A stretch of 62,799 nt of DNA from an uncultured Pseudomonadales bacterium (lineage in GTDB: Bacteria > Patescibacteriota > Microgenomatia > UBA1400 > PJMF01): NCBI GenBank assembly GCA_964457085.1, contig CAYWDM010000004.1, positions 87,319 through 150,117 on the forward strand. The letters run 5' to 3'. The notes beneath the pieces are model-generated. The model was given only the letters and a program-made list of their open reading frames with translations. It was not told the origin of the DNA and did no database searches. This document shows positions 1 through 62,799 of the stretch, piece after piece. Within the stretch, counting starts at the first letter, position 1. The number at the start of each line of letters is the position of its first letter. Made by a program: the position numbers and the translations under genes.

Positions 1-2
1 AA

Positions 3-425
3 TTATTTAGGCAATTCGTAGCGTTCTTTGGTGAACTCGATTTTACGTCTGATTACTTCTTCAACATCGATATCCATCTCGATTGCCAAACTTATGACGC
101 AAGCGAGCACATCAGCAAATTCATCCTCAACGTTTTCGCGACTAAATTCTGCAATTTTGCTGTCACGAGATAAATTCATGCTGGTGAGAATCTCATCTGA
201 TAGTTCACCCAACTCTTCCATCACCTTCATGGTGCGAGCAAACACTCGCTGCTGATGATCTGGCAATGGCCAACGTTCATTAAAATACTTGGCAATGACA
301 CGGTATTCACTAACCAACTCGTTAATCGTCAGTGGAGATTGACCCTCACGATGGGGTTTGGCAGTTGCTAAGCCGACAGCTTCACCATCAACTGTTTGAG
401 TAAGAGGGCGATTTTGATCGGACAT
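3..425 (-). CDS. MazG-like all-alpha nucleoside triphosphate pyrophosphohydrolase
   Basis: Complete 140-aa ORF. The acidic helix pair EELGELSDE ... EDEFADVLACVISLA is typical of MazG-type NTP-PPase metal-binding helices. Confidence 0.7.
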   Translation of the reverse strand: MSDQNRPLTQTVDGEAVGLATAKPHREGQSPLTINELVSEYRVIAKYFNERWPLPDHQQRVFARTMKVMEELGELSDEILTSMNLSRDSKIAEFSRENVEDEFADVLACVISLAIEMDIDVEEVIRRKIEFTKERYELPK

Positions 426-437
426 AGGTGTGCCTTT

Positions 438-2252
438 TTATTTGCGTTGATGTTTGCTACGCTCGTTTCGAGTTAAGTACCGTTTACGAATACGCAAGTT
501 CAATGGAGTAACCTCCATCAATTCATCTTCTTCAATAAAGTCTAATGCCTGTTCCAAACTCAAATCAAGTGGTTGATCAAGTGGAATCATGATATCGGCG
601 TTGGAACGGAAGTTGGTCAAATGTTTGGCCTTACAAACGTTGTACTCCATATCATCTTGTTGTTTGTTGAGACCAACCAACATACCTTCGTAAATATCAG
701 CACCTGGACTCACCAATGGGATGCCACGCTCTTGCAAACCTTCCAATGCATAACTGGTTGAGGTTCCAGAATTGGTGGCGATAATTCCACCGTTTCGCAT
801 CTTTGATGCATGCTCCATCAATGGGTAATAGCCCATAAATCTAGTTGAAAACAGTCCATTACCTCGAGTTTTGGTCAAGATACTACTTCTGAAACCGAGG
901 AGATTACGACTGGAAATCTTAAAAACTAAATGAGCGACACCTTTTTCATTAGTAAAACTATCCATTAGCTCAGCTTTACGTCGACCTAACTCCTGCGAAA
1001 TCACACCTAAGAAATCTTTATCAATATCAATGGTTAACTCTTCAACAGGTTCACTGTTTTTGCCATCAACTTCCTTAAGAATAACTTGTGGCTTACCAAC
1101 TTCAAGTTCATAGCCTTCACGACGCATAGTCTCGATGAGAACTGCTAAGTGCAGCTCACCACGACCCGCGACCATGTAGCCGCCGCCCACTGCACCTGAC
1201 TCTATACGCAGACCAATGTTCACTTTTTTCTCTCGATTGAGACGTTCTTCGATTTGACGAATTGTACCAAATTTGCCTTCCTTACCTGCAAAAGGTGAAG
1301 TGTTGGCATTAACTTGGATTTTTAGTGTTGGCTCTGTTAGTTTGATCAATGGATAGCCAGTAAGATCACTAGGATCACTAAAAGTGTATCCAATCTCAAC
1401 TCCTTCAATGCCTGTGAGTGCAATAATGTCACCCGGTTGACTCTCAACTACTTCAGCTCGGTCAAGACCTTTGCTCTCCATAACAAACTGGGGAACTTTG
1501 TAGCCAATCAGGGTGTTTTCTGCCATCAAGGCAATACGTTGACCTTTTTTGACACTACCTTGGCGAACTTTGCCAATGGCATACGTGCCTTTATAGGTAT
1601 CAAAATCTAAGTTGGAAACCTGCATTTTGAATGGTAAAGTAGGATTGGCTTCTGGAGGAGGAACGGTCTCGATAATCTGCTCGAAAACTGCCCGAAGATC
1701 AATCTCTTCTTCCATGTCAGCTGGATATTGTTTCCAAGCTTTACCTTGACGACCAATGGCGTAGAGCACTGGGAAATTAAGCTGTGATTCATCATCAACC
1801 AAGGTTAAAAACAATTCTTCAATTTGGCGAAGCACCCGATCAGGCTCAGCATCTTTACGGTCAATTTTGTTGACCATGACAATCATTTTTAGCTTTTGCT
1901 TAATGGCTTGTTCGAGCACAAACTTGGTTTGTGGCAAAGGACCCTCAGCCGCATCGACCAACAAAATGGCACCATCTGCCATACTAATCACTCGCTCTAC
2001 CTCACCACCAAAATCTGCATGACCTGGAGTATCGATAATATTAATCTTGAAATCCTCGAAAAACACCGCAGTGTTTTTGGCCAAAATAGTAATACCTTTT
2101 TCTCGCTCCAAATCATTCTTATCAAGAATGGTGGTTTGAGTCATCTCTGACTGGTTGTCACGAAAGGTATGAGTTTGCTTCAACAAACCATCAATAAGGG
2201 TAGTTTTGCCATGATCGACATGAGCAATAATGGCGACGTTACGAATTTGCAT
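438..2252 (-). CDS. typA: Translational GTPase TypA/BipA
   Basis: 604 aa. The N-terminus IRNVAIIAHVDHGKTTL (G1), DTPGHADFGGE (G3) and NKIDR (G4), plus the length and domain order, match EF-G-like BipA. Confidence 0.95.
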   Translation of the reverse strand: MQIRNVAIIAHVDHGKTTLIDGLLKQTHTFRDNQSEMTQTTILDKNDLEREKGITILAKNTAVFFEDFKINIIDTPGHADFGGEVERVISMADGAILLVDAAEGPLPQTKFVLEQAIKQKLKMIVMVNKIDRKDAEPDRVLRQIEELFLTLVDDESQLNFPVLYAIGRQGKAWKQYPADMEEEIDLRAVFEQIIETVPPPEANPTLPFKMQVSNLDFDTYKGTYAIGKVRQGSVKKGQRIALMAENTLIGYKVPQFVMESKGLDRAEVVESQPGDIIALTGIEGVEIGYTFSDPSDLTGYPLIKLTEPTLKIQVNANTSPFAGKEGKFGTIRQIEERLNREKKVNIGLRIESGAVGGGYMVAGRGELHLAVLIETMRREGYELEVGKPQVILKEVDGKNSEPVEELTIDIDKDFLGVISQELGRRKAELMDSFTNEKGVAHLVFKISSRNLLGFRSSILTKTRGNGLFSTRFMGYYPLMEHASKMRNGGIIATNSGTSTSYALEGLQERGIPLVSPGADIYEGMLVGLNKQQDDMEYNVCKAKHLTNFRSNADIMIPLDQPLDLSLEQALDFIEEDELMEVTPLNLRIRKRYLTRNERSKHQRK

Positions 2253-2523
2253 GAATAATTTCCGATTCCGATATTTTGTATTGTTCTTGACTCAGGCCAC
2301 ATCCATATCGAAGCAGAAAAATGCAGGGATTAGGCAAGCTAAAGTTAGACTGGCAATTATAACCCAAACTTGACTAAAAAACTAGTTCAAGTGCATGATT
2401 AACTGTTTTAGTCTTCTCTCATAGAATTTGCAGTTTTTGAGCAGAATAGTACCCCTCAACACAACTCATGATCTTATGAGAAAATAACTCTAGATTACAT
2501 ATATTTATTCAATTGCACCTCAA

Positions 2524-3591
2524 ATGACCCAGAACTCCATCACACCCGCGAGCGAAGGCAAGATTCTCAAAGTACTTGAAACAGGTATTCGGTCGTCTAG
2601 CGAAGACAGCGGAAAAACCGAGTATCAAAAACTCCAAGTCCAAATTACTCGAGGTGATAAAACTGGTGAGATGATAACTCTTGAAGTTAGCCAGGCTCAG
2701 GGCTCGACTGCAATCTACAAACCAGGCGACAAAGTTGTACTTACTCAGGTTCAGCAACCAGATGGAAAAGATGTTTATGCAATCACTGATTTTGTCCGAA
2801 CAGACGCATTATTTTCACTCACAATATTGTTTGTGTTCTCAGTAATCGCAGTCAGTCGCTGGCGAGGATTTTTGTCAATCATAGCCATGTGCATATCTTT
2901 TGCAGTGATTTTTACCTTGACTTTGCCAATGATCATGTCGGGCTGGCATCCAGTTTTTGTTTCAATAATTACCGCCACTCTAATTATTCCCATTACTTTT
3001 TATCTCTCTCATGGGTGGAGTCGTAAAACACACATCGCCATCATCGGCACTGTGTTGTCGTTGTTGGTAACCAGTCTTCTCGCTTGGATGTATATCTCGC
3101 TTGGAAAACTCAGTGGTATGTCGTCTGAAGAGGCAGGGTTTTTAAGTGTGGAGAAACAAGGAGCAATTAATCTTAAGAACTTAATCATGGCAGGGGTAAT
3201 TGTGGGCTCTCTCGGTATTTTAGATGATGTTACCGTTTCACAGGTTTCCGTTGTTGAACAACTCAAAGCCAGTAATCAAAAACTCGGTTTTGGCGAGTTA
3301 TTTAAACGTGCTATGGCGGTTGGACAAGATCACATTTCATCAATGGTAAACACATTGGTGTTGGTATACGCAGGGGCATCTTTGCCACTGCTGCTGCTAT
3401 TTATCAACACTCCCCATCCATTTCTTGAAATCGTTAACTATGAAATTATTGCTGAAGAAATTATCAAAACTTTAGTGGGCAGCATTGGCATAGTTTTTGC
3501 CGCACCCACTACAACTCTGATTGCTGCATTTGTTTACAGTTTGTTGCAGGTACCACCATCAAAAGCCATCACGAATGAACATCACCACTAA
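2524..3591 (+). CDS. YibE/F-like integral membrane protein
   Basis: 355 aa. A soluble N-terminal domain of about 90 aa is followed by multiple TM helices, an architecture and spacing typical of the YibE/F family. Recognised by eye only. Confidence 0.6.
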   Translation: MTQNSITPASEGKILKVLETGIRSSSEDSGKTEYQKLQVQITRGDKTGEMITLEVSQAQGSTAIYKPGDKVVLTQVQQPDGKDVYAITDFVRTDALFSLTILFVFSVIAVSRWRGFLSIIAMCISFAVIFTLTLPMIMSGWHPVFVSIITATLIIPITFYLSHGWSRKTHIAIIGTVLSLLVTSLLAWMYISLGKLSGMSSEEAGFLSVEKQGAINLKNLIMAGVIVGSLGILDDVTVSQVSVVEQLKASNQKLGFGELFKRAMAVGQDHISSMVNTLVLVYAGASLPLLLLFINTPHPFLEIVNYEIIAEEIIKTLVGSIGIVFAAPTTTLIAAFVYSLLQVPPSKAITNEHHH

Positions 3592-4466
3592 AGAATTACG
3601 CTGTCATCGGCATCAATGGCACTGTCAGTGAGTAAATAGAGGTCTTTTCCCTGATCACTTGTTCCTACAAATTCACCCTCTCCCTTAATTACCCGTTCAA
3701 GTGGCTTGCAAGTGTTACAACCAAGATCACCATTGGGACAACGAAAACGATTTAACTGTCGAGCTAATTTCACCTGTTTGGCAAGTGACAAGATAGTATC
3801 AAGAGACTGAACCGGATTTGGGAGTGGTTTCTCGATTGGAGCATCAGCAAAATCAAGATACCAATAGCTAGCACCTACTACGGGTCTTTTTTGACAACGA
3901 CTTGCCAATAAATAATAAATTGGCAACTGTAGTGAATTTGGATCTTCCTCAGATTTACTGGTTTTAAAATCCAGAATACTGACACTGTCACTGTCTGGCA
4001 AATACTCTAACCAATCAATCTTGCCACATAAAATTATGTTTTCTGATTCTGACAGCCAAAACTGTGGCAATTCAGATTTGATTTTGATCGATAATCGCTT
4101 CAATGGCCCTGGGTTTGTTGCGGCACGCTGTAGCATCGCAATGCCTCGCTGTTTATACAACTCTTCGGTAGCTAAACTGGTAAATCCACCTTTTTTTCCA
4201 GTATTTTTTGGCCAAACTCGCTCAAATTTTGCCAGTAATGACTCATCAAAACGTGAAGTTGTGGGAATTAGTGAGAGTGATTCAACCACCTCATGTACTG
4301 CTAACCCAAGACTCAAGGCAGGTGACACTACTTGCAGTTTATGACCAGTCTTTGGATCTTTATACACATTTTTGAGGTAATATGCTCGAGGACAACGAGT
4401 AAAATCAGCAAGCGAAGTGTGTGAAACCCATACGGCAGAATATTTATCGGGAGTGGACATACCCAT
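3588..4466 (-). CDS. PD-(D/E)XK nuclease, Cas4/AddB-like with Cys cluster
   Basis: 292 aa. The nuclease core is GKIDW ... ILDFKTSK (D ... (D/E)xK). One N-terminal Cys (CPRAYY) plus the C-terminal CPNGDLGCNTC match the Cas4/AddB Fe-S arrangement. Confidence 0.7.
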   Translation of the reverse strand: MGMSTPDKYSAVWVSHTSLADFTRCPRAYYLKNVYKDPKTGHKLQVVSPALSLGLAVHEVVESLSLIPTTSRFDESLLAKFERVWPKNTGKKGGFTSLATEELYKQRGIAMLQRAATNPGPLKRLSIKIKSELPQFWLSESENIILCGKIDWLEYLPDSDSVSILDFKTSKSEEDPNSLQLPIYYLLASRCQKRPVVGASYWYLDFADAPIEKPLPNPVQSLDTILSLAKQVKLARQLNRFRCPNGDLGCNTCKPLERVIKGEGEFVGTSDQGKDLYLLTDSAIDADDSVIL

Positions 4467-4534
4467 TAGTATACCGAATGTCTAGCAAGTACCAAGGGTT
4501 GGAATTCTGGGTATCTTTTTTTAGTGGGAAAAGG

Positions 4535-5671
4535 TCAGTTTCCTGCCGCAATCAATTTTGAGTAGATCTCGATATGCTTGCGTACTACTGGCTCAATATC
4601 AAAAATTTTAACGTGTTCGACACACCATTTGGCTAGCTTTGCTCTACGCTTACGATTAGTCACTAATGATTTAATTGCTCGTGCGAAAACTCGAGGTTTG
4701 GTTGGGTCTAAAATGAGGTCAGTCGCTGGATAGTCACCCATAGTCTCCACATATCCCGCATTGCGTCCACAAATAATTGGAGCTCCCGCAGCCATTGCTT
4801 CGGTTAAAACAATCCCAAAGCTTTCTCCAGAAAGAGATGGTGCCACAAAAATATCACCATGTTGCAAAAAAGCAATTTTTTCTTCTTCTGATAATCGTCC
4901 ATGCATAACCACAGTGTCATGTAAATCAAACTCAGCAATATACTGCAAGCCTTCTGCTTCAAGCGGACCAACTCCGATCACATGCAATAGCAACTGATCA
5001 CGCACTGGTTTTGAGAGTGCTTTAATTGCACTCAGTAACTGTAAAAAACCTTTTCGCTTGTCAAGCCTACCCACAAACACCAAGTTACAACGATCTGTAG
5101 CTAGACCATTTGGACGTAGCCGAGGTCGGCTGTAGTGCTGAATGTTAATCGGACTGGGAATTACCTGGGTGTTTTTGTCTGCAAAATAGCGTTCGCTTTG
5201 TAGTGCGGTTTTTGAAATTGCCACGGTACTTAACAATTTTTGTTTTAAGTTTTTTACCAATAACTCAAAAATCGGAATCACGTTTTCAACGGGAGAGTCT
5301 TTTTCCCATCCTGACAGTAATGTGGCCATGTTAATCACTGGTGATGCTTCGAGCAATTGCCATGATGCAAACGGCACCACTAAGGCATGAAAGTGCAAAA
5401 TATCAATTTTATGTTTTTTTACCAAAGCAGCCAGCTCGACTTTTGATTGAGTAGTCACACTGTAGTCATTCCATGAACCATTTAGGTTGGGCAACACCAC
5501 TGCGTTCCCCAGTTGGACGTGATTTTTTGGCAACAGTGGAGTATCTGCGGGAGCCGGAGAAAAATAAACTATTTCGACGCCATGAGCTTCTAGTGCTTCA
5601 CCAAGCATGAGCACATGTCGCTGTACCCCACCGACAAATGACAACATGGGACAAACGAGTCCGATTCTCAT
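4535..5671 (-). CDS. GT-B glycosyltransferase (family 4/1-like)
   Basis: 378 aa. The C-terminal GESFGIVLTEAMAAGAPII block is the EX7E-type motif of retaining GT4 enzymes. Confidence 0.8.
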   Translation of the reverse strand: MRIGLVCPMLSFVGGVQRHVLMLGEALEAHGVEIVYFSPAPADTPLLPKNHVQLGNAVVLPNLNGSWNDYSVTTQSKVELAALVKKHKIDILHFHALVVPFASWQLLEASPVINMATLLSGWEKDSPVENVIPIFELLVKNLKQKLLSTVAISKTALQSERYFADKNTQVIPSPINIQHYSRPRLRPNGLATDRCNLVFVGRLDKRKGFLQLLSAIKALSKPVRDQLLLHVIGVGPLEAEGLQYIAEFDLHDTVVMHGRLSEEEKIAFLQHGDIFVAPSLSGESFGIVLTEAMAAGAPIICGRNAGYVETMGDYPATDLILDPTKPRVFARAIKSLVTNRKRRAKLAKWCVEHVKIFDIEPVVRKHIEIYSKLIAAGN

Positions 5672-6447
5672 GCCTCTTTCGCTTCATCCTTCAATTTGTA
5701 GAGCAACTTCACCTCGGTGGAGTTAAGCATTCGTGATTCACCCACTCTCAGTCCGCCCAGTTGAATCTGTCCAATGGCCACACGCTTAAGTTTGGCAACT
5801 TCCAGATCTACTTGTGGCATCATTCGGCGAATTTGGCGACTTCGACCTTCGTACAAGGTAATGGTCAAAGCTGCTTTGCGTGATCGCAACATGGTGCTGA
5901 CAATATCTGTAGGTGCAGTCAAGCCATCTGTTAACTTTACTCCATTTCGTAGCTTGTTTAACTTGCGTGGAGTCACCTCACCAGTCACCCAAACATGGTA
6001 GGTTTTGGGCACATGATATCGGGGGTGAGTTAATAAGTTGGTTAATTCTCCATCGTTGGTCAGTAGCAACATTCCTTCAGATTCAATGTCGAGACGGCCA
6101 ACAGGATACAAGCGTTGTTTGCTTTTAATTAATGAAACTGCTGTAGGACGACGCTCAGGATCAGTGACAGTTGAAACATATCCGCGCGGTTTATTAACAA
6201 TCCAATATTCAAGTGGTACGTCAGTTTGGTGATTTAATTTCTTACCATCAAACTGAATTTCATCCTCAAACGCAACCAGTTGTCCGACAACAGCCACTTT
6301 TTCATTGACCAAAATCCTACCTTCAACGATTAATTCATCTGCTTTCCTTCGAGAAGTTACGCCTAAATCAGCAAGATATTTATTCAATCTAATTTTGACT
6401 GCTTTTGTGTTACTCTGGCTAGTGGTTTTGGATACTGATTGAGTCAT
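5668..6447 (-). CDS. rluB: Pseudouridine synthase, RsuA/RluB family with S4 domain
   Basis: S4 domain (IRLNKYLADLGVTSRRKADELI) plus the catalytic VGRLDIESEGMLLLTNDGEL. The start was moved to the internal ATG at 6445-6447, just after the upp stop. The 5' extension of the tracked ORF overlaps upp. Confidence 0.85.
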   Translation of the reverse strand: MTQSVSKTTSQSNTKAVKIRLNKYLADLGVTSRRKADELIVEGRILVNEKVAVVGQLVAFEDEIQFDGKKLNHQTDVPLEYWIVNKPRGYVSTVTDPERRPTAVSLIKSKQRLYPVGRLDIESEGMLLLTNDGELTNLLTHPRYHVPKTYHVWVTGEVTPRKLNKLRNGVKLTDGLTAPTDIVSTMLRSRKAALTITLYEGRSRQIRRMMPQVDLEVAKLKRVAIGQIQLGGLRVGESRMLNSTEVKLLYKLKDEAKEA

Positions 6448-6451
6448 GTAG

Positions 6452-7090
6452 CTATAGTGTACCAAAATATCGATCACCATAGTCACCCAAGCCAGGAACG
6501 ATATATTTTTGGTCATTTAATTTCACATCAACCGCAGCAGTGGTAATCTGAACGTTTGGAAATTCAGCCTGGATCGCAGTGATTCCTTCTGGAGCAGCGA
6601 TTACACACACAATTCGAATTTCCTTAGGATTTTCCTTGATTACTCGGCGAAGTAAATGCAATAGTGAGCCGCCTGTTGCCAACATCGGATCAGTCACAAT
6701 CACTACACTTTGTGGAGTAATAGGTGGTAACTTCCAATAATACTCACTGGCAACGGCAGTTTTTTCATCACGTGCCAATCCCACAAAACCAACTTTTGAT
6801 TTTGGCAGCAATTGCATGGCACCAAACAACATCGCAATTCCAGAGCGTAGGACTGGAACTACGATTACTTCATCTGCAAGTTTGGAGACCATAATTGAGG
6901 TGAGTGGCGTTTGAATCTGCTCCTCTCGAAAATCAAGCCCTCGAACTGCCTCAGAGAACAACAATTGACACAGTTTGTCGGAATGATGTCTGAATTTTTG
7001 TAGTTTTGTGTCCCGGTCTCGCAAATGACTCAGTGAATCAACAGCAAATGGATGATCTACGATAGTAACTGTACTTGAGTTATATGCCAT
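6452..7090 (-). CDS. upp: Uracil phosphoribosyltransferase
   Basis: 212 aa. PRPP-binding loop VIVTDPMLATGGS and the C-terminal GLGDYGDRYFGT typical of Upp. Confidence 0.9.
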   Translation of the reverse strand: MAYNSSTVTIVDHPFAVDSLSHLRDRDTKLQKFRHHSDKLCQLLFSEAVRGLDFREEQIQTPLTSIMVSKLADEVIVVPVLRSGIAMLFGAMQLLPKSKVGFVGLARDEKTAVASEYYWKLPPITPQSVVIVTDPMLATGGSLLHLLRRVIKENPKEIRIVCVIAAPEGITAIQAEFPNVQITTAAVDVKLNDQKYIVPGLGDYGDRYFGTL

Positions 7091-7105
7091 AGTTATTTTT
7101 CTAGA

Positions 7106-8365
7106 CTATATTAGCTGTAGTTTTGTAGCGACTTTTTTGAGTGCTAGTACACAGGCATCAATATCCTCCTGGGTGTGTGAAGCACTCAGTTGTAGCCTAA
7201 TCTCGTCTTTGCCAGCTGCAACTACCGGATAGTTGATACTTGTCACCAAAATACCTTCCTCAAACAAACCTTGCTTGAGTGCTTTTGATTTGGCAGCATC
7301 ACCAATTAGTAGTGGTTGAATTGGGTGCTTAGAAACAACTGCGAACTTCATGCCCATTGCTTCTATTTGCTCTCGAAGTGATTGCCAATTTTGACGCAGT
7401 TTTTTCAAGATTTCACCACCATCGACCAACAATTTATTCACAGATGCCAAGGCTGCACCTGCAGTCCCGGGAGAAATTGAGTTGGAGTAAATATATGTGG
7501 CACATGATTCACGAAGGTAATCGATTATCGGCTGACTTGCCACCACATACCCACCATCAGCACCCAATGCTTTGCCCATGGTGCCTATCAAAACGTCGGC
7601 ATTCGCACCCATTTCTTCCTCAACCCCCCTACCAGTGGCTCCACAAGCACCAATGCCGTGGCAGTCATCAACAATCAACAAAATGCCGAGTGGATACTGT
7701 GTGTCAAATTCGACAATGACCTCTCTCATGGCTTTCAAATCTTGAATTTCTCCAAGCATGCTAAATACACCATCAGTCACAATCACTGCTCGTTGTCGCT
7801 TACCAACAAATTCACTCAAAACACGTCGCAGGTCGATCAAATCCATATGCTTAAAAACCACTCGTTGTTCACTTGGTAGGTTTGCCACTCTAATGCCATC
7901 AATAATACTGCGATGGTTCAGTTCATCTGAAATCACTACCACGTCATCACTTATCAAGGTGTCCTTGCTTTGGCCACGAATCAGCGAAAAAATTACCGCC
8001 AAGTTGGCTGCAAATGCAGATGAAAAAATCATGGCATCATCACGACCGTGAAAATGTGCCAGAGCCTGTTCGAGCTCTCGATGAATGTTTAAACTACCAG
8101 AAATAAATCGTACCGCACCAGGTCCAGTTCCATACGCTTGACTTGCTTGATGCTCAGCAGCTTTTAATTCTGGGTGATGACGTAAGCCCAAATAATCATT
8201 GGAGTTAAACACTCGATATGACTTTCCGCCAATCACAGCCTGAGGAGCTGCAGTGTCACTCGGTAAAAAACCGCTAATCACTGTTTCTTGGCGTTTTGAA
8301 ATACTGGCTGCATCCAATCGCTGTACTTCCTGAGTAAGTAAATCAATGAAGTTTGTTTGGGACAT
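7106..8365 (-). CDS. kbl: 2-amino-3-ketobutyrate CoA ligase (glycine C-acetyltransferase), AONS family
   Basis: 419 aa. Alpha-oxoamine synthase fold motifs (NDYLGL, SGS...HRELE, PLP lysine in GTMGKALG). The kbl assignment is supported by the adjacent tdh. Confidence 0.8.
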   Translation of the reverse strand: MSQTNFIDLLTQEVQRLDAASISKRQETVISGFLPSDTAAPQAVIGGKSYRVFNSNDYLGLRHHPELKAAEHQASQAYGTGPGAVRFISGSLNIHRELEQALAHFHGRDDAMIFSSAFAANLAVIFSLIRGQSKDTLISDDVVVISDELNHRSIIDGIRVANLPSEQRVVFKHMDLIDLRRVLSEFVGKRQRAVIVTDGVFSMLGEIQDLKAMREVIVEFDTQYPLGILLIVDDCHGIGACGATGRGVEEEMGANADVLIGTMGKALGADGGYVVASQPIIDYLRESCATYIYSNSISPGTAGAALASVNKLLVDGGEILKKLRQNWQSLREQIEAMGMKFAVVSKHPIQPLLIGDAAKSKALKQGLFEEGILVTSINYPVVAAGKDEIRLQLSASHTQEDIDACVLALKKVATKLQLI

Positions 8366-8420
8366 ATCTTCCTTTTGGAATTAGTTGCTATTCACTTTTC
8401 TCGACAGAACCAATTAAAAA

Positions 8421-9365
8421 TCATTCAAGCTGAAATTTCTTCTTCAGCTCAGAGATCATTGTTGTTGTCATCTGGTTTAAATCAACTTGATGCTGCCAAC
8501 CCCAATCACTACGTGCCGCACCGTCATCAATCGACATTGGCCAAGAATCTGCGATTTTCTGACGATGATCTGGCTGATAAGTAACCACCACAGACAAATA
8601 TTTATTAATTTCGGTCGCTAGTTCTGCTGCGGAAAAACTGATGGCAGCCAAATTATAACTTGTGCGAATCTTAATTTTACTCGAATCAGCCTGCATCAAC
8701 TGAATAGTTGCCTTGACTGCATCATCCATGTACATCATTGGCAATACAGTTTCTGGGCCGACAAAACAGGTGTATTTACCAGTACGCAGACCATCATAGA
8801 AAATAGCCACTGCAAAATCAGTGGTACCACCACCTGGCTCAGCCTTCCAACTAATAATTCCTGGATACCGAAGACTGCGAACATCAACACCATATTTCAA
8901 ATGGTAATAATGACACAGATTTTCACCCGCAACTTTAGTAACCCCATACATAGTAGTAGGTTCCAACACCGTTTGTTGTGGAGTCATCTCTCTAGGAGTG
9001 GTGGGGCCAAAAGCTGCAATTGAACTTGGCCAGAATACTTTCAAGTTATAGGTAACAGCCAAATCCAACACATGTTTAAGTCCATCTACGTTTATGTGCC
9101 ATGTTAAAGTTGGATCAACTTCACCCTTTGCAGATAAAAGTGAAACTAAATGATAAATTGTGCCAATATCATGCTTCTTAATTATGGCTTCTAAAGCATT
9201 TTTGTCAGTAATATCTGCGACCTTTTCGACAATGCCAGAAAAGTCAGCTGGTACAGAATGATGACCTACTGAAATTACATTGTCACTGCCATACTCAGCC
9301 ATCAAAGCTGGTACTAACTCGCTACCAATTTGACCAAATGCACCGGTTACTAAGATTTTCTTCAT
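8421..9365 (-). CDS. tdh: L-threonine 3-dehydrogenase, SDR/epimerase-like type
   Basis: 314 aa. Rossmann motif ILVTGAFGQIGSEL, a length and N-terminus typical of short-chain (GalE-like) TDH, and a position directly upstream of kbl. Confidence 0.7.
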   Translation of the reverse strand: MKKILVTGAFGQIGSELVPALMAEYGSDNVISVGHHSVPADFSGIVEKVADITDKNALEAIIKKHDIGTIYHLVSLLSAKGEVDPTLTWHINVDGLKHVLDLAVTYNLKVFWPSSIAAFGPTTPREMTPQQTVLEPTTMYGVTKVAGENLCHYYHLKYGVDVRSLRYPGIISWKAEPGGGTTDFAVAIFYDGLRTGKYTCFVGPETVLPMMYMDDAVKATIQLMQADSSKIKIRTSYNLAAISFSAAELATEINKYLSVVVTYQPDHRQKIADSWPMSIDDGAARSDWGWQHQVDLNQMTTTMISELKKKFQLE

Positions 9366-9370
9366 AAGAG

Positions 9371-10510
9371 TTACTTTCCTTTAGGTAATTCTAGTTGCAA
9401 TTGCACTCTTTGATATAAAGTTACCAACAAATCTGGTTTTTCTGGATCATTTACTATTAACATTAGATTTCCATAACCAGTTTTTTGAATAATCTTCTCC
9501 ATCACCGATTTTTTCGTCTGATGATCTTCTTGTGCTAACAATCGTTTTGAAATTTTATCGTCAGTCCAGCCTCGGTCCTTAAGCCATTGGAACTGCAATC
9601 CTTCAGGAGCGTCAACTAGAATCACTTGATTATTCACCAAACTTAACCAGTTAAATTCAGCAAACAAGGCACCATTCAAGACAATTAATCCTTTTTTTCC
9701 GAATAATTTTTTGCGAAGAGCAATTAGTAATGGTTCTGACAACAATTTATTTAGTTTATTGCGCTTTTTAGCATCATCAAAAACAATTTCAGACAAAACC
9801 TCACGATTAATCACTCCTGAATCCAACATAATTTCATCGCCAAATTCTAAAATAAGTTGTTGCTTTACCGATGAATGTGCCGGTTTCAGTATATTATTTA
9901 ATATTTCATGACCCAATAAATCCAAGTCTATATGATGTGCTTCAACTGCCATCGAAGTGGCATATGCCACTAATTTCTCTGAAATAAAATTTTTGCCGAC
10001 ACCTGGTTCACCAGTAACTCCAATTAAGTATTGACCAGAAATTTTCCGCTCAAGTGCCTGTTTAACTGCGAGTGGCACAAACTCTTGCACCAATCCCTGT
10101 GAAGCTTGAATCTCCCTAACTGCACTCGAGCTAATATGAGCAAATTCTTGTCTAGCAAATAACACGACCGTATCTGCTTGAGTACGCTGTGAGTGGCCCA
10201 ACCAATATAAATTGCGTTCATACTCCATGTCAGCTTCTGAACGAACTCCTCTTACAATCACCTCGGCTCCACTTTCATACGCAAAATCTACTAATAACCC
10301 AGTAAATGAAGTAACCGTAACATTTTTGATATGCAACAGGCTGGTTTCTGCCATCCGCTTTCGCTGCTCCAATGTGAAAAGGTATCTCTTAGTTGGATTA
10401 ACACCAATAGCCACTACCAACTCATCAAAGAGCTTGGCAGCACGCTCAATAATATTGATATGCCCAATGGTAATTGGGTCACCAGAAAAGGCGTAAATTG
10501 CCTTGCGCAT
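9371..10510 (-). CDS. coaD-coaE: Fusion of phosphopantetheine adenylyltransferase (CoaD) and dephospho-CoA kinase (CoaE)
   Basis: The N-terminal ~160 aa align by eye along E. coli CoaD (FSGDPITIGHINIIERA ... ISSSAVRE). The C-terminal ~210 aa carry a CoaE-like P-loop (LIGVTGEPGVGKN) and IDLD. Confidence 0.85.
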   Translation of the reverse strand: MRKAIYAFSGDPITIGHINIIERAAKLFDELVVAIGVNPTKRYLFTLEQRKRMAETSLLHIKNVTVTSFTGLLVDFAYESGAEVIVRGVRSEADMEYERNLYWLGHSQRTQADTVVLFARQEFAHISSSAVREIQASQGLVQEFVPLAVKQALERKISGQYLIGVTGEPGVGKNFISEKLVAYATSMAVEAHHIDLDLLGHEILNNILKPAHSSVKQQLILEFGDEIMLDSGVINREVLSEIVFDDAKKRNKLNKLLSEPLLIALRKKLFGKKGLIVLNGALFAEFNWLSLVNNQVILVDAPEGLQFQWLKDRGWTDDKISKRLLAQEDHQTKKSVMEKIIQKTGYGNLMLIVNDPEKPDLLVTLYQRVQLQLELPKGK

Positions 10511-10523
10511 ATTTTAGAACTAT

Positions 10524-11237
10524 CTAAATTTGATTAGTAGGCTGTTCAGTTGGTGGCAAAACTGCTTCTGTCGGAGTCTGCACTGCAGTCACTTCTGCTG
10601 GTGTTGACTGGCCGATCATCTGAGACCTCAAATGTGTGTAGAGCACGTATGATGCCAAACATGAAACAGGAATCGTGACGATTAAGCCAATAAATAATGC
10701 CAACATTCCCAAGAAATTTAAACCAATAATCATGATGTTAAATCCAAACAACTGCATTTTAATGCCGTTGGTCATTTTTTCACTCTCCTTCATCGCAGCA
10801 GAATATTCCAGTCCCTCATCAACAATCAGGAACAAAACGAACATGTACTTAAGTGACCAAATAACACCTGGAACAATAAGTAATAAAAATCCCAACATTG
10901 TTATAAAACCTACTACGAGCGACCCAAGAAAGTATTGAAGAAGATACTGAGCACCTCCAAATAGGTCAGCAAAGTTAATTTGCTGATTACGTACTACCGC
11001 CAGCATTAATTTCATCATCCCAATTGAAAGAAATAAGGTAAAAATCTGGACACCAATACTCGCAATAACTGTCAAGCCTGCCAGATCACTGTTTTGCAGT
11101 CCACTAACCAAACCACCGGCAACACTCGAAAGCACCATGTAGAGTGCCCCGATACCAAATATTTGAGTCCATTTTTCTTTAAAAATTGCCCATGCCTTAC
11201 TAATGATTTCGCCTGTGCTGAAATTAAGTTTTTCCAT
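10524..11237 (-). CDS. Polytopic membrane protein, unknown function
   Basis: 237 aa with about 5-6 hydrophobic helices and a Thr/Pro-rich C-terminal tail. No catalytic motif recognised. Confidence 0.55.
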   Translation of the reverse strand: MEKLNFSTGEIISKAWAIFKEKWTQIFGIGALYMVLSSVAGGLVSGLQNSDLAGLTVIASIGVQIFTLFLSIGMMKLMLAVVRNQQINFADLFGGAQYLLQYFLGSLVVGFITMLGFLLLIVPGVIWSLKYMFVLFLIVDEGLEYSAAMKESEKMTNGIKMQLFGFNIMIIGLNFLGMLALFIGLIVTIPVSCLASYVLYTHLRSQMIGQSTPAEVTAVQTPTEAVLPPTEQPTNQI

Positions 11238-11380
11238 ATGTGCCCTTCAAAAAGATTATATCCCAAACTTACCGGCTCAGTCAGTGCATTTTTAACAATA
11301 CGCTGACAACTTTACAAGTAATGGCACTTACAATTCTTATTTGGTGCTAAAATGCTTTGTATATAAATAGCTTAAGGAGT

Positions 11381-12781
11381 ATGTCAACAAACATTCCTGA
11401 TGATCCTCTTAATAAAAAACACGAAAAAATAGTTTTTCTCTTTAATCTCTCTGAAGATGTCTGGCCATTCATTCAGTCGATGAGCAGCATCCAGGAGAGA
11501 ACCTATGAGATTGAAGAAAATGCCAATCTAGCAGACAAAGAGCTGTTCTCAATTTCCGATGAGAGTGATGTTATTTTCATCACTCCAAAACCCATTCAGC
11601 CCGATTTTCTTGAATACTACAAAGAACTGGTAAATGTTAAAAAACTTGAGATCTTGGTTCCCACCACTCACACAGGATTATTATCTGAAGATGTAAGTAG
11701 AGATAAAGTCTTGTTTGAAAAATTAGTAGCGGCAGCAAATGGTGTTAAGAAATTGACACTACTCAGCTACTCTACTTCATTTCAATTCTTAGACTTAGTC
11801 GAAAAATTACGACAACGAGGCATCGCTGTCTATACGCCAGAAGCTCCTGAAGAACAAGATGGCTGGACAGTCAACTTTTTTGGCAGTAAATCAGGTATTC
11901 GTCAGCTCGCCCAACAAAGCGTGGCCGAAGAGCCAGATTTCATGATGGCTGAAGGCTTGATCTGCGTTAATATTATTGATGCAGCAAAAATCGCTGCACG
12001 TAAATACCTTAAAGAGGATGGTGTGGTGCTTAAAACAAATAAGGGCCATTCCGGAGCTGGAGTGCTGATTTTCCGCGAGGGAGAACTCCCCAGTGAATAT
12101 CACGAGTGTGAGGCAGCCATCCTGAAGGCTCTTCAAAAAGATGAGTACTGGGATCGATTCCCCATTGTCATTGAAAGCCTGGTAAATGTGAGTACTGCGG
12201 TCGGTGGCGGCTTTCCAAACGTTGAATTTAAAATTCGCAAAAGTGGTGAGATTGAGTTTCTCTACTTCTGCGGACTTCGCGTCACCAAAAATGGAGTATT
12301 CCAAGGTGTGGAGATGCACGAAGATGTTTTGAATGATCGCATTGAAGCTAGAGTGGTTGACATGGGCTTTTTCATTGGCGAGCAATATGCAGCAGCAGGG
12401 TATCGCGGATATTACGACGTCGACTTAATCGCTGCCAAAAATGGTGAGATTTATGTCTCAGAATCTAACACACGCCGTACTGGAGGAACATATGCCTACA
12501 AAATTGCCACTAAGTTAATTGGCAAAGACTTCATGAGTGATTCGTATGTGTTATCTGACAACAACTACAAGCTGCACGATGGTATTAAGCCAACCTTCAA
12601 GCAAGTTCTGGATGTATTGAAGACTGTACTCTTCAATAAAAAAACTAAAGAAGGTGTCGTGATTGTCTCAGCTAACTTGCTTGCCCAAAGTGGTTTGGGA
12701 TACATCGTTTTTGGTAAATCCAAAAAACGCTCACTTGAAATTGAGGAAAAAATGTTTGCCCTCTTAAGGACACTCAAATAA
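11381..12781 (+). CDS. ATP-grasp domain protein, unknown substrate
   Basis: AAGGAG RBS 1 nt upstream of the ATG at 11381 (unusually short spacing). VVLKTNKGHSGAGVLIF and YYDVDLIAAKNGEIYVSESNTRRTGG resemble ATP-grasp nucleotide-binding and C-terminal lobes. A long N-terminal domain precedes them. Confidence 0.6.
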   Translation: MSTNIPDDPLNKKHEKIVFLFNLSEDVWPFIQSMSSIQERTYEIEENANLADKELFSISDESDVIFITPKPIQPDFLEYYKELVNVKKLEILVPTTHTGLLSEDVSRDKVLFEKLVAAANGVKKLTLLSYSTSFQFLDLVEKLRQRGIAVYTPEAPEEQDGWTVNFFGSKSGIRQLAQQSVAEEPDFMMAEGLICVNIIDAAKIAARKYLKEDGVVLKTNKGHSGAGVLIFREGELPSEYHECEAAILKALQKDEYWDRFPIVIESLVNVSTAVGGGFPNVEFKIRKSGEIEFLYFCGLRVTKNGVFQGVEMHEDVLNDRIEARVVDMGFFIGEQYAAAGYRGYYDVDLIAAKNGEIYVSESNTRRTGGTYAYKIATKLIGKDFMSDSYVLSDNNYKLHDGIKPTFKQVLDVLKTVLFNKKTKEGVVIVSANLLAQSGLGYIVFGKSKKRSLEIEEKMFALLRTLK

Positions 12782-12805
12782 TTACTACTCAGTGAAACTC
12801 TAAGA

Positions 12806-12832
12806 AAACCCCGCAAATCAGCGGGGTTTTTT
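12806..12832. terminator. Bidirectional intrinsic terminator between convergent genes
   Basis: AAAACCCCGC-AAATCA-GCGGGGTTTTTT. The GC-rich 6-bp stem is flanked by an A-run and a T-run, so it is usable on both strands. Confidence 0.8.
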
Positions 12833-13567
12833 AATTAGCCCAGAAACCGCCATGTGATCGCTTACTCCCTGATGGACACCAACCATATCGACCTGATATG
12901 ACTGAGTGCTGAATAGGTAGTCGACCATTAATTGCAGATTTCCAGCTTTGTGCCAGTTTCCATCAATTGATGTTGTAACATCAGCAGGTATGTTATCTGT
13001 CAGCCAACTGGTTAATTGCTGATATACCACCCCACCTCTAGGAGCATTAAAATCACCACAGAGCACAAACTCACCCAGCTCCTGATGTAGAATTTTTTCC
13101 AAAGCCGTGAGATTTTCACCTTGTAGAGGAATATAGCCACCACCAGAAGCCCAAGTAAAATGAGTGGTTGCGATACGAAATTGTTGACCGTCTTTTTCCA
13201 CATCCATCCAGAGTACTGCTCGATTCAAACAATTATTATTTTTTTCATCAAGAATTGGAATTTCTTTTCGATCTCCTACATAAAACCGCTCGTTGGTCGC
13301 CTGTATAGGCAATTTTGAAAAAATAGCCAAGCCAAATAAACCTGCATCCTCTATATCAAAAGAGTTAATAAAATTGCTGTTCAACATTGGCGTAAATGAA
13401 AACTGCATTCCAAGTTGAGTGGCCATCATCTCCAGATCAACCTCAAAAACCTCCTGAACACACACCACGTCCGCTTCTTGTGATATCAAAAATGGCAACA
13501 GTCGCTCAAAATGCTTACGACCCTCAATGTTGCATGAAATCAATTTGACACCTGCTTTGGTTTTCAT
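12818..13567 (-). CDS. Endonuclease/exonuclease/phosphatase (EEP) family protein
   Basis: 249 aa. N-terminal CNIEG ... VVCVQEV, GDFNAPR and the C-terminal SDHMAV match EEP catalytic motifs. Confidence 0.75.
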   Translation of the reverse strand: MKTKAGVKLISCNIEGRKHFERLLPFLISQEADVVCVQEVFEVDLEMMATQLGMQFSFTPMLNSNFINSFDIEDAGLFGLAIFSKLPIQATNERFYVGDRKEIPILDEKNNNCLNRAVLWMDVEKDGQQFRIATTHFTWASGGGYIPLQGENLTALEKILHQELGEFVLCGDFNAPRGGVVYQQLTSWLTDNIPADVTTSIDGNWHKAGNLQLMVDYLFSTQSYQVDMVGVHQGVSDHMAVSGLIKKPR

Positions 13568-13595
13568 CGTAAAAGTATATCAATAGACTTGATAG

Positions 13596-14681
13596 TTATG
13601 TTTTGTGAAACAGCACCTGTGGTAAATTGCCCAACATAGTTTGATACGCTTCACATGGCGTCCAACAGTTGCTGCATTTTTTAAGTGCAATCAATTCTCG
13701 CACCCGTTGAGTCTCTGGCGTATTCCAGAAACTATCTAATTTGAAATCTAGATCACGCAAATTACCTAACTTTTTTGACCACATTGCACACGCATAACAG
13801 TCACCAATATTATCGATAAAAACCGATGATGTAAGTGATTTACATGGCAATGGTGTCTTCTTTTTTTGATAATACTCCTGTGCAAAACTACGATATTTGG
13901 CATCCAGCCACCGTTCAGCATTAAGCCACCAACCTATCGGTTTGTGGGCATCAAACTCGGCCAGTGCAGTTACGGTTTTGTCAGCTACTTTTTTATCTGA
14001 TGCAGCGTCAGCAGTATTTCCATAGTAATGACTTGAGTAATGTGCCAAATTAAAATGAAAATCAGTCCAGGAAAGTTCTGGAAACTTCTCTTTCGCTGCC
14101 GACATGAGTTTTTTCAAATGATCGACATTCGCGGCAGATATAGTGACTCCAAATACAACAGTAAAGCGTGAGTTCAGCAGTGGTTTAAGCAATGCGTAGG
14201 TTTGTATGACTCTCTGCCAGTTTCCCTTTACACCCCTGAGTGAATCATGCAGCATCTCATCTCCATCCAGTGACAAGGTGATAGAAAATTTTGGTGGATT
14301 TTTATCCAATATATGCTGTGCGAGTTCAAGCACTTTTTTTGGTTGCAGACAGTTTGTTGGAAAATGGAAAAAAAATAGGTCAAGACTATGCTCAAAAATA
14401 CTGTCCACGATTTGTTTAATATCTCGACGCAAAGTAATTTCTCCACCAGTCAGCTGTATCCAACTAAAATAGGGATTTATTTTAAAAAAAGTATCAATCT
14501 CGGTGACAGTTAACTCGTTTTGCAACGGTTTCTGCCAAATTGAGCACAAAGTGCATTTTGAGTTACATCGATATGTACATGAAAAAGTTAATTTGTATGG
14601 ATGTGGCTCATAACCCAAGTTACTTGCCAAAACTTTTGAACCAAAGGCTAGTAGTTTAGTGCTATTAACAAGACTTTTCAT
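13596..14681 (-). CDS. Radical SAM protein with C-terminal Cys-rich (SPASM/twitch-like) region
   Basis: CNSKCTLC (CX3CX2C) near the N-terminus. C-terminal cysteines lie in CKSL ... CYACAMW ... CSNCWTPCEAY. A 4-nt overlap with the upstream GT2 gene suggests translational coupling. Confidence 0.8.
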   Translation of the reverse strand: MKSLVNSTKLLAFGSKVLASNLGYEPHPYKLTFSCTYRCNSKCTLCSIWQKPLQNELTVTEIDTFFKINPYFSWIQLTGGEITLRRDIKQIVDSIFEHSLDLFFFHFPTNCLQPKKVLELAQHILDKNPPKFSITLSLDGDEMLHDSLRGVKGNWQRVIQTYALLKPLLNSRFTVVFGVTISAANVDHLKKLMSAAKEKFPELSWTDFHFNLAHYSSHYYGNTADAASDKKVADKTVTALAEFDAHKPIGWWLNAERWLDAKYRSFAQEYYQKKKTPLPCKSLTSSVFIDNIGDCYACAMWSKKLGNLRDLDFKLDSFWNTPETQRVRELIALKKCSNCWTPCEAYQTMLGNLPQVLFHKT

Positions 14682-15379
14682 AGTAAATTTTTAAGCAGTC
14701 CCCAGGCATATTTAGGTGTCATTGCCCATAGATTAATTCTTGATTTACCAGAAACTCTCGCATACTCATGGCTGGGAATCTCATAAATGAGCAGCTTGTG
14801 TTTAAGTGCTTTCATCACCATTTCTTGCTCGATTGCGAATGAATCATCTGTTAATAATAGCCTCATTGCAGCGACACGAGATATTGCTCTAAAACCATTC
14901 TGAGTGTCTGTTAGCTCCACACCAAATCGTAAATTAATTATTACGGTGATGATGCTGCTACCAATTAAGCGAATCATTTTCTCAACCGTCCCATGTAGCT
15001 CATCACTCCCACCTCTTCCCCTAGAAGCCAACACCATATCCGCCTCATTCTTTAAAATTGGTTTCACTAATTTTGGAATATCCGCAGTGCGATGACTGCC
15101 ATCTGCATCAAGCAACACAATTACCTTACCTCGTGATTTATGTATGCCCAGTCGAACAGCCTCACCTTTTCCTTTACCTGAATCAAATAAAATCCGGATT
15201 TTATTACACTCAATCTTAGGATATCTCCTCTTAAGTTCCAAAAGATTGCAGGTATCACCTGGAGCAATCACCACCACCACTTCATCTGTTTTTGTAGAGA
15301 CCTCGGAGATGGTTCTATACAGTGATGCTCCTTCTGCTTTAGCACAAATCACTGCACTAATTTGAGTCATTTGCTTCAT
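14678..15379 (-). CDS. GT2 glycosyltransferase, polyprenol-phosphate sugar synthase-like
   Basis: ISAVICAKAEG ... VLLDADGSH (DxD) and a ~230-aa size typical of Dpm1/ArnC/GtrB-like enzymes. The start is ambiguous (ATG at 15379 or 15370; the tracked 15409 is less likely). Confidence 0.75.
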   Translation of the reverse strand: MKQMTQISAVICAKAEGASLYRTISEVSTKTDEVVVVIAPGDTCNLLELKRRYPKIECNKIRILFDSGKGKGEAVRLGIHKSRGKVIVLLDADGSHRTADIPKLVKPILKNEADMVLASRGRGGSDELHGTVEKMIRLIGSSIITVIINLRFGVELTDTQNGFRAISRVAAMRLLLTDDSFAIEQEMVMKALKHKLLIYEIPSHEYARVSGKSRINLWAMTPKYAWGLLKNLL

Positions 15380-16859
15380 CACTGGCAGTATACACAACAA
15401 TTTGTCCAAACTCAGCTACTTTTACCAAATTCAGAGCACTAGCACACTGTTCAATTACAGCCACTGTTGGCCATTCATCAACCGAGCTCATCAACAACAC
15501 GGTATCTCGTTGTGAATACTCTGGGCATTTTTCAAAGGCAACAACAGTAAGTGACTTTGAAACATATCCAAATAGCGGCTGAGTGAAATACGCAACTGAC
15601 AGCCAATCTCCATAGAGTTGCTTCTCGGAATATTTCATTTGCCAAAATTCCACAAGTTCTTGATATCTCTTGCTGACGGTGAATGATCGCAAGTCTTGGT
15701 CTCTTGCCCAGCCATCAGTTACCGCTGATTTTAAGACAGATAACTCTTTACCAAGTAATACAGCAACACACACAATCGGCAATAAAGTTGCAGTTACAAG
15801 ATTCACCTCTTTCAACTTCATTGTCAGTAACGTCACACCAAATAGCATCAGCACGTATATTCCGAGTACATATCTTGGGATAAAGGCTCCAACTAATACA
15901 AATAATAACTGGAAAAAAGCACCAAACAATACTGCGTATAATAATTTTTTATTTAGATTACATTTACATTTTGTAACAAAAAATGTAGTAAGCCCAAGTA
16001 TTGCCACTATCGTCACCAACCAATTACCATTCTCCCAAAAAATACCGAGTAACTTAGAAAATATCGCTGCGTCATACAATTTGTCGTTCGAAAAAAATCT
16101 CAAGTTAAATGGCCATAACCACCAACCAAGAAAATACTTGTTTCCAAGCAGCCACAATAGGAACCACAATAAGGGGCTTAGTAAAAATGTGATTCGCTTC
16201 CAAAATGCCAAAGTGCTAATCTTATTTGCTATTTTATCTGTTAGCAGTAGTTCGACTATTACTATTGCCAGTAGATATATCACTCCTGATTCTTTTGTCA
16301 GTAACAGTAATGACAGTGATATCCAATACTCCAGTGAATTATTAGCGGCATAGGCACGAACTCCCAGTAGCCATAAAGCCAAAAGTAATAGCTCTCCCTG
16401 GAACAATAAGGCTTGACCTAACACCACTGGCAATACTGCAAACAGCAGCGTCAATTCCCAACTAAAAAATTCTAACAAAATAGTATTTTTATTTTTCTTG
16501 CCTTTCTCAAATGAAGCAACCAATTCAGTAATAATTTGTTTTACTAACCAAATTACTACTGCATAGATGCTTAGGGCAAAAATCCGAAGTGGCCAGATTG
16601 TTTGACCAAAAACCCCAAATAAAATTGCTCCAAATTCAAACAATAGTGGTGGTTTATAAGACCAAAACTCCACAAACGGAAAACCATGTGCCTCAAAAAT
16701 GGTCCGTGCTCCATCAATATATGCAGTCTCATCCCAATGTGCGGGTTGGTGTCGAAACTGGAGACCAATGCACAGTACCACCAAAATGATACATAAAAAC
16801 TCAGCTATTTTTTTGTTGATTCTCAATTTTGAAAAAAAATTAAACTGCAACATGTTCAC
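15357..16859 (-). CDS. GT-C fold membrane glycosyltransferase (PMT/ArnT-like)
   Basis: 500 aa with more than 10 predicted TM helices. The first loop contains HWDETAYIDGA (a DE motif typical of GT-C enzymes), and there is a soluble C-terminal domain. Confidence 0.65.
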   Translation of the reverse strand: MNMLQFNFFSKLRINKKIAEFLCIILVVLCIGLQFRHQPAHWDETAYIDGARTIFEAHGFPFVEFWSYKPPLLFEFGAILFGVFGQTIWPLRIFALSIYAVVIWLVKQIITELVASFEKGKKNKNTILLEFFSWELTLLFAVLPVVLGQALLFQGELLLLALWLLGVRAYAANNSLEYWISLSLLLLTKESGVIYLLAIVIVELLLTDKIANKISTLAFWKRITFLLSPLLWFLLWLLGNKYFLGWWLWPFNLRFFSNDKLYDAAIFSKLLGIFWENGNWLVTIVAILGLTTFFVTKCKCNLNKKLLYAVLFGAFFQLLFVLVGAFIPRYVLGIYVLMLFGVTLLTMKLKEVNLVTATLLPIVCVAVLLGKELSVLKSAVTDGWARDQDLRSFTVSKRYQELVEFWQMKYSEKQLYGDWLSVAYFTQPLFGYVSKSLTVVAFEKCPEYSQRDTVLLMSSVDEWPTVAVIEQCASALNLVKVAEFGQIVVYTASDEANDSN

Positions 16860-17376
16860 GTTTGAGCAATTTTCTTTTTAAATCTAGACCATATCCATAC
16901 CCGCCAATTCCCTTTGAGGCAATAACTCGATGACAAGGAATTAAAAACGGAAATGGATTCTTACCACAAGCACTCCCAACTGCTCTAACCGCATTCGGAT
17001 GATGGATTTTTTTTGCTAATTCTTGATATGAAATGACAGTTCCTGCTGGTATTTCAGAAATTGCACGCCATACTTTTTTTTGAAAGTCAGTGCCTTTTAA
17101 ATGGTACAGCAAGCTCCTGGAATTTTTTTCAACTTTCTGTAACTTGTTATCTAAAAATGCCTGCATTGTCGATAACAACTCTTTTTGTGACGTGTTTAAT
17201 TCAGTGTTTTTAAGAGTACAAGCTAGATCTATTTCTTCACTCATTCCAACCGGAAAAATCTCAACAGGCAAATTCTTTTCTGCATCCCAACTTATACTCA
17301 GCGCCTTCAGCAACCACTCTGATTGCAGCTTGGGTGTCAACAATACACAAAATGAATCAGTTTTGTGCAAAATCAT
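16840..17376 (-). CDS. ogt: Methylated-DNA--protein-cysteine methyltransferase
   Basis: The active site IPCHRVI plus TVISYQELA and NAVRAVGSACGKNP are canonical Ogt/Ada-C motifs. Confidence 0.85.
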   Translation of the reverse strand: MILHKTDSFCVLLTPKLQSEWLLKALSISWDAEKNLPVEIFPVGMSEEIDLACTLKNTELNTSQKELLSTMQAFLDNKLQKVEKNSRSLLYHLKGTDFQKKVWRAISEIPAGTVISYQELAKKIHHPNAVRAVGSACGKNPFPFLIPCHRVIASKGIGGYGYGLDLKRKLLKREHVAV

Positions 17377-17411
17377 AAAATGCCATCTGCTTGAAAAAGC
17401 AGCTCTCTACA

Positions 17412-17555
17412 TTAGAACAACATGTACACAAACGGACTGATTGGGGAAGTTGTTGAGAAGACGACTAACGCACCAAAAATGATGAAAACAACAATTGGAG
17501 GAATCAGCCACCATTTTTTATTTTCCATTAAAAAATCCCACAGTTCTTTGAACAT
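17412..17555 (-). CDS. 47-aa single-TM protein (DUF5989-like), absent from the ORF track
   Basis: My manual translation is MFKELWDFLMENKKWWLIPPIVVFIIFGALVVFSTTSPISPFVYMLF. The ATG lies 1 nt after the carbamoyltransferase stop. This sequence type recurs next to carbamoyltransferases, from memory. Confidence 0.6.
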   Translation of the reverse strand: MFKELWDFLMENKKWWLIPPIVVFIIFGALVVFSTTSPISPFVYMLF

Positions 17556-17556
17556 A

Positions 17557-19266
17557 TCACTCCTTTAGTAGGCTCGTTTTACTGACAACGTATTGATCGA
17601 GCACTAAAAAATCAATATCAGTATGTAAGAAACAGTTTATAGCATCATCGGGGGTACAGACAATCGGCTCTCCTCTAACATTAAACGAGGTGTTAATGAT
17701 GATGGGTACTCCAGTTAATCTCTCATGCTCAGCGATCACGTCGTAATACAAAGAGTTGTCTTCTCGAGATATAGTTTGTAATCGTCCACTGCCATCAACA
17801 TGCACCACTGCTGGCACATTTTTATGGCCAACTTTTTTGAATGGATACACCATTAACATGTACTTGGCACTAACAGGCAAATTTTTGTCTGCCTCGAAAT
17901 AATCGTTTGTTCTTTCCTCTAAAATTACCGGAGCAAACGGTCTGAATAGTTCGCGATGTTTGACCTTGAGGTTAATAATATCCCGCATCTGCGTAGTAGC
18001 TGCTGAAGCCATGATACTGCGGTTTCCCAGTGCTCGAGGACCCCACTCCATCCTACCTTGGAACCAACCGAATACTTTCTGCAACGTAATCTGTTTCGCG
18101 GCAAACTTCACCAAGTCATGTCGGTTGTACAATTTGTACTCCAAGCCTCTACGTTTTAAAGCTGCTTCGATTTCAAACCAACTGAACCCAGGTCCAAGAT
18201 ATGGTAGAAAATTAGTGTCGGTTTTGTCACCTAATTTCTCTGACACAAACAAGGCAGCACCCATACTTCCACCAGCGTCACCTGGATCTGGTGGAATATA
18301 GAGCTGTTTGAATTTAGTTTTTGACAATAATTTGCCATTCAACACTGAGTTAAGTGCTACACCACCTGCCAAACAAAGCTGTGGTGTTTGATACTCTTCA
18401 TACACTTTGTTAAGCATATGCAATGTAACTTCTTCAAGCTTTTTCTGCAGTGACGCTGCTAGATTTTCGTGAAATTTAGTGGCCTTACTCTCAGGAACTC
18501 GTGGTGGATGCTTGAGTAACTCTGCTAACTTAGCTGATGGCATATGTTCCGCGTGTTCGAAATCAAAATACTCCATATTCAACTGATAACTGCCATCTGG
18601 AAACAGCGTAATTACTTCATCAAATAAGTGGTACAACGGTTCTGGGTCACCATATGCGGCCAACCCCATAACCTTATACTCTGCGTCATTGGCAGAGAAT
18701 CCTAGAAAGGTTGTAAAGGTGCTATACAACAGCCCTAGTGAATGAGGAAAACGGATTTCCTTATCTAAACGTACATTTCGACCTTCACCCAGTCCAACGG
18801 TTGTAGTAGCCCATTCGCCAACACCATCAAGTGTCACTACTGCTGCTTTTTTAAAACCAGACAAATAAAAAGTACTGGCAGCATGTGCTAAGTGGTGAGG
18901 AACATAATACACCGGTCCAAAATAGTGCCAGTCATCTTGTAATTGTTCCTTGATCTTCATTTTTTTATTTAACCAAGAATGAGAACTCTCTATAAAAGTT
19001 TTGTAACCTTTAGGAAAATGCTCTAAATGTTGACTGAGTACTCTCTCAAACTTGATAATTGGCTTCTCATAGAATGCAATTGCATCAACTTCATTGATGG
19101 CAATTTGCTGTGAACGTAAACAATAATCGATTGCTTTAGCTGGAAAATTATTATCATGTTTAATACGAGTAAATCGCTCCTCAGCTGCAGCAGCCAGAAT
19201 CTTGCCATCTTTGATCAAACAAGCCGCAGCATCATGGTAATAACAAGAGATTCCGAGTATTAACAT
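17557..19266 (-). CDS. Carbamoyltransferase, NodU/CmcH family
   Basis: 569 aa. The N-terminus ILGISCYYHDAAACLIKDGKILAAAAEERFTRIKHD and the overall length match NodU/CmcH O-carbamoyltransferases. Confidence 0.9.
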   Translation of the reverse strand: MLILGISCYYHDAAACLIKDGKILAAAAEERFTRIKHDNNFPAKAIDYCLRSQQIAINEVDAIAFYEKPIIKFERVLSQHLEHFPKGYKTFIESSHSWLNKKMKIKEQLQDDWHYFGPVYYVPHHLAHAASTFYLSGFKKAAVVTLDGVGEWATTTVGLGEGRNVRLDKEIRFPHSLGLLYSTFTTFLGFSANDAEYKVMGLAAYGDPEPLYHLFDEVITLFPDGSYQLNMEYFDFEHAEHMPSAKLAELLKHPPRVPESKATKFHENLAASLQKKLEEVTLHMLNKVYEEYQTPQLCLAGGVALNSVLNGKLLSKTKFKQLYIPPDPGDAGGSMGAALFVSEKLGDKTDTNFLPYLGPGFSWFEIEAALKRRGLEYKLYNRHDLVKFAAKQITLQKVFGWFQGRMEWGPRALGNRSIMASAATTQMRDIINLKVKHRELFRPFAPVILEERTNDYFEADKNLPVSAKYMLMVYPFKKVGHKNVPAVVHVDGSGRLQTISREDNSLYYDVIAEHERLTGVPIIINTSFNVRGEPIVCTPDDAINCFLHTDIDFLVLDQYVVSKTSLLKE

Positions 19267-19269
19267 AGA

Positions 19270-19503
19270 CTAGTACATTCTTTCTAACTTTTGACTTCCA
19301 GTTGGTTTCTGCCAACTTGAATGGGTTGGAAACACATGTGCTAAAAAGCGATGCTTAGTTAGTTTGGCGACAATTGACGTCAAACCGATGCCAAAAATAT
19401 ATACAAATGTAAACATTACCAGGCTGATCACAAACTCAATGCGATCTCTAATTTTTTGCAAAAAACGTGGTGTTTTCATAGATTTGTTCAACGACAATAC
19501 CAT
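19270..19503 (-). CDS. Small membrane protein (resembles the C-terminal part of SxtJ-type proteins)
   Basis: 77 aa with one TM (FVISLVMFTFVYIFGIGLTSIV). The tail AKLTKHRFL ... SSWQKP is reminiscent of SxtJ-family ends. It lies 3 nt upstream of the carbamoyltransferase. The start is uncertain (19503 or 19479). Confidence 0.45.
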   Translation of the reverse strand: MVLSLNKSMKTPRFLQKIRDRIEFVISLVMFTFVYIFGIGLTSIVAKLTKHRFLAHVFPTHSSWQKPTGSQKLERMY

Positions 19504-19614
19504 TTAGAATACCGCATCTCGGTCTAGAGTCAAACGGTGAATACTAGATAGTGAGAGGCAAAACAACATAGCCACAAGATCTTGTGTTAAAAAATCATTT
19601 ATCAAGCTCTGAAA

Positions 19615-19995
19615 TTATGTGTGGTCTTCATGAGCCATAGCAATAGCTCGAGTCTCATGAATCGTTTTATCTGGGTGGTTTGGAGGACTATAAATTGTAT
19701 ACAACTTAAGAGCTTGAGTTGTTGAGGTATTGATAATATTATGCTCAGTTCCCGCTGTCACAATAACTGCACTACCATCGGTAACCACTGTTTCAACTCC
19801 GTCCATCACCACTTTGCCCTCACCGGCTTCAAATCGAAAAAATTGGTCCACATGATCATGAACCTCGATACCAATATCTTCACCCGGAGCCAATGACATC
19901 ACCACAAGTTGTTGATGAGTACCAGTAAATAAAACTTTTCTGAAAAAGTTGTTTTCCAAAGTTAGCTGTTCGATATTACCTGTAAATCCTTGCAT
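19615..19995 (-). CDS. Cupin domain protein
   Basis: 126 aa. GIEVHDHVDQFFRFEAGEG ... VTAGTEHNI are the two cupin His-containing motifs. Confidence 0.8.
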   Translation of the reverse strand: MQGFTGNIEQLTLENNFFRKVLFTGTHQQLVVMSLAPGEDIGIEVHDHVDQFFRFEAGEGKVVMDGVETVVTDGSAVIVTAGTEHNIINTSTTQALKLYTIYSPPNHPDKTIHETRAIAMAHEDHT

Positions 19996-20077
19996 AGCAG
20001 TAATCCTTTACATCTATATCAAAACACTGAACTGACTTTTTATCAAGTAGCCACCTGTCAAGAGACTCTGATAACGC

Positions 20078-20101
20078 AAAAGCCGCCCAGTGGGCGGCTT
20101 T
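20078..20101 (-). terminator. Intrinsic terminator downstream of 20114-20350
   Basis: AAAGCCGCCCA-GTG-GGCGGCTTT. The GC-rich hairpin is followed on the minus strand by TTTTGCG. Confidence 0.7.
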
Positions 20102-20113
20102 GCTTATAGTGCA

Positions 20114-20350
20114 TTATGTACCTGAAAAGTACTGTTTTTTGAAGGTTTCGACCTCCCTCAGTGATTCACTCGAGTAGGCTACCTGCACATCAGTGCCAAC
20201 AACTTTTTGCAAGGTTAGACCCAGCTTTCCCGTAGCTTTGATTCGCTCATCGCGGTTTTCCATAACCAACACCCAGACTGCTGCACCCGCAGACTGTACT
20301 TCAACCAAATGATCCCCAACTCTTCTGTAATCACCACTGATTTTTGCCAT
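20114..20350 (-). CDS. Hypothetical protein (78 aa)
   Basis: GGAGGAAAC RBS directly upstream of the ATG at 20348-20350. No recognisable motif. Confidence 0.5.
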   Translation of the reverse strand: MAKISGDYRRVGDHLVEVQSAGAAVWVLVMENRDERIKATGKLGLTLQKVVGTDVQVAYSSESLREVETFKKQYFSGT

Positions 20351-20647
20351 GTTTCCTCCAAAAGAATACAGCTTCAATCTGTATAACACATGCTATACAA
20401 ATGATTTGAAAGCCGTTATGCCAATGACCGATCTTCAGGCATTAACCTAACGACTTTCAAATATTCCAGATATTACATTTATAAGGTTCTAGATAGCAAT
20501 CAAAAAACAGAGAGCAATTCTATGTACTTGAGTTTTCTATCTAGATATATTGTATCATAAATGCGTATTAGATATGTATATTTTGACCACAGAGTTGTAA
20601 AAGTATTACTTACTTTTTAACTTAATTCTTACTACCATTACTAATAA

Positions 20648-21289
20648 ATGTCAGAAAAAAAATCCCAACTACAAATTGAGTTCAAAAATCACCGATTGGT
20701 TGCAGAAGAACATATTCCAAAGTCAACTAAAGAGTCTGAACCAAGATTTACGGAGTTAATTGGAAAAATTGACGAGCTGCATGCTAAAAGTGAATTGGAA
20801 ACAGAACGTAAGTTATCAAAAATACTCGCCAGAATCGGCTACGCCAGCACAGATCAAAATAGAGCTAAAGGCAGAGATGCGGCTGAAGTCCGTGGAGAAT
20901 TAAGTGAGATTGAGGGTGATTATCCCGTTGAGTCATTTATCTACTACAAAAACCAGTTAACTTTGCTCGATAAAACTGAGTCTCACACCCAATCACCTCT
21001 GTATTGGAAGAGAATGTTTGAGAATAAGTTGAAAGCAATCGAATCTCATCTTGAGGATGCAACCCATCTTAAAGCTATGTACTATGGAGGACTTGAAACT
21101 GAATTATTAACTCTTTGTGGCTCATTACAAAATGCTGAAGAAAAGCGATTAATTGAACTCGTGATTAACCAACTGAGAAGCATGGTTAAAAACATGAAAG
21201 ACTCGGTGCTGCCTAACGGTGGAGATCTTGATGATCTGAACAGTGCCTCACGAGCACTAGCTAGGTCAGCTGATAGAAATATTGTCTAG
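20648..21289 (+). CDS. Hypothetical, predicted helical/coiled-coil protein
   Basis: 213-aa ORF, charged and helical in composition. No recognisable motif. Confidence 0.45.
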   Translation: MSEKKSQLQIEFKNHRLVAEEHIPKSTKESEPRFTELIGKIDELHAKSELETERKLSKILARIGYASTDQNRAKGRDAAEVRGELSEIEGDYPVESFIYYKNQLTLLDKTESHTQSPLYWKRMFENKLKAIESHLEDATHLKAMYYGGLETELLTLCGSLQNAEEKRLIELVINQLRSMVKNMKDSVLPNGGDLDDLNSASRALARSADRNIV

Positions 21290-21295
21290 CAAACG

Positions 21296-21335
21296 AAAAA
21301 TCCCGCTTCGGTTTAAAACCAAAGCGGGATCGATT
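21296..21335. terminator. Bidirectional terminator hairpin
   Basis: TCCCGCTTCGGTTT-AA-AACCAAAGCGGGA is a ~14-bp stem with one mismatch. There is a strong T-run on the minus strand (TTTTTCGTTTGC) and a weaker one on the plus strand. Confidence 0.7.
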
Positions 21336-21535
21336 TGAATCTAATAAGATTGCGATCTGGCAACCGAGAAATTATTCTCAGCTTCAAGATCACAACCAAA
21401 TTTTAATTCATTTATTCTGTATTTTATTCATCATCAAACAAATCATCCGGCGCAAATGCCTCAGTTTCCTGACTAGTGATGAGCTAATACATATTCATTA
21501 TATCACTATCGACCTAATAACTTCATCAAAAGACA

Positions 21536-22111
21536 TCAAAAACGACAAGTACTGCCCTGATTTGCTCTGCAACCACCACCCATTCCGCCATCTTGATTTT
21601 GAAATTTTTGCCCTCTCATCATGGTATTATCAATGTTTTTTATCGTCCGTGAATTGCCGCCATATCTCCTACCCATTTGATATATGTAGTTAGTTAGGCC
21701 AATCTGATCGGCCAACAAGCCTCCAAGACTGATCGCCACAAATCCAATCAGCAATAATTGCCAGGTGACGAGTTTGTATCCAAACTCAGCTTTTTTTATT
21801 AGTAGAATGCCAGTGACTGCACTCAAAACCATGACCACAGGCAACCACCATGGGATGCTACCCAACAGCTGTGCAAATCTGACTTCACCCATAGGACCAT
21901 GTTGTCTGGTGAGAAACCTGATTACTGCTACTGAAAAAATTCCTACAATGGTAGCTGACAGTGTGCCCAGAAACAGCAGCAGCGATCCCAACCAGTACAC
22001 ATACTTTGGCTTAATTTTCAATTCACCTGAGCGGATATCAGCAACAATTTTTTCTGAAATATCTGACGATTTCTGTGGACTGAGCGATTTTTTTAGATTT
22101 TTTTTTGACAT
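21536..22111 (-). CDS. Multi-pass membrane protein downstream of an ECF sigma factor (possible anti-sigma)
   Basis: 191 aa. It overlaps the sigma gene by 19 nt. A cytoplasmic N-terminus is followed by about 4 TM helices and a Gly-rich tail ending GGMGGGCRANQGSTCRF. The anti-sigma role is inferred only from position. Confidence 0.4.
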   Translation of the reverse strand: MSKKNLKKSLSPQKSSDISEKIVADIRSGELKIKPKYVYWLGSLLLFLGTLSATIVGIFSVAVIRFLTRQHGPMGEVRFAQLLGSIPWWLPVVMVLSAVTGILLIKKAEFGYKLVTWQLLLIGFVAISLGGLLADQIGLTNYIYQMGRRYGGNSRTIKNIDNTMMRGQKFQNQDGGMGGGCRANQGSTCRF

Positions 22112-22641
22112 AATTTTGCCAATCTTTGTTTAGCACGTAAAATTCTGATCGAAACGGTTCCCATTGGAACCCGAGTAATTTCTGCAATTTCTTGATAGGA
22201 TTTTTCCTCAATAAAGTGAAGCATAATTGGCTCCTGATATTTAAGAGGTAATTGCTGCAAACAAGTGTGAATTGCATTTTTTAACAGCTCGCTGTCAAAC
22301 TCGACAGCAACAGAATCAGATTTTAGGTCTGGGAACTCGAAATCTGCAAATAGCGATTCAATTCGCCAGCGACCTCGCAGATGTGACATTGCTTGATTGT
22401 GGGCGATGCGGAAAATCCAAGTTGAAAATTTGCGTTGCTGATCAAAACTTCGTAAGTTTTGAAATGCATGTATAAATGTTTCTTGAACTACATCATCAAC
22501 CATTTCAGGCAATGTGACTAGAAAACTCACGTAACGATGGATACTTTGTTGGTAGCGGCGTACCAATATCGCGAAAAGTTCCTGGTTAGTGTCAAGTATT
22601 TCCTTGACAATTTCGCTGTCGCTACGTGAGTCTTTATGCAT
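22093..22641 (-). CDS. ECF-type sigma-70 family RNA polymerase sigma factor
   Basis: Region 2 (VQETFIHAFQNLRSFDQQRKFSTWIFRIAHNQAMSHLR) and region 4 HTH (SYQEIAEITRVPMGTVSIRILRAKQRL). Confidence 0.85.
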   Translation of the reverse strand: MHKDSRSDSEIVKEILDTNQELFAILVRRYQQSIHRYVSFLVTLPEMVDDVVQETFIHAFQNLRSFDQQRKFSTWIFRIAHNQAMSHLRGRWRIESLFADFEFPDLKSDSVAVEFDSELLKNAIHTCLQQLPLKYQEPIMLHFIEEKSYQEIAEITRVPMGTVSIRILRAKQRLAKLCQKKI

Positions 22642-22657
22642 ATCTATAGATCTATAA

Positions 22658-23032
22658 TTATCTATTCATACAACCGCCATTGCCACGACCTTTACCTTCG
22701 CGGTTACCCTGTCCTAAACCAAGCTCTGCTCTGATTTTAGCAGCTTCTGCTAATTTACCATCCTCTGCTAAACGATGTGCCTCTGCAAATCGTGCAAAGT
22801 TATCAGCGGTAACTTTTCGAGTTACACCTCTGCCATCCATCAGTTTCACCCATGCCTGATAGTCATTTTTTTCAAAAGCTACTTCCATAGCCTCGTGACG
22901 TTCTGGGGTATAGTTTGGTCCCTTGATTGCTGGATTACCCTGGTACGCAAATACGGTATTGACCGCAATTGTGGACAGAGTGAGAGCGGCAATGCCTCCC
23001 AACATCATTTTTGTAGAAAAATTGAGTTTCAT
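22658..23032 (-). CDS. Small secreted helical protein with Gly-rich Cys-containing tail
   Basis: 124 aa. Signal peptide (MMLGGIAALTLSTIAVNTVFA) and C-terminus GQGNREGKGRGNGGCMNR. First gene of the ECF sigma operon. Confidence 0.5.
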   Translation of the reverse strand: MKLNFSTKMMLGGIAALTLSTIAVNTVFAYQGNPAIKGPNYTPERHEAMEVAFEKNDYQAWVKLMDGRGVTRKVTADNFARFAEAHRLAEDGKLAEAAKIRAELGLGQGNREGKGRGNGGCMNR

Positions 23033-23093
23033 AATAAAAACTCCTTTCTACGATATATACGCAGTTGGGTTCATTTTTGTTTCAAGTAAAAAA

Positions 23094-23540
23094 TTATTGA
23101 CTACTCGCTCGGCGTCGAACTAGCTCAGTAATGTCAGCAATGGTTACTTTTGACAGTTTTAATTTCAATGCATCCTCCGGCAAAAACCAAGCCAATTGAT
23201 CACACTTCTGTGGTTCCATAATAGTTGGCACACCGACAGCAATTCGACAGATAAAAGTTGGCGATACCCAGTGTTGGTGTTCTTCTGGCAGGATATGATC
23301 ACAAACGTGTAGCATCTCAAGTATTTCAATGCCTATTGAGATTTCTTCTTTAATTTCTCGCTTCAATGCATCATGCAGTGTCTCCCCAAATTCAACTGCC
23401 CCACCTGGAATCTCCCAAGTGCCACGCTCGTTTTTAGCATTTTGACTTCGCAGAGCCAGTAGAATGCGACCATCGTTATCCTGAATGAGTGCTCCCACAC
23501 CCACACCAATACAATCAGTTCCGATTATGCAGTTTGACAT
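23094..23540 (-). CDS. NUDIX hydrolase
   Basis: Nudix box GGAVEFGETLHDALKREIKEEISI. The start was set to the internal ATG at 23538-23540 to avoid overlapping the divergent gene. The tracked start at 23606 remains possible. Confidence 0.8.
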   Translation of the reverse strand: MSNCIIGTDCIGVGVGALIQDNDGRILLALRSQNAKNERGTWEIPGGAVEFGETLHDALKREIKEEISIGIEILEMLHVCDHILPEEHQHWVSPTFICRIAVGVPTIMEPQKCDQLAWFLPEDALKLKLSKVTIADITELVRRRASSQ

Positions 23541-23575
23541 ATATCTAATTGTACAATCTGATACGATGAGAGCAT

Positions 23576-24367
23576 ATGATTGATCAAGATTTATTTTGGA
23601 TGGCAATCAAGGCAGTGGCAGTCTTGAGTTTTTCAATCCAATTCAGCTTCTTTTTAATTGCCAGCATCCAAAAAACTGATTTGTACACAGATTTGGCGTA
23701 TGGCCTCAGTTTTGTAACCATAGTCTGGTGGTTAGCGTTACGCTTAGTCCCAATTGGTCCTGTTGGGGCTACTCTAGTTGCCATGGTGACGCTATGGGGA
23801 TTACGTATTGCCGGATATTTGTTTATCAGAATTTTAGCAATCAAAAAAGACAAACGGTTTGATGGTATTCGTGAGAGCTCGTTCAAATTTGGAATGTTTT
23901 GGATTCTGCAGGCAGTCTCCGTTTGGCTCATTCTATTGCCAACCATTCACGGTATCAGTATTAATCGATTTATTGCTTTTTCCAATTTACACTGGATTGG
24001 TGTGGCAATGTGGGCAGTTGGACTACTGATTGAATCAGTTTCTGATTGGCAAAAATTCCAATTCAAACAAAATTCGGTGAACGCTGACAAATGGATTGGC
24101 AGCGGACTCTGGAAATATAGTCGTCATCCCAACTATTTTGGTGAATTACTATGCTGGTGGGGAATTTTTATGATGGTGGTACCACAACTAGATGGCTGGA
24201 GTTGGATAACAATAGCTGGACCTCTGACCATTACCATATTGTTGCTATTCATTAGTGGCATTCCAACATTAGAAAAAAAGTATGACCAAAAATACGCTCA
24301 CAACCGTGACTACCAGCGGTATAAACAAACCACTAGTTTACTGATACCTTGGCCAACAAAACGGTAA
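23576..24367 (+). CDS. DUF1295 / steroid 5-alpha-reductase-like membrane protein
   Basis: 263 aa, polytopic. WKYSRHPNYFGE is the hallmark C-terminal motif of the DUF1295/ICMT/steroid-reductase superfamily. Confidence 0.75.
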   Translation: MIDQDLFWMAIKAVAVLSFSIQFSFFLIASIQKTDLYTDLAYGLSFVTIVWWLALRLVPIGPVGATLVAMVTLWGLRIAGYLFIRILAIKKDKRFDGIRESSFKFGMFWILQAVSVWLILLPTIHGISINRFIAFSNLHWIGVAMWAVGLLIESVSDWQKFQFKQNSVNADKWIGSGLWKYSRHPNYFGELLCWWGIFMMVVPQLDGWSWITIAGPLTITILLLFISGIPTLEKKYDQKYAHNRDYQRYKQTTSLLIPWPTKR

Positions 24368-24375
24368 TTATTGCT

Positions 24376-25146
24376 CTATGGTTGTGGAGCCTGAGTAACT
24401 GGTGCCACATTAGGTGCCTGTGCTTGAACTTTATCTTTGCCTAAAATCACTACTACGTCTGTGGTTGGTTTCGCTTCATCTGCAGGCATGACAGTCCCTA
24501 CCTGGCCACCAAACTTCTCGATGATTTGCTGTACCAGTGCACTACGCTTGCCAGAAACATCAATTACCATGGTGTTGGGATAGTCAGTTCGTCGGGCTTG
24601 AGCCTTGACCTTGATTTCCACCTCAGGAACTCGAGCCTTAATAGTGTCATCATGCACATTTGCCAAACCAACTTGTGTAGTGCCATTAAGCACTGTCAAA
24701 GTAGCAGGCCCAAGTTCTGCCTCAGATTCAACCGGAACTGCGCTTTGAGCTTCTGCATTGACATCTGGTTGATCGGCAACTGGCTGAGTCACAAATGGTG
24801 CTACTTCAATGATCTTGCCGGTTTTTGGTCGATATAACACAGCTTTTTTGGCATTAGGAAAAATCAATACTTTATCACCATTCTCGGCTCTCTCAAAAAA
24901 TGGCTGCTCTTGGAGTTTTTCTTTCTCTGCCACTGTAGCTAAAGTTGGAGTTTCATCTGGCAGCTCTAAAATCTTACTGACTTTTGCATAGACATCATTA
25001 ATTTCTCGTGAAGATGAGGTTAATAATCTATTTTGATAGTAAAAATAGCCACCAGCACCAGCACCACCAAGTGCAATCAGCACTGCAAGGGTGATAATGA
25101 CTCGTTGAGGAGTAAATTTTGTTAAAAATGCGTTGGTATCTGACAT
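24376..25146 (-). CDS. N-anchored protein with LytR_C-like C-terminal domain
   Basis: The start is at the ATG of MSDTNAFL. There is one TM helix. The C-terminal LTVLNGTTQVGLA ... TMVIDVSGK ... VVVILGKD resembles the LytR cell-envelope-related C-terminal domain. Confidence 0.65.
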   Translation of the reverse strand: MSDTNAFLTKFTPQRVIITLAVLIALGGAGAGGYFYYQNRLLTSSSREINDVYAKVSKILELPDETPTLATVAEKEKLQEQPFFERAENGDKVLIFPNAKKAVLYRPKTGKIIEVAPFVTQPVADQPDVNAEAQSAVPVESEAELGPATLTVLNGTTQVGLANVHDDTIKARVPEVEIKVKAQARRTDYPNTMVIDVSGKRSALVQQIIEKFGGQVGTVMPADEAKPTTDVVVILGKDKVQAQAPNVAPVTQAPQP

Positions 25147-25166
25147 ATATTCCTTTGTTGTTGGTA

Positions 25167-28100
25167 CTAGTTTACACCAAACAATTGCTTGCGCCACCAA
25201 TTGCCAAATCCACCAGAGAAACCACCCACGCCTGCAGAGGCACTGGCTGTTTCAGGTGTAGGTGTCGCCACCGTCACCGCACTAATTGTTGCGGTGGTTG
25301 GAGTCACTCCAGAAGTTGGCAAGATATTTGGGGTAATTGTTGGCGAGATTAGAGGTTGTGGTGTCGGCAATAATAGCGGTGTTGGAGTTGGTGCACTCTC
25401 GAAGACCTTCATTTTACGTACCGAGACAGCTGACCAAGAGAATGGAATATCTACTGGAGCAGGTTTGCTTAGTTTAATAATAAAACTCTTATCTGTACGG
25501 CTAGTAATAATGTAGGTAATATCACCGCTCAACAGTTGTTGTTCGATGAAGCTTTGAGCTAATTGTGCATCTGCCGAGCTTGAGACCATTTCATTGAGAT
25601 TGACGGTGGCATTGACTAGAGGTGGCGTGCTGTACGCTTGCTCAAATTTAACCTCGACTGTATCCACACCTTTTTTGACGATAGCCATACCAGCAGTATC
25701 AGCATTGAAGATCACTCGGTCGCTGAACTCAACTTTGCCTTTAAAAATTGCACTGCCCACAAACTCGACCAATGTCCTAAATAATGCATTGCCATGGAAC
25801 TCGCTATTTGCTTGGAAATCTGCCGGACCACCCACACTCAAGCCTGACTGTGAATTGAGCGCACCCTTAACTGTAAATCCTGAGGTTACCTCGCCTGACC
25901 CAAAGTTGAGAGACTTGCCGTTGATGCCCGAGAGCATGCCCTCAAGTCCACCCTGTCCCAGTAATAACTGAGCACTTGTTGAACTCGTTCTCGCCGAGTT
26001 TGAAGCCAATTGACTCGCCAGTTGACCCTCAAGTGAAGTGAGTTTATTGGTGACGATATCTAGACCAGTGATTTTGTCAGCACGAATCTCTTTAGCGATT
26101 AGCAAATCAGTGATCATCTGTGGTGCAATCACCTCACCTGTGGCATAGATATTATCGGCAACTACGTCAGAGGTTGCGACTTGTGCCCCTTCAACTTTTT
26201 GTTGCTCCGTCATCACCTGGCCTTGTCGTCGCAAATAAGCCAAAATTTGTTCTTGGCGGTTAGATCCCAGAGCTATGCTGACAATTTGGTTAGTACTATT
26301 GTCATAGGCGTATTTGAGTGAGGTCTGGGCACCCGACAAACCATACCCAAATGCGGTCTCACTCACGGTTTTTAAAGGATCGGAGTAAATAGTGGATTCT
26401 GGCTGAGCACCCAGTAGTTGGATCATCGGCATGCCAAGACCCTGGCTCAAATTTACAAACATAGTGATTTGGCCACACTGCCATTGAGTGCCATTCGAAC
26501 AGGCAACTAAATTTGCCGGATTCGGCGCTTCAAGTACTTGACCAACTACTTGGCCAGCTTTTGTTGCCTTCATCGCCACACCTGGTAGACTGGATGCCAC
26601 CAATCGATCTCCGATCTCAGGCATACCATTTTCAGTGCTAATTTGCACTGGCACTCGACCAACTAAGGCAATCGGATAGGTATTATCAGCTTTGGGACCC
26701 AAGATCATCCCTGGAGCAGTCGCTACCACGCCTAACAAATTATTCTGATAAGCAGTGGTAGAGGGCTTCACCCAACCAGCTCCCTGAGCATCAAGCATGA
26801 CCACTTGGCCAGCAGTGAGTGGTGTTGAAGAATAATAGTACTCCGCTAAGTCGGCGCCACCAATTTGACCTACTTCGAGTGCTGAGCCAGTAATACCATC
26901 AGTAATCAATTCACCACGGATTGTCTGAAGATTATTATTTAAGCGGTCATAGATTGCCTGCAGACCTTGGGCTTCTGACTCAGCCCATTGATGTGCTGAA
27001 GAAGCAAAAACCGAAGCCACCGCATTAGAACCGATTGACACAATGTTGTCACCGCTAGCATTCCAAGCGGTGCCAGAATCATCCGTTTTAGCTGCATTCG
27101 AGTGATAGACATCGGTAACGACATTATTGCCAGTTCGTTCATACAAAGTCACACCACCACCACCAGCTCCATCATTGGTACCCACCCACAGCTTTCTTGA
27201 TTCACCCAAGAAAGCGCTGTCAGTCAATCCAATTGCCGTTACCGTGTTGGTTGTTCCATACAGTGTACTGCCAACCACTCGAAAATCAGAAGTTGTATCT
27301 GGAGTCACAGTCCAATTCGGCGTCACAGTCAAAACTGTGGCAGTATTACTCACCACCCGCCTGGTTTGACCTACCCCAGTATCACTGGTAATTTCTACAA
27401 TCTGATTAGCAAACCAGTTGGGAATCCAAGCTTCAGCAGAATCACCAATCGTATTGGAGCTAAAAGTAGTGGCGTTAGTCACAGTGATACGATCGCGGTT
27501 GAGAGTAGAGCGAGCGTCATTGTAGAGACGACGTGCTTGGGCCTGAGTCAACTGATCAGTAGTGGTGGCTCCACCCATACTCAATGTCACATCATCAATC
27601 TGACCAGTCCAAAAATTGGCACCAGTAGCACATGCTGCACCCACGCTACAATCGCCACCCAAACTTAAAATTGTAGAACCATCTAGGGTGGCTGTGGCAG
27701 CAAGAGTGGCGTCACTTCCAACCAGCTTGCCATCTATATACAAGAAAATACCAGTAGTTGCATTTTGTCGCACTGCCGTCAAAAAGTGCCACTGATCATC
27801 ATTGTATGTTTGAGTTGTGGTGGCGATATCGTCGGGATTCCAAGTCGTATCATCATCGATACCAAATGAGATTGTACCAGCAGCATTCATATAAATCGCC
27901 CATCCTGCTGCTGCTGCTGGAGTAGTCGAGTGTCGCTTGCTAATCAATGTATCGGTGCCTGACATAGCCGTTGGATGTTTGAACCACAGACTAACAGTAA
28001 ATCCAGTTGTAGTAGAGTTGTAATCGGTGTCGACCTCACAAGTAGAGCCAGCATTGGTCGAACAAATAATATCAGCAGCACCATCAAAAGTGAGCGCATT

Positions 28101-30629
28101 GCCACGGACACCACTCACACCGTAAGTTGGTACATTGCGCGGAAATAATTGGTTGGCACGAAAACTGGAGTCCTGCAAATTTCCCGAGGCTTCAGTAAAC
28201 ATGAACACGCCTTTTATGGTGGCTGGCATTAAGGCTGTTTGGTAAGCATTTGTGGTTTGCTTACTCCAACCCGAAGCTGCGTTGGTGACATGATCATGAA
28301 TTTCAGAAAGTCCTTGGCTGGTACCAACATAAATTAAATCTGAGTTGTCCTCAGCTAGAGAACCTCGAGTAATCACCTCTAGAGCATCGGGCGCACTAGC
28401 ACTGATTACTGGTGTCAGCTTAGTTAGCTGTGGTGTTGAAGCTTGATCCCAAACTTTTCCTGGAGTTTGGTTTATTTGAGTTGCCTGAATAGTGTCAATA
28501 TTGATCCAACGTTCAGCTTGAGCTTGAGTTTCATTGAGGGCATACATCCGACCACGATTGGTAATAAAAACAGCGTTGTAGTCATCACCGGTATTGTCAG
28601 AATACCCCCATGCGCGCTGATCGGTGGTGTTGATAATAGTCACTGCTGTATCTGTTGCCACACCAATCAGAGTCACACCATTATTTGGGTTAGTGCTGGT
28701 ACTCCCAGATTGCACCGCACCGTGAACGTCATTGACAAAATTATCAGCAATTGCCATGGTCGTAATTGCACTTGATGCGTAGGCATTAGTGGTGTTGCGA
28801 CCACTAATTAGTTGATCAGACTGCACGCGATTAGTGGAGTTATATCTATGCAATCGATCATTGATGAAGTCAAATGCATACAAACCTGTTGAGGCTGAAC
28901 CATTGGTACCAACATAAATCACCCCATTCATGGCGAAGACACTAGAAGGATTATTGTTTAAATCAACACCGAGTGAAAAGCTTGTACCCTGTGAAAACTT
29001 CATCCACATAGTGTTGTCGTTCATGTCGAAGATATAGAGTGCATCAGCTGTAGTAATCAGAATTGCCTTCTTGGGGAAATCATTGCGACCACAGCGATCA
29101 TCCGTCGCCACCACACAGTTGCGCTCATCATGATCTTTGGTTTCGCCATACCAGCTTAGCGCACGACTACTCACCGCCTCGGTCCAGCGACCACCATCTG
29201 TGTCACGAGTGGTGTCATAAATAAAGACATCACTAATACCACTGAGCGTCCGTGACTGCACCATGGCTTGTTTAATTAAGTTGCCGTACAGTGTAACTTT
29301 GCCTCGATACCCAGCTTCACCTATCTGCAATAAATCCTCTGGTGTATCGGTGCCAATACCCACCTGCCCAGTGCCATCAATCACAAATGGAGTTCCATCT
29401 GCAGCTTCGTCATTAACCCGCACCGCGTAGTTCCCTACGCCCGTGGCATTGTGCTGAATCATCAGGGCAGTGTTGGCATTTGCCGTGCCACCATTACTAA
29501 TCGAGACTACTGAACCAGTATTCGAGGCTGCACCAGTACCAGCAGTCATACCAAAACTGGCTACAGAACCAGTGAGATTGGCTGCCGCTGCTGACGTCAC
29601 ATTGAGTAGCGACCCTGAAGTTAAGGCATCAGCACTCAAGGCCAAACCATTGGTGGTTGAAAGCGTGCTCCAATTCCAAGTCTGAGCATAGTTTAAGTTA
29701 TCAATAGTATTGAGGGTGTTAGCACCCATTAATCCTGAGATTCTCCCGCTGGGACCACAGCCTAAATCATTGGTGTTACACAGTGTTTTAATAGTTCCAT
29801 TTTCAACAATTTTAAATTTATTAGCGGTGGTGTCATACCAAAAAGTACCAGTTGTAGCAGTAGGATCACCAGCTCCACCAGTCATGATCAAGGCTTTACC
29901 AGTGCCGATAGTTAAAGTGTCCAAAATCGAAGTGTTGCCTGTGCCAGCTGCATCCAACACTAGATCCTCACTGCCTGCGGTAGTGATATCAGTTGCGGCA
30001 CCAGAAAATGCCAAGCCAGTCGAGCCAATAGTTTTGTTAGTCAAAGTGTCCGCACTACTATTCGTAATTAATGTGCCGGTGGTAGGCAATGTCAGCGTCG
30101 TGGTGTTTGTTGTAGTAAATGTTAGCGGAAAAGCTCCAGTGGTACTAAAAGCATCAGCAAAAGAGATCGTCTTGGCATTTGGAATGGTTAGAGTGCCTGT
30201 CGTGTTAGTGACGGTTAAACCTGCTACTTTCGCAGCATTAAAGGCGTACGGCACCGCCGTAAATCGAATTCGTGGCAACATTTCACCATCACTGTTGTAG
30301 TTGATGCCGAGGTAAATGGTGTCAGTGTTGAAATCAACTGAACCCGGAAGTGCAGTTCCATCGCCTAAATTGGTTTGAAAAATACCATTAGTGACAGTAA
30401 CTGATTTTGATTCAGTCCAAATAGCCACACCCCCACTCGAAACGGTGTACATGCTAAAAACAAAATTGTAGGGACCATCAGCGACATTAGTACCAGTGGT
30501 TTTATTAACAACTTTCCCCTGGAAATTAATCTGTTGATTGATACCTACAGCCGCCAAAACAGAGTTGGCGCAACCAAAAGCCAACACAAAGACCACCGCG
30601 AGTATTAGAGCGATGCGTTTTCCGGACAT
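25167..30629 (-). CDS. Giant (1820-aa) secreted surface protein with LamG/ConA-like domain
   Basis: Start set at MSGKRIALILAVVFVLAFGCANSVLA (signal peptide; ATG at 30627-30629). Thr/Gly/Ala/Asn-rich beta-type sequence. The LamG-like block is ALTFDG ... FTVSLWFKH ... WHFLTAVRQ ... IFLYIDGKLV ... WTGQIDDVTL, at about 27570-28110. Pro/Thr-rich linker near the C-terminus. Confidence 0.85.
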   Translation of the reverse strand: MSGKRIALILAVVFVLAFGCANSVLAAVGINQQINFQGKVVNKTTGTNVADGPYNFVFSMYTVSSGGVAIWTESKSVTVTNGIFQTNLGDGTALPGSVDFNTDTIYLGINYNSDGEMLPRIRFTAVPYAFNAAKVAGLTVTNTTGTLTIPNAKTISFADAFSTTGAFPLTFTTTNTTTLTLPTTGTLITNSSADTLTNKTIGSTGLAFSGAATDITTAGSEDLVLDAAGTGNTSILDTLTIGTGKALIMTGGAGDPTATTGTFWYDTTANKFKIVENGTIKTLCNTNDLGCGPSGRISGLMGANTLNTIDNLNYAQTWNWSTLSTTNGLALSADALTSGSLLNVTSAAAANLTGSVASFGMTAGTGAASNTGSVVSISNGGTANANTALMIQHNATGVGNYAVRVNDEAADGTPFVIDGTGQVGIGTDTPEDLLQIGEAGYRGKVTLYGNLIKQAMVQSRTLSGISDVFIYDTTRDTDGGRWTEAVSSRALSWYGETKDHDERNCVVATDDRCGRNDFPKKAILITTADALYIFDMNDNTMWMKFSQGTSFSLGVDLNNNPSSVFAMNGVIYVGTNGSASTGLYAFDFINDRLHRYNSTNRVQSDQLISGRNTTNAYASSAITTMAIADNFVNDVHGAVQSGSTSTNPNNGVTLIGVATDTAVTIINTTDQRAWGYSDNTGDDYNAVFITNRGRMYALNETQAQAERWINIDTIQATQINQTPGKVWDQASTPQLTKLTPVISASAPDALEVITRGSLAEDNSDLIYVGTSQGLSEIHDHVTNAASGWSKQTTNAYQTALMPATIKGVFMFTEASGNLQDSSFRANQLFPRNVPTYGVSGVRGNALTFDGAADIICSTNAGSTCEVDTDYNSTTTGFTVSLWFKHPTAMSGTDTLISKRHSTTPAAAAGWAIYMNAAGTISFGIDDDTTWNPDDIATTTQTYNDDQWHFLTAVRQNATTGIFLYIDGKLVGSDATLAATATLDGSTILSLGGDCSVGAACATGANFWTGQIDDVTLSMGGATTTDQLTQAQARRLYNDARSTLNRDRITVTNATTFSSNTIGDSAEAWIPNWFANQIVEITSDTGVGQTRRVVSNTATVLTVTPNWTVTPDTTSDFRVVGSTLYGTTNTVTAIGLTDSAFLGESRKLWVGTNDGAGGGGVTLYERTGNNVVTDVYHSNAAKTDDSGTAWNASGDNIVSIGSNAVASVFASSAHQWAESEAQGLQAIYDRLNNNLQTIRGELITDGITGSALEVGQIGGADLAEYYYSSTPLTAGQVVMLDAQGAGWVKPSTTAYQNNLLGVVATAPGMILGPKADNTYPIALVGRVPVQISTENGMPEIGDRLVASSLPGVAMKATKAGQVVGQVLEAPNPANLVACSNGTQWQCGQITMFVNLSQGLGMPMIQLLGAQPESTIYSDPLKTVSETAFGYGLSGAQTSLKYAYDNSTNQIVSIALGSNRQEQILAYLRRQGQVMTEQQKVEGAQVATSDVVADNIYATGEVIAPQMITDLLIAKEIRADKITGLDIVTNKLTSLEGQLASQLASNSARTSSTSAQLLLGQGGLEGMLSGINGKSLNFGSGEVTSGFTVKGALNSQSGLSVGGPADFQANSEFHGNALFRTLVEFVGSAIFKGKVEFSDRVIFNADTAGMAIVKKGVDTVEVKFEQAYSTPPLVNATVNLNEMVSSSADAQLAQSFIEQQLLSGDITYIITSRTDKSFIIKLSKPAPVDIPFSWSAVSVRKMKVFESAPTPTPLLLPTPQPLISPTITPNILPTSGVTPTTATISAVTVATPTPETASASAGVGGFSGGFGNWWRKQLFGVN

Positions 30630-30755
30630 AGATCCTGCATTCACTCTAGCAGAAAACCACCTGTGACAACAGGCAAATAAAAACCGAAAATTAGTCAAGT
30701 TGTAATAGCCCGTTTATGGTTGGACTCTACCTAGCAAATCTTCTACAATCAAAGC

Positions 30756-32513
30756 GTGCGTTTGTATCACTTTTTTGCCATTTTTTTCACTCTATTTGCT
30801 CTCAGCTGTGCTTCACCCATAACTGCCAGCACTGAAGGCTCAGTCATTCTAGAAGTACTGGGCAATGTACCTACTAGACCTCAAGATATTATCCTATCAC
30901 TCACTGCTGATTACCCTGCGTTCAGCACCGTCTCACAGGAACAAGTAATCTCATATACCCTCAACTACAGCTCCATTAGTGATGTTGATACCATTGTCAC
31001 CATAACCACCCGTTACTCTGCTCTTGCACCAGATGGTTCTGGCGAACAGCTGCTTGATTATGTGTCGGGCAGTGCCACTTCGATTAACAGTGGCATTCCA
31101 GGTCTTATTAACCAGCAACAAAAAACTATTTCTTGGCAACAACTCTTGATTCCAGCCCACGCAACCGATCAAAAATTGTTTTTTCAACTCAAATCAAACT
31201 CACGTTTTCCTAACGCTACTCAGGATGTGCTGCTGAATGTTTCGGCAGCAGTAACTAGTCCATTTATTACTCCCAGTGTCATTTTACCAATCAAATATCA
31301 ATACAACCTAACACTGATACCACCAATCCCCACTGCCACCCCAATACCTCCGCCGCAATCTCTTGTCACCAAAACAGTGAACTCAACTACAACCGTACGT
31401 GACCTTGTGGTTACACAGCTCAATAATCGCTCCATCACCCTTGAAGCACTCGCAAATCCAAACTCAAACCTACGAGTCTTGTACGGCACCAGCCCCAAAC
31501 AACTAAAAAGTACAATCAACTCAATTTCTCAAACTGGAATGCATCAGTTTAAAATTTCAAATCTCAAAACAGACACCATTTATTACTTCCAATTCCAATA
31601 CGCAAAACCAGATGGAAGTTATGCAATCCTGGACACATATACGTTTCGTACACCAAATCAAGCTGAAGAACTGGAACTTAATAAGATGTATCAACTATCG
31701 GCACAAAATTCACAAGGCTATATATTCAATGGGAAACTCTTTGCCGCTACATTCTCTCCACCAATAATTGTCTTGCCACAATCAAGCAAGCTCACCTTTA
31801 ATCTGCAACATGATCCCAATATCCCCATGGATATGGCACAAGTTCTGCTCTACAGCCCAGATCTGAAAATCCCCACAATTGCAGCCCGCTCAACTTCAAC
31901 CCAAAGTTCAGCACCATCAACTGCCACCACCGACCTCATAGCTATCAGAAAGCAGCTTGATTTTCCTAATTTAATTGGTAACTACACTTTAAAATCCAGA
32001 CTGCGAACACAAAAAGGGACTATTGCTGAATCCACCATAGCTGAAGTTAAGATCATTAAGCCAATCACCATACGTCACCACCTCACTGGTGCACCAATTA
32101 GCAATGCCAAAGTTTCTATATACAAGTATGATGCCACCACTGACTACTTTTATGCTTACCCTGATCCAAATGAGCCACCTCTTGAGCTATATTCTGAGTC
32201 TAATGGAGGAGTGCCGTTTGTACCTCAAAACGGACGGTTTCGATTGGTTGTTGAACGCGTTCCCTTTTACTTAAAAAACATTGATTTGACTGTTCAACTG
32301 AGCCAAACGATGGTATTGCCAGATATCGAACTACGACCATCTGTTGTTGGTTGGGCAGAACCAATTATTCACATACTCAGCAACCTGCAACCAAACAGAA
32401 ACTACCAAAAACAAAGCTTTCAAGAATGGCTCAATCAATGGTCTGAAGCAATTATTGGTAGGGCACTTTTCCCAATTGAAACACAAGCATTAAGCACTAC
32501 CGAATCATTCTAA
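30756..32513 (+). CDS. Secreted protein with Fn3/PAP-N-like and carboxypeptidase-regulatory-like beta-sandwich domains
   Basis: GTG start with signal peptide (FFAIFFTLFALSCASPITA). LRVLYGTSPKQL ... TDTIYYFQFQY is Fn3-like. LTGAPISNAKVSIYKYD ... SNGGVPFVPQNGRFRLVVE is CarboxypepD_reg-like. Ends in ...TTESF. Confidence 0.6.
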   Translation: MRLYHFFAIFFTLFALSCASPITASTEGSVILEVLGNVPTRPQDIILSLTADYPAFSTVSQEQVISYTLNYSSISDVDTIVTITTRYSALAPDGSGEQLLDYVSGSATSINSGIPGLINQQQKTISWQQLLIPAHATDQKLFFQLKSNSRFPNATQDVLLNVSAAVTSPFITPSVILPIKYQYNLTLIPPIPTATPIPPPQSLVTKTVNSTTTVRDLVVTQLNNRSITLEALANPNSNLRVLYGTSPKQLKSTINSISQTGMHQFKISNLKTDTIYYFQFQYAKPDGSYAILDTYTFRTPNQAEELELNKMYQLSAQNSQGYIFNGKLFAATFSPPIIVLPQSSKLTFNLQHDPNIPMDMAQVLLYSPDLKIPTIAARSTSTQSSAPSTATTDLIAIRKQLDFPNLIGNYTLKSRLRTQKGTIAESTIAEVKIIKPITIRHHLTGAPISNAKVSIYKYDATTDYFYAYPDPNEPPLELYSESNGGVPFVPQNGRFRLVVERVPFYLKNIDLTVQLSQTMVLPDIELRPSVVGWAEPIIHILSNLQPNRNYQKQSFQEWLNQWSEAIIGRALFPIETQALSTTESF

Positions 32514-33604
32514 AAAGTTGCACTCGCCACTGCGGAAATAGTATCACTGTAATCGGCAGCCGCTGGAGTTAGCGGACTGATTTTTGCTTTAACTAAAATT
32601 GAGGTACGCCCACCAACTATTGGTGCATTAGCTGAATTAACAATTGTCTGACTCGTGGTTGAAAGTGCACCAACGGTATCTCCTGAACCCACAAACGGTG
32701 CCACTGCAGTTAGAGGACCACCAGATGTCTGAGCGGTCGTACTAACACGAATTCCATAGCCCTCTGTCTGTCCAGTGAGATTGGCTGAGACTGTGGGGAT
32801 TGTGTATGACTTATTCACGCTTAACAAACCGTTATTGGTACCATGCACATACACAAAAGCTCCACCTTCAGCATTACTTGTCAGATCCAACCAAATTAAG
32901 TTTGTAGCTGTAGTCACTACGCTCGGAGCAAGGTTCCCAAATGCAATGGTGTATGGTGATGCGGTTTCAATATCCGACGATGCGATATCAATGTCATATG
33001 TCAAACTAACTTGTGCCGTGGCCACAGAAGCAGCAGTACTATATTCACTCTCAGTAAATTTGCCATGCATCACTTTTACTTTAACTGAGTAAGTGGTGTT
33101 TGGTTGTAAACCAACTATAAACTCTCCGGTACCACTACCCCAATTTATGTACGTTTGATAATCTTCAATTCCAAGTGTGGATCCAATCGTGTTATCGCTT
33201 TGCACATAATATGTGGTGACCCAACTGTCGGGAGAAATTGCTACTGCATACACTGAATCTGTTGGGTTGCCGCCGGTATTAATCTGCAACAACAACTTGT
33301 TGTAGTAAGAACTAGCATTTGTGAGAGTTGGAGCCAGTGGTACCGCAGCTTGGCGCATAAATTCTAATCCTGAACCCAAAGAATAATTAGAACCATCTAA
33401 CTTCATACCGCTAGTTTCTCCAGTGACTGCATTAATGCTGTAACTAGTGGAATCGGTGTTTCCAACACCACCACTACCGAACGCAAAATCATGCATTTCA
33501 TAGTTAGTACTCGCGGGTAGTGCTAATAAAAACACCAGCGATGTGGTCTTCAGCCAATTAAAAACCGGCTGAAGGGCTCGAGGTTGCCGAAGGCGTTGCA
33601 TCAT
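32510..33604 (-). CDS. Secreted beta-rich protein, distant paralog of 36223/37374, with Fn3-like insert
   Basis: Signal peptide. LQPNTTYSVKVKV is Fn3-like. The C-terminal half shares SYTIPT, TEGYG and AADYSDTISAVASATF-COOH with the tandem paralogs. Confidence 0.6.
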   Translation of the reverse strand: MMQRLRQPRALQPVFNWLKTTSLVFLLALPASTNYEMHDFAFGSGGVGNTDSTSYSINAVTGETSGMKLDGSNYSLGSGLEFMRQAAVPLAPTLTNASSYYNKLLLQINTGGNPTDSVYAVAISPDSWVTTYYVQSDNTIGSTLGIEDYQTYINWGSGTGEFIVGLQPNTTYSVKVKVMHGKFTESEYSTAASVATAQVSLTYDIDIASSDIETASPYTIAFGNLAPSVVTTATNLIWLDLTSNAEGGAFVYVHGTNNGLLSVNKSYTIPTVSANLTGQTEGYGIRVSTTAQTSGGPLTAVAPFVGSGDTVGALSTTSQTIVNSANAPIVGGRTSILVKAKISPLTPAAADYSDTISAVASATF

Positions 33605-34235
33605 ATTTTTTTATGTTAGTAGTAGCTGCATTTAAAGTAATTGATTCAATTAATTTCACCAAGCGATCAGTATCAACTTTGGTGGTGTCAGCCAATCCAG
33701 TAAATGCAATTGTCATCATTTTTCCTGCTGTAATCCAAAACACACTTACTGTTTCCTTATCCTCAAAACGTACAATTCCAGTATATTTTTTAGCTGAGAC
33801 AGATGATTCGCGGTATCCAAAAGATACCTGGCGACGCAGTTGTATTGCGGGGTCATCTGCCATTTTTTGAGTAAACGGTCGCGAAGAAATCACTAGTCTA
33901 CCCGTAGGGTCTTGAGTTAATAAACGAACCGTACAGCTAGTTGCGGGTTCATCAGTCGTTGCTTTTTTACTAGCAAACGGAATCACCACACTGAAACACG
34001 GTCCATCAACAGCATATTCATTTTGAAATGGCTTGCCGTCACCAAAGTCCACAGCCGTTTCGCTAACACTGCCCTTATGTTCATCTAAGAACTCTTGTGA
34101 TCTTGGAGATAGCTCGGTTGAGATTTTAGCTTGTCTCGATTTCCAGCCATACCAGCCACCAACGAGCAACAAAACTACAAGCCCAAGAGTGAAGCCAATC
34201 ATGATCGCTTTTTGATTAGCACTTAATTTTTGCAT
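33558..34235 (-). CDS. N-terminally anchored protein, unknown function
   Basis: Start set at MQKLSANQKAIMIGFTLGLVVLLLVGGWYGW (a single TM helix). It overlaps both neighbouring genes. Ends in ...SPSAGF. Confidence 0.5.
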   Translation of the reverse strand: MQKLSANQKAIMIGFTLGLVVLLLVGGWYGWKSRQAKISTELSPRSQEFLDEHKGSVSETAVDFGDGKPFQNEYAVDGPCFSVVIPFASKKATTDEPATSCTVRLLTQDPTGRLVISSRPFTQKMADDPAIQLRRQVSFGYRESSVSAKKYTGIVRFEDKETVSVFWITAGKMMTIAFTGLADTTKVDTDRLVKLIESITLNAATTNIKKYDATPSATSSPSAGF

Positions 34236-35121
34236 ATCGAACCCACAAAAAGCTGACAATTACCATAATAAGTATCACCAGGGTAAGCAAAATCGGCAAG
34301 TAGACAACCATTCCTTGTTGGGAAAATTGCAGTGCACCAGGTTGAGCCGAACCTGCAATATGCACCACCAGGGGCACTAAGGGAATCGCAAACCCGCGTA
34401 AAGCCACATTACTACTGATAGTGCGCAGATTTTCCGGCATCACCACCACTGAGCCCTCATTAACAATGCCTTCAGCAATACGTCTACCAAAAATATCTGA
34501 AATTACTACCTGACCATGAGGAACTACATGAACATTCCCTTGATTTTCAAATTGTAATTGCATCGATTTTGGCACTGCAAACCAGAAAAAAGGCAATTTG
34601 AATTGCTTTAGATTTATATGAAAGCGTTCGCCTCCAACTTTGTGAATTAACAACACTGAAGATACTGTGGGCAAAACCACTTGTTCTCCTTCACCACCCA
34701 CGCTTATTACCTGGGCTAAAATTGCACCGTAATGTCCCCCTGGAGACAGGTCTTGATTATTCACGATTTCAACACTAATTGTCTTACTTTCATTTGCCTC
34801 TACGGTTAGCTCAGCAACTGGTAATCGTAAGAAATTTGCCAAGGTATATTTGGCTTCATTTTGTGGTTTATCTACAAAGGTAACTTGTCCCTGCATGTCT
34901 AGTTGGCGAATATCTACGGTCGAAAGTGCATACACTTGAGCAGCTGCAGTCTGGTTGGTAATCGTAATATCTCGAGTAACACTACTGTCAGTTGCGGTAA
35001 TTGTTACAAATTGAAATGCAGGCTCAACCATAATACCTGCAGCAAAAACAGGTCGGTTTAAAACCACAGAAAAGACCACTCCCACAACCAGGATTAACCA
35101 AATTCTCTGAAAAAAACGCAT
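34216..35121 (-). CDS. Membrane-anchored two-domain beta-sandwich protein (DUF916/DUF3324-like architecture)
   Basis: Signal peptide, two beta-rich domains (the second has NQGNVHVVPHGQVVI), a C-terminal TM helix (LPILLTLVILIMVIVSFLWV) and a basic tail RYAKIKC. Paralog of 35128-36189. Confidence 0.6.
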   Translation of the reverse strand: MRFFQRIWLILVVGVVFSVVLNRPVFAAGIMVEPAFQFVTITATDSSVTRDITITNQTAAAQVYALSTVDIRQLDMQGQVTFVDKPQNEAKYTLANFLRLPVAELTVEANESKTISVEIVNNQDLSPGGHYGAILAQVISVGGEGEQVVLPTVSSVLLIHKVGGERFHINLKQFKLPFFWFAVPKSMQLQFENQGNVHVVPHGQVVISDIFGRRIAEGIVNEGSVVVMPENLRTISSNVALRGFAIPLVPLVVHIAGSAQPGALQFSQQGMVVYLPILLTLVILIMVIVSFLWVRYAKIKC

Positions 35122-35127
35122 ACTTAT

Positions 35128-36189
35128 TTATTTTGAACGGCGAACTGCTTTAGTAATAGTACCAAAGATGCTAAAGAGACCATATCCAAGTAGCAACAGT
35201 ACCACAGCTCCAATACCAAGCAACTTCCAAGGTATCACCCAAAAACTAACCTGTGATTCAATGGGTACGTCGCGTTCACCATTGTCGTACACCATCAACA
35301 AATGAGCAGTATATTTACCAAATCTAATTTTACTCAGCTTGCTGACATCGTATTTCAAGCCAAATAGTTGACTGCCGTCCTCATTTTTAACATCTTTACC
35401 ATCAATAGTTTTGGCAGCGTATGTTGGAAAGCCATCATCCCAAACAACTTGATACTCTCTCTGTGAACCTGGCAACACCATTCTGGTGTTTGGATTAACC
35501 GGCAAAATTGCCACGTCCCGCTTCCCTTCACCGTCAATAAAGATCGTGCCGCTTGGAGGCACATGTACATTGCCACCATTTTTTACAGTAACAGTGAATG
35601 TCTCTGGTAAAAACTCAACCATTGGTGCTGTGACCGAGAAGTTTGTGACCTCAAGTTGCCGCTTCGCATTTGGCGAGTTAATAGTTGTCAACACCAAGAT
35701 CGCTGGCATCGCATTGACTGTTGTTTCAGTGTACTGTGTTTCACTTGCTCTGGTTACGATCACGCTGTAGTAGTGAGAGAGTTCAGCATATTCCGGTGGA
35801 CTAAATGTGACTGGAATGGTTTTCCATTCACCTGCTTCTACAGTAAATTCAGTTTCCGCAAATTTGAGCCACTGCAAATACTCTTCATCACCTTGGGGTA
35901 AAACCAATCTTGGTTTGCCGCCAGTTTCGTCAGCAGTGAAAGTAGCTAAGAGCAATTTTACTCGTTCAGCCATCACCCCATTATTACGAATTTTAATCTC
36001 GGTAGTAATTGATTTACCTAAATCGACTTCAAGGTTGAGGGTCACTGGAGACACTGTCGCGTTAAAAGGCTGCTGCTTTAGCACTTCTGGCTCTGCAGCA
36101 TTTACCAATTGAATTGCCGACAGTAAGAAGGCTACAACCAACAAACCTTGAGTAATTATTTTACGAAACTGTAATACGTTCACGTTCAA
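35128..36189 (-). CDS. Membrane-anchored two-domain beta-sandwich protein (DUF916/DUF3324-like architecture)
   Basis: Signal peptide, two beta-rich domains (NGGNVHVPPSGTIFI), a C-terminal TM helix (LLGIGAVVLLLLGYGLFSIFG) and a basic tail KAVRRSK. Confidence 0.6.
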   Translation of the reverse strand: MNVNVLQFRKIITQGLLVVAFLLSAIQLVNAAEPEVLKQQPFNATVSPVTLNLEVDLGKSITTEIKIRNNGVMAERVKLLLATFTADETGGKPRLVLPQGDEEYLQWLKFAETEFTVEAGEWKTIPVTFSPPEYAELSHYYSVIVTRASETQYTETTVNAMPAILVLTTINSPNAKRQLEVTNFSVTAPMVEFLPETFTVTVKNGGNVHVPPSGTIFIDGEGKRDVAILPVNPNTRMVLPGSQREYQVVWDDGFPTYAAKTIDGKDVKNEDGSQLFGLKYDVSKLSKIRFGKYTAHLLMVYDNGERDVPIESQVSFWVIPWKLLGIGAVVLLLLGYGLFSIFGTITKAVRRSK

Positions 36190-36222
36190 CTCCGATCCTG
36201 GGCAGGATATATAGTCTGGGTA

Positions 36223-37257
36223 TTAAAATATGCCCGCACCGACCACAGTGATGGTATCAGCATAATCTGAAGCTGCTTTTGTAACTCCAGAGATTGCAAC
36301 TCTTGGAATTAAGGTAATAATATCTCCAGAAGTTACACCATTAGCACTCGCAATTGGCTGATAGGTAGTACTTAATGTGCCGCCTGCAGCAGTTGTTAAG
36401 CCATTATATTCTGGATCAATAGTCACTGTGCCGCCACCACCAGCATCCGTGGTTAAATCAGTATCAAGCACGTATCCTTCGGTGCCAAAGGCAATTGTTG
36501 AAGGAGCAGCATCAATGGTTCCAGCTGTTGGAATTGTGTAAGAAACGTTGGTTGAAGTCAGACCGGCATTGGCATCTTTAGCCCATGCAATCCATCCTGA
36601 ACCTGCATTGGTGGTAATAGTAATGGCATTACCAGCACCTGAACTAATCGCACTACTTGAAAGTGTTCCTAGAGCAGCGGTTGTAGATCCCAGTGCAAAT
36701 GTAAATGAAGGTGGGACTGCAGCACTAACTGTGATTTGATCAGCAGTAATCGTAGGTACAGAGATTTCTTTAGTATCGTTGATTACAGGCACTGCATCTG
36801 TGGTAAATAGCGTATGTAATTGGGTGTTAGAAGCAGCTGGGTTCAAAATTAAACCAGTGCCAGTAATAAAGAAACCATAAGTTGTCGACGCTGTTAAGTT
36901 GGTGACGGGGAACGAGATGGTATTACCGGTGACATTACTTGCTGTGGCTATGCCAGGCATAGCAGTCACTCCAGCTGGCAAACCAGCAGTAGAAACCGTG
37001 TAATTTCCTGCGGTTGTGGTGAAATTTGTGGTACTCACCCATTCAGAATCCAAAGTGATCTTGAAAAGTGTCTCAGTGAATGTGACAGACGAAGTAGTGA
37101 AAACAACCAGCACACTTCCAGGTGCCTGACCTGCCTGCATTCTACTCGCCCTCATATATACGTTGCCTGCTGCTTGAGCTGCATCAGCTCGTTGGGGCAA
37201 TAAAAAAACCGCACACAAAATCACTAATAAAAGGGCAGAAAGTTTTTTCATAGTCAT
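36223..37257 (-). CDS. Secreted Thr/Ala/Gly-rich beta protein, tandem paralog B (candidate fibre/surface-layer subunit)
   Basis: 344 aa. Signal peptide, then AAQAAGNVYMRASRMQAGQAPGS. The mature part is Cys-free and ends in ASDYADTITVVGAGIF-COOH. Confidence 0.7.
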   Translation of the reverse strand: MTMKKLSALLLVILCAVFLLPQRADAAQAAGNVYMRASRMQAGQAPGSVLVVFTTSSVTFTETLFKITLDSEWVSTTNFTTTAGNYTVSTAGLPAGVTAMPGIATASNVTGNTISFPVTNLTASTTYGFFITGTGLILNPAASNTQLHTLFTTDAVPVINDTKEISVPTITADQITVSAAVPPSFTFALGSTTAALGTLSSSAISSGAGNAITITTNAGSGWIAWAKDANAGLTSTNVSYTIPTAGTIDAAPSTIAFGTEGYVLDTDLTTDAGGGGTVTIDPEYNGLTTAAGGTLSTTYQPIASANGVTSGDIITLIPRVAISGVTKAASDYADTITVVGAGIF

Positions 37258-37373
37258 TTTTTTACTTAGTTAATAGTCTCTTAAAACCTCAAGGTCTGTC
37301 AATATGTCGAAGTAGATCAATTTATATTTTAGTGCTGGTTACCTATACTTAATAAGTTTTTACAAACACATCA

Positions 37374-38405
37374 CTAAAAAACACCTGCCGCTACTACTGT
37401 CAATGTATCTGCATAATCAGATGCCGCTTCTGTTAGATTTGAAATTGCTACTCTAGGTACCAATGTAACAACATCAGAATTTGCGGCTCCCGTAGAAGTT
37501 GCAAATGCTTGAAATGTAGTACTCAGCGTACCACCCGCAGCAGTTGTGAGTCCGTTATATTCGCCTGCTATCGAAACGACACCGCCACCTGCTGCATCCG
37601 TAGTTAAATCTGCATCAAGCACATATCCTTCGGTGCCAAAGGCAATAGTTGAAGGAGCTGCATCGATCGAGCCTGCGGTCGGAATTGTGTAAGTAACATT
37701 AGTTGAGGTTAAACCTGCGTTAGCACTTTTTACCCACGCTGTCCAACCACTGCCAGCATTTGTGGAAATCGTGACAGTGTTACCGGCACCAGAACTAATA
37801 GCACTCGCTGTGAGTGTCCCCAATGCTGCAGTTGTTGATCCCAGTGCGATAGAAAAAGTTGGTAGTACAGTTGCAGTCACTGAGATTTGATCTGCAGTAA
37901 TTGTAGGGACGTTTACATCTTTAGTATCATTGGTCGTCGGCACTGCATTAGTGGTAAATAAGGTGTGTACTTGTGTAGTGGAAGCCGCTGGATTGAGAAG
38001 CAGGCCTGTTCCAGTAATATAGAAGCCATAGGTTGTTGACACCCCAAGTGCAGAAATCGGAAAAGAAATGGTATTACCGGTCACGTTGGTGGCAGTAGCC
38101 ACACCAGGCATGGCAGTCACGCCTGCAGGCAATCCAGCTACTGAAATAGTGTAGTTTGCTGGTGTTGTAGAGAAATTCGTAGTCGATACCCACTCTGAAT
38201 CAAGTGTCACTTTAAACAAGGTTTCAGCAAAAACCACAGACGAAGTGGTAAGCACCACCAACACACTGCCTGGAGCCTGACCAGCTTGCATCCGATCTGC
38301 CCTCATATACGAGTTACCTGCTGCCTGAGCTGCAAATACTTGCGTGGTACTTCCAAGAGCTAAGCAGACAAAAACTAACAGTAACAACACACGAAACTTA
38401 TGCAT
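37374..38405 (-). CDS. Secreted Thr/Ala/Gly-rich beta protein, tandem paralog A (candidate fibre/surface-layer subunit)
   Basis: The start was moved to MHKFRVLLLLVFVCLALGSTTQVFA (ATG at 38403-38405), because the 34-aa upstream extension of the tracked ORF has no counterpart in paralog B. Ends in ASDYADTLTVVAAGVF-COOH. Confidence 0.7.
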   Translation of the reverse strand: MHKFRVLLLLVFVCLALGSTTQVFAAQAAGNSYMRADRMQAGQAPGSVLVVLTTSSVVFAETLFKVTLDSEWVSTTNFSTTPANYTISVAGLPAGVTAMPGVATATNVTGNTISFPISALGVSTTYGFYITGTGLLLNPAASTTQVHTLFTTNAVPTTNDTKDVNVPTITADQISVTATVLPTFSIALGSTTAALGTLTASAISSGAGNTVTISTNAGSGWTAWVKSANAGLTSTNVTYTIPTAGSIDAAPSTIAFGTEGYVLDADLTTDAAGGGVVSIAGEYNGLTTAAGGTLSTTFQAFATSTGAANSDVVTLVPRVAISNLTEAASDYADTLTVVAAGVF

Positions 38406-38563
38406 AAAAAAAGTGATCTGGGCTATAAATATATCTATATAATACTGAGTTACATCCAACCAAGTGTCAATATATCTGAATAGATCAATTTTGATCTTAT
38501 TGATCAATCAGCCTTTTTTAGATTATTAATTCCCCTACAACTTGATTGCTGTACAATGTTGTA

Positions 38564-39973
38564 ATGCCCGCACTTGCTGCCCGAACCGAGGCAAAATTGC
38601 CTCAAGCTCCAAGTTTATTGTCGATGATTGGTCCGAGTTTTATCTTACTCGGTCTTGGACTAGGTAGTGGTGAGTTGCTGCTCTGGCCATACCTAGCTGC
38701 CCACTATGGCTTAGGTGTGATGTGGGCTGCAGCCGTCGGCATTACTTTTCAATACTTTCTCAATCTCGAAATCGAACGATATACACTCTCGACTGGCGAA
38801 AGTGTCTTCGTCGGTCTTACTAGAAGTCATGCTCGATTTGCTCCAATCTGGTTTTTATTATCTACAATAATTCCCTGGATTTGGCCGGGGATAATCTCGA
38901 TTTCAGCATTAATCATCTCGACTTCTCTACATCTAGGATCATTTCAACCTGTTGCCATCGTACTACTACTCAGCATTGCGGTGATTCTTACTAGCAGCTC
39001 GACTGTGTATCAAACAATGGAACGCTGGCAAAAAATTTCTTTAGGCATAGCAGTACCTTTTCTCATACTACTAACCTTTTCTATTGCCAAACCGGATGAT
39101 TGGCTGGCACTTTGGAACGGTCTGCGTGGCATTGGCGATGGATATTCTTGGCTACCACCGAAATTACCCCTATTCACATTACTTGGAGCACTTGCTTATG
39201 CTGGTGCAGGTGGGAATCTTAACCTAGCACAATCCTTTTATATTAAGGATAAAGGATACGGCATGGGACAACATGCAAATTGCTCAACTAGCCAAGTGAG
39301 AGGGCATCATCCCATCACTAAGATTCCACGAGTTGAGGGCTATTTTTTTAAGATTACCGAGTCATCCTTGCTAAGGTTCAAACAATGGTGGTGGCGTCTC
39401 ACCATTGAGCACAGCATAGTATTTTGGATAACAGGACTGGTGACTATGTTGCTTTTAGCCACCTTAGCCTTTGCTACCACAAAACAATATCAAGGTGTGC
39501 TGCCTAGCGGTACACAATTTCTATTTGTAGAAGCCAATCTAATCGCTGCTGGTACCCATCAATTTGTAGGAATTCTTTTCCTTAGCATAGTTGCCTTGAT
39601 GCTTTTCTCCACTCAACTTTCAATCGCTGATTCGACCAGTCGAATTTTAGCTGAGAACCTAGTGCTACTAAATAAAAAAGTCTTTAATCCAAAACAATTA
39701 CCTAAATGGTATAAACTTGCAGTTTGGGGCCAGGTGTTAGCTGGCTGCAGCATTTTACTATTTAAAATCACCGAGCCATTTATGCTAGTAACCTTGAGTG
39801 CGATTCTCAATGCTCTGTCTATGCTGGCCTATTCAATCATGTTGCTACGACTCAACACCACACAATTACCACCGCCTTTAAGACCAAGTTTAATACGTCG
39901 ACTCATCATCTTAGGATGCATCATTTTTCTCTCGATTTTTGCCATTCTCACTGTTTGGCAATTTTTAAACTAG
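38564..39973 (+). CDS. Nramp-related (APC-fold) membrane transporter-like protein
   Basis: About 470 aa with 11-12 TM helices. The N-terminus MIGPSFILLGLGLGSGELLLWPYLAAHYG parallels the Nramp TM1 region, but LGSGE replaces the DPGN motif. Start set at the ATG at 38564. Confidence 0.5.
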   Translation: MPALAARTEAKLPQAPSLLSMIGPSFILLGLGLGSGELLLWPYLAAHYGLGVMWAAAVGITFQYFLNLEIERYTLSTGESVFVGLTRSHARFAPIWFLLSTIIPWIWPGIISISALIISTSLHLGSFQPVAIVLLLSIAVILTSSSTVYQTMERWQKISLGIAVPFLILLTFSIAKPDDWLALWNGLRGIGDGYSWLPPKLPLFTLLGALAYAGAGGNLNLAQSFYIKDKGYGMGQHANCSTSQVRGHHPITKIPRVEGYFFKITESSLLRFKQWWWRLTIEHSIVFWITGLVTMLLLATLAFATTKQYQGVLPSGTQFLFVEANLIAAGTHQFVGILFLSIVALMLFSTQLSIADSTSRILAENLVLLNKKVFNPKQLPKWYKLAVWGQVLAGCSILLFKITEPFMLVTLSAILNALSMLAYSIMLLRLNTTQLPPPLRPSLIRRLIILGCIIFLSIFAILTVWQFLN

Positions 39974-40010
39974 CAGTTACACTTTCACTCGCTCATCAAT
40001 AGCCACCATT

Positions 40011-41246
40011 TCATCCATGTGCTAATTGATAGTGTTTATCCCCAAAAAAACCCGTGACCTCTGGATTAATTCGTGCTTGTTTAAGCAGAATACCTGAAGT
40101 GGCGGTAAATAATCCATACCGCTCATTGATGGCGGTTAAAGCTGTTTCAACTTTCTCTGTTTGTTGCCAACTTTCCCATAGCTCTGGCATGGTTTGACTC
40201 ATTGGTGTCAGCATTCCTAAATACACTCCAAACTTAATCACTCTAAAGTCGCGTCTCCATACCTTATACAAATTGTAATAAATCAGTTCAAACATTTCTT
40301 TGGTGTGCACAGTGTGATGAGACAGCGTCAGGTGCTTGCTCCAAGATTGTCCTTCACCCCAAAGTGAGACTGCCACAAACCTCCCTGCCAACTTCATTTT
40401 TCTAACCTTAGCTATGCACTCCAATACTAAGTTGTATAAAGTAGCCTTAATCACAGCCTCATCGTCACAAGCCTTCCAACCAGTAATTGAGCGACTGACA
40501 CTTTTTGGCAACTCAGCACTTTTATCTCCCCTGGCTAACATCGCTGGCTCCAAACCTTGACCAATTTTCCGCAGTTCCTGTGCCCAAAAAGGTCCCACCA
40601 CCTGTTGTAAGTCGCCGTCAGAAATAAAATTCAGTTGATACGGCACTCTCACTCCAAGCTTTTGCAGTTGCCTCTCGAGATTCCTACCAACCCCACAAAC
40701 ATCAGCAAAACTGGTTCTCGCCAGCAATACAGCTTCATCTTCAGCTTTAGTCCAGACTACCGAGCCCTTGGGAGAAGTCTCGCCAGTCATCTTAGCAATC
40801 AGCCGATTAGCACCAATTCCCACATTACAACTAACCCATTCACCCAACTCGCCATAAAGACGCTGTTGCAATAATTTACCCAGAGTAACTGGATTTGGGT
40901 GCAGGTTTCTAATTGGGTTCCACAGAATAAATGCCTCGTCTAAAGAAAAAACTTCTACATCTGGAGATACTGATCTAAAAACTTGATACAACCGCTTGGT
41001 AGCAGCCAAATAGGCACCAAAACGTGCTGGAGCCACTACTAACTTGGGACAGATATCCAGTGCCTCTTTCAGTCTAGTTCCGGTTTTAATCCCCAGTTTT
41101 TTTGCCTCCTTAGAGGTGGCAATCAAACAAGTGCGTCCTTCTTCCTTCACAATGCCAACTGGTTTCCCTCTTAAACTAGGAATTTCCTGCTGCAGCAAAG
41201 TGGCAAAATATGCATTCACATCAATATGTAGCCAGATTTCATTCAC
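40011..41246 (-). CDS. Y-family DNA polymerase (DinB/UmuC-like)
   Basis: GTG start preceded by GGAGG with a 6-nt spacer. IWLHIDVNAYFAT ... VFSLDEAF are the Y-family palm motifs. The tracked upstream extension overlaps the preceding gene. Confidence 0.85.
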   Translation of the reverse strand: MNEIWLHIDVNAYFATLLQQEIPSLRGKPVGIVKEEGRTCLIATSKEAKKLGIKTGTRLKEALDICPKLVVAPARFGAYLAATKRLYQVFRSVSPDVEVFSLDEAFILWNPIRNLHPNPVTLGKLLQQRLYGELGEWVSCNVGIGANRLIAKMTGETSPKGSVVWTKAEDEAVLLARTSFADVCGVGRNLERQLQKLGVRVPYQLNFISDGDLQQVVGPFWAQELRKIGQGLEPAMLARGDKSAELPKSVSRSITGWKACDDEAVIKATLYNLVLECIAKVRKMKLAGRFVAVSLWGEGQSWSKHLTLSHHTVHTKEMFELIYYNLYKVWRRDFRVIKFGVYLGMLTPMSQTMPELWESWQQTEKVETALTAINERYGLFTATSGILLKQARINPEVTGFFGDKHYQLAHG

Positions 41247-41484
41247 AGTACACCTCCAGTAGCCGCCATAAATCACTTTCGCGATTAAAATCGAGTCTAT
41301 ATACTGATGTGCCACTGCGGACACTATAGAAACGGTGCTTGGTCACACCATTTTTTTCATCAATAGCCAAAGTTACTTCTTCAACAACCCTGATTTGATT
41401 ACGCCACCTAAAACGCCTAGGTACAAACCCTCTTGTAGAAAAAGTACCCTGCACTTCAACAGGCTCATTAATCTGAGTAAACAT
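41239..41484 (-). CDS. 81-aa protein of unknown function coupled to the Y-family polymerase
   Basis: Its stop overlaps the polymerase GTG start (GTGAATGA). The basic, Trp-containing pattern RRFRWRNQ ... LWRLLEVY recalls small ORFs that accompany Y-family polymerases (DUF6504-like, from memory). Confidence 0.55.
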   Translation of the reverse strand: MFTQINEPVEVQGTFSTRGFVPRRFRWRNQIRVVEEVTLAIDEKNGVTKHRFYSVRSGTSVYRLDFNRESDLWRLLEVYCE

Positions 41485-41522
41485 AATACGTATTTCTTAA
41501 AATCTTTCTAACAGTGCTTGAG

Positions 41523-42104
41523 CTAACGATATTGGCGAACCACCGAACTCACCACTCCACGAATTAACAAATCTGTCTTTGGTCTAAACAGTGGATAGGC
41601 GCTATTGGCTGCTTCTAAATAAAAGCCTTCTTTGTCTTGACGAAGGTGTTTGAGCGTCAGCTCCTGATCAATCTCCGCCACCACAATATCTCCAGAATTG
41701 GGTTTTGCCGTAGCATCAACCACCACTTGATCTCCGGAAAAAATTCCGGCTTCGATCATCGAGTCGCCACGAACTTGCAATAAATAATATCTGCCCGCAT
41801 CAGCTAGGGCGTATTTCTCCAGTGATAGCCATGTTGCTTCCATTGTTGGAACCTCATCAGGATATCCAGCCTTGATTGAACCGAGGATGGGTAAAGCAAA
41901 AAACTGCTCTGCCGGAGCTAATTTGCCTCCAACCTGCTTCAAGAGGTATCCAGCTGCAACTAGATGCTCCACAATAGCAAAAGCAGCATTTTTAGAGGCC
42001 ACAGAAAAAACCTGCAGCATCTCCTGATAACTAGGCAAGCGACGATTGACAGCGTAAAAACGCTTTAATTGAGTGAGTCGAGAAAGTATGGCTGAACTGA
42101 ACAT
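41523..42104 (-). CDS. lexA: LexA-type repressor (wHTH plus S24 peptidase)
   Basis: The N-terminal wHTH (PSYQEMLQVFSVASKNAAFAIVEHLVAAGYL), an Ala-Gly cleavage site (SIKAGYP), the catalytic Ser in RGDSMIEAG and the Lys in LTLKHL. Confidence 0.8.
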   Translation of the reverse strand: MFSSAILSRLTQLKRFYAVNRRLPSYQEMLQVFSVASKNAAFAIVEHLVAAGYLLKQVGGKLAPAEQFFALPILGSIKAGYPDEVPTMEATWLSLEKYALADAGRYYLLQVRGDSMIEAGIFSGDQVVVDATAKPNSGDIVVAEIDQELTLKHLRQDKEGFYLEAANSAYPLFRPKTDLLIRGVVSSVVRQYR

Positions 42105-42120
42105 ACGTTCAATATAGCAC

Positions 42121-42134
42121 TGAACGACCGTTCA
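42121..42134 (-). promoter_or_regulatory. Candidate LexA (Cheo-type) operator upstream of lexA
   Basis: TGAACGACCGTTCA equals GAAC-N4-GTTC, the Gram-positive-type SOS box core. It lies 17-30 nt upstream of the lexA start codon. Confidence 0.65.
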
Positions 42135-42173
42135 ACGTCAAGCCTCAAAATATGTCAAAATTCCTGAAGAAAA

Positions 42174-42359
42174 CTAAACAGGTAAAGTGATTTGGTATAG
42201 ACGACCAAGTACAAAAGCTAACACTACCGAGCCAGCAATGACTATCAAAGCCAAGAGCTTGGTAAATGGAGTGACCGTAGTGAGTTCTTTAGGTAAAGTG
42301 CCAGGTCTAACAACCAAACGAGACACTTTTGAAGATTTAACTGGGGCAGTTTTTTTCAT
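42174..42359 (-). CDS. Small C-terminally anchored membrane protein
   Basis: 61 aa with one TM helix (LLALIVIAGSVVLAFVLG). No motif recognised. Confidence 0.4.
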   Translation of the reverse strand: MKKTAPVKSSKVSRLVVRPGTLPKELTTVTPFTKLLALIVIAGSVVLAFVLGRLYQITLPV

Positions 42360-42422
42360 ATCAACAATAAGTGTATCAAAAAAAGCACTGCAAAAACAGA
42401 CTTACGAAATGCAAATTTTTGC

Positions 42423-44015
42423 CTAAGGAACAGCGACAAACAAACTACCACTGGCAGTTACCAGTTTCACAACTCTTTGCTCAATATCTACGACCAATAT
42501 CCGTTGTGCACTCAATTGATCATAGCCACTGGCATACAACACTACGTATTGATTGTTTCCAGTCCAAACTCTCCAGTATCCAATTCCAGCCAACATTTCA
42601 GTTGTGACCCCAGAGTCTAACCTAATAGGATTTTTCTGACCCTCAAGATCAAGTAGCTCAATTGCAGAATTTGTTAGCATAATTGCTTTTTTATTATCAA
42701 ATGCAGAACTAAGTCGGGGGTTGTCCGCTACTGAATATAGAATGGGCACATGAGGTTCAAAGTAAACAATTTCACCTCGTGAATTGAGCGTAGCTCGGTC
42801 AAGAAAAAAAGGTAGCCGAATCCAACGTAATTGTTCCAGTTGACCAACTTGAAAGTTGTACCATCTTCTTTTGACTTGCTGAGACCCCGCATCAACCGAC
42901 AACAGGTAATGCGTGTCGGTAAAACATTGAGTGTGAGCAGCAATTTTCAACTCAGCTTTTTTTGACAGCATTGAGGTGTTGAGACAGGATTGATATGCTT
43001 TTTGTTCGACTGCAAACCAGACCTCATTACCCTGCCAGCCATACAATCTCACCAAGTGGCCATCTTTAATTTCCGAAAGCAAAATGGGCATTTTTTTAGT
43101 ACTACCAACTGGTTGTAGTAAAAACTGCTGGTCATCAGTAGTCACCTGCCATTGACCATCAGGACTGATACTAAATCCTCGCAAAATATCTTGAGCATGC
43201 TGTTGAGGCCATGGAGTCTGAGAAATTAAACTGAGATTATTTTCAGCCATCAGCACAGCTCGATCTGGATCATACAAAATATGTGAAATACGTAGCGGGG
43301 TGTCTTGTTGCTCAATCTCCAGATAATTACGACTATTCCACTTTACTGGTAACCCACCATCCAAATCATGTGCCATCTCCAAAAATCTATATGACGTGGT
43401 TTTGATTTTTCCCGTATTGAGATCGAGAATCTTCAACACTCCCAAATCTGCCGTCACCAATTGGTTTTTTATTTTTGGTTGCAACCATTCAAAAAAAGCC
43501 ACTAATTTGCCGTTAGGCGAAATCATTGGAAAGGCATAGGTAACTTTAGTCAGTGCTGAACTCGTACTTCCCCGAAGCACTAAAACCTCCTGCCCATCTT
43601 GGTTAACAATCAAATCGAGTCCTCGAATGTACGGAATTGAGAGTTTTGCTTCTGGGTTCAGTGGATTAAGACTTGTCGGAGTTTGACGAGGTTCAAGATT
43701 AAAAACTTGATTGTGCCTGTCGGTACTCAATGACCCACCAAGCAGTGTTTCACTTACTACAGTACTTGATCCTGAAGCAACGCTCTTGGCCGAAGATGAC
43801 GACAACGGCTGCAAGGGCGTATTGTCAATTTTAAAGGCATCAAATCGTAGCGGTGGAGTTGGCTGCAGTGCTGCTTGCTGCATCAAAGCCAAACTTTGAC
43901 GACGACTTGACACACCAACTGACCAACGCCAAATTACCAAACCAGAAATACCTAGTAAAGCAGCTATAAAAAGCCATCTAAAAACATGCAAATAAAAATA
44001 ACGTACGTGCTGCAT
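42423..44015 (-). CDS. N-anchored extracytoplasmic protein, unknown function
   Basis: 530 aa. N-terminal TM helix (LFIAALLGISGLVIW), then a Ser-rich linker and a large beta-rich domain. No catalytic motif recognised. Confidence 0.5.
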   Translation of the reverse strand: MQHVRYFYLHVFRWLFIAALLGISGLVIWRWSVGVSSRRQSLALMQQAALQPTPPLRFDAFKIDNTPLQPLSSSSAKSVASGSSTVVSETLLGGSLSTDRHNQVFNLEPRQTPTSLNPLNPEAKLSIPYIRGLDLIVNQDGQEVLVLRGSTSSALTKVTYAFPMISPNGKLVAFFEWLQPKIKNQLVTADLGVLKILDLNTGKIKTTSYRFLEMAHDLDGGLPVKWNSRNYLEIEQQDTPLRISHILYDPDRAVLMAENNLSLISQTPWPQQHAQDILRGFSISPDGQWQVTTDDQQFLLQPVGSTKKMPILLSEIKDGHLVRLYGWQGNEVWFAVEQKAYQSCLNTSMLSKKAELKIAAHTQCFTDTHYLLSVDAGSQQVKRRWYNFQVGQLEQLRWIRLPFFLDRATLNSRGEIVYFEPHVPILYSVADNPRLSSAFDNKKAIMLTNSAIELLDLEGQKNPIRLDSGVTTEMLAGIGYWRVWTGNNQYVVLYASGYDQLSAQRILVVDIEQRVVKLVTASGSLFVAVP

Positions 44016-44091
44016 TACGATTCATTATGCCAGTGAGAGGTCACTAATGCCAAACTCATTTTCATCCTCTACAGCTACTTCAGTGCAAATC

Positions 44092-44916
44092 TCACCCAAG
44101 CCTAACCACATCTCCCTCAGACACTACTAGTTTTTCAGCCACAAGTTGATTTAGTGCAACCATAAACCTATCATCTAGTTTTGTAATTTGTTGGCTGAGT
44201 TGTTTGGTTGTTAACAGTGAACCTATGTTTGCTGCTGCTGCCAGAATTCTGATTATTTCTCCCCTAACTTGTCGAAGTGATCCTTTGAATTTTTTTTGAA
44301 CTTGGTGGTGTTTGCTTTGGCGACTTGGATTTGGCAATACCGATTTCAAGTAGCTACCATAATCCATTAGTGCCCAATACCAAACTCTCGATTGTTTTTC
44401 CGGCAAGCTCTCACCAATTAACGGCATAATTTCACTATCAGCAACAATACTTTTTTCTGAAAAGAAATGATAGATAAATACAGTACGAATATTTGTTTCA
44501 ATAAAGCAAATTGGCTGATTGTGTGCAAAGGCTAAAATTGCAGCACTCGTATACGGACCAATCCCAGGAAGTTTTTGTAGCTCAACTTGGTTTTGTGGTA
44601 AAACCCCTTCACTAAACTCACCAACTTGTTTGGCAAGTTCCCATAGAAATTTTGGTCTGCGGTTATATCCCAAACCCTGCCAGGCAATTAATACCTGAGA
44701 TAACTGAGCAGCTGCTAATGATTGAAAATCTGGAAACAGTTCCAAAAAAGCAGTGTATTTGGGAATCACTCGCTCAACTTGAGTTTGTTGCAACATTAAC
44801 TCTGAAACCAAGACTTTATATGGGTCTGTGGTTAAACGCCATGGTAATTTATGTCGACCATACAATTGGTACCAGCGCAACACATATTGTTGAAAGTGTT
44901 TAAGATTCTGTTTCAT
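44092..44916 (-). CDS. HhH-GPD adenine glycosylase (MutY-like) lacking the Fe-S cluster cysteines
   Basis: VSELMLQQTQVERVIPKY and LPGIGPYTSAAILAFA are MutY/Nth signatures. There is no Cys after ALMDYGS, where the C-X6-C-X2-C-X5-C loop is expected. The C-terminal domain is not NUDIX-like. Confidence 0.75.
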   Translation of the reverse strand: MKQNLKHFQQYVLRWYQLYGRHKLPWRLTTDPYKVLVSELMLQQTQVERVIPKYTAFLELFPDFQSLAAAQLSQVLIAWQGLGYNRRPKFLWELAKQVGEFSEGVLPQNQVELQKLPGIGPYTSAAILAFAHNQPICFIETNIRTVFIYHFFSEKSIVADSEIMPLIGESLPEKQSRVWYWALMDYGSYLKSVLPNPSRQSKHHQVQKKFKGSLRQVRGEIIRILAAAANIGSLLTTKQLSQQITKLDDRFMVALNQLVAEKLVVSEGDVVRLG

Positions 44917-44993
44917 CTATAGCACCAATCCTACCATTACACATTGGTGCTGTTTTGACTCAAAGTAGATAATATACAATCAAGAAAACGAAT

Positions 44994-45272
44994 ATGTCTG
45001 AAGATGACAGAAGACGTGATAGCTCAATAAACCTCGGAACACCTGGCCATTGGTGGGGCGGATATGATGCTGGTTCTCACCAGTCAGCTGAAACTGATCC
45101 AAATCGTCTCAACCTTGATAATGTTACTGATTTTCTTGCCTTTTTAACTGCACTAACTAAAGGTGAAGCTAAGTCTCAAAACTTTCTGCAACGAATTCCC
45201 AGTCATCGACTTGAAGAGCTGAAGCAACGACACAGCAACCTTGACAATTTACTTCGTGTCCTAGATTGGTAA
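44994..45272 (+). CDS. Hypothetical protein (92 aa)
   Basis: ORF only. No motif recognised. Confidence 0.4.
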   Translation: MSEDDRRRDSSINLGTPGHWWGGYDAGSHQSAETDPNRLNLDNVTDFLAFLTALTKGEAKSQNFLQRIPSHRLEELKQRHSNLDNLLRVLDW

Positions 45273-45318
45273 TCACTTTAAAACCACAGGATAATTCTAT
45301 TTATTTTATGTTTTCGAC

Positions 45319-45348
45319 TTGACACTAGATACCCCATGGGGGTATCTT
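45319..45348 (+). promoter_or_regulatory. Candidate promoter with an embedded 9-bp perfect inverted repeat upstream of the malic enzyme gene
   Basis: TTGACA (45319-45324), an 18-nt spacer, then TATCTT (45343-45348). The spacer contains AGATACCCC-ATG-GGGGTATCT. Confidence 0.4.
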
Positions 45349-45395
45349 ATGTCGTTGTGCAAATGTTTAAATTACCACATTTACACACCCAACAT

Positions 45396-46586
45396 ATGTC
45401 TAATGACGTCTACAACCAATCCGTAGTGTTACATCAAAAATTTCAAGGTAAACTTGGCACCACCGCTTTAACTTCTGCTGACTCAAAAGAAGCTCTGTCA
45501 TTGTTATATACGCCAGGAGTTGCTGAGCCCTGTCGAGTGATCGCCAAAGATCCAAGTCAAGCATATGACCTCACCTGGAAAGGCCGCACAGTCGCGGTAG
45601 TTTCAGATGGTTCAGCAGTGCTGGGACTTGGAAATATTGGTGCTGCTGCATCACTGCCAGTTATGGAAGGCAAAGCGTTATTAATGAAACAATTCGGTGA
45701 TATCGATGCGGTGCCGATTGTGCTTGACACCCAAGACCCCAGAGAAATCATTGCCACAGTCAAAAATATTGCCCCTACTTTTGCCGGCATCAACCTTGAA
45801 GATATTTCAGCACCTCGCTGTTTTGAAGTTGAAGAAGCCCTACAGGATATTGGGATTCCTGTATTCCATGATGATCAACATGGTACCGCCATCGTAGTAT
45901 TTGCCGCCCTACAAAATGCTGCCAAAGTAGTGAATAAACCTTTTGAAAGTCTGCGAGTGGTCGTGGTTGGTGCAGGAGCTGCTGGTATCGCTATTTCGAG
46001 AATGTTGCTCGGAATTCAATGTCTGGCCGGCTCATGCCAACGCCTCACCGCACATAAAAGTGTCGGCGACGTCATAGTAGTTGATAGTAAAGGAGCCTTA
46101 GTAATTGGTCGCAGTGACCAAAATATCTACAAACAAGCCTTAGCTGGTCTATCCAACAAAGGCCACCAAGCCGGCTCACTCTCTGAGGTGATTAAAGATG
46201 CCGATGTGGTCATTGGTGTTTCTGGTCCCAACAACATCACTAAAGAAATGGTGGCTTCAATGGCGCCAAAAGCTATTGTTTTTGCTATGGCCAACCCAGT
46301 ACCAGAAATCATGCCAGAGCTTGCACTCGAAGCTGGAGCCATGGTGGTTGCTACTGGTCGTAGTGATTTCCAAAATCAAATTAACAACGTATTGGCGTTT
46401 CCCGGAATTTTCAAGGCAGTAGTCCAGGGTCGTCTTAAGAAAATTGATTTGTCAATGAAATATGCAGCTTCTCAAGCAATTGCCAATCTAGTCCCAAATC
46501 CAACTAAAGATAAAATTATTCCTTCACCTTTTGAACCAAGATTGGCTGAAGTGGTAGCTGAAGCGGTATTGAGTCAGGCTAGGTAG
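45396..46586 (+). CDS. NAD(P)-dependent malic enzyme (short, MaeB N-terminal type)
   Basis: Start set at MSNDVYNQ. LLYTPGVAEPC, GLGNIGAAASLPVMEGK and VVVGAGAAGIA are malic enzyme motifs. Confidence 0.85.
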   Translation: MSNDVYNQSVVLHQKFQGKLGTTALTSADSKEALSLLYTPGVAEPCRVIAKDPSQAYDLTWKGRTVAVVSDGSAVLGLGNIGAAASLPVMEGKALLMKQFGDIDAVPIVLDTQDPREIIATVKNIAPTFAGINLEDISAPRCFEVEEALQDIGIPVFHDDQHGTAIVVFAALQNAAKVVNKPFESLRVVVVGAGAAGIAISRMLLGIQCLAGSCQRLTAHKSVGDVIVVDSKGALVIGRSDQNIYKQALAGLSNKGHQAGSLSEVIKDADVVIGVSGPNNITKEMVASMAPKAIVFAMANPVPEIMPELALEAGAMVVATGRSDFQNQINNVLAFPGIFKAVVQGRLKKIDLSMKYAASQAIANLVPNPTKDKIIPSPFEPRLAEVVAEAVLSQAR

Positions 46587-46629
46587 CATTTGCTATACTC
46601 ATTTGTAGCCTCAAAATATCCTATAGTAA

Positions 46630-46658
46630 TTGACACTCATGTGCTTATTGAGTAAAAT
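46630..46658 (+). promoter_or_regulatory. Near-consensus sigma-70-type promoter
   Basis: TTGACA (46630-46635), exactly 17 nt of spacer, then TAAAAT (46653-46658). Confidence 0.6.
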
Positions 46659-46848
46659 AGCACCGAATTATTTGCCCATTTAGTTTTTACTAAAGATGGC
46701 GATGATTCACTTTTTTTCGCACGTTAACATGGGAATTCATTTGTCAAAGAAAGATTGATGCTTGCCCAGATATTTGGTCATAAAAATTGTGATCAGGTAT
46801 CTGGGCAAAACAACCATTACTCATCATAGGATCCTAGGAGGCACTACC

Positions 46849-47184
46849 GTGAATTTCACTGATTTGATTTTGCAGCACAAACCTCAAACTCTCGAGGAAT
46901 TGAAAAAAATGCTCGAGCAGATGCTCGCCAGCAACCACCCAGACCGCGAACATGCTTTTGTTTCTAATGGGTCTGGGCTCTGCGAAGAATGCGGATTCAT
47001 TCAAGTTGACACACCTTGTAGTTGTGGTGGCGGCAGCATGCGCGACCATGCAAGGATACTACTTGCAGCAATTCGTGAGACTGAGCAGAAATCCCAAATC
47101 TCAGCGAACGATATCTTCATCGCATACCTTTCCATTGAGGAAAGTGATTGGTTGAGTGGTCGCCGGAAATTCAGCGACAACTAA
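46849..47184 (+). CDS. Small Cys-rich protein (possible zinc ribbon), unknown function
   Basis: GTG start 7 nt after AGGAGG. 111 aa. CEECGFIQVDTPCSCGGG gives a CxxC ... CxC pattern. Confidence 0.45.
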   Translation: MNFTDLILQHKPQTLEELKKMLEQMLASNHPDREHAFVSNGSGLCEECGFIQVDTPCSCGGGSMRDHARILLAAIRETEQKSQISANDIFIAYLSIEESDWLSGRRKFSDN

Positions 47185-47357
47185 CGGAAGTGGTTAACTA
47201 AGTTGTTGTGTGAAGGCTGCCCATCCTTCGCCAACCACTGACAAATGAGATGACTGCCTTACCCGCAGTCTCCCATGTTAACCATTCCTTAGATTACGGT
47301 ATTTATTTAGGTTTTATTCTCTAAGCAACAACTCCCATAGAGTTCTATAATCTGCGT

Positions 47358-48212
47358 ATGAATTGGTTCCTACTTACTATTCTGAGTGCATTATTTAGTG
47401 CCTGCACCAAATTATTACAACGAGTATTGATTGTCGATCAAACCCGTGATCCCGCTGCACTCGCATTTGTTTTTCAATTCACTGTCTCACTATTATTTTT
47501 TATATTCTCCATCGCTACTGGCACATTCGAAATCCCAGATCTCTCGTCACAGTGGATGAATGTTGTTGTTATGGCTCTCCTGTATGGTGTTGGAAATATT
47601 TTCACTTTCAAAGCCTTTCAACTAGCTGAAGCATCAGAAGTTACAATTATTTTTGCTACAAGTAGTATTTGGTCAGTCTTAGCCGCCATGTTATTACTTG
47701 GAGAGCAGCCAAAAACTGTACAGTTTTTTGGAGTTGCGTTAATTGCCTTTGGCGTAGCAATTACCAATATCAGAAAGTCAAAGTGGCAGTTAAACAAAGG
47801 CCATATTTTTGGATTGCTGGCTGCACTCTGTTTTGGCGTTGCATTTACTTATGATGCACTTTTGATGAATTCATATCACAGTGTGTCTTCGTACATGGTG
47901 CTGGCGTTTGGCCTGCCTAGCTTGGTGGTATTATTACTTAGTCCCAAGTCAATTAAGACCGTACCAGTTTTTCTGCAACCATCGGTTTTACCAAAGTTGA
48001 CACTCAGTGCAACCTTCTATGCACTGTCAGCGATTACTTTTTTCACTGCCTATAAAATGGGAGGGCCGGCATCAGTCATTGCCCCAGTATCACAAGCAAG
48101 TATTATTTTTACTGTCGGACTTAGCTATTGGTTGCTGAAAGAACGTGACCACACCATAGCAAAAATATTGGGAACTCTAGTTACTTTTGGTGGAGTTCTG
48201 TTAATGCTTTAA
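47358..48212 (+). CDS. EamA/DMT family transporter
   Basis: 284 aa with 10 TM helices arranged in two repeats, the typical EamA composition. Confidence 0.75.
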   Translation: MNWFLLTILSALFSACTKLLQRVLIVDQTRDPAALAFVFQFTVSLLFFIFSIATGTFEIPDLSSQWMNVVVMALLYGVGNIFTFKAFQLAEASEVTIIFATSSIWSVLAAMLLLGEQPKTVQFFGVALIAFGVAITNIRKSKWQLNKGHIFGLLAALCFGVAFTYDALLMNSYHSVSSYMVLAFGLPSLVVLLLSPKSIKTVPVFLQPSVLPKLTLSATFYALSAITFFTAYKMGGPASVIAPVSQASIIFTVGLSYWLLKERDHTIAKILGTLVTFGGVLLML

Positions 48213-48304
48213 TCGAGTAGTAAAATATTTTTACTATCTCACTCGAGATCAAAACAATTTTAACTTGATCAAACAATCCTTGTTGCACTGGTAGCGTATA
48301 CTAA

Positions 48305-49039
48305 ATGTCTATGTTGAAATTCCTATTTGGCCTAATTATTGGCTCGCTCGTCCTTACAGGTGTAACTATCGTTGGTGGGCTCACCTACCTAGGTGTCACC
48401 CCACTTTCAAAATACGTGGGCACTGGCCAACAAGATTTGGGCATTACCGTCACCAAAGCTGAAACCCAGGCTGCCATGCAAAAAATCGGCACTGAAATTA
48501 TTTCACTTCCAGCAAATACTCCTGACGATCAGGGATTTAAATTAGAGGGCAAAAAAGCCGCTAATTTCACTATGGACGGTCAGGAATTATCTGCTCATTC
48601 AAATAATCGGCCCTGGAAAAACTATCCATTAAAAAATGTTCAAATTAAAATCTTAGCCGATGGCACCATCGAGAGTTCGGCGATGTTGATTATTGATAAA
48701 GCAATTCCATATGCCATGGGTCTGGGATACAGCGAAGCTCAAATTCGTGACGCCATGAAAAAATACTCTATTCCTCCAATTTCTGTACCTATTTATATTA
48801 AAGGTAAGGGTAGCGTCACTGACAACCAGGCTTTGGTCGCTGCAACAACTGTCAAGATAGGTGCGATTACTGTTCCTCAAGAGACTGTTGAGCAAGCAAA
48901 CACAGCTGCCTCAGTAGTATTGAGCAATTTAATGTACATGCAACGGCATGCGTTTGACTGTGAATCGTTAACATTCAACAATGGCCAAATGCAGTTTAAA
49001 GGTTCAGTAGCTGCTAAAGAATACGTTGTTTCAAAATAA
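48305..49039 (+). CDS. N-anchored extracytoplasmic protein, unknown function
   Basis: 244 aa. N-terminal TM helix (LFGLIIGSLVLTGVTIVGGL). No motif recognised. Confidence 0.5.
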   Translation: MSMLKFLFGLIIGSLVLTGVTIVGGLTYLGVTPLSKYVGTGQQDLGITVTKAETQAAMQKIGTEIISLPANTPDDQGFKLEGKKAANFTMDGQELSAHSNNRPWKNYPLKNVQIKILADGTIESSAMLIIDKAIPYAMGLGYSEAQIRDAMKKYSIPPISVPIYIKGKGSVTDNQALVAATTVKIGAITVPQETVEQANTAASVVLSNLMYMQRHAFDCESLTFNNGQMQFKGSVAAKEYVVSK

Positions 49040-49048
49040 CCCCAAGGA

Positions 49049-50254
49049 CTAAGTTGCCGGAGTAGGTGGAGCAACAGCCACCAGATCGCTAGGAGCAGGT
49101 TGCTGTGCTAATTGTGGCATATGGTTTTGCTGCCAGCTCATCACCCATTTATCCAAGGTGATTGGTGAAAGTAACGAGATAACCTCAAGTGTAAACACTG
49201 ACAACTCAAAAGCTGATGGGATTTGATTGGTAATAAAAAATGCTCCGAGGCCAATGAGTACTGCATCAAACACACCCTGAGAAAATAATTTTTTCTGAGT
49301 GCTGTCTACAACTTTCTGACTCACTCCTTCTGAAATAGCTTTCTTACCCATCCGAATAGTGTCGTGTGCTGCAAAATAAATCAGCGTAAAAAAGGTGGCA
49401 ATTGCAGTCACCGTATTAAAAGTGGTGTTTTGGAACGCCACATCCCCTATAAAAAGTCGCACCCCAAAACCAACCGGAAAACCTCTCATGATCCACCAAG
49501 AAAATAAAAATAAAATCACCAGATACGCGATAGTGTATTTTGAGATATTTGAAGAAATTTTGATTGGCTCTTCTGAAGCACCACCTGCCCTTTTAGCATA
49601 CTGCTTATATGCTTTCGAAATCCAGATAATCAACTGAAATATAAATAGTGCAGCCCACACCCAAAACACAGCTTGCCAACCAAAATCCTTTGTTTTGGTC
49701 ACAATTGGATATGGAATCTTAAAAAAAGTATCGAGTATTGGATACTCTGGGTACTGCACAAATGAATAGAGTAAAGCCGGATCCAGTTTCTGAGTGTAAA
49801 AATTGGTCAAAAACAATCGCCCAATAGTCATAAATGTAGTGATTTGAATAGTGAAATCAACCAAATAGAATAAAAAAGTCTTATTGCCTAAATCGAAACT
49901 TTTCTTAACTTCACTCTGTCTGAGAGATTCAGACTTAATGTCTTCAATTTTTTCTTGGAATTTCTTAATATCTTCACCCCAAGTTAGTCTGATTGCACGC
50001 AGTGGCATCAAGATCAGGGTCTGAAAAACACCCAACATGATCACTGAAACCCACATATGTTTAGTCCAACTATAAAACAGAAATACTGCACTGGCATAAA
50101 ATTGATACATGCCATGGGTAAAAAATTGATACCAAAGCCAAGCGACCACCGCCAAAACCAACAGGCTTGATAGTGGCAACACACCAATAACACTAGTTAG
50201 ACGGTTATCCTGGAATACACTGTATTTTGACTGAGAATTATTCGCTTGCGACAC
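49049..50254 (-). CDS. Polytopic membrane protein, possibly a divergent YidC/Oxa1-like insertase
   Basis: 401 aa. LILMPLRAIRLTWGEDIKKFQEKIEDIKSE ... FLFYLVDFTIQITTF resembles, by eye, the YidC TM1-Arg / amphipathic helix / TM2 layout. Weak evidence. Confidence 0.35.
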   Translation of the reverse strand: MSQANNSQSKYSVFQDNRLTSVIGVLPLSSLLVLAVVAWLWYQFFTHGMYQFYASAVFLFYSWTKHMWVSVIMLGVFQTLILMPLRAIRLTWGEDIKKFQEKIEDIKSESLRQSEVKKSFDLGNKTFLFYLVDFTIQITTFMTIGRLFLTNFYTQKLDPALLYSFVQYPEYPILDTFFKIPYPIVTKTKDFGWQAVFWVWAALFIFQLIIWISKAYKQYAKRAGGASEEPIKISSNISKYTIAYLVILFLFSWWIMRGFPVGFGVRLFIGDVAFQNTTFNTVTAIATFFTLIYFAAHDTIRMGKKAISEGVSQKVVDSTQKKLFSQGVFDAVLIGLGAFFITNQIPSAFELSVFTLEVISLLSPITLDKWVMSWQQNHMPQLAQQPAPSDLVAVAPPTPAT

Positions 50255-50291
50255 CCATCAAGTGTATCACTTTTCCCGAGAGAAAGTACTT

Positions 50292-50594
50292 TTAGAACGA
50301 CTCAGCATCAAGCTCAAGCTCGCCCAAATCTTTTTCGAGTGAGTTGATATCTGTGGCACCGAGTGTGGGAGTTGGTGATGCAACTTTAGGTGCAGCAGTG
50401 GGTAACTTGTCACCTGATTTTTTCGGAGTCTCATTCGGATTTTCCTCTGATAATCCTGGTTGCCCCACATCGACAGCCTGTTCCAAAGGCAATGGCACCG
50501 GCTGTCGCTTTGCAAGCGTACAGCCGGTGAGTAAAATACTTGTTATAGTTACAGATGCGATTCCTAAGATGATTGAAGAGGTTTTTTGTACCAT
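50292..50594 (-). CDS. Small lipoprotein
   Basis: Signal peptide with the lipobox LLTGC. The mature part is Pro/Glu-rich and about 75 aa. Confidence 0.6.
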   Translation of the reverse strand: MVQKTSSIILGIASVTITSILLTGCTLAKRQPVPLPLEQAVDVGQPGLSEENPNETPKKSGDKLPTAAPKVASPTPTLGATDINSLEKDLGELELDAESF

Positions 50595-50603
50595 ATATCC
50601 ATA

Positions 50604-51458
50604 CTACGTGTTGAGTTTCTTCAATTCAACCGCAACTTGTTTTAAGTGACCTGTAATCTGGACGAATGCTGCTTGTGCCTTATTCACAGCCACACGTGCA
50701 GCCTGAACATCTTCTTTTTGTGCTGCCCATGCCTCAGGAGTAACTGCACGCAGTTGTGCAACTGCAGCCTCACCAAGCTTTACTGCATCCACTAATGCTG
50801 TCTCTGCTGTTACGATTGACTTCTCGGCTGCAGCGACATCTTTGCCTTTTCCCTTTTGGGTGACGATATGTTTTTTAGCTCGCTCAATCCAAGCAGACAA
50901 TCTCTCTTTGTGATTAGCAAACCGCTCTTCTACTCGATCAGCAGCGTTATCGGCTTTCTCATCACGTTTCACTTGTCGCTCTTCTTTCTTTTGCTCAATT
51001 TTCTCTTTAGCCTCATCTTTTTTCTCTTGGAATTTGTCCTTCATCTCCTGAACTTTTTCCAAAAGTGTATTTTTCTTTTCAGCATTTCGTTCTTCAAGTT
51101 TCTTTTTTTCTTCAAGACGTTTTTGTTCCAGCTGTTTCATCTCTTCACGAGCTTTCAACTCAATTTTTGCCTGGCTAGCTGTTGATTTCTTTTGTAACTG
51201 CTCACGTTTATGTTGGGCGTCCTCTTCAATTTTCTTCAGCCGCTCAATTTCATGTTGTTTGATAGATTCCTCACGGCGTTTCAGCTCTTGCTCTCGTTGT
51301 TGCTCAATCTCTGTTTCATTTTCAGATTCACCAGCTTTTGCAGATACAGTGGTAATACTAACCTGAGTGGCTAGTCCCAAAACAAACAAACCAAAAAGAA
51401 ACTTTGAAAAATGTTTTTGCACAAAAAAACCTTTCGAATACCTTTTATGTCTTCGCAA
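50604..51458 (-). CDS. Secreted Glu/Lys-rich coiled-coil protein
   Basis: A TTG (51458) or internal GTG start. Signal peptide FLFGLFVLGLATQVSITTVSA. A long charged E/K/Q-rich helical region. Confidence 0.55.
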   Translation of the reverse strand: MRRHKRYSKGFFVQKHFSKFLFGLFVLGLATQVSITTVSAKAGESENETEIEQQREQELKRREESIKQHEIERLKKIEEDAQHKREQLQKKSTASQAKIELKAREEMKQLEQKRLEEKKKLEERNAEKKNTLLEKVQEMKDKFQEKKDEAKEKIEQKKEERQVKRDEKADNAADRVEERFANHKERLSAWIERAKKHIVTQKGKGKDVAAAEKSIVTAETALVDAVKLGEAAVAQLRAVTPEAWAAQKEDVQAARVAVNKAQAAFVQITGHLKQVAVELKKLNT

Positions 51459-51555
51459 TTGCGATTCATATATATAGTAGTGTGATGGTTACACCCAATA
51501 CAAATGATGATTTGCAGGAAAATATATTGTAATTACGACTAATTTTTATACTGTT

Positions 51556-52542
51556 ATGAAAAAAACTGCTACAGCCATTGCACCCTCAAATATTGCTTTT
51601 GTAAAGTATTGGGGAAAAAGCGATAACAAATTGACGCTCCCTCAAAATGCGTCAATATCCATGAGCTTAGACGCTCTGTACACCACCACCAAAGTTACAT
51701 TTGACAGTGGACTTACTACGGACGAGGTCTGGATTCAGAACGATGAGGGTTATAACCAGTTGATGTCTGGTAGTAAAGCCAGTCGAGTGACTGAGCATTT
51801 AAACCGACTTCGACGTATTGCTGGCAATCAATTATTTGCCAAAGTAGAATCAACCAACAATTTTCCTACTGGGGTAGGCATTGCCTCTTCTGCATCGGCA
51901 TTTGCAGCTCTAACCCTCGCAGTGGTGAGTGCACTAGAAATTGACTCCACAGAAAAAGAAATGTCGCGGTTAACTAGATTGGCCGGATCAGGTTCGGCAA
52001 CCAGGTCTATATATGGTGGATATGTCGAATGGCTAACTGGAGATGATCAAACCTCAATTGCCAAGCAACTCGCACCAGAAAATCATTGGCTACTTTCTGA
52101 CCTAGTTGCTATTGTCTCGAAAACCGAGAAAAAAGTTTCCTCACTTGAGGGTCATGATTTGGCCAGTACCAGCCCCTATTTTCTACCAAGACTAACTGAA
52201 CTGCCACAAAGATTAAAAAAAGTCAGAACAGCAATTAAAAATAAAGACCTAACGCTACTTGGTAGTGAACTAGAACCAGAGGCTTTATCGCTACATACTG
52301 TAGCCATGACTTGTGTTCCTCCAGTTTTTTATCCCACCACCGAAACTTTCTTAGTTCTTGAACAGCTCAGAGAACTAAGAAAACAAGGCTTGGAAGTATA
52401 TGGCACTATGGATGCAGGACCAAATGTACATTGTATTTGCGCTCAAAAAGACCGAGAAAAGATAGAAACAAAACTCAAAGAGCTGCCATATGTCTCACAG
52501 ATTTTTGCTGCAAATGTCGGACAAGGTGCCAGAGTGATATAG
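51556..52542 (+). CDS. mvaD: Diphosphomevalonate (or phosphomevalonate) decarboxylase, GHMP family
   Basis: IAPSNIAFVKYWGK plus the GHMP motif PTGVGIASSASAFAAL, and a length of 328 aa. Confidence 0.85.
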   Translation: MKKTATAIAPSNIAFVKYWGKSDNKLTLPQNASISMSLDALYTTTKVTFDSGLTTDEVWIQNDEGYNQLMSGSKASRVTEHLNRLRRIAGNQLFAKVESTNNFPTGVGIASSASAFAALTLAVVSALEIDSTEKEMSRLTRLAGSGSATRSIYGGYVEWLTGDDQTSIAKQLAPENHWLLSDLVAIVSKTEKKVSSLEGHDLASTSPYFLPRLTELPQRLKKVRTAIKNKDLTLLGSELEPEALSLHTVAMTCVPPVFYPTTETFLVLEQLRELRKQGLEVYGTMDAGPNVHCICAQKDREKIETKLKELPYVSQIFAANVGQGARVI

Positions 52543-52589
52543 TAATTTTCAAATACCATCTCTGGTTCATGGTATGATTTCAGTCTTTT

Positions 52590-53492
52590 ATGCAACTGAA
52601 CGTTCAAGCGCATCTCAACGAAACACTGCGTCATCTCTACATTAATCCTTTGGAAAAATGTAACTTGAAGTGCAAGATTTGCTATACCAAAAAAACTGCC
52701 CCAACCCTAACACTGACTGAGATTACTGATTTTGTAACTCGTTATTTAGCGGTGCAAGCAGTAGACACCATTACTTTTTGTGGCGGTGAAGTATTTGCAC
52801 TGAGTTATTTTCCGCAACTTCTCAATGACTTAACCGCACAAGATATTTTCGTACAAGTCATTACTAACGGCACCATTGATCAATTAGACACAATCAAACG
52901 CCAAAACTCAGTAAATCTAATTGTTTCAATTGATGGAACTGAGCTACTACACGATGCTAATCGAGGTGAAGGAACGTACCAAAAAAGTCTCAAGTTTCTA
53001 AAAAAGGCACATCAACTGGGCTTTCATACCGAAATTTTTTCAATCATTCATCAACAGAACCTCCATCATATCGACGAATTCGAACAAGTTCTCACCGCTG
53101 AATTAGGCTTCTTACCAAACATCACCTATCACCCCCGCAAACCACCGACATATCTTTCCGCACACCCTGTTGCCAACATCACTGGAGAAGTTGCTGATTT
53201 TGATTTTCTGACTCGCGAACAAATGTTAGAAGTAATGAAAACTCGAAACGTATTTCCACCACCACATTTAGGCTGTTACCAAATCGCGGTTACTTCTAGT
53301 GGCAAGGTATATGGTTGCTGCGAAGGTACTACACCTATTGGTGCTATTACTGACACCCCCGTTCAATTGATTAATCAGCTGAAAAATCGCGTGGAAACCT
53401 GGTCACAGACTAGTCATCTAAAAAACTGTCTGGGTTGTAGTCAGCCAGATTTTATGTGTGGCATTAAATCCTACCTAGAAGCACTACAATAA
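52590..53492 (+). CDS. Radical SAM protein with C-terminal Cys-rich region
   Basis: CNLKCKICY (CX3CX2C) at residues ~24-31. The C-terminus has GCYQIAVTSSGKVYGCCEG and CLGCSQPDFMCG. Confidence 0.75.
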   Translation: MQLNVQAHLNETLRHLYINPLEKCNLKCKICYTKKTAPTLTLTEITDFVTRYLAVQAVDTITFCGGEVFALSYFPQLLNDLTAQDIFVQVITNGTIDQLDTIKRQNSVNLIVSIDGTELLHDANRGEGTYQKSLKFLKKAHQLGFHTEIFSIIHQQNLHHIDEFEQVLTAELGFLPNITYHPRKPPTYLSAHPVANITGEVADFDFLTREQMLEVMKTRNVFPPPHLGCYQIAVTSSGKVYGCCEGTTPIGAITDTPVQLINQLKNRVETWSQTSHLKNCLGCSQPDFMCGIKSYLEALQ

Positions 53493-53498
53493 GTTCTG

Positions 53499-54500
53499 AT
53501 GCAAAAACGAGAAATTTTATTACTTCAAGAACACGTTTTTCTAGCGATTCGAGATTTTTTCACCAGTCGCAATTTCCATGAAGTATACCCAGCAGTCCTA
53601 CAGCAAAGTATCCCACTTGAACCCACGATTTACCCTTTTTATACTGATTGGCAAACCAGCCAAAAAACGCAACGTGCCTACTTAAGCACTTCTCCTGAAA
53701 AAAATCTCAAAGCAGCATTGGCTGCTGAACTTGGAAACTGCTTTGCATTTGGGAAATCGTTTCGCAATTTAGAACAAGTAGGACCACAGCATCAACCAGA
53801 GTTTACTATGTTGGAATGGTACCGAGCTAATTCTAACAGTGAAGAAATCAAGTCAGACGTAAAATCGTTGTTTGTAGCTGTTAAACGTGCAATAGATATA
53901 TGGAAACAAAAACCTGAGTCAAATATCATTTCATACCAAAACCAGCAAATCGATCTTAGTGACTGGCAAACCATTTCCATTGATACCTTTTTCCAACAAA
54001 AGTTTGGGATAGGGCTTAAAACCTTAAATAACGACAGTGAAATGCAACAATTTGCAAAAAAAATGGGCTATGACACCAACCAATCCACCTGGGAACAACT
54101 ATTCAATCAGTGTTTTCTAAACGAACTTGAACCTACCATCGGATTATTACCAACTTTTGTCACAGATTTTCCAACCAGAATTTCACCACTCTGTGCCACA
54201 CAGCCAGCCAGCCCATTCTTAGCCGATAGATTTGAGATCTACTTCGGCGGAATGGAACTAGGTAATGGCAACCTAGAAAATACTGATGTTGCTACGATTG
54301 AGAAAAAATTTCAGGACGAAGCCAAAGATCGTGCTATCAACAATTCGCATTCACAACCAACAGACACTGCATTTCTCGATGACTTAATCAAACTCGCTGA
54401 CAAAAACTGTGCCGGCATTGGAATTGGAGTTGAGCGTTTGCTAATGCTGCTCACTAATACGACTGAGATAAATGACGTGACACCATTTCATTTAGTATAA
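53499..54500 (+). CDS. epmA: EF-P lysine ligase-like class II aaRS paralog (EpmA/PoxA/GenX-like)
   Basis: 333 aa with no anticodon-binding domain. SPEKNLKAALAA, GKSFRNLE ... HQPEFTMLEWYRA, RFEIYFGGMELGNG and AGIGIGVERLLML align by eye with E. coli EpmA. Confidence 0.75.
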   Translation: MQKREILLLQEHVFLAIRDFFTSRNFHEVYPAVLQQSIPLEPTIYPFYTDWQTSQKTQRAYLSTSPEKNLKAALAAELGNCFAFGKSFRNLEQVGPQHQPEFTMLEWYRANSNSEEIKSDVKSLFVAVKRAIDIWKQKPESNIISYQNQQIDLSDWQTISIDTFFQQKFGIGLKTLNNDSEMQQFAKKMGYDTNQSTWEQLFNQCFLNELEPTIGLLPTFVTDFPTRISPLCATQPASPFLADRFEIYFGGMELGNGNLENTDVATIEKKFQDEAKDRAINNSHSQPTDTAFLDDLIKLADKNCAGIGIGVERLLMLLTNTTEINDVTPFHLV

Positions 54501-54540
54501 CTATCACTCGCGACACAAATAACTGATTTCCACAAAAAAA

Positions 54541-54963
54541 TTATTGTAATTTTTCGATAGCCTGCAAAAAAGCAACCGTGGTCAAACTTGCACCACTGAC
54601 TGCATTAAGCTGCAAGTCACTAATTTTTTTACCAATAACCAAAGATTTGTAAACAGAATCGAATGATTGCTGTGCACGAGCCGACTTACGATCATTGCCT
54701 GAGTGGACAGCATCAACCTCCGTAATCACATCATTTTCTAGGTGCGTTGTAACCGTAATTGATTCGCTACCACTGGGGACCTGATAACTAACTGTGGCTG
54801 TATAATCCCCAGTTCTACCTACAACTGGTTCAGATTGCTGAGATATATCCTGTTTTTGACTCGTAGCAAAAATACCGACAGCCCCAACAACTCCAACTGG
54901 AATTAAGTAACCCCACAACGGCATTTTAAATTTTTTTATCGGGGAGTGACTCGTTTTTGACAT
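54541..54963 (-). CDS. N-anchored FMN-binding-domain-like protein
   Basis: 140 aa with one TM helix. DYTATVSYQVPSG ... NAVSGASLTTVAFLQAIEKL resembles the FMN_bind domain (SGAT/S-x-T-S motif). Confidence 0.55.
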   Translation of the reverse strand: MSKTSHSPIKKFKMPLWGYLIPVGVVGAVGIFATSQKQDISQQSEPVVGRTGDYTATVSYQVPSGSESITVTTHLENDVITEVDAVHSGNDRKSARAQQSFDSVYKSLVIGKKISDLQLNAVSGASLTTVAFLQAIEKLQ

Positions 54964-54981
54964 TGCGATAGTGTGTTCACT

Positions 54982-55440
54982 TTATTTGAGAATTAGTTGA
55001 GGAATGTAACTCTTGATTTTTTTAACCGTAGTTTGCAGGAAATCGCCTTCATCCCAAGTTTGCAGTTTCGCAAATTCTAAGGGAGTTACAAATCTATATT
55101 CGATATGCTCATCAGAAAGTCGTATCTCACCACTCCATGTTTTCACCTGCCAGCCAATATACAAATTATCGACACCAGATCGCATTGACATGGTCACTGT
55201 CTGCACGTGTATCGGTTGCAAATCGATAGCAATTAGCCCTGTTTCTTCTAGAATTTCACGCTTAATTGCTTCAACCACATCCTCGTGTTGTTCTAGACCA
55301 CCACCTGGTAGATCCCAACAACTGGTACGACGAACATCTTCATCTCGTCGCTTCAATGCTAATAGTCGACCTTGCTCATCAAATAATACTGCCTTTTGAA
55401 AAATAACGATGTTATGAATTGGATTTGCCATATTCCTCAC
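54982..55440 (-). CDS. NUDIX hydrolase
   Basis: Nudix box GGGLEQHEDVVEAIKREILEETGL. Confidence 0.8.
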   Translation of the reverse strand: MRNMANPIHNIVIFQKAVLFDEQGRLLALKRRDEDVRRTSCWDLPGGGLEQHEDVVEAIKREILEETGLIAIDLQPIHVQTVTMSMRSGVDNLYIGWQVKTWSGEIRLSDEHIEYRFVTPLEFAKLQTWDEGDFLQTTVKKIKSYIPQLILK

Positions 55441-55444
55441 GGTA

Positions 55445-55921
55445 CTACTTGAAGTTAAGTATTGGCAAGTTCTGTTTTTGATCGCAAGCTATTTTGTATA
55501 ACTCAATATCACTCAGATGATCAAAAGCAATTTGATCACTCGAGGGCAGATTAGAAAATTCAAACCATTGTTGGTCATCAACTTCCCAGTCAGAGTCGCC
55601 AACTTTCTCTAGTGCTTCGCAGATAAATACAAACGAAATGTTTTGACGATCCTCATGTGGTCGGTTTGGATTGTCACGTATAGTCAACAGTCGTATGTTG
55701 GCCACTAAATAACCGGTTTCCTCTTTCACCTCTCGCACTACTGCTTCCGCCAAGATTTCATCACGTTCAACATATCCACCAACTAAACCCCATTTACCAC
55801 CTTCTAGTATTTTGCCGGTTCGTTTCACCAACAATATTTTATTATCTTTAATCACCAGAGCATCAACCACTGCATGACGGAGGCTCGCTGGATTTCCATT
55901 TTCAAATGTGCAATTTAACAT
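55445..55921 (-). CDS. NUDIX hydrolase
   Basis: Nudix box GGYVERDEILAEAVVREVKEETGY. Confidence 0.8.
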   Translation of the reverse strand: MLNCTFENGNPASLRHAVVDALVIKDNKILLVKRTGKILEGGKWGLVGGYVERDEILAEAVVREVKEETGYLVANIRLLTIRDNPNRPHEDRQNISFVFICEALEKVGDSDWEVDDQQWFEFSNLPSSDQIAFDHLSDIELYKIACDQKQNLPILNFK

Positions 55922-56027
55922 AAACTCTACCCTTATTACAGTTAATTGAAATTAGATACGCTAAATTATAAGCTAAAAAAATAATAACAAGCTGCTATAC
56001 TGTTTTTAGTAAAAATCAATAATTTAA

Positions 56028-57182
56028 ATGACAGAAACTAATCCACTTAAAGCTAAAATAGCAATGCACGACATGATTCTCCATCATCGAACAGAGGATA
56101 CACTGCAGCAACCAAGTTTCCAAGAACGACATTTTGCAATAGTCAGCACTATTACCCGTGATGCAGCATTTGAAGTAATGGGAAAATTCGATGATGCTCA
56201 TCAACATAATCTCGAGCAAGTCCTTGCCAAGGGTGTCGACCAAGCAAGCAATGTATTCAGACCATTTGACCCTGATTCTGAAAATCCTAGACATGTGTAT
56301 AAAAGCCACGGCGGATTTGACCGGCGTGCAGGCGCATTTTTTGAGTCTGACCCCAACGACACTAAACTTAGTCAAGAGTATCACGATGCATTCCAGCAAA
56401 CCGGCCCAATTGCCATCAAATACTTGAAAGAATTGTTTGTGTCTGCAGGCATCACTGATGTTGACCCCTCAACTCTAATGAATAGCCTGACAATGTCTGA
56501 TCTAGTTAACTACGTGAAAGAAAAAACTGTCTGGCTCTTTGAAGGTGACCAAGAGAAATCGCTGCAAGCTGCAGATTTACAAGATGAAGATCTTAAATCA
56601 GCAATGAATGAACTAGTGCCAGAAGCTGACAGGCTCAGTGATCCTGAGTATATAGGTGCCACCGTAGCCAGTATTAAATATGACGGCACACATGGATTTT
56701 CTGAAAATCAAAAACTTGCTATCGATTTAATGTTTGTATTCATCAACGCATTATGGAAAGTCCAACAAGTCCATCGAGTGGCATTTGAGACCAAACTCAA
56801 AGCAGACAAGCTAGATCCAGATATAACTTCCGATTTTTCAAGTGTGAGACGATCAGAAGCTCGAATTGCTGAAAGCCGATTAGACTATCACACCTACACC
56901 GGCTTCATGGCTGGCACAGTTGGCAGAAGAGTGGATCAATCTGCAAGACTTGCGTTAGCTGATGCAGCGTTTGGCGTGCATAAAGACCTGCACCAATTAA
57001 TGCTTGCAGATGCAAAAGCCAAAAAATCAGGCACACAAGACGATGGATCGATGAATTCTACAGTTCTGGATGTCAATGGCAAGCGTGTACAAAATCCTGC
57101 GACTATACTTGTAGATGAGTCTAAAGATGCCCAAAGATTCAAAAATGCAGTATCAGAGGAGCCGCTGTCCGCTGGTGAATGA
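56028..57182 (+). CDS. Hypothetical cytoplasmic protein (384 aa)
   Basis: Long ORF with normal composition, acidic, no TM helix. No motif recognised. Confidence 0.5.
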   Translation: MTETNPLKAKIAMHDMILHHRTEDTLQQPSFQERHFAIVSTITRDAAFEVMGKFDDAHQHNLEQVLAKGVDQASNVFRPFDPDSENPRHVYKSHGGFDRRAGAFFESDPNDTKLSQEYHDAFQQTGPIAIKYLKELFVSAGITDVDPSTLMNSLTMSDLVNYVKEKTVWLFEGDQEKSLQAADLQDEDLKSAMNELVPEADRLSDPEYIGATVASIKYDGTHGFSENQKLAIDLMFVFINALWKVQQVHRVAFETKLKADKLDPDITSDFSSVRRSEARIAESRLDYHTYTGFMAGTVGRRVDQSARLALADAAFGVHKDLHQLMLADAKAKKSGTQDDGSMNSTVLDVNGKRVQNPATILVDESKDAQRFKNAVSEEPLSAGE

Positions 57183-57452
57183 TTTGTTTTCCATCCAGGT
57201 TAATTTTTTGGCACGACAGACAGAGGTAATTCTTATTACATCTGCCTCAATTCCATCGATCACTAGGTCATGACCTACTTGGCGAAAGGTACCTCCTAAT
57301 TCTTCTGCTACTTGTTGTGCAGCTTGGAATTCCTTTTCGGCAGTCAACTCCTTAATATTTATGAGTTCCTTACCGCCTGCTGATTGTGAAAAAACAACAA
57401 TACTAATCAGTATGTATCGAATTATACAGCTCACTACAATAATTGAGCTCAT
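57153..57452 (-). CDS. Possible small secreted protein (99 aa)
   Basis: Hydrophobic N-terminus. It overlaps the 3' end of 56028-57182 by 30 nt. Coding status uncertain. Confidence 0.3.
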   Translation of the reverse strand: MSSIIVVSCIIRYILISIVVFSQSAGGKELINIKELTAEKEFQAAQQVAEELGGTFRQVGHDLVIDGIEADVIRITSVCRAKKLTWMENKSFTSGQRLL

Positions 57453-57476
57453 TTGGTAAAGGTATACACTATTTCT

Positions 57477-58058
57477 ATGAATATACTTGAAAATTTGCTT
57501 GAAAAATCTAAAAACTTCGCACTTTTAGAGGCCGAAAGAACCAAGGTTCCTTCCCCATTTCATGTTACGTACACCTATGAGGTCGGACAAAAGCTAGCCA
57601 TCAAACTTGGTGCCAATACCCAAATAGTTGCTATCGGCACCTATCTGATGGACTGCATGTTGGGTCAAGCATTCACTCAAGGGAAACAAGCGGAACATGT
57701 TGCCATGAGTGCAGAAAAAACATCTGAGATTTTGAGTAAAATTTCAGATATTGATCGTTCAACCAAATCAAACATCCTAGCCTGTGTCACAGAGCATCAT
57801 GGTGTGGAACAATTTAGCACACTGGAATCAGAGATTTGTTGCAACGCAGACTGTTATAAATTTGCATCAATCGAAGGTTTTATTGGCGGTATTCATCATG
57901 GTCGCATCATGCCAATTACTGACTTACTCAAATTATATGAAATCAAAGCTACAGAAAAATGGCAAGCACTGACGCTGCCAATTTGCAAACAAGAGCTTGA
58001 GCCACAATACCAAACTATTTCGAATTTGATTAAAAAATTTCACGAATCCACTATTTAA
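57477..58058 (+). CDS. HD-domain-like protein
   Basis: Start set at the ATG of MNILENLL. FHVTYTYEV ... TYLMDCML ... VTEHHG ... CCNADCYKF follows the H...HD...H...D spacing of HD hydrolases, but MD replaces the HD dyad. Confidence 0.45.
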   Translation: MNILENLLEKSKNFALLEAERTKVPSPFHVTYTYEVGQKLAIKLGANTQIVAIGTYLMDCMLGQAFTQGKQAEHVAMSAEKTSEILSKISDIDRSTKSNILACVTEHHGVEQFSTLESEICCNADCYKFASIEGFIGGIHHGRIMPITDLLKLYEIKATEKWQALTLPICKQELEPQYQTISNLIKKFHESTI

Positions 58059-58066
58059 TTGCAACC

Positions 58067-59896
58067 CTATGCCACTAAATCGAATTTTTGCAGCTTCTTA
58101 GCACGTTCTTCCGGTGGTGCAGATAACAACTGTCGTTGTAGCTTCACCAAATCAGCGTATACCCCGTTCTTTTTCTGCAACAATTCCGATGGTTTCCCAT
58201 ACTCTGCCATTTTGCCATCTGCCATCACCAAAATGTGATCTGCATTTGAAATTGTGGATAATCGATGAGCAATAATAATTGCAGTGCGGTTTTTTAGTAA
58301 CCGATCAAGTCCTTGCTGTACCAACACTTCAGATTTGCTATCAAGCGAGGAGGTAGCCTCATCCAAAATAATAATTGGAGCATCTTTAAGCATCGAGCGA
58401 GCAATACAAATCCGTTGCTTTTGACCTCCAGACAATTTCACACCTCGTTCACCAACCAAACTTTGATAGGCGTCAGGGAGCTTAACCACAAACTCATCTG
58501 CGTTAGCAGCCTTAGCAGCTGCGATTACGTCTGCATCACTCGCATTCGGTCGACCATAACGAATGTTTTCCATAATCGTGCCAGCAAACAACAATGATTC
58601 CTGGAAAACCACTGCTATTTGTTCATGCAGTGATGTCTGTGTCACGCGATCAGTGTCTTGTCCTGAAATAGTAATTCTGCCTGACTGGTGCTGATAATAT
58701 CTCAACAACAAATTTACGATCGTTGATTTGCCCTGACCGCTCTCACCTACCAATGCAAATTTTTCCTGAGCGTAAATGGGGAATGAAACTGCATCCAAGA
58801 CTTTTTTACCTTTTTCATAGCTAAAAGAGACATCTGAAAACTCAACTAATACTTCTGGTTTGGCAGACTTTCTTTGTGATACTGGTTCAGCGATTGTAAG
58901 TTTCTTTGCCCCTACCATATCCACAACTTGTGATTTAGTTTCTAGTACTGAGAAGAAATCAGCTGATCCAGCACTGGCGTGTTGAATTTGACCCAAAATA
59001 AATGACATCGCAAATAATGGAAAACGTGCCTGATTAACTAGCTGCAATAGCAAGGTCATCTCACCAATCGAAAATCGTCCAAAAAAGGTCCAATACACCA
59101 CATACGAATAAATTAAAAATAAAATAATATTCAACGAAATTCTCCTGAGAAAATCATAAAAGTGCCATTGCTTAGTCTGTGCGGTTGCTAACTTTTCAAT
59201 TTGAGTTCTGGCGGTGAAGAATGATTTAATTTCATGCAATTCTGCTACAAACGACTTAACAACTCTAATTCCAGAGATACTTTCAAAAACCCGACCTTGC
59301 GATTCATCATGAATGCGGTTTTTGTCTTTTTCAAATTCTTGCCATGCTTGTGAAGAACGATGAGAAATCAAAATGTAAATCGGAAATAAAATCGCCAACA
59401 AAATGCTAATCACCACTGAATATTTCGCCAACAAAATAATTGTCACAAACGCTGTTAAGAAAAATGGCAAGAAGTTATTCAACATGTTTTGAATAAAATC
59501 AGTGATGCTGGAAATACCGCGATACATTTTATTTACAATATTTCCAGAAACAGTATTGTCATAGTAACCAACGTGCAAGCCCAAAATATGCTGGTAAAAC
59601 TTTAGTGACAAATATGTCTGTAACTGAACTCCCAAAATATCACCTACCCACTGGCTAACTGCAGTCAACACCGTGGTTAGTACATCAACTGCAATGATCG
59701 CACCAAGCAACCAAAAAAGTTTTGAAAATGCCGCATCACTGCCACCAATTTTAGCTATCACTATGTCAACCACTTCTTTACTCAGAAGTGGAGTTGCTAA
59801 CGATAATGCTGAAATTACCACCACAAAGATACCCATGAAGGTGTACAACTTTGAAAATCTGCTAGTAAACTTTAAAATTTTAAAAATTGGCGACAT
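58067..59896 (-). CDS. ABC exporter, fused permease/ATPase (MsbA/MdlB-like)
   Basis: 609 aa. Six N-terminal TM helices, Walker A GESGQGKST, signature LSGGQKQR and Walker B IIILDEATS. Confidence 0.9.
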   Translation of the reverse strand: MSPIFKILKFTSRFSKLYTFMGIFVVVISALSLATPLLSKEVVDIVIAKIGGSDAAFSKLFWLLGAIIAVDVLTTVLTAVSQWVGDILGVQLQTYLSLKFYQHILGLHVGYYDNTVSGNIVNKMYRGISSITDFIQNMLNNFLPFFLTAFVTIILLAKYSVVISILLAILFPIYILISHRSSQAWQEFEKDKNRIHDESQGRVFESISGIRVVKSFVAELHEIKSFFTARTQIEKLATAQTKQWHFYDFLRRISLNIILFLIYSYVVYWTFFGRFSIGEMTLLLQLVNQARFPLFAMSFILGQIQHASAGSADFFSVLETKSQVVDMVGAKKLTIAEPVSQRKSAKPEVLVEFSDVSFSYEKGKKVLDAVSFPIYAQEKFALVGESGQGKSTIVNLLLRYYQHQSGRITISGQDTDRVTQTSLHEQIAVVFQESLLFAGTIMENIRYGRPNASDADVIAAAKAANADEFVVKLPDAYQSLVGERGVKLSGGQKQRICIARSMLKDAPIIILDEATSSLDSKSEVLVQQGLDRLLKNRTAIIIAHRLSTISNADHILVMADGKMAEYGKPSELLQKKNGVYADLVKLQRQLLSAPPEERAKKLQKFDLVA

Positions 59897-60022
59897 ATGT
59901 TACTTATTTTACTCGGATTTTGACTCAAGATCAGAGGAAAAAAAGTTCGTAAGCTAACTTACCATCAAACTATTTTCTACTAATTTCCCAACCAAGATAA
60001 ATCGCTCATTTGGTGTAAAATT

Positions 60023-60901
60023 ATGCTCGTGATTACACATATTCCGAAACTTAGCAAGGGATTTATTTTTTCTGTTGGCTCATCTTTTTTATGGGCATGC
60101 AGCATCATCAACAACCGTTTCCTACTATTGGAGGGTGAGAATCCACTCAACCTTGCTCTTTGGATTGGTATTTTTGTGACCATTCCTTGGCTTTTTTTGC
60201 TATTTAAACGACGAGATGAGTACTTCAAGCTAGCACCTCGCTATAAATGGTTGCTTGTGACTATTGGAATAGCGAGCTCAATTGGGATCCAATATTTACA
60301 ATCATTGGCTCTAGCCAATACTTCTGCTACCAATTTTGCTTTCTTGTATCGAACTATTATTATTTTTACCATCGTTTTTGCCGCTGTTTTTCTCAAAGAG
60401 AAAATTACTCGTAGTAAATGGTTGCTAGCAACACTTATCCTCATCGGCACCTACTTGCTCGCTTCCAATGGTCAACAAATCGTTCTGACAAAAGGTGATG
60501 TCTACACCCTTTTGATGTCAGCATCTGCAGCGCTCATCGCCAACGTTCTGATTAAACACACTATTTCTAAGATGCATCCCGATCTCAGCGGAGCCGTGAC
60601 TCAAATAATCGCCACCATATCATTGTTGGTTTTAGCAATCAGCATGGGCGTGCTACAACTTCCACACAACTATGGATTAATTATCATCGGTAGCATCATT
60701 TCATTTATGGCAGTTGCACTCAGAAATCGAGCCTACCAGCATGCTTCAGCATCATTTGTCTCGATGCTTTTTTCGCTGACACCACTTTTTGTCACAGTAT
60801 TATCGTATCCATTACTTCACGAGAGACTCAGTGGTATTGAGATAGCTGGAGGTATTATCATCATTGGGGCAACATTTGCAACTGAAAAATTGAAAATCTA
60901 A
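60023..60901 (+). CDS. EamA/DMT family transporter
   Basis: 292 aa with 10 TM helices in a two-repeat layout. Confidence 0.7.
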   Translation: MLVITHIPKLSKGFIFSVGSSFLWACSIINNRFLLLEGENPLNLALWIGIFVTIPWLFLLFKRRDEYFKLAPRYKWLLVTIGIASSIGIQYLQSLALANTSATNFAFLYRTIIIFTIVFAAVFLKEKITRSKWLLATLILIGTYLLASNGQQIVLTKGDVYTLLMSASAALIANVLIKHTISKMHPDLSGAVTQIIATISLLVLAISMGVLQLPHNYGLIIIGSIISFMAVALRNRAYQHASASFVSMLFSLTPLFVTVLSYPLLHERLSGIEIAGGIIIIGATFATEKLKI

Positions 60902-61004
60902 AACACTACTATGGTGATCAAACCCTATAGTCGTCATGATAATGAGAGGCATCTCAAGTCATCATGTGTAGTATCACCAGTACATAGTTGCCTGCCAAAT
61001 TATC

Positions 61005-61286
61005 ATGTCCTTTACACTCCAACTTTCTATAAGCGAGGCCACAAACTCCTCGCAAGCTCCAGCACCTTGGGTACTTATTGTTGAAGATGAAAAAGAATAT
61101 CGAGATGTTTTAGCTGAAAAATTAACGCAAGAAGGCTACGTAGTGCTATAAGCACAAAATGGATTAGCAGCACTCACAGTACTTAAACACAGCGAAGCAG
61201 ATATCGACCTAGTTGATATGCTAATGCCTGAGATGGAGGGGGCCACTTTTCCAAAATTACTTACACTGATCACCGTAAACTGGTGA
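61005..61286 (+). pseudogene. Decayed response-regulator receiver-domain gene (in-frame TAA, truncated)
   Basis: My manual translation is MSFTLQ...PWVLIVEDEKEYRDVLAEKLTQEGYVVL*AQNGLAALTVLKHSEADIDLVDMLMPEMEGATFPKLL... The TAA at 61149-61151 interrupts the VxxAxNG block. The ORF ends inside the 3' end of the convergent gene, and no output domain follows. Confidence 0.65.
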
Positions 61287-62654
61287 GCAACCGAGTTGAT
61301 CACTGGTTCTTTGACCTGCAATTGCCTCGATGTGTGCTCGAAGCGTTTGTTCGAGCTCATACCCCTTTTGTGGATTTTCAGTAATCAAATTCTGTAATTC
61401 ATTTGGATCTTGGGCGATATTAAACAACTCTTTTTCGCCATTCTCCAAAGTCAGAATCAGCTTCCAACCATCTGGTGTCTGCAAGCTGCGTTTGAAAGTA
61501 AATAGTCGATAATCAGTTTCACTAAAGACTGAATGAGCTACATCTTTGCCTGATAATGCAGGTGTTAAATCCGCACCTTTAACTTGGTCTGGAACTGGAT
61601 TTTTAACACCAAGTAGGCTTAATGCAGTTGGCAAAATATCAAATGTGCTAACCAACTGTGTGATCTTTTGACCTTCCTTCTGACCTGGCATGTGAATCGC
61701 AAACAGTACGTTTACCAACTCGCTATATAAAGTATGGCCATGATCAAACCTCTTGTGTTCATAAAACTCGGTGCCGTGATCACTCATTACAATAACTACG
61801 GTATTGTCTAAAAGCTTCATGTCAGCAACCTGATCCATAAAGTCTTTGAACTCTAAGTCAGTTCGATTAATTTTCTCATCATAAATTGCTCGCCAAAAAG
61901 CAGCATCTTCATCCGTTAACTTGATAGAACCATTTGCCAAACCTTCTTCGCGTAGTTTGCCTTGTTCAGCTTTACTTCCAGTAAATGCACCTTTGTAAGA
62001 CTTGTCCACATACCTCTTATCCAATCCTTCTTTTGGCACATGCTGACCGTGGACGTCATATCCATGAAGAAATAAGAAAAATGTCTTATCTTTATTTTCT
62101 TTCAACCAATCTAATGCTCGGGGAACACTGCCATCAAAGCCACCAAATGTTTCGGCATCGTAATAGGTATCAAAACCTTGGTTAAAACCAAACTGTGCTC
62201 CAACACCAGCATCACCAGTAAATCCACCAGTGACATACCCCTCAGACTTGAGGATTTCTGCAAGCATGACTGCCTTAGGCGAGAGTTGTTTCAGGTTAGC
62301 TACTACGCCTTTTTTAGTCTTCATATCATAGTCACTGAATTTATTCACTACTTTATGTTCAGATGGATACATTGAAGTGAAAATAGACATGTGTGTTGGA
62401 ACCGTCCAAGATGATGGGCTGATTGCATTTGTAAACAAACTCGACTGATCTAAAAATGCGTCAAGATTTGGAGTGGTATCTAGTGGATACCCGTATCTGT
62501 TCAGGTGCTTGGCTTGTAAGCCATCAATTGAAATAAGAATCAAATTTGGCTTCTGAACAGTTTTTGGAGTTTCCTGACCAGATAACTTTGAGTAGAGTGA
62601 TGTAACGGCAACAACACTCAGAACAGCAATGATTAAAAATAGTTTATTTTTCAT
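61257..62654 (-). CDS. Alkaline-phosphatase-superfamily phosphodiesterase (NPP-type Thr nucleophile; sulfatase-like fold)
   Basis: N-terminal anchor or signal peptide. LILISIDGLQAKHL, then SWTVPTHMSIFTSMYPSEH (the TxPxH...YPxxH pattern of nucleotide pyrophosphatase/phosphodiesterases), then VVIVMSDHGTEF. Confidence 0.7.
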   Translation of the reverse strand: MKNKLFLIIAVLSVVAVTSLYSKLSGQETPKTVQKPNLILISIDGLQAKHLNRYGYPLDTTPNLDAFLDQSSLFTNAISPSSWTVPTHMSIFTSMYPSEHKVVNKFSDYDMKTKKGVVANLKQLSPKAVMLAEILKSEGYVTGGFTGDAGVGAQFGFNQGFDTYYDAETFGGFDGSVPRALDWLKENKDKTFFLFLHGYDVHGQHVPKEGLDKRYVDKSYKGAFTGSKAEQGKLREEGLANGSIKLTDEDAAFWRAIYDEKINRTDLEFKDFMDQVADMKLLDNTVVIVMSDHGTEFYEHKRFDHGHTLYSELVNVLFAIHMPGQKEGQKITQLVSTFDILPTALSLLGVKNPVPDQVKGADLTPALSGKDVAHSVFSETDYRLFTFKRSLQTPDGWKLILTLENGEKELFNIAQDPNELQNLITENPQKGYELEQTLRAHIEAIAGQRTSDQLGCSPVYGDQCK

Positions 62655-62799
62655 ACTTAAATATGAGTACTACTACAACTAATATATAGTAATTGGCATT
62701 AGAGTAATATCGTCTTTTTAAGAAAAAATTCAATGAATATTGAGGCTCCAGATGGCTTGCAAGGTTTTTCACTGAACACAATCATGACCAAACAAAATA

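Follow-up and report, generated by a model that had tools for sequence, protein, structure and literature searches.

The six genes on the minus strand at 32510-38405 of the window (the whole stretch of DNA analysed, 62,799 nucleotides) are quite probably a divergent CPR Pam pilus locus, i.e. they would specify a Sec-dependent, usher-less, chaperone-assisted fibre assembled by donor-strand exchange at the cytoplasmic membrane of monoderm-like Patescibacteria. The most likely product of the cluster is a thin filament on the surface of an ultrasmall CPR bacterium, put together with membrane-tethered chaperones and without an outer-membrane pore; the host probably belongs to Microgenomatia and is Woesebacteria-like. 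Pam pili, first described for CPR bacteria in a 2026 preprint, are assembled without an usher, by chaperones anchored in the membrane and through donor-strand exchange (Troman et al., bioRxiv 10.64898/2026.03.03.709456), and NCBIfam models exist for them (NF058578/79/81). Taking into account the homology of the chaperones, the pilins and the PamT-like protein, and the conservation of the gene set, the locus should be regarded as a pilus of the Pam kind and not, as suggested in the original prediction, as an undescribed system. The genes of the locus and its neighbours are the following:

37374-38405, minus strand: A1, major pilin-like subunit, 343 aa (ORF, motifs, AF2, hhalign)
36223-37257, minus strand: A2, second major pilin-like subunit, 344 aa (A1 identity, motifs)
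35128-36189, minus strand: B1, membrane-anchored PapD/WxLIP-like chaperone, 353 aa (phmmer, hydropathy)
34216-35121, minus strand: B2, second membrane-anchored chaperone, 301 aa (AF2, Foldseek, family HMM)
33558-34235, minus strand: C, N-terminally TM-anchored protein, ~200 aa (hydropathy, hhalign)
32510-33604, minus strand: A3, PamT-like minor/tip pilin, 364 aa (NCBIfam PamT, hhalign)
30756-32513, plus strand: p585, convergent secreted FnIII-like protein (homologues in 13 loci)
25167-30698, minus strand: giant secreted protein, conserved downstream neighbour, 1843 aa (homologues in related loci)
24376-25200, minus strand: p274, small TM protein (weak LytR_C match, PF13399)

All six co-directional ORFs of the locus were confirmed as predicted, in the order A-A-B1-B2-C-A3. 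The tiny gaps and overlaps ascribed to them were found at most junctions (33 nt between A2 and B1, 6 nt between B1 and B2, overlaps of 20 nt between B2 and C and of 47 nt between C and A3), but not between A1 and A2, which are separated by 116 nt; no stable hairpin was found in this gap. Usher, sortase and secretion ATPase genes were absent among the Pfam-scanned genes of the window and no LPXTG motif was present in the six proteins, in agreement with the original prediction and as in Pam systems, where usher, sortase and ATPase are all absent.

Pilin-like subunits

In A1 the signal peptide is followed by an N-terminal beta-sandwich domain, which a conserved linker (residues ~169-184, ITADQISVTATVLPTF) joins to the C-terminal pilin domain; the protein ends in ...ASDYADTLTVVAAGVF. 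Its AF2 model (pLDDT 92) has two beta domains, and FimH and PapG were among the weak structural matches of the subunit fold. A2 shares 75-78% identity with A1 over the full length (BLASTP) and is evidently a recent paralogue, whereas the similarity of A1 and A2 to A3 (33-35% identity, E~1e-11, BLASTP) is confined to the C-terminal ~160 aa. A3 is thus a predicted third subunit having only the C-terminal domain in common with the other two; this domain matched the A-type profile at 99.3% in hhalign.

The motifs quoted originally were found exactly in all three subunits: (S/T)YTIPT at positions 238, 239 and 266 of A1, A2 and A3, TEGY(V/G) at 258, 259 and 280, and the tail ...DY(A/S)DT(I/L)(T/S)xVxxxxF-COOH, which A3 shares with A1 and A2. 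The subunits had been described as Thr/Ala/Gly/Ser-rich, and the measured content of these residues was 50% in A1 and A2 and 43% in A3. They had also been described as Cys-free, which is correct for A3 and, since the sole Cys of A1 and of A2 sits in the signal peptide, for the mature forms of these two, but not for their precursors. PamA and PamB, in contrast, carry paired cysteines (bioRxiv 10.64898/2026.03.03.709456).

A1 had 388 homologues, all without annotation, and the named ones were from Woesebacteria/Patescibacteria. The most conserved segments of the A-type proteins are the linker, residues 208-237 and the C-terminal strand; Pam pilins are likewise best conserved in the linker and the C-terminal strand (bioRxiv 10.64898/2026.03.03.709456). 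In Ca. Mycosynbacter amalyticus the Pam set comprises the pilins PamA/B/E/T, the chaperones PamC/D and PamR, and cryo-EM of PamA and PamB revealed polymerisation by donor-strand exchange (bioRxiv 10.64898/2026.03.03.709456).

For comparison, matches to the NCBIfam models PamT, PamR and Pam_pilin_C served to recognise canonical pam operons; in the canonical locus L007, for example, the scores were 271.5 (cut-off 240), 317.6 (cut-off 300) and ~150 (cut-off 55), respectively. The window pilins are too diverged for Pam_pilin_C, which matched neither A1, A2 and A3 nor any other A-type protein tried, and when the A-type and the canonical pilin families were searched against each other with ordinary HMMs, nothing was found in either direction. 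Only profile-profile alignment (hhalign) of 82 A-type proteins with 126 canonical Pam pilins connected the two (89.2%, E 2.2e-6, 208 columns). The alignment covers residues 116-339 of A1 and pairs DQIxVTATVxPTF with AxQIxLTGTMPESLVF, TNAxxGW with STNAGSGY, GTEGY with GxSQFG, and AAxDYTDTLTVV with AGTYTTTLTYI, i.e. the linker, TNAGSG(W/Y) and the C-terminal motif are shared. This one comparison, the motifs and synteny suggest that the A-type proteins are remote homologues of Pam pilins, which supports their originally proposed role as fibre subunits. Like Pam pilins, they are two-domain proteins exported by Sec in a CPR host, the linker between the domains is conserved, and the C-terminal strand ends in an aromatic residue.

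A3 contains an S-x-N-Y repeat segment (27-81), an FnIII-like insert (~90-195; weak Pfam fn3 match), which distinguishes it from the Pam proteins, and the C-terminal pilin domain. Its N-terminal segment is PamT-like: the NCBIfam PamT model matched it with an E value of 1e-4 (orthologues down to 2.4e-7), and the N-terminus of the A3 family aligned with PamT at 96.1% (E 3.7e-9, hhalign).

Membrane-anchored proteins

B1 has a signal peptide, two beta domains, the sequence NGGNVHVPPSG and, at its C-terminus, a TM helix followed by a basic tail; the motif N-x-GNVHV-x-P-x-G is at position 204 in B1 and 193 in B2. Their paralogy, proposed earlier, was borne out by BLASTP (26.6% identity over 192 aa, E 1e-9). 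The proposed topology was likewise recovered: the AF2 model of B2 (pLDDT 91) has an N-terminal signal helix, beta-sandwich domains at 30-161 and 169-274 and a C-terminal helix at 277-300, and hydropathy indicated a C-terminal TM in both proteins. In Foldseek searches with B2 the top matches were CfaA (E 5e-10; TM-score 0.63, normalised to the target length), WxLIP (9i1y/9i25, E 1e-9), YadV, CsuC, FimC and Caf1M; the chaperone-specific fold ranked above generic Ig folds.

The B-family HMM matched the L007 chaperone over its full length (E=1.5e-48) and the chaperone in all 52 further canonical metagenome operons from which that gene was recovered; B1 itself matched the L007 chaperone with an E value of 9.9e-25 (phmmer). 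B1 and B2 are, by their sequences, homologues of the canonical pam operon chaperone, which also has a PapD fold on a C-terminal TM helix, and B1-type orthologues occur in nearly all related loci. The PapD-like fold of the B2 model and this homology argue for the chaperone role suggested originally.

C has a single N-terminal TM by hydropathy, as predicted. Its homologues are ~200-aa genes located upstream of A3 in Saccharibacteria-type loci and downstream of B2 in Moranbacteria-type loci (hhalign 98.7-99.9% across both types). C had no Pfam, NCBIfam or PDB match, and its family was absent from the canonical pam loci searched; comparison of the loci marks it as a fifth conserved, uncharacterised family of these clusters.

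Conservation and genomic context

The A family comprised 974 clusters (50% identity) at E<=1e-3 among 1.84 billion representative proteins, and about 80 further loci contain the gene set, which places the locus far beyond chance. Among 80 GTDB loci (Levybacteria, Microgenomates, Moranbacteria, Saccharibacteria and Paceibacterota), dozens have the A, A3, B1, B2 and C genes side by side, the set being conserved in different genomes.

No PamR homologue was found within the window, but in some Saccharimonadia PamR is linked to clusters of the window type. A PamR-like gene adjoins the cluster in 12 GTDB loci and in L003, directly preceding it in L003 and in 11 of the 12, whereas in L070 it lies downstream. 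The cluster is found at the site of the canonical operon, next to the u347(-) gene, in four loci (L067, L078, L086, L087). There are also PamR-like paralogues in a non-pilus setting (AlaRS / FtsA-like / RuvX / YceG), thus PamR-likeness alone is not diagnostic.

The giant protein had 77 homologous ORFs in related loci, typically right behind the pilus genes (E 0 to 1e-70 among the best 25 of the 77); searches of Pfam, NCBIfam and the PDB gave no match to it. In the Pam paper, where a giant fibre-like protein also adjoins the pilus genes, its counterpart is probably the 'tail fibre-like protein' node. Homologues of p274 were found in 22 loci, and in related loci they come after the giant gene. 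The p585 gene is a conserved neighbour of window-type clusters, and in 5 loci its homologues possess an N-terminal A-type domain with linker and C-terminal TM helices, which makes them candidate terminators or anchors; window p585 lacks both features.

Within the Pam pili the window locus is a distinct variant, with pilins missed by NCBIfam, no PamR, Cys-free mature pilins and the N-anchored C family. Its gene order also differs from the canonical T-P-P-B-R, and it is not located beside the ATP synthase operon, no ATP-synthase neighbourhood being found around it.

Alternative explanations and proposed assembly

Firmicutes WxL/Csc clusters combine a WxLIP (DUF916-DUF3324-TM) with WxL proteins (Hassan et al. 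2023, PMC10599100; PDB 9i1y, 9i25), and the WxLIP is predicted to complete the beta-sandwich of its partner with a donated strand (PMC10599100). A Csc/WxL-like complex that does not polymerise, in which WxLIP-like B proteins permanently hold single subunits by strand complementation, is an improbable reading of the window locus, even though B1 and B2 share the WxLIP architecture (signal peptide, two Ig-like domains, C-terminal TM) as well as a monoderm envelope and non-covalent attachment. The relation is weak but reproducible in both sequence and fold: PF06030 (DUF916) matched 27 of 50 B-family members weakly, B2 had weak PF06030 and PF06280 matches, and EfmWxLIP1 was found in the PDB by the B-family profile (E=7e-4) and by fold (E 1e-9). 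The Csc/WxL likeness proposed originally therefore has some basis in the B proteins, but none in the subunits, which have neither a Pfam WxL match nor a W-x-L motif. The host is a CPR bacterium and not one of the Firmicutes, an LPXTG component is missing, and linker and acceptor domain of the subunits are arranged as in polymerising pilins, the subunits being remotely homologous to pilins seen polymerising by cryo-EM. The linker, needless in a static complex, is among their most conserved segments, and both the tip-like A3 and the association with PamR are consistent with an ordered fibre.

Weak Fn3-like/DUF916 matches of the B proteins, and the giant protein and p585 as signs of a general surface-protein island, could also suggest secreted adhesins or envelope proteins that are independent of one another (S-layer-like or associated with the cell wall), with the B proteins as scaffolds or wall-binding proteins. 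This is less probable still, in view of the ranking of the chaperone fold, the tight co-occurrence of five families across CPR classes and the strong chaperone homology to an experimentally defined pilus operon type. A misrecognised sortase-type, TasA/camelysin-type or type IV-type fibre might be considered given that CPR bacteria are monoderm-like and commonly have type IV pili. It was effectively refuted by domain searches of the six proteins and their neighbours, which found no LPXTG, sortase, prepilin-type N-terminus or pilus ATPase and no TasA/camelysin match (nor PapD_N) at E<=1 in the six proteins, and no TasA/camelysin match among the neighbours; we give it hardly any credence.

The preferred Pam-type pilus resembles chaperone-usher pili (Pap/Fim; alternate CFA/I with CfaA; archaic Csu with CsuC) in the two-domain chaperone fold, in pilins ending in a conserved aromatic-terminated C-terminal strand and, presumably, in donor-strand complementation followed by exchange. 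In contrast to those systems it has no outer membrane or usher, its chaperones are membrane-anchored instead of soluble and lack Pfam PapD_N/C matches, its pilins are two-domain, and the donor strand would be an internal linker, by homology, instead of an N-terminal extension.

With their signal peptides and TM anchors, all six proteins would be exported or inserted by Sec, and B1 and B2 would stay tethered via the C-terminal helix. In line with their fold and homology, and by analogy with PapD, WxLIP and PamC/D, they may bind newly exported subunits, whose C-terminal Ig-like domain is incomplete and would take up a beta strand of the chaperone. The fibre would begin, at its distal tip, with PamT-like A3, and A1 and A2 would next polymerise head-to-tail, the incoming linker (~169-184) displacing the chaperone strand beside the C-terminal strand (~335-343) of the previous subunit. 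Donor-strand or edge-strand pairing of the C-terminal tail had been considered originally; from Pam pilin homology, the donated strand is probably the inter-domain linker (A1 ~169-184), and the tail would more likely form the final strand of the acceptor domain and pair with the donor strand. Two chaperones and two subunit classes would mirror the predicted pairings PamC:PamB and PamD:PamA/T (bioRxiv 10.64898/2026.03.03.709456). Without PamR, the fibre could be held by C, by p585 or by a chaperone-capped last subunit. The pilus would probably serve an episymbiont for contact with its host or prey, and the window locus would be part of a large, divergent Pam branch that current annotation models miss.

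Gene content of the locus

The six minus-strand genes of the original prediction were all found as open reading frames, and every sequence motif quoted there was recovered:

37374-38405, minus strand: A1, major pilin-like subunit; ORF confirmed
36223-37257, minus strand: A2, major pilin-like subunit; ORF confirmed
35128-36189, minus strand: B1, membrane-anchored two-domain chaperone-like protein; ORF confirmed
34216-35121, minus strand: B2, paralogue of B1; ORF confirmed
33558-34235, minus strand: C, N-anchored protein of ~200 aa; ORF confirmed
32510-33604, minus strand: A3, PamT-like minor or tip subunit; ORF confirmed

The successive distances between A1, A2, B1 and B2 are 116, 33 and 6 nt, followed by overlaps of 20 nt (B2/C) and 47 nt (C/A3). 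Neither scans for promoters and terminators nor folding of the spacer between A1 and A2 gave a signal over background. A1 and A2 are 75-78% identical, and the homology of A3 to them is confined to its C-terminal ~160 residues (33-35% identity, E~1e-11). The subunits had been described as cysteine-free, which holds for mature A1 and A2 but not for their precursors, whose sole cysteine lies in the signal peptide. B1 and B2 are mutual paralogues as proposed (26.6% identity across 192 residues), and their topology (signal peptide, two beta domains, C-terminal TM helix) is supported by hydropathy and an AF2 model. Hydropathy likewise gave C a single N-terminal anchor. The proposed extent of the locus, 32510-38405, covers the six genes, but the conserved locus is bigger and takes in neighbours.

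The remaining genes of the window are ordinary housekeeping genes, and no tRNA gene was found in it. Just upstream of the pilus locus, a Y-family DNA polymerase gene (IMS domains; 40011-42104, minus strand) adjoins that of an S24 LexA-like peptidase; the two make up an SOS-type pair, here encoded by a CPR bacterium. Near the gene of a radical SAM/SPASM protein (13596-14681, minus strand) lies that of a pre-ATP-grasp domain protein (11357-12781, plus strand), and the segment 11357-14681 could be a peptide-modification cluster. Divergently from A1 lies the gene of a 475-aa polytopic membrane protein (38546-39973, plus strand) that has no Pfam match; because none of the related loci contained a homologue, it was placed outside the conserved module.

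Predicted chaperones and pilin-like subunits

Pam pili are known from Ca. Mycosynbacter amalyticus, a parasitic member of the Saccharimonadia for which cryo-EM structures of the pilins PamA and PamB were reported in a June 2026 bioRxiv preprint (10.64898/2026.03.03.709456). In these pili, which are made without an usher, subunits are joined by donor-strand exchange, the linker of one subunit occupying the groove of the next; PamC and PamD, encoded in the same operon, are chaperones of PapD/FimC type that carry a TM helix at the C-terminus, PamT is a single-domain tip pilin, and PamR is an RbmA-like, TM-anchored terminator (10.64898/2026.03.03.709456). Homologues were reported from Saccharimonadia and, by language-model search only, from Microgenomatia (10.64898/2026.03.03.709456). 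A Pam pilin has a signal peptide, a beta-sandwich at its N-terminus, a linker strand and, at its C-terminus, a truncated Ig-like domain whose groove is open. The conserved surroundings of Pam operons comprise the ATP synthase operon and a giant protein that resembles a tail fibre. The NCBIfam Pam models, by which we define canonical Pam proteins, are dated June 2026. In the M. amalyticus genome, where PamD is QHN43271.1, PamB and its neighbour QHN43268.1 come after PamR. According to the main text of the preprint, PamC is WP_260763277.1 and is encoded last in the pam operon, and Supplementary Table 1 lists pamC as QHN42421.1, a 119 kDa protein encoded beside type IV pilus genes (10.64898/2026.03.03.709456). 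QHN43268.1 (36.5 kDa, encoded beside pamB) suits a chaperone better, so the table entry is probably a slip.

The AF2 model of B2, made with 50 homologues in the alignment, had a pLDDT of 91 and a pTM of 0.77. Its best matches in a Foldseek comparison with the PDB were pilus chaperones, led by CfaA (E 5e-10, TM-score on target length 0.63) and including YadV, CsuC, CupB2, EcpB, FimC, Caf1M, DraB and SafB. The suggestion that B1 and B2 are two-domain Ig-like chaperones thus agrees with the predicted PapD/FimC-type fold of B2, and AF2, Foldseek and HMM results together point to the same kind of chaperone, held by a C-terminal TM helix, that is found in Pam. The model also matched Enterococcus faecium WxLIP, alone and WxL-bound (9i1y and 9i25, E 1e-9 to 2e-9; a literature search returned no paper for 9i25), and the B-family profile found EfmWxLIP1 among PDB sequences (E 7e-4). 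Weak DUF916 (PF06030) matches occurred in 27 of the 50 B-family members, B2 itself scoring a sub-threshold 20.3 bits against PF06030 (WxLIP_PGBD; gathering score 27.3). Pfam matches of B1 and B2 to fn3_5 were also sub-threshold, and there was no Pfam match in the B proteins to DUF3324, which WxLIP combines with DUF916 and a C-terminal TM helix. A strand of the B proteins at ~152-161 ends in a near-invariant K161-x-GG.

No Pam model of NCBIfam matched any of 50 B-type relatives. The B-family HMM of the window matched the 334-aa protein of a canonical operon (locus L007) over its full length (E=1.5e-48; single-sequence matches 1e-24 with B1 and 4e-12 with B2), and it matched the chaperone in 52/52 further canonical metagenome operons where the gene was recovered. 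B1 and B2 are therefore unambiguous homologues of the Pam chaperones.

For A1, the AF2 model (pLDDT 92) showed two beta domains joined by a segment, residues 170-183, that is unpaired in the monomer. A1 also has a signal peptide, and its linker is highly conserved. Foldseek returned low-TM multi-Ig matches only (integrin, MSCRAMMs, FimH, PapG) from a PDB set lacking PamA and PamB (25PZ/25QA). Nothing useful was obtained when A1, B2, the A1 and C-family profiles, the giant protein encoded next to the cluster and its neighbour p585 were compared with PDB chain sequences.

The canonical pilin model NF058581 (CPR_Pam_pilin_C, cut-off 55 bits) had no match at E<=1 to A1, A2 or A3, nor to 40 A1 homologues or the A-type (A1/A2 family) proteins of Saccharibacteria; an NCBIfam scan of 40 A-type relatives returned no Pam model at all. 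Plain HMM searches between A-type and canonical pilins gave nothing in either direction, yet the two have obvious motifs in common. Profile-profile alignment was weak with three canonical pilins (hhalign, 18%, E 1e-3) and became convincing when 126 of them were aligned with 82 A-type sequences (89.2%, E 2.2e-6, 208 columns). The aligned span, A1 116-339 with canonical 140-376, pairs the linkers (DQIxVTATVxPTF with AxQIxLTGTMPESLVF), TNAxxGW with STNAGSGY, GTEGY with GxSQFG, and the C-terminal strands (AAxDYTDTLTVV with AGTYTTTLTYI). By these alignments, the A-type subunits are remote homologues of Pam pilins.

In 82 diverse A-type pilins conservation peaks in the C-terminal strand, the linker and residues 208-237, the pattern reported for Pam pilins (10.64898/2026.03.03.709456). 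Judged by this homology, it is probably the internal linker, at A1 ~169-184, that supplies the donor strand. The conserved tail noted in the original prediction would then form the final strand of the acceptor domain, at ~335-341, and be the counterpart of strand F in chaperone-usher pilins.

In A3, residues 28-85 matched the PamT equivalog model only weakly (NF058579, 21.8 bits, cut-off 240). The A3 family aligned with PamT along an N-terminal S-x-N-Y repeat segment (hhalign, 96.1%, E 3.7e-9), and its C-terminal domain aligned with the A-type domain (99.3%). Since an FnIII-like insert separates these two parts, A3 is a different protein from PamT. Elsewhere, a complete A-type pilin unit was seen at the C-terminus of four proteins with long N-terminal extensions, P0247 (1113 aa), P0250 (936 aa), P0251 (1641 aa) and P0263 (784 aa), which may be adhesin-pilin fusions.

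Related loci, PamR and conserved neighbours

Searches with A1 returned 388 homologues at E<=1e-3, all unannotated and without a Pfam domain; those with named hosts belonged to Candidatus Woesebacteria or the 'Patescibacteria group'. The 66 homologues of B2 extended to Andersenbacteria and Moranbacteria. Like Pam, the locus is thus encoded in a CPR/Patescibacteria genome, probably of Microgenomatia. Clustered at 50% identity, the A-type pilin family comprises 974 clusters.

One genome per GTDB species was queried with chaperone motifs, giving 238 relatives, and the best 80 loci were analysed alongside six metagenome-assembly loci. The 80 came from Levybacteria, Microgenomates, Moranbacteria, Saccharibacteria/Saccharimonadia, Paceibacterota and unnamed Patescibacteria. 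Conserved co-occurrence of the gene set, proposed at the outset as a check, was found in two arrangements. One is that of the window, A, B1, B2, C, A3; the other, in Saccharibacteria and Moranbacteria, is [PamR], C-like, A3, A(-A), B1(-B1), B2(-C-like), giant protein. The ~200-aa N-anchored genes of all three positions form one family (hhalign 98.7-99.9%), and canonical pam loci yielded no member of it. TPA_asm MAG records bearing this CPR-specific cluster are often titled 'uncultured Pseudomonadales/Gammaproteobacteria/Bdellovibrionales bacterium' (L009, L010, L012-L016, L018, L020, L024, L027, L032, L040, L042, L044, L046, L047, L050, L052, L055, L065, L071, L074, L081, L085); given the gene content, these titles look like wrong taxonomy.

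Of the best 80 GTDB loci, 12 have a PamR-like gene next to the cluster, as does L003, where the protein encoded immediately upstream matched NCBIfam PamR at 3e-62; tblastn found no PamR in the window. A homologue of the L003 protein, P0228, passed the PamR equivalog cut-off (317.6 bits, cut-off 300). On its contig (L007) the ATP synthase operon is adjoined by PamT (271.5, cut-off 240), two CPR_Pam_pilin_C pilins, the 334-aa chaperone homologue and PamR. The 52 further canonical operons had the order ATP synthase, u345(-), T, P, P, B, R, u1200, in which u345(-) and u1200 are flanking genes, T is PamT, P a pilin, B the chaperone and R PamR. The u347(-) gene, which flanks canonical operons, also neighbours the cluster in four loci (L067, L078, L086, L087). 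Canonical operons adjoin ATP synthase; no ATP synthase gene was found among the Pfam-scanned genes of the window.

Three PamR-like paralogues lie away from pilins (L167 8987-10021, L168 9001-10110, L169 9001-10056), in the conserved context AlaRS / PamR-like / FtsA-like / ~585-aa / RuvX / YceG, so the PamR family is not exclusive to pilus operons. With the canonical PamR profile, six cluster-adjacent copies scored 250-294 bits and the paralogues 209-241 bits.

Three neighbours of the six genes recur in related loci:

25167-30698, minus strand: giant secreted protein of 1843 aa
24376-25200: p274, small TM protein
30756-32513, convergent: p585

The giant protein, without a match in Pfam, NCBIfam or the PDB, has 77 homologous ORFs of up to 2400 aa, typically immediately 3' of the clusters. 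As they lie directly downstream in most related loci, it probably belongs to the functional module. p274 has homologues behind the giant gene in 22 loci, and p585 is present again in 13 window-type loci. In five loci (L009 10503-12659; L016 3394-5844; L018 2020-4506; L040 2109-4838; L074 2840-5632) the p585 homologue has a signal peptide, an A-type N-terminal domain and linker, a p585-like body and C-terminal TM helices, the layout that would be expected of a pilus chain terminator or anchor. The p585 of the window has neither the A-type part nor the TM helices.

Relation to known surface systems

Taken together, the gene content, predicted folds, homologies and synteny make it quite likely that the six-gene locus encodes a divergent Pam-type pilus. 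The subunits would be exported by Sec and captured by the membrane-tethered B1 and B2; A3 would occupy the tip, A1 and A2 would polymerise by linker-strand exchange, and the fibre may serve in host contact. This is in essence the architecture originally proposed, and it is that reported for Pam pili (10.64898/2026.03.03.709456). The claim of an undescribed system did not survive, the kind being known from one preprint and the NCBIfam models; a search of the literature turned up no second account of pili of this kind.

The window differs from Pam in having no PamR, no paired cysteines and, among the scanned genes, no ATP-synthase context, and its branch in having pilins that evade the curated models and a fifth conserved protein, C. 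Usher, sortase and secretion ATPase, already noted as missing in the original prediction, were not found when the six proteins and 30 neighbours were scanned with Pfam and NCBIfam. Chaperone-usher pili have an usher in the outer membrane and a soluble, periplasmic chaperone of the PapD family, whereas the scanned genes of the window gave no usher and no PapD_N/C Pfam match, and the predicted chaperone fold is membrane-anchored. Sortase-dependent pili are marked by a pilin-specific sortase together with an LPXTG sorting signal; the subunits have an F at the C-terminus and neither LPXTG nor a TM segment there, and no sortase was found in the scanned genes. Sortase pili, type IV pili, TasA-like fibres and true WxL clusters were rejected, their defining features being absent.

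The main rival, a static WxL-like surface complex, draws on the one observation that the chaperone has WxLIP affinity, and is disfavoured by the pilin homology of the subunits, by their conserved linker and by the absence of WxL domains. The predicted WxL resemblance of the subunits was not borne out: Pfam WxL had no match, and W-x-L, a motif that WxL domains carry twice, does not occur in A1, A2, A3 or C. A more far-reaching reading appears rather unlikely to us: that A/A3/B1/B2/C form a separate, widespread sister system of canonical Pam, that the tethered chaperones are a sequence-level missing link from Firmicute WxLIP/WxL to donor-strand-exchange pili, and that C, or the p585 variants fused to pilin-N, linker and TM, are a new assembly or termination factor replacing usher and PamR. 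If it were true, chaperone/strand complementation would be an ancient monoderm invention and not a Gram-negative speciality. Conversely, should PamB and QHN43268.1 of M. amalyticus fall into the A-type and B2-type families, the window would be a plain member of the Pam family.

The CPR/Patescibacteria form a very large radiation of episymbionts, most of which are uncultured. We know of no described non-type-IV pilus of CPR other than Pam, defined in one Saccharimonadia isolate. Read as a divergent Pam-type pilus, the locus adds no new assembly principle; the kind of system is known, and what is new is a large divergent branch. On this reading, a much more diverged version of Pam exists in Microgenomatia-like genomes and several CPR classes; it shares the chaperone family, its pilins are invisible to current NCBIfam models, it has a conserved fifth component of its own, and the window copy lacks a recognisable terminator. 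The locus yields profiles and motifs for annotating ~1000 protein clusters that have no annotation, defined pairs of subunit and chaperone whose structures can be predicted, and a testable evolutionary link between Firmicute WxLIP proteins and pilus chaperones.
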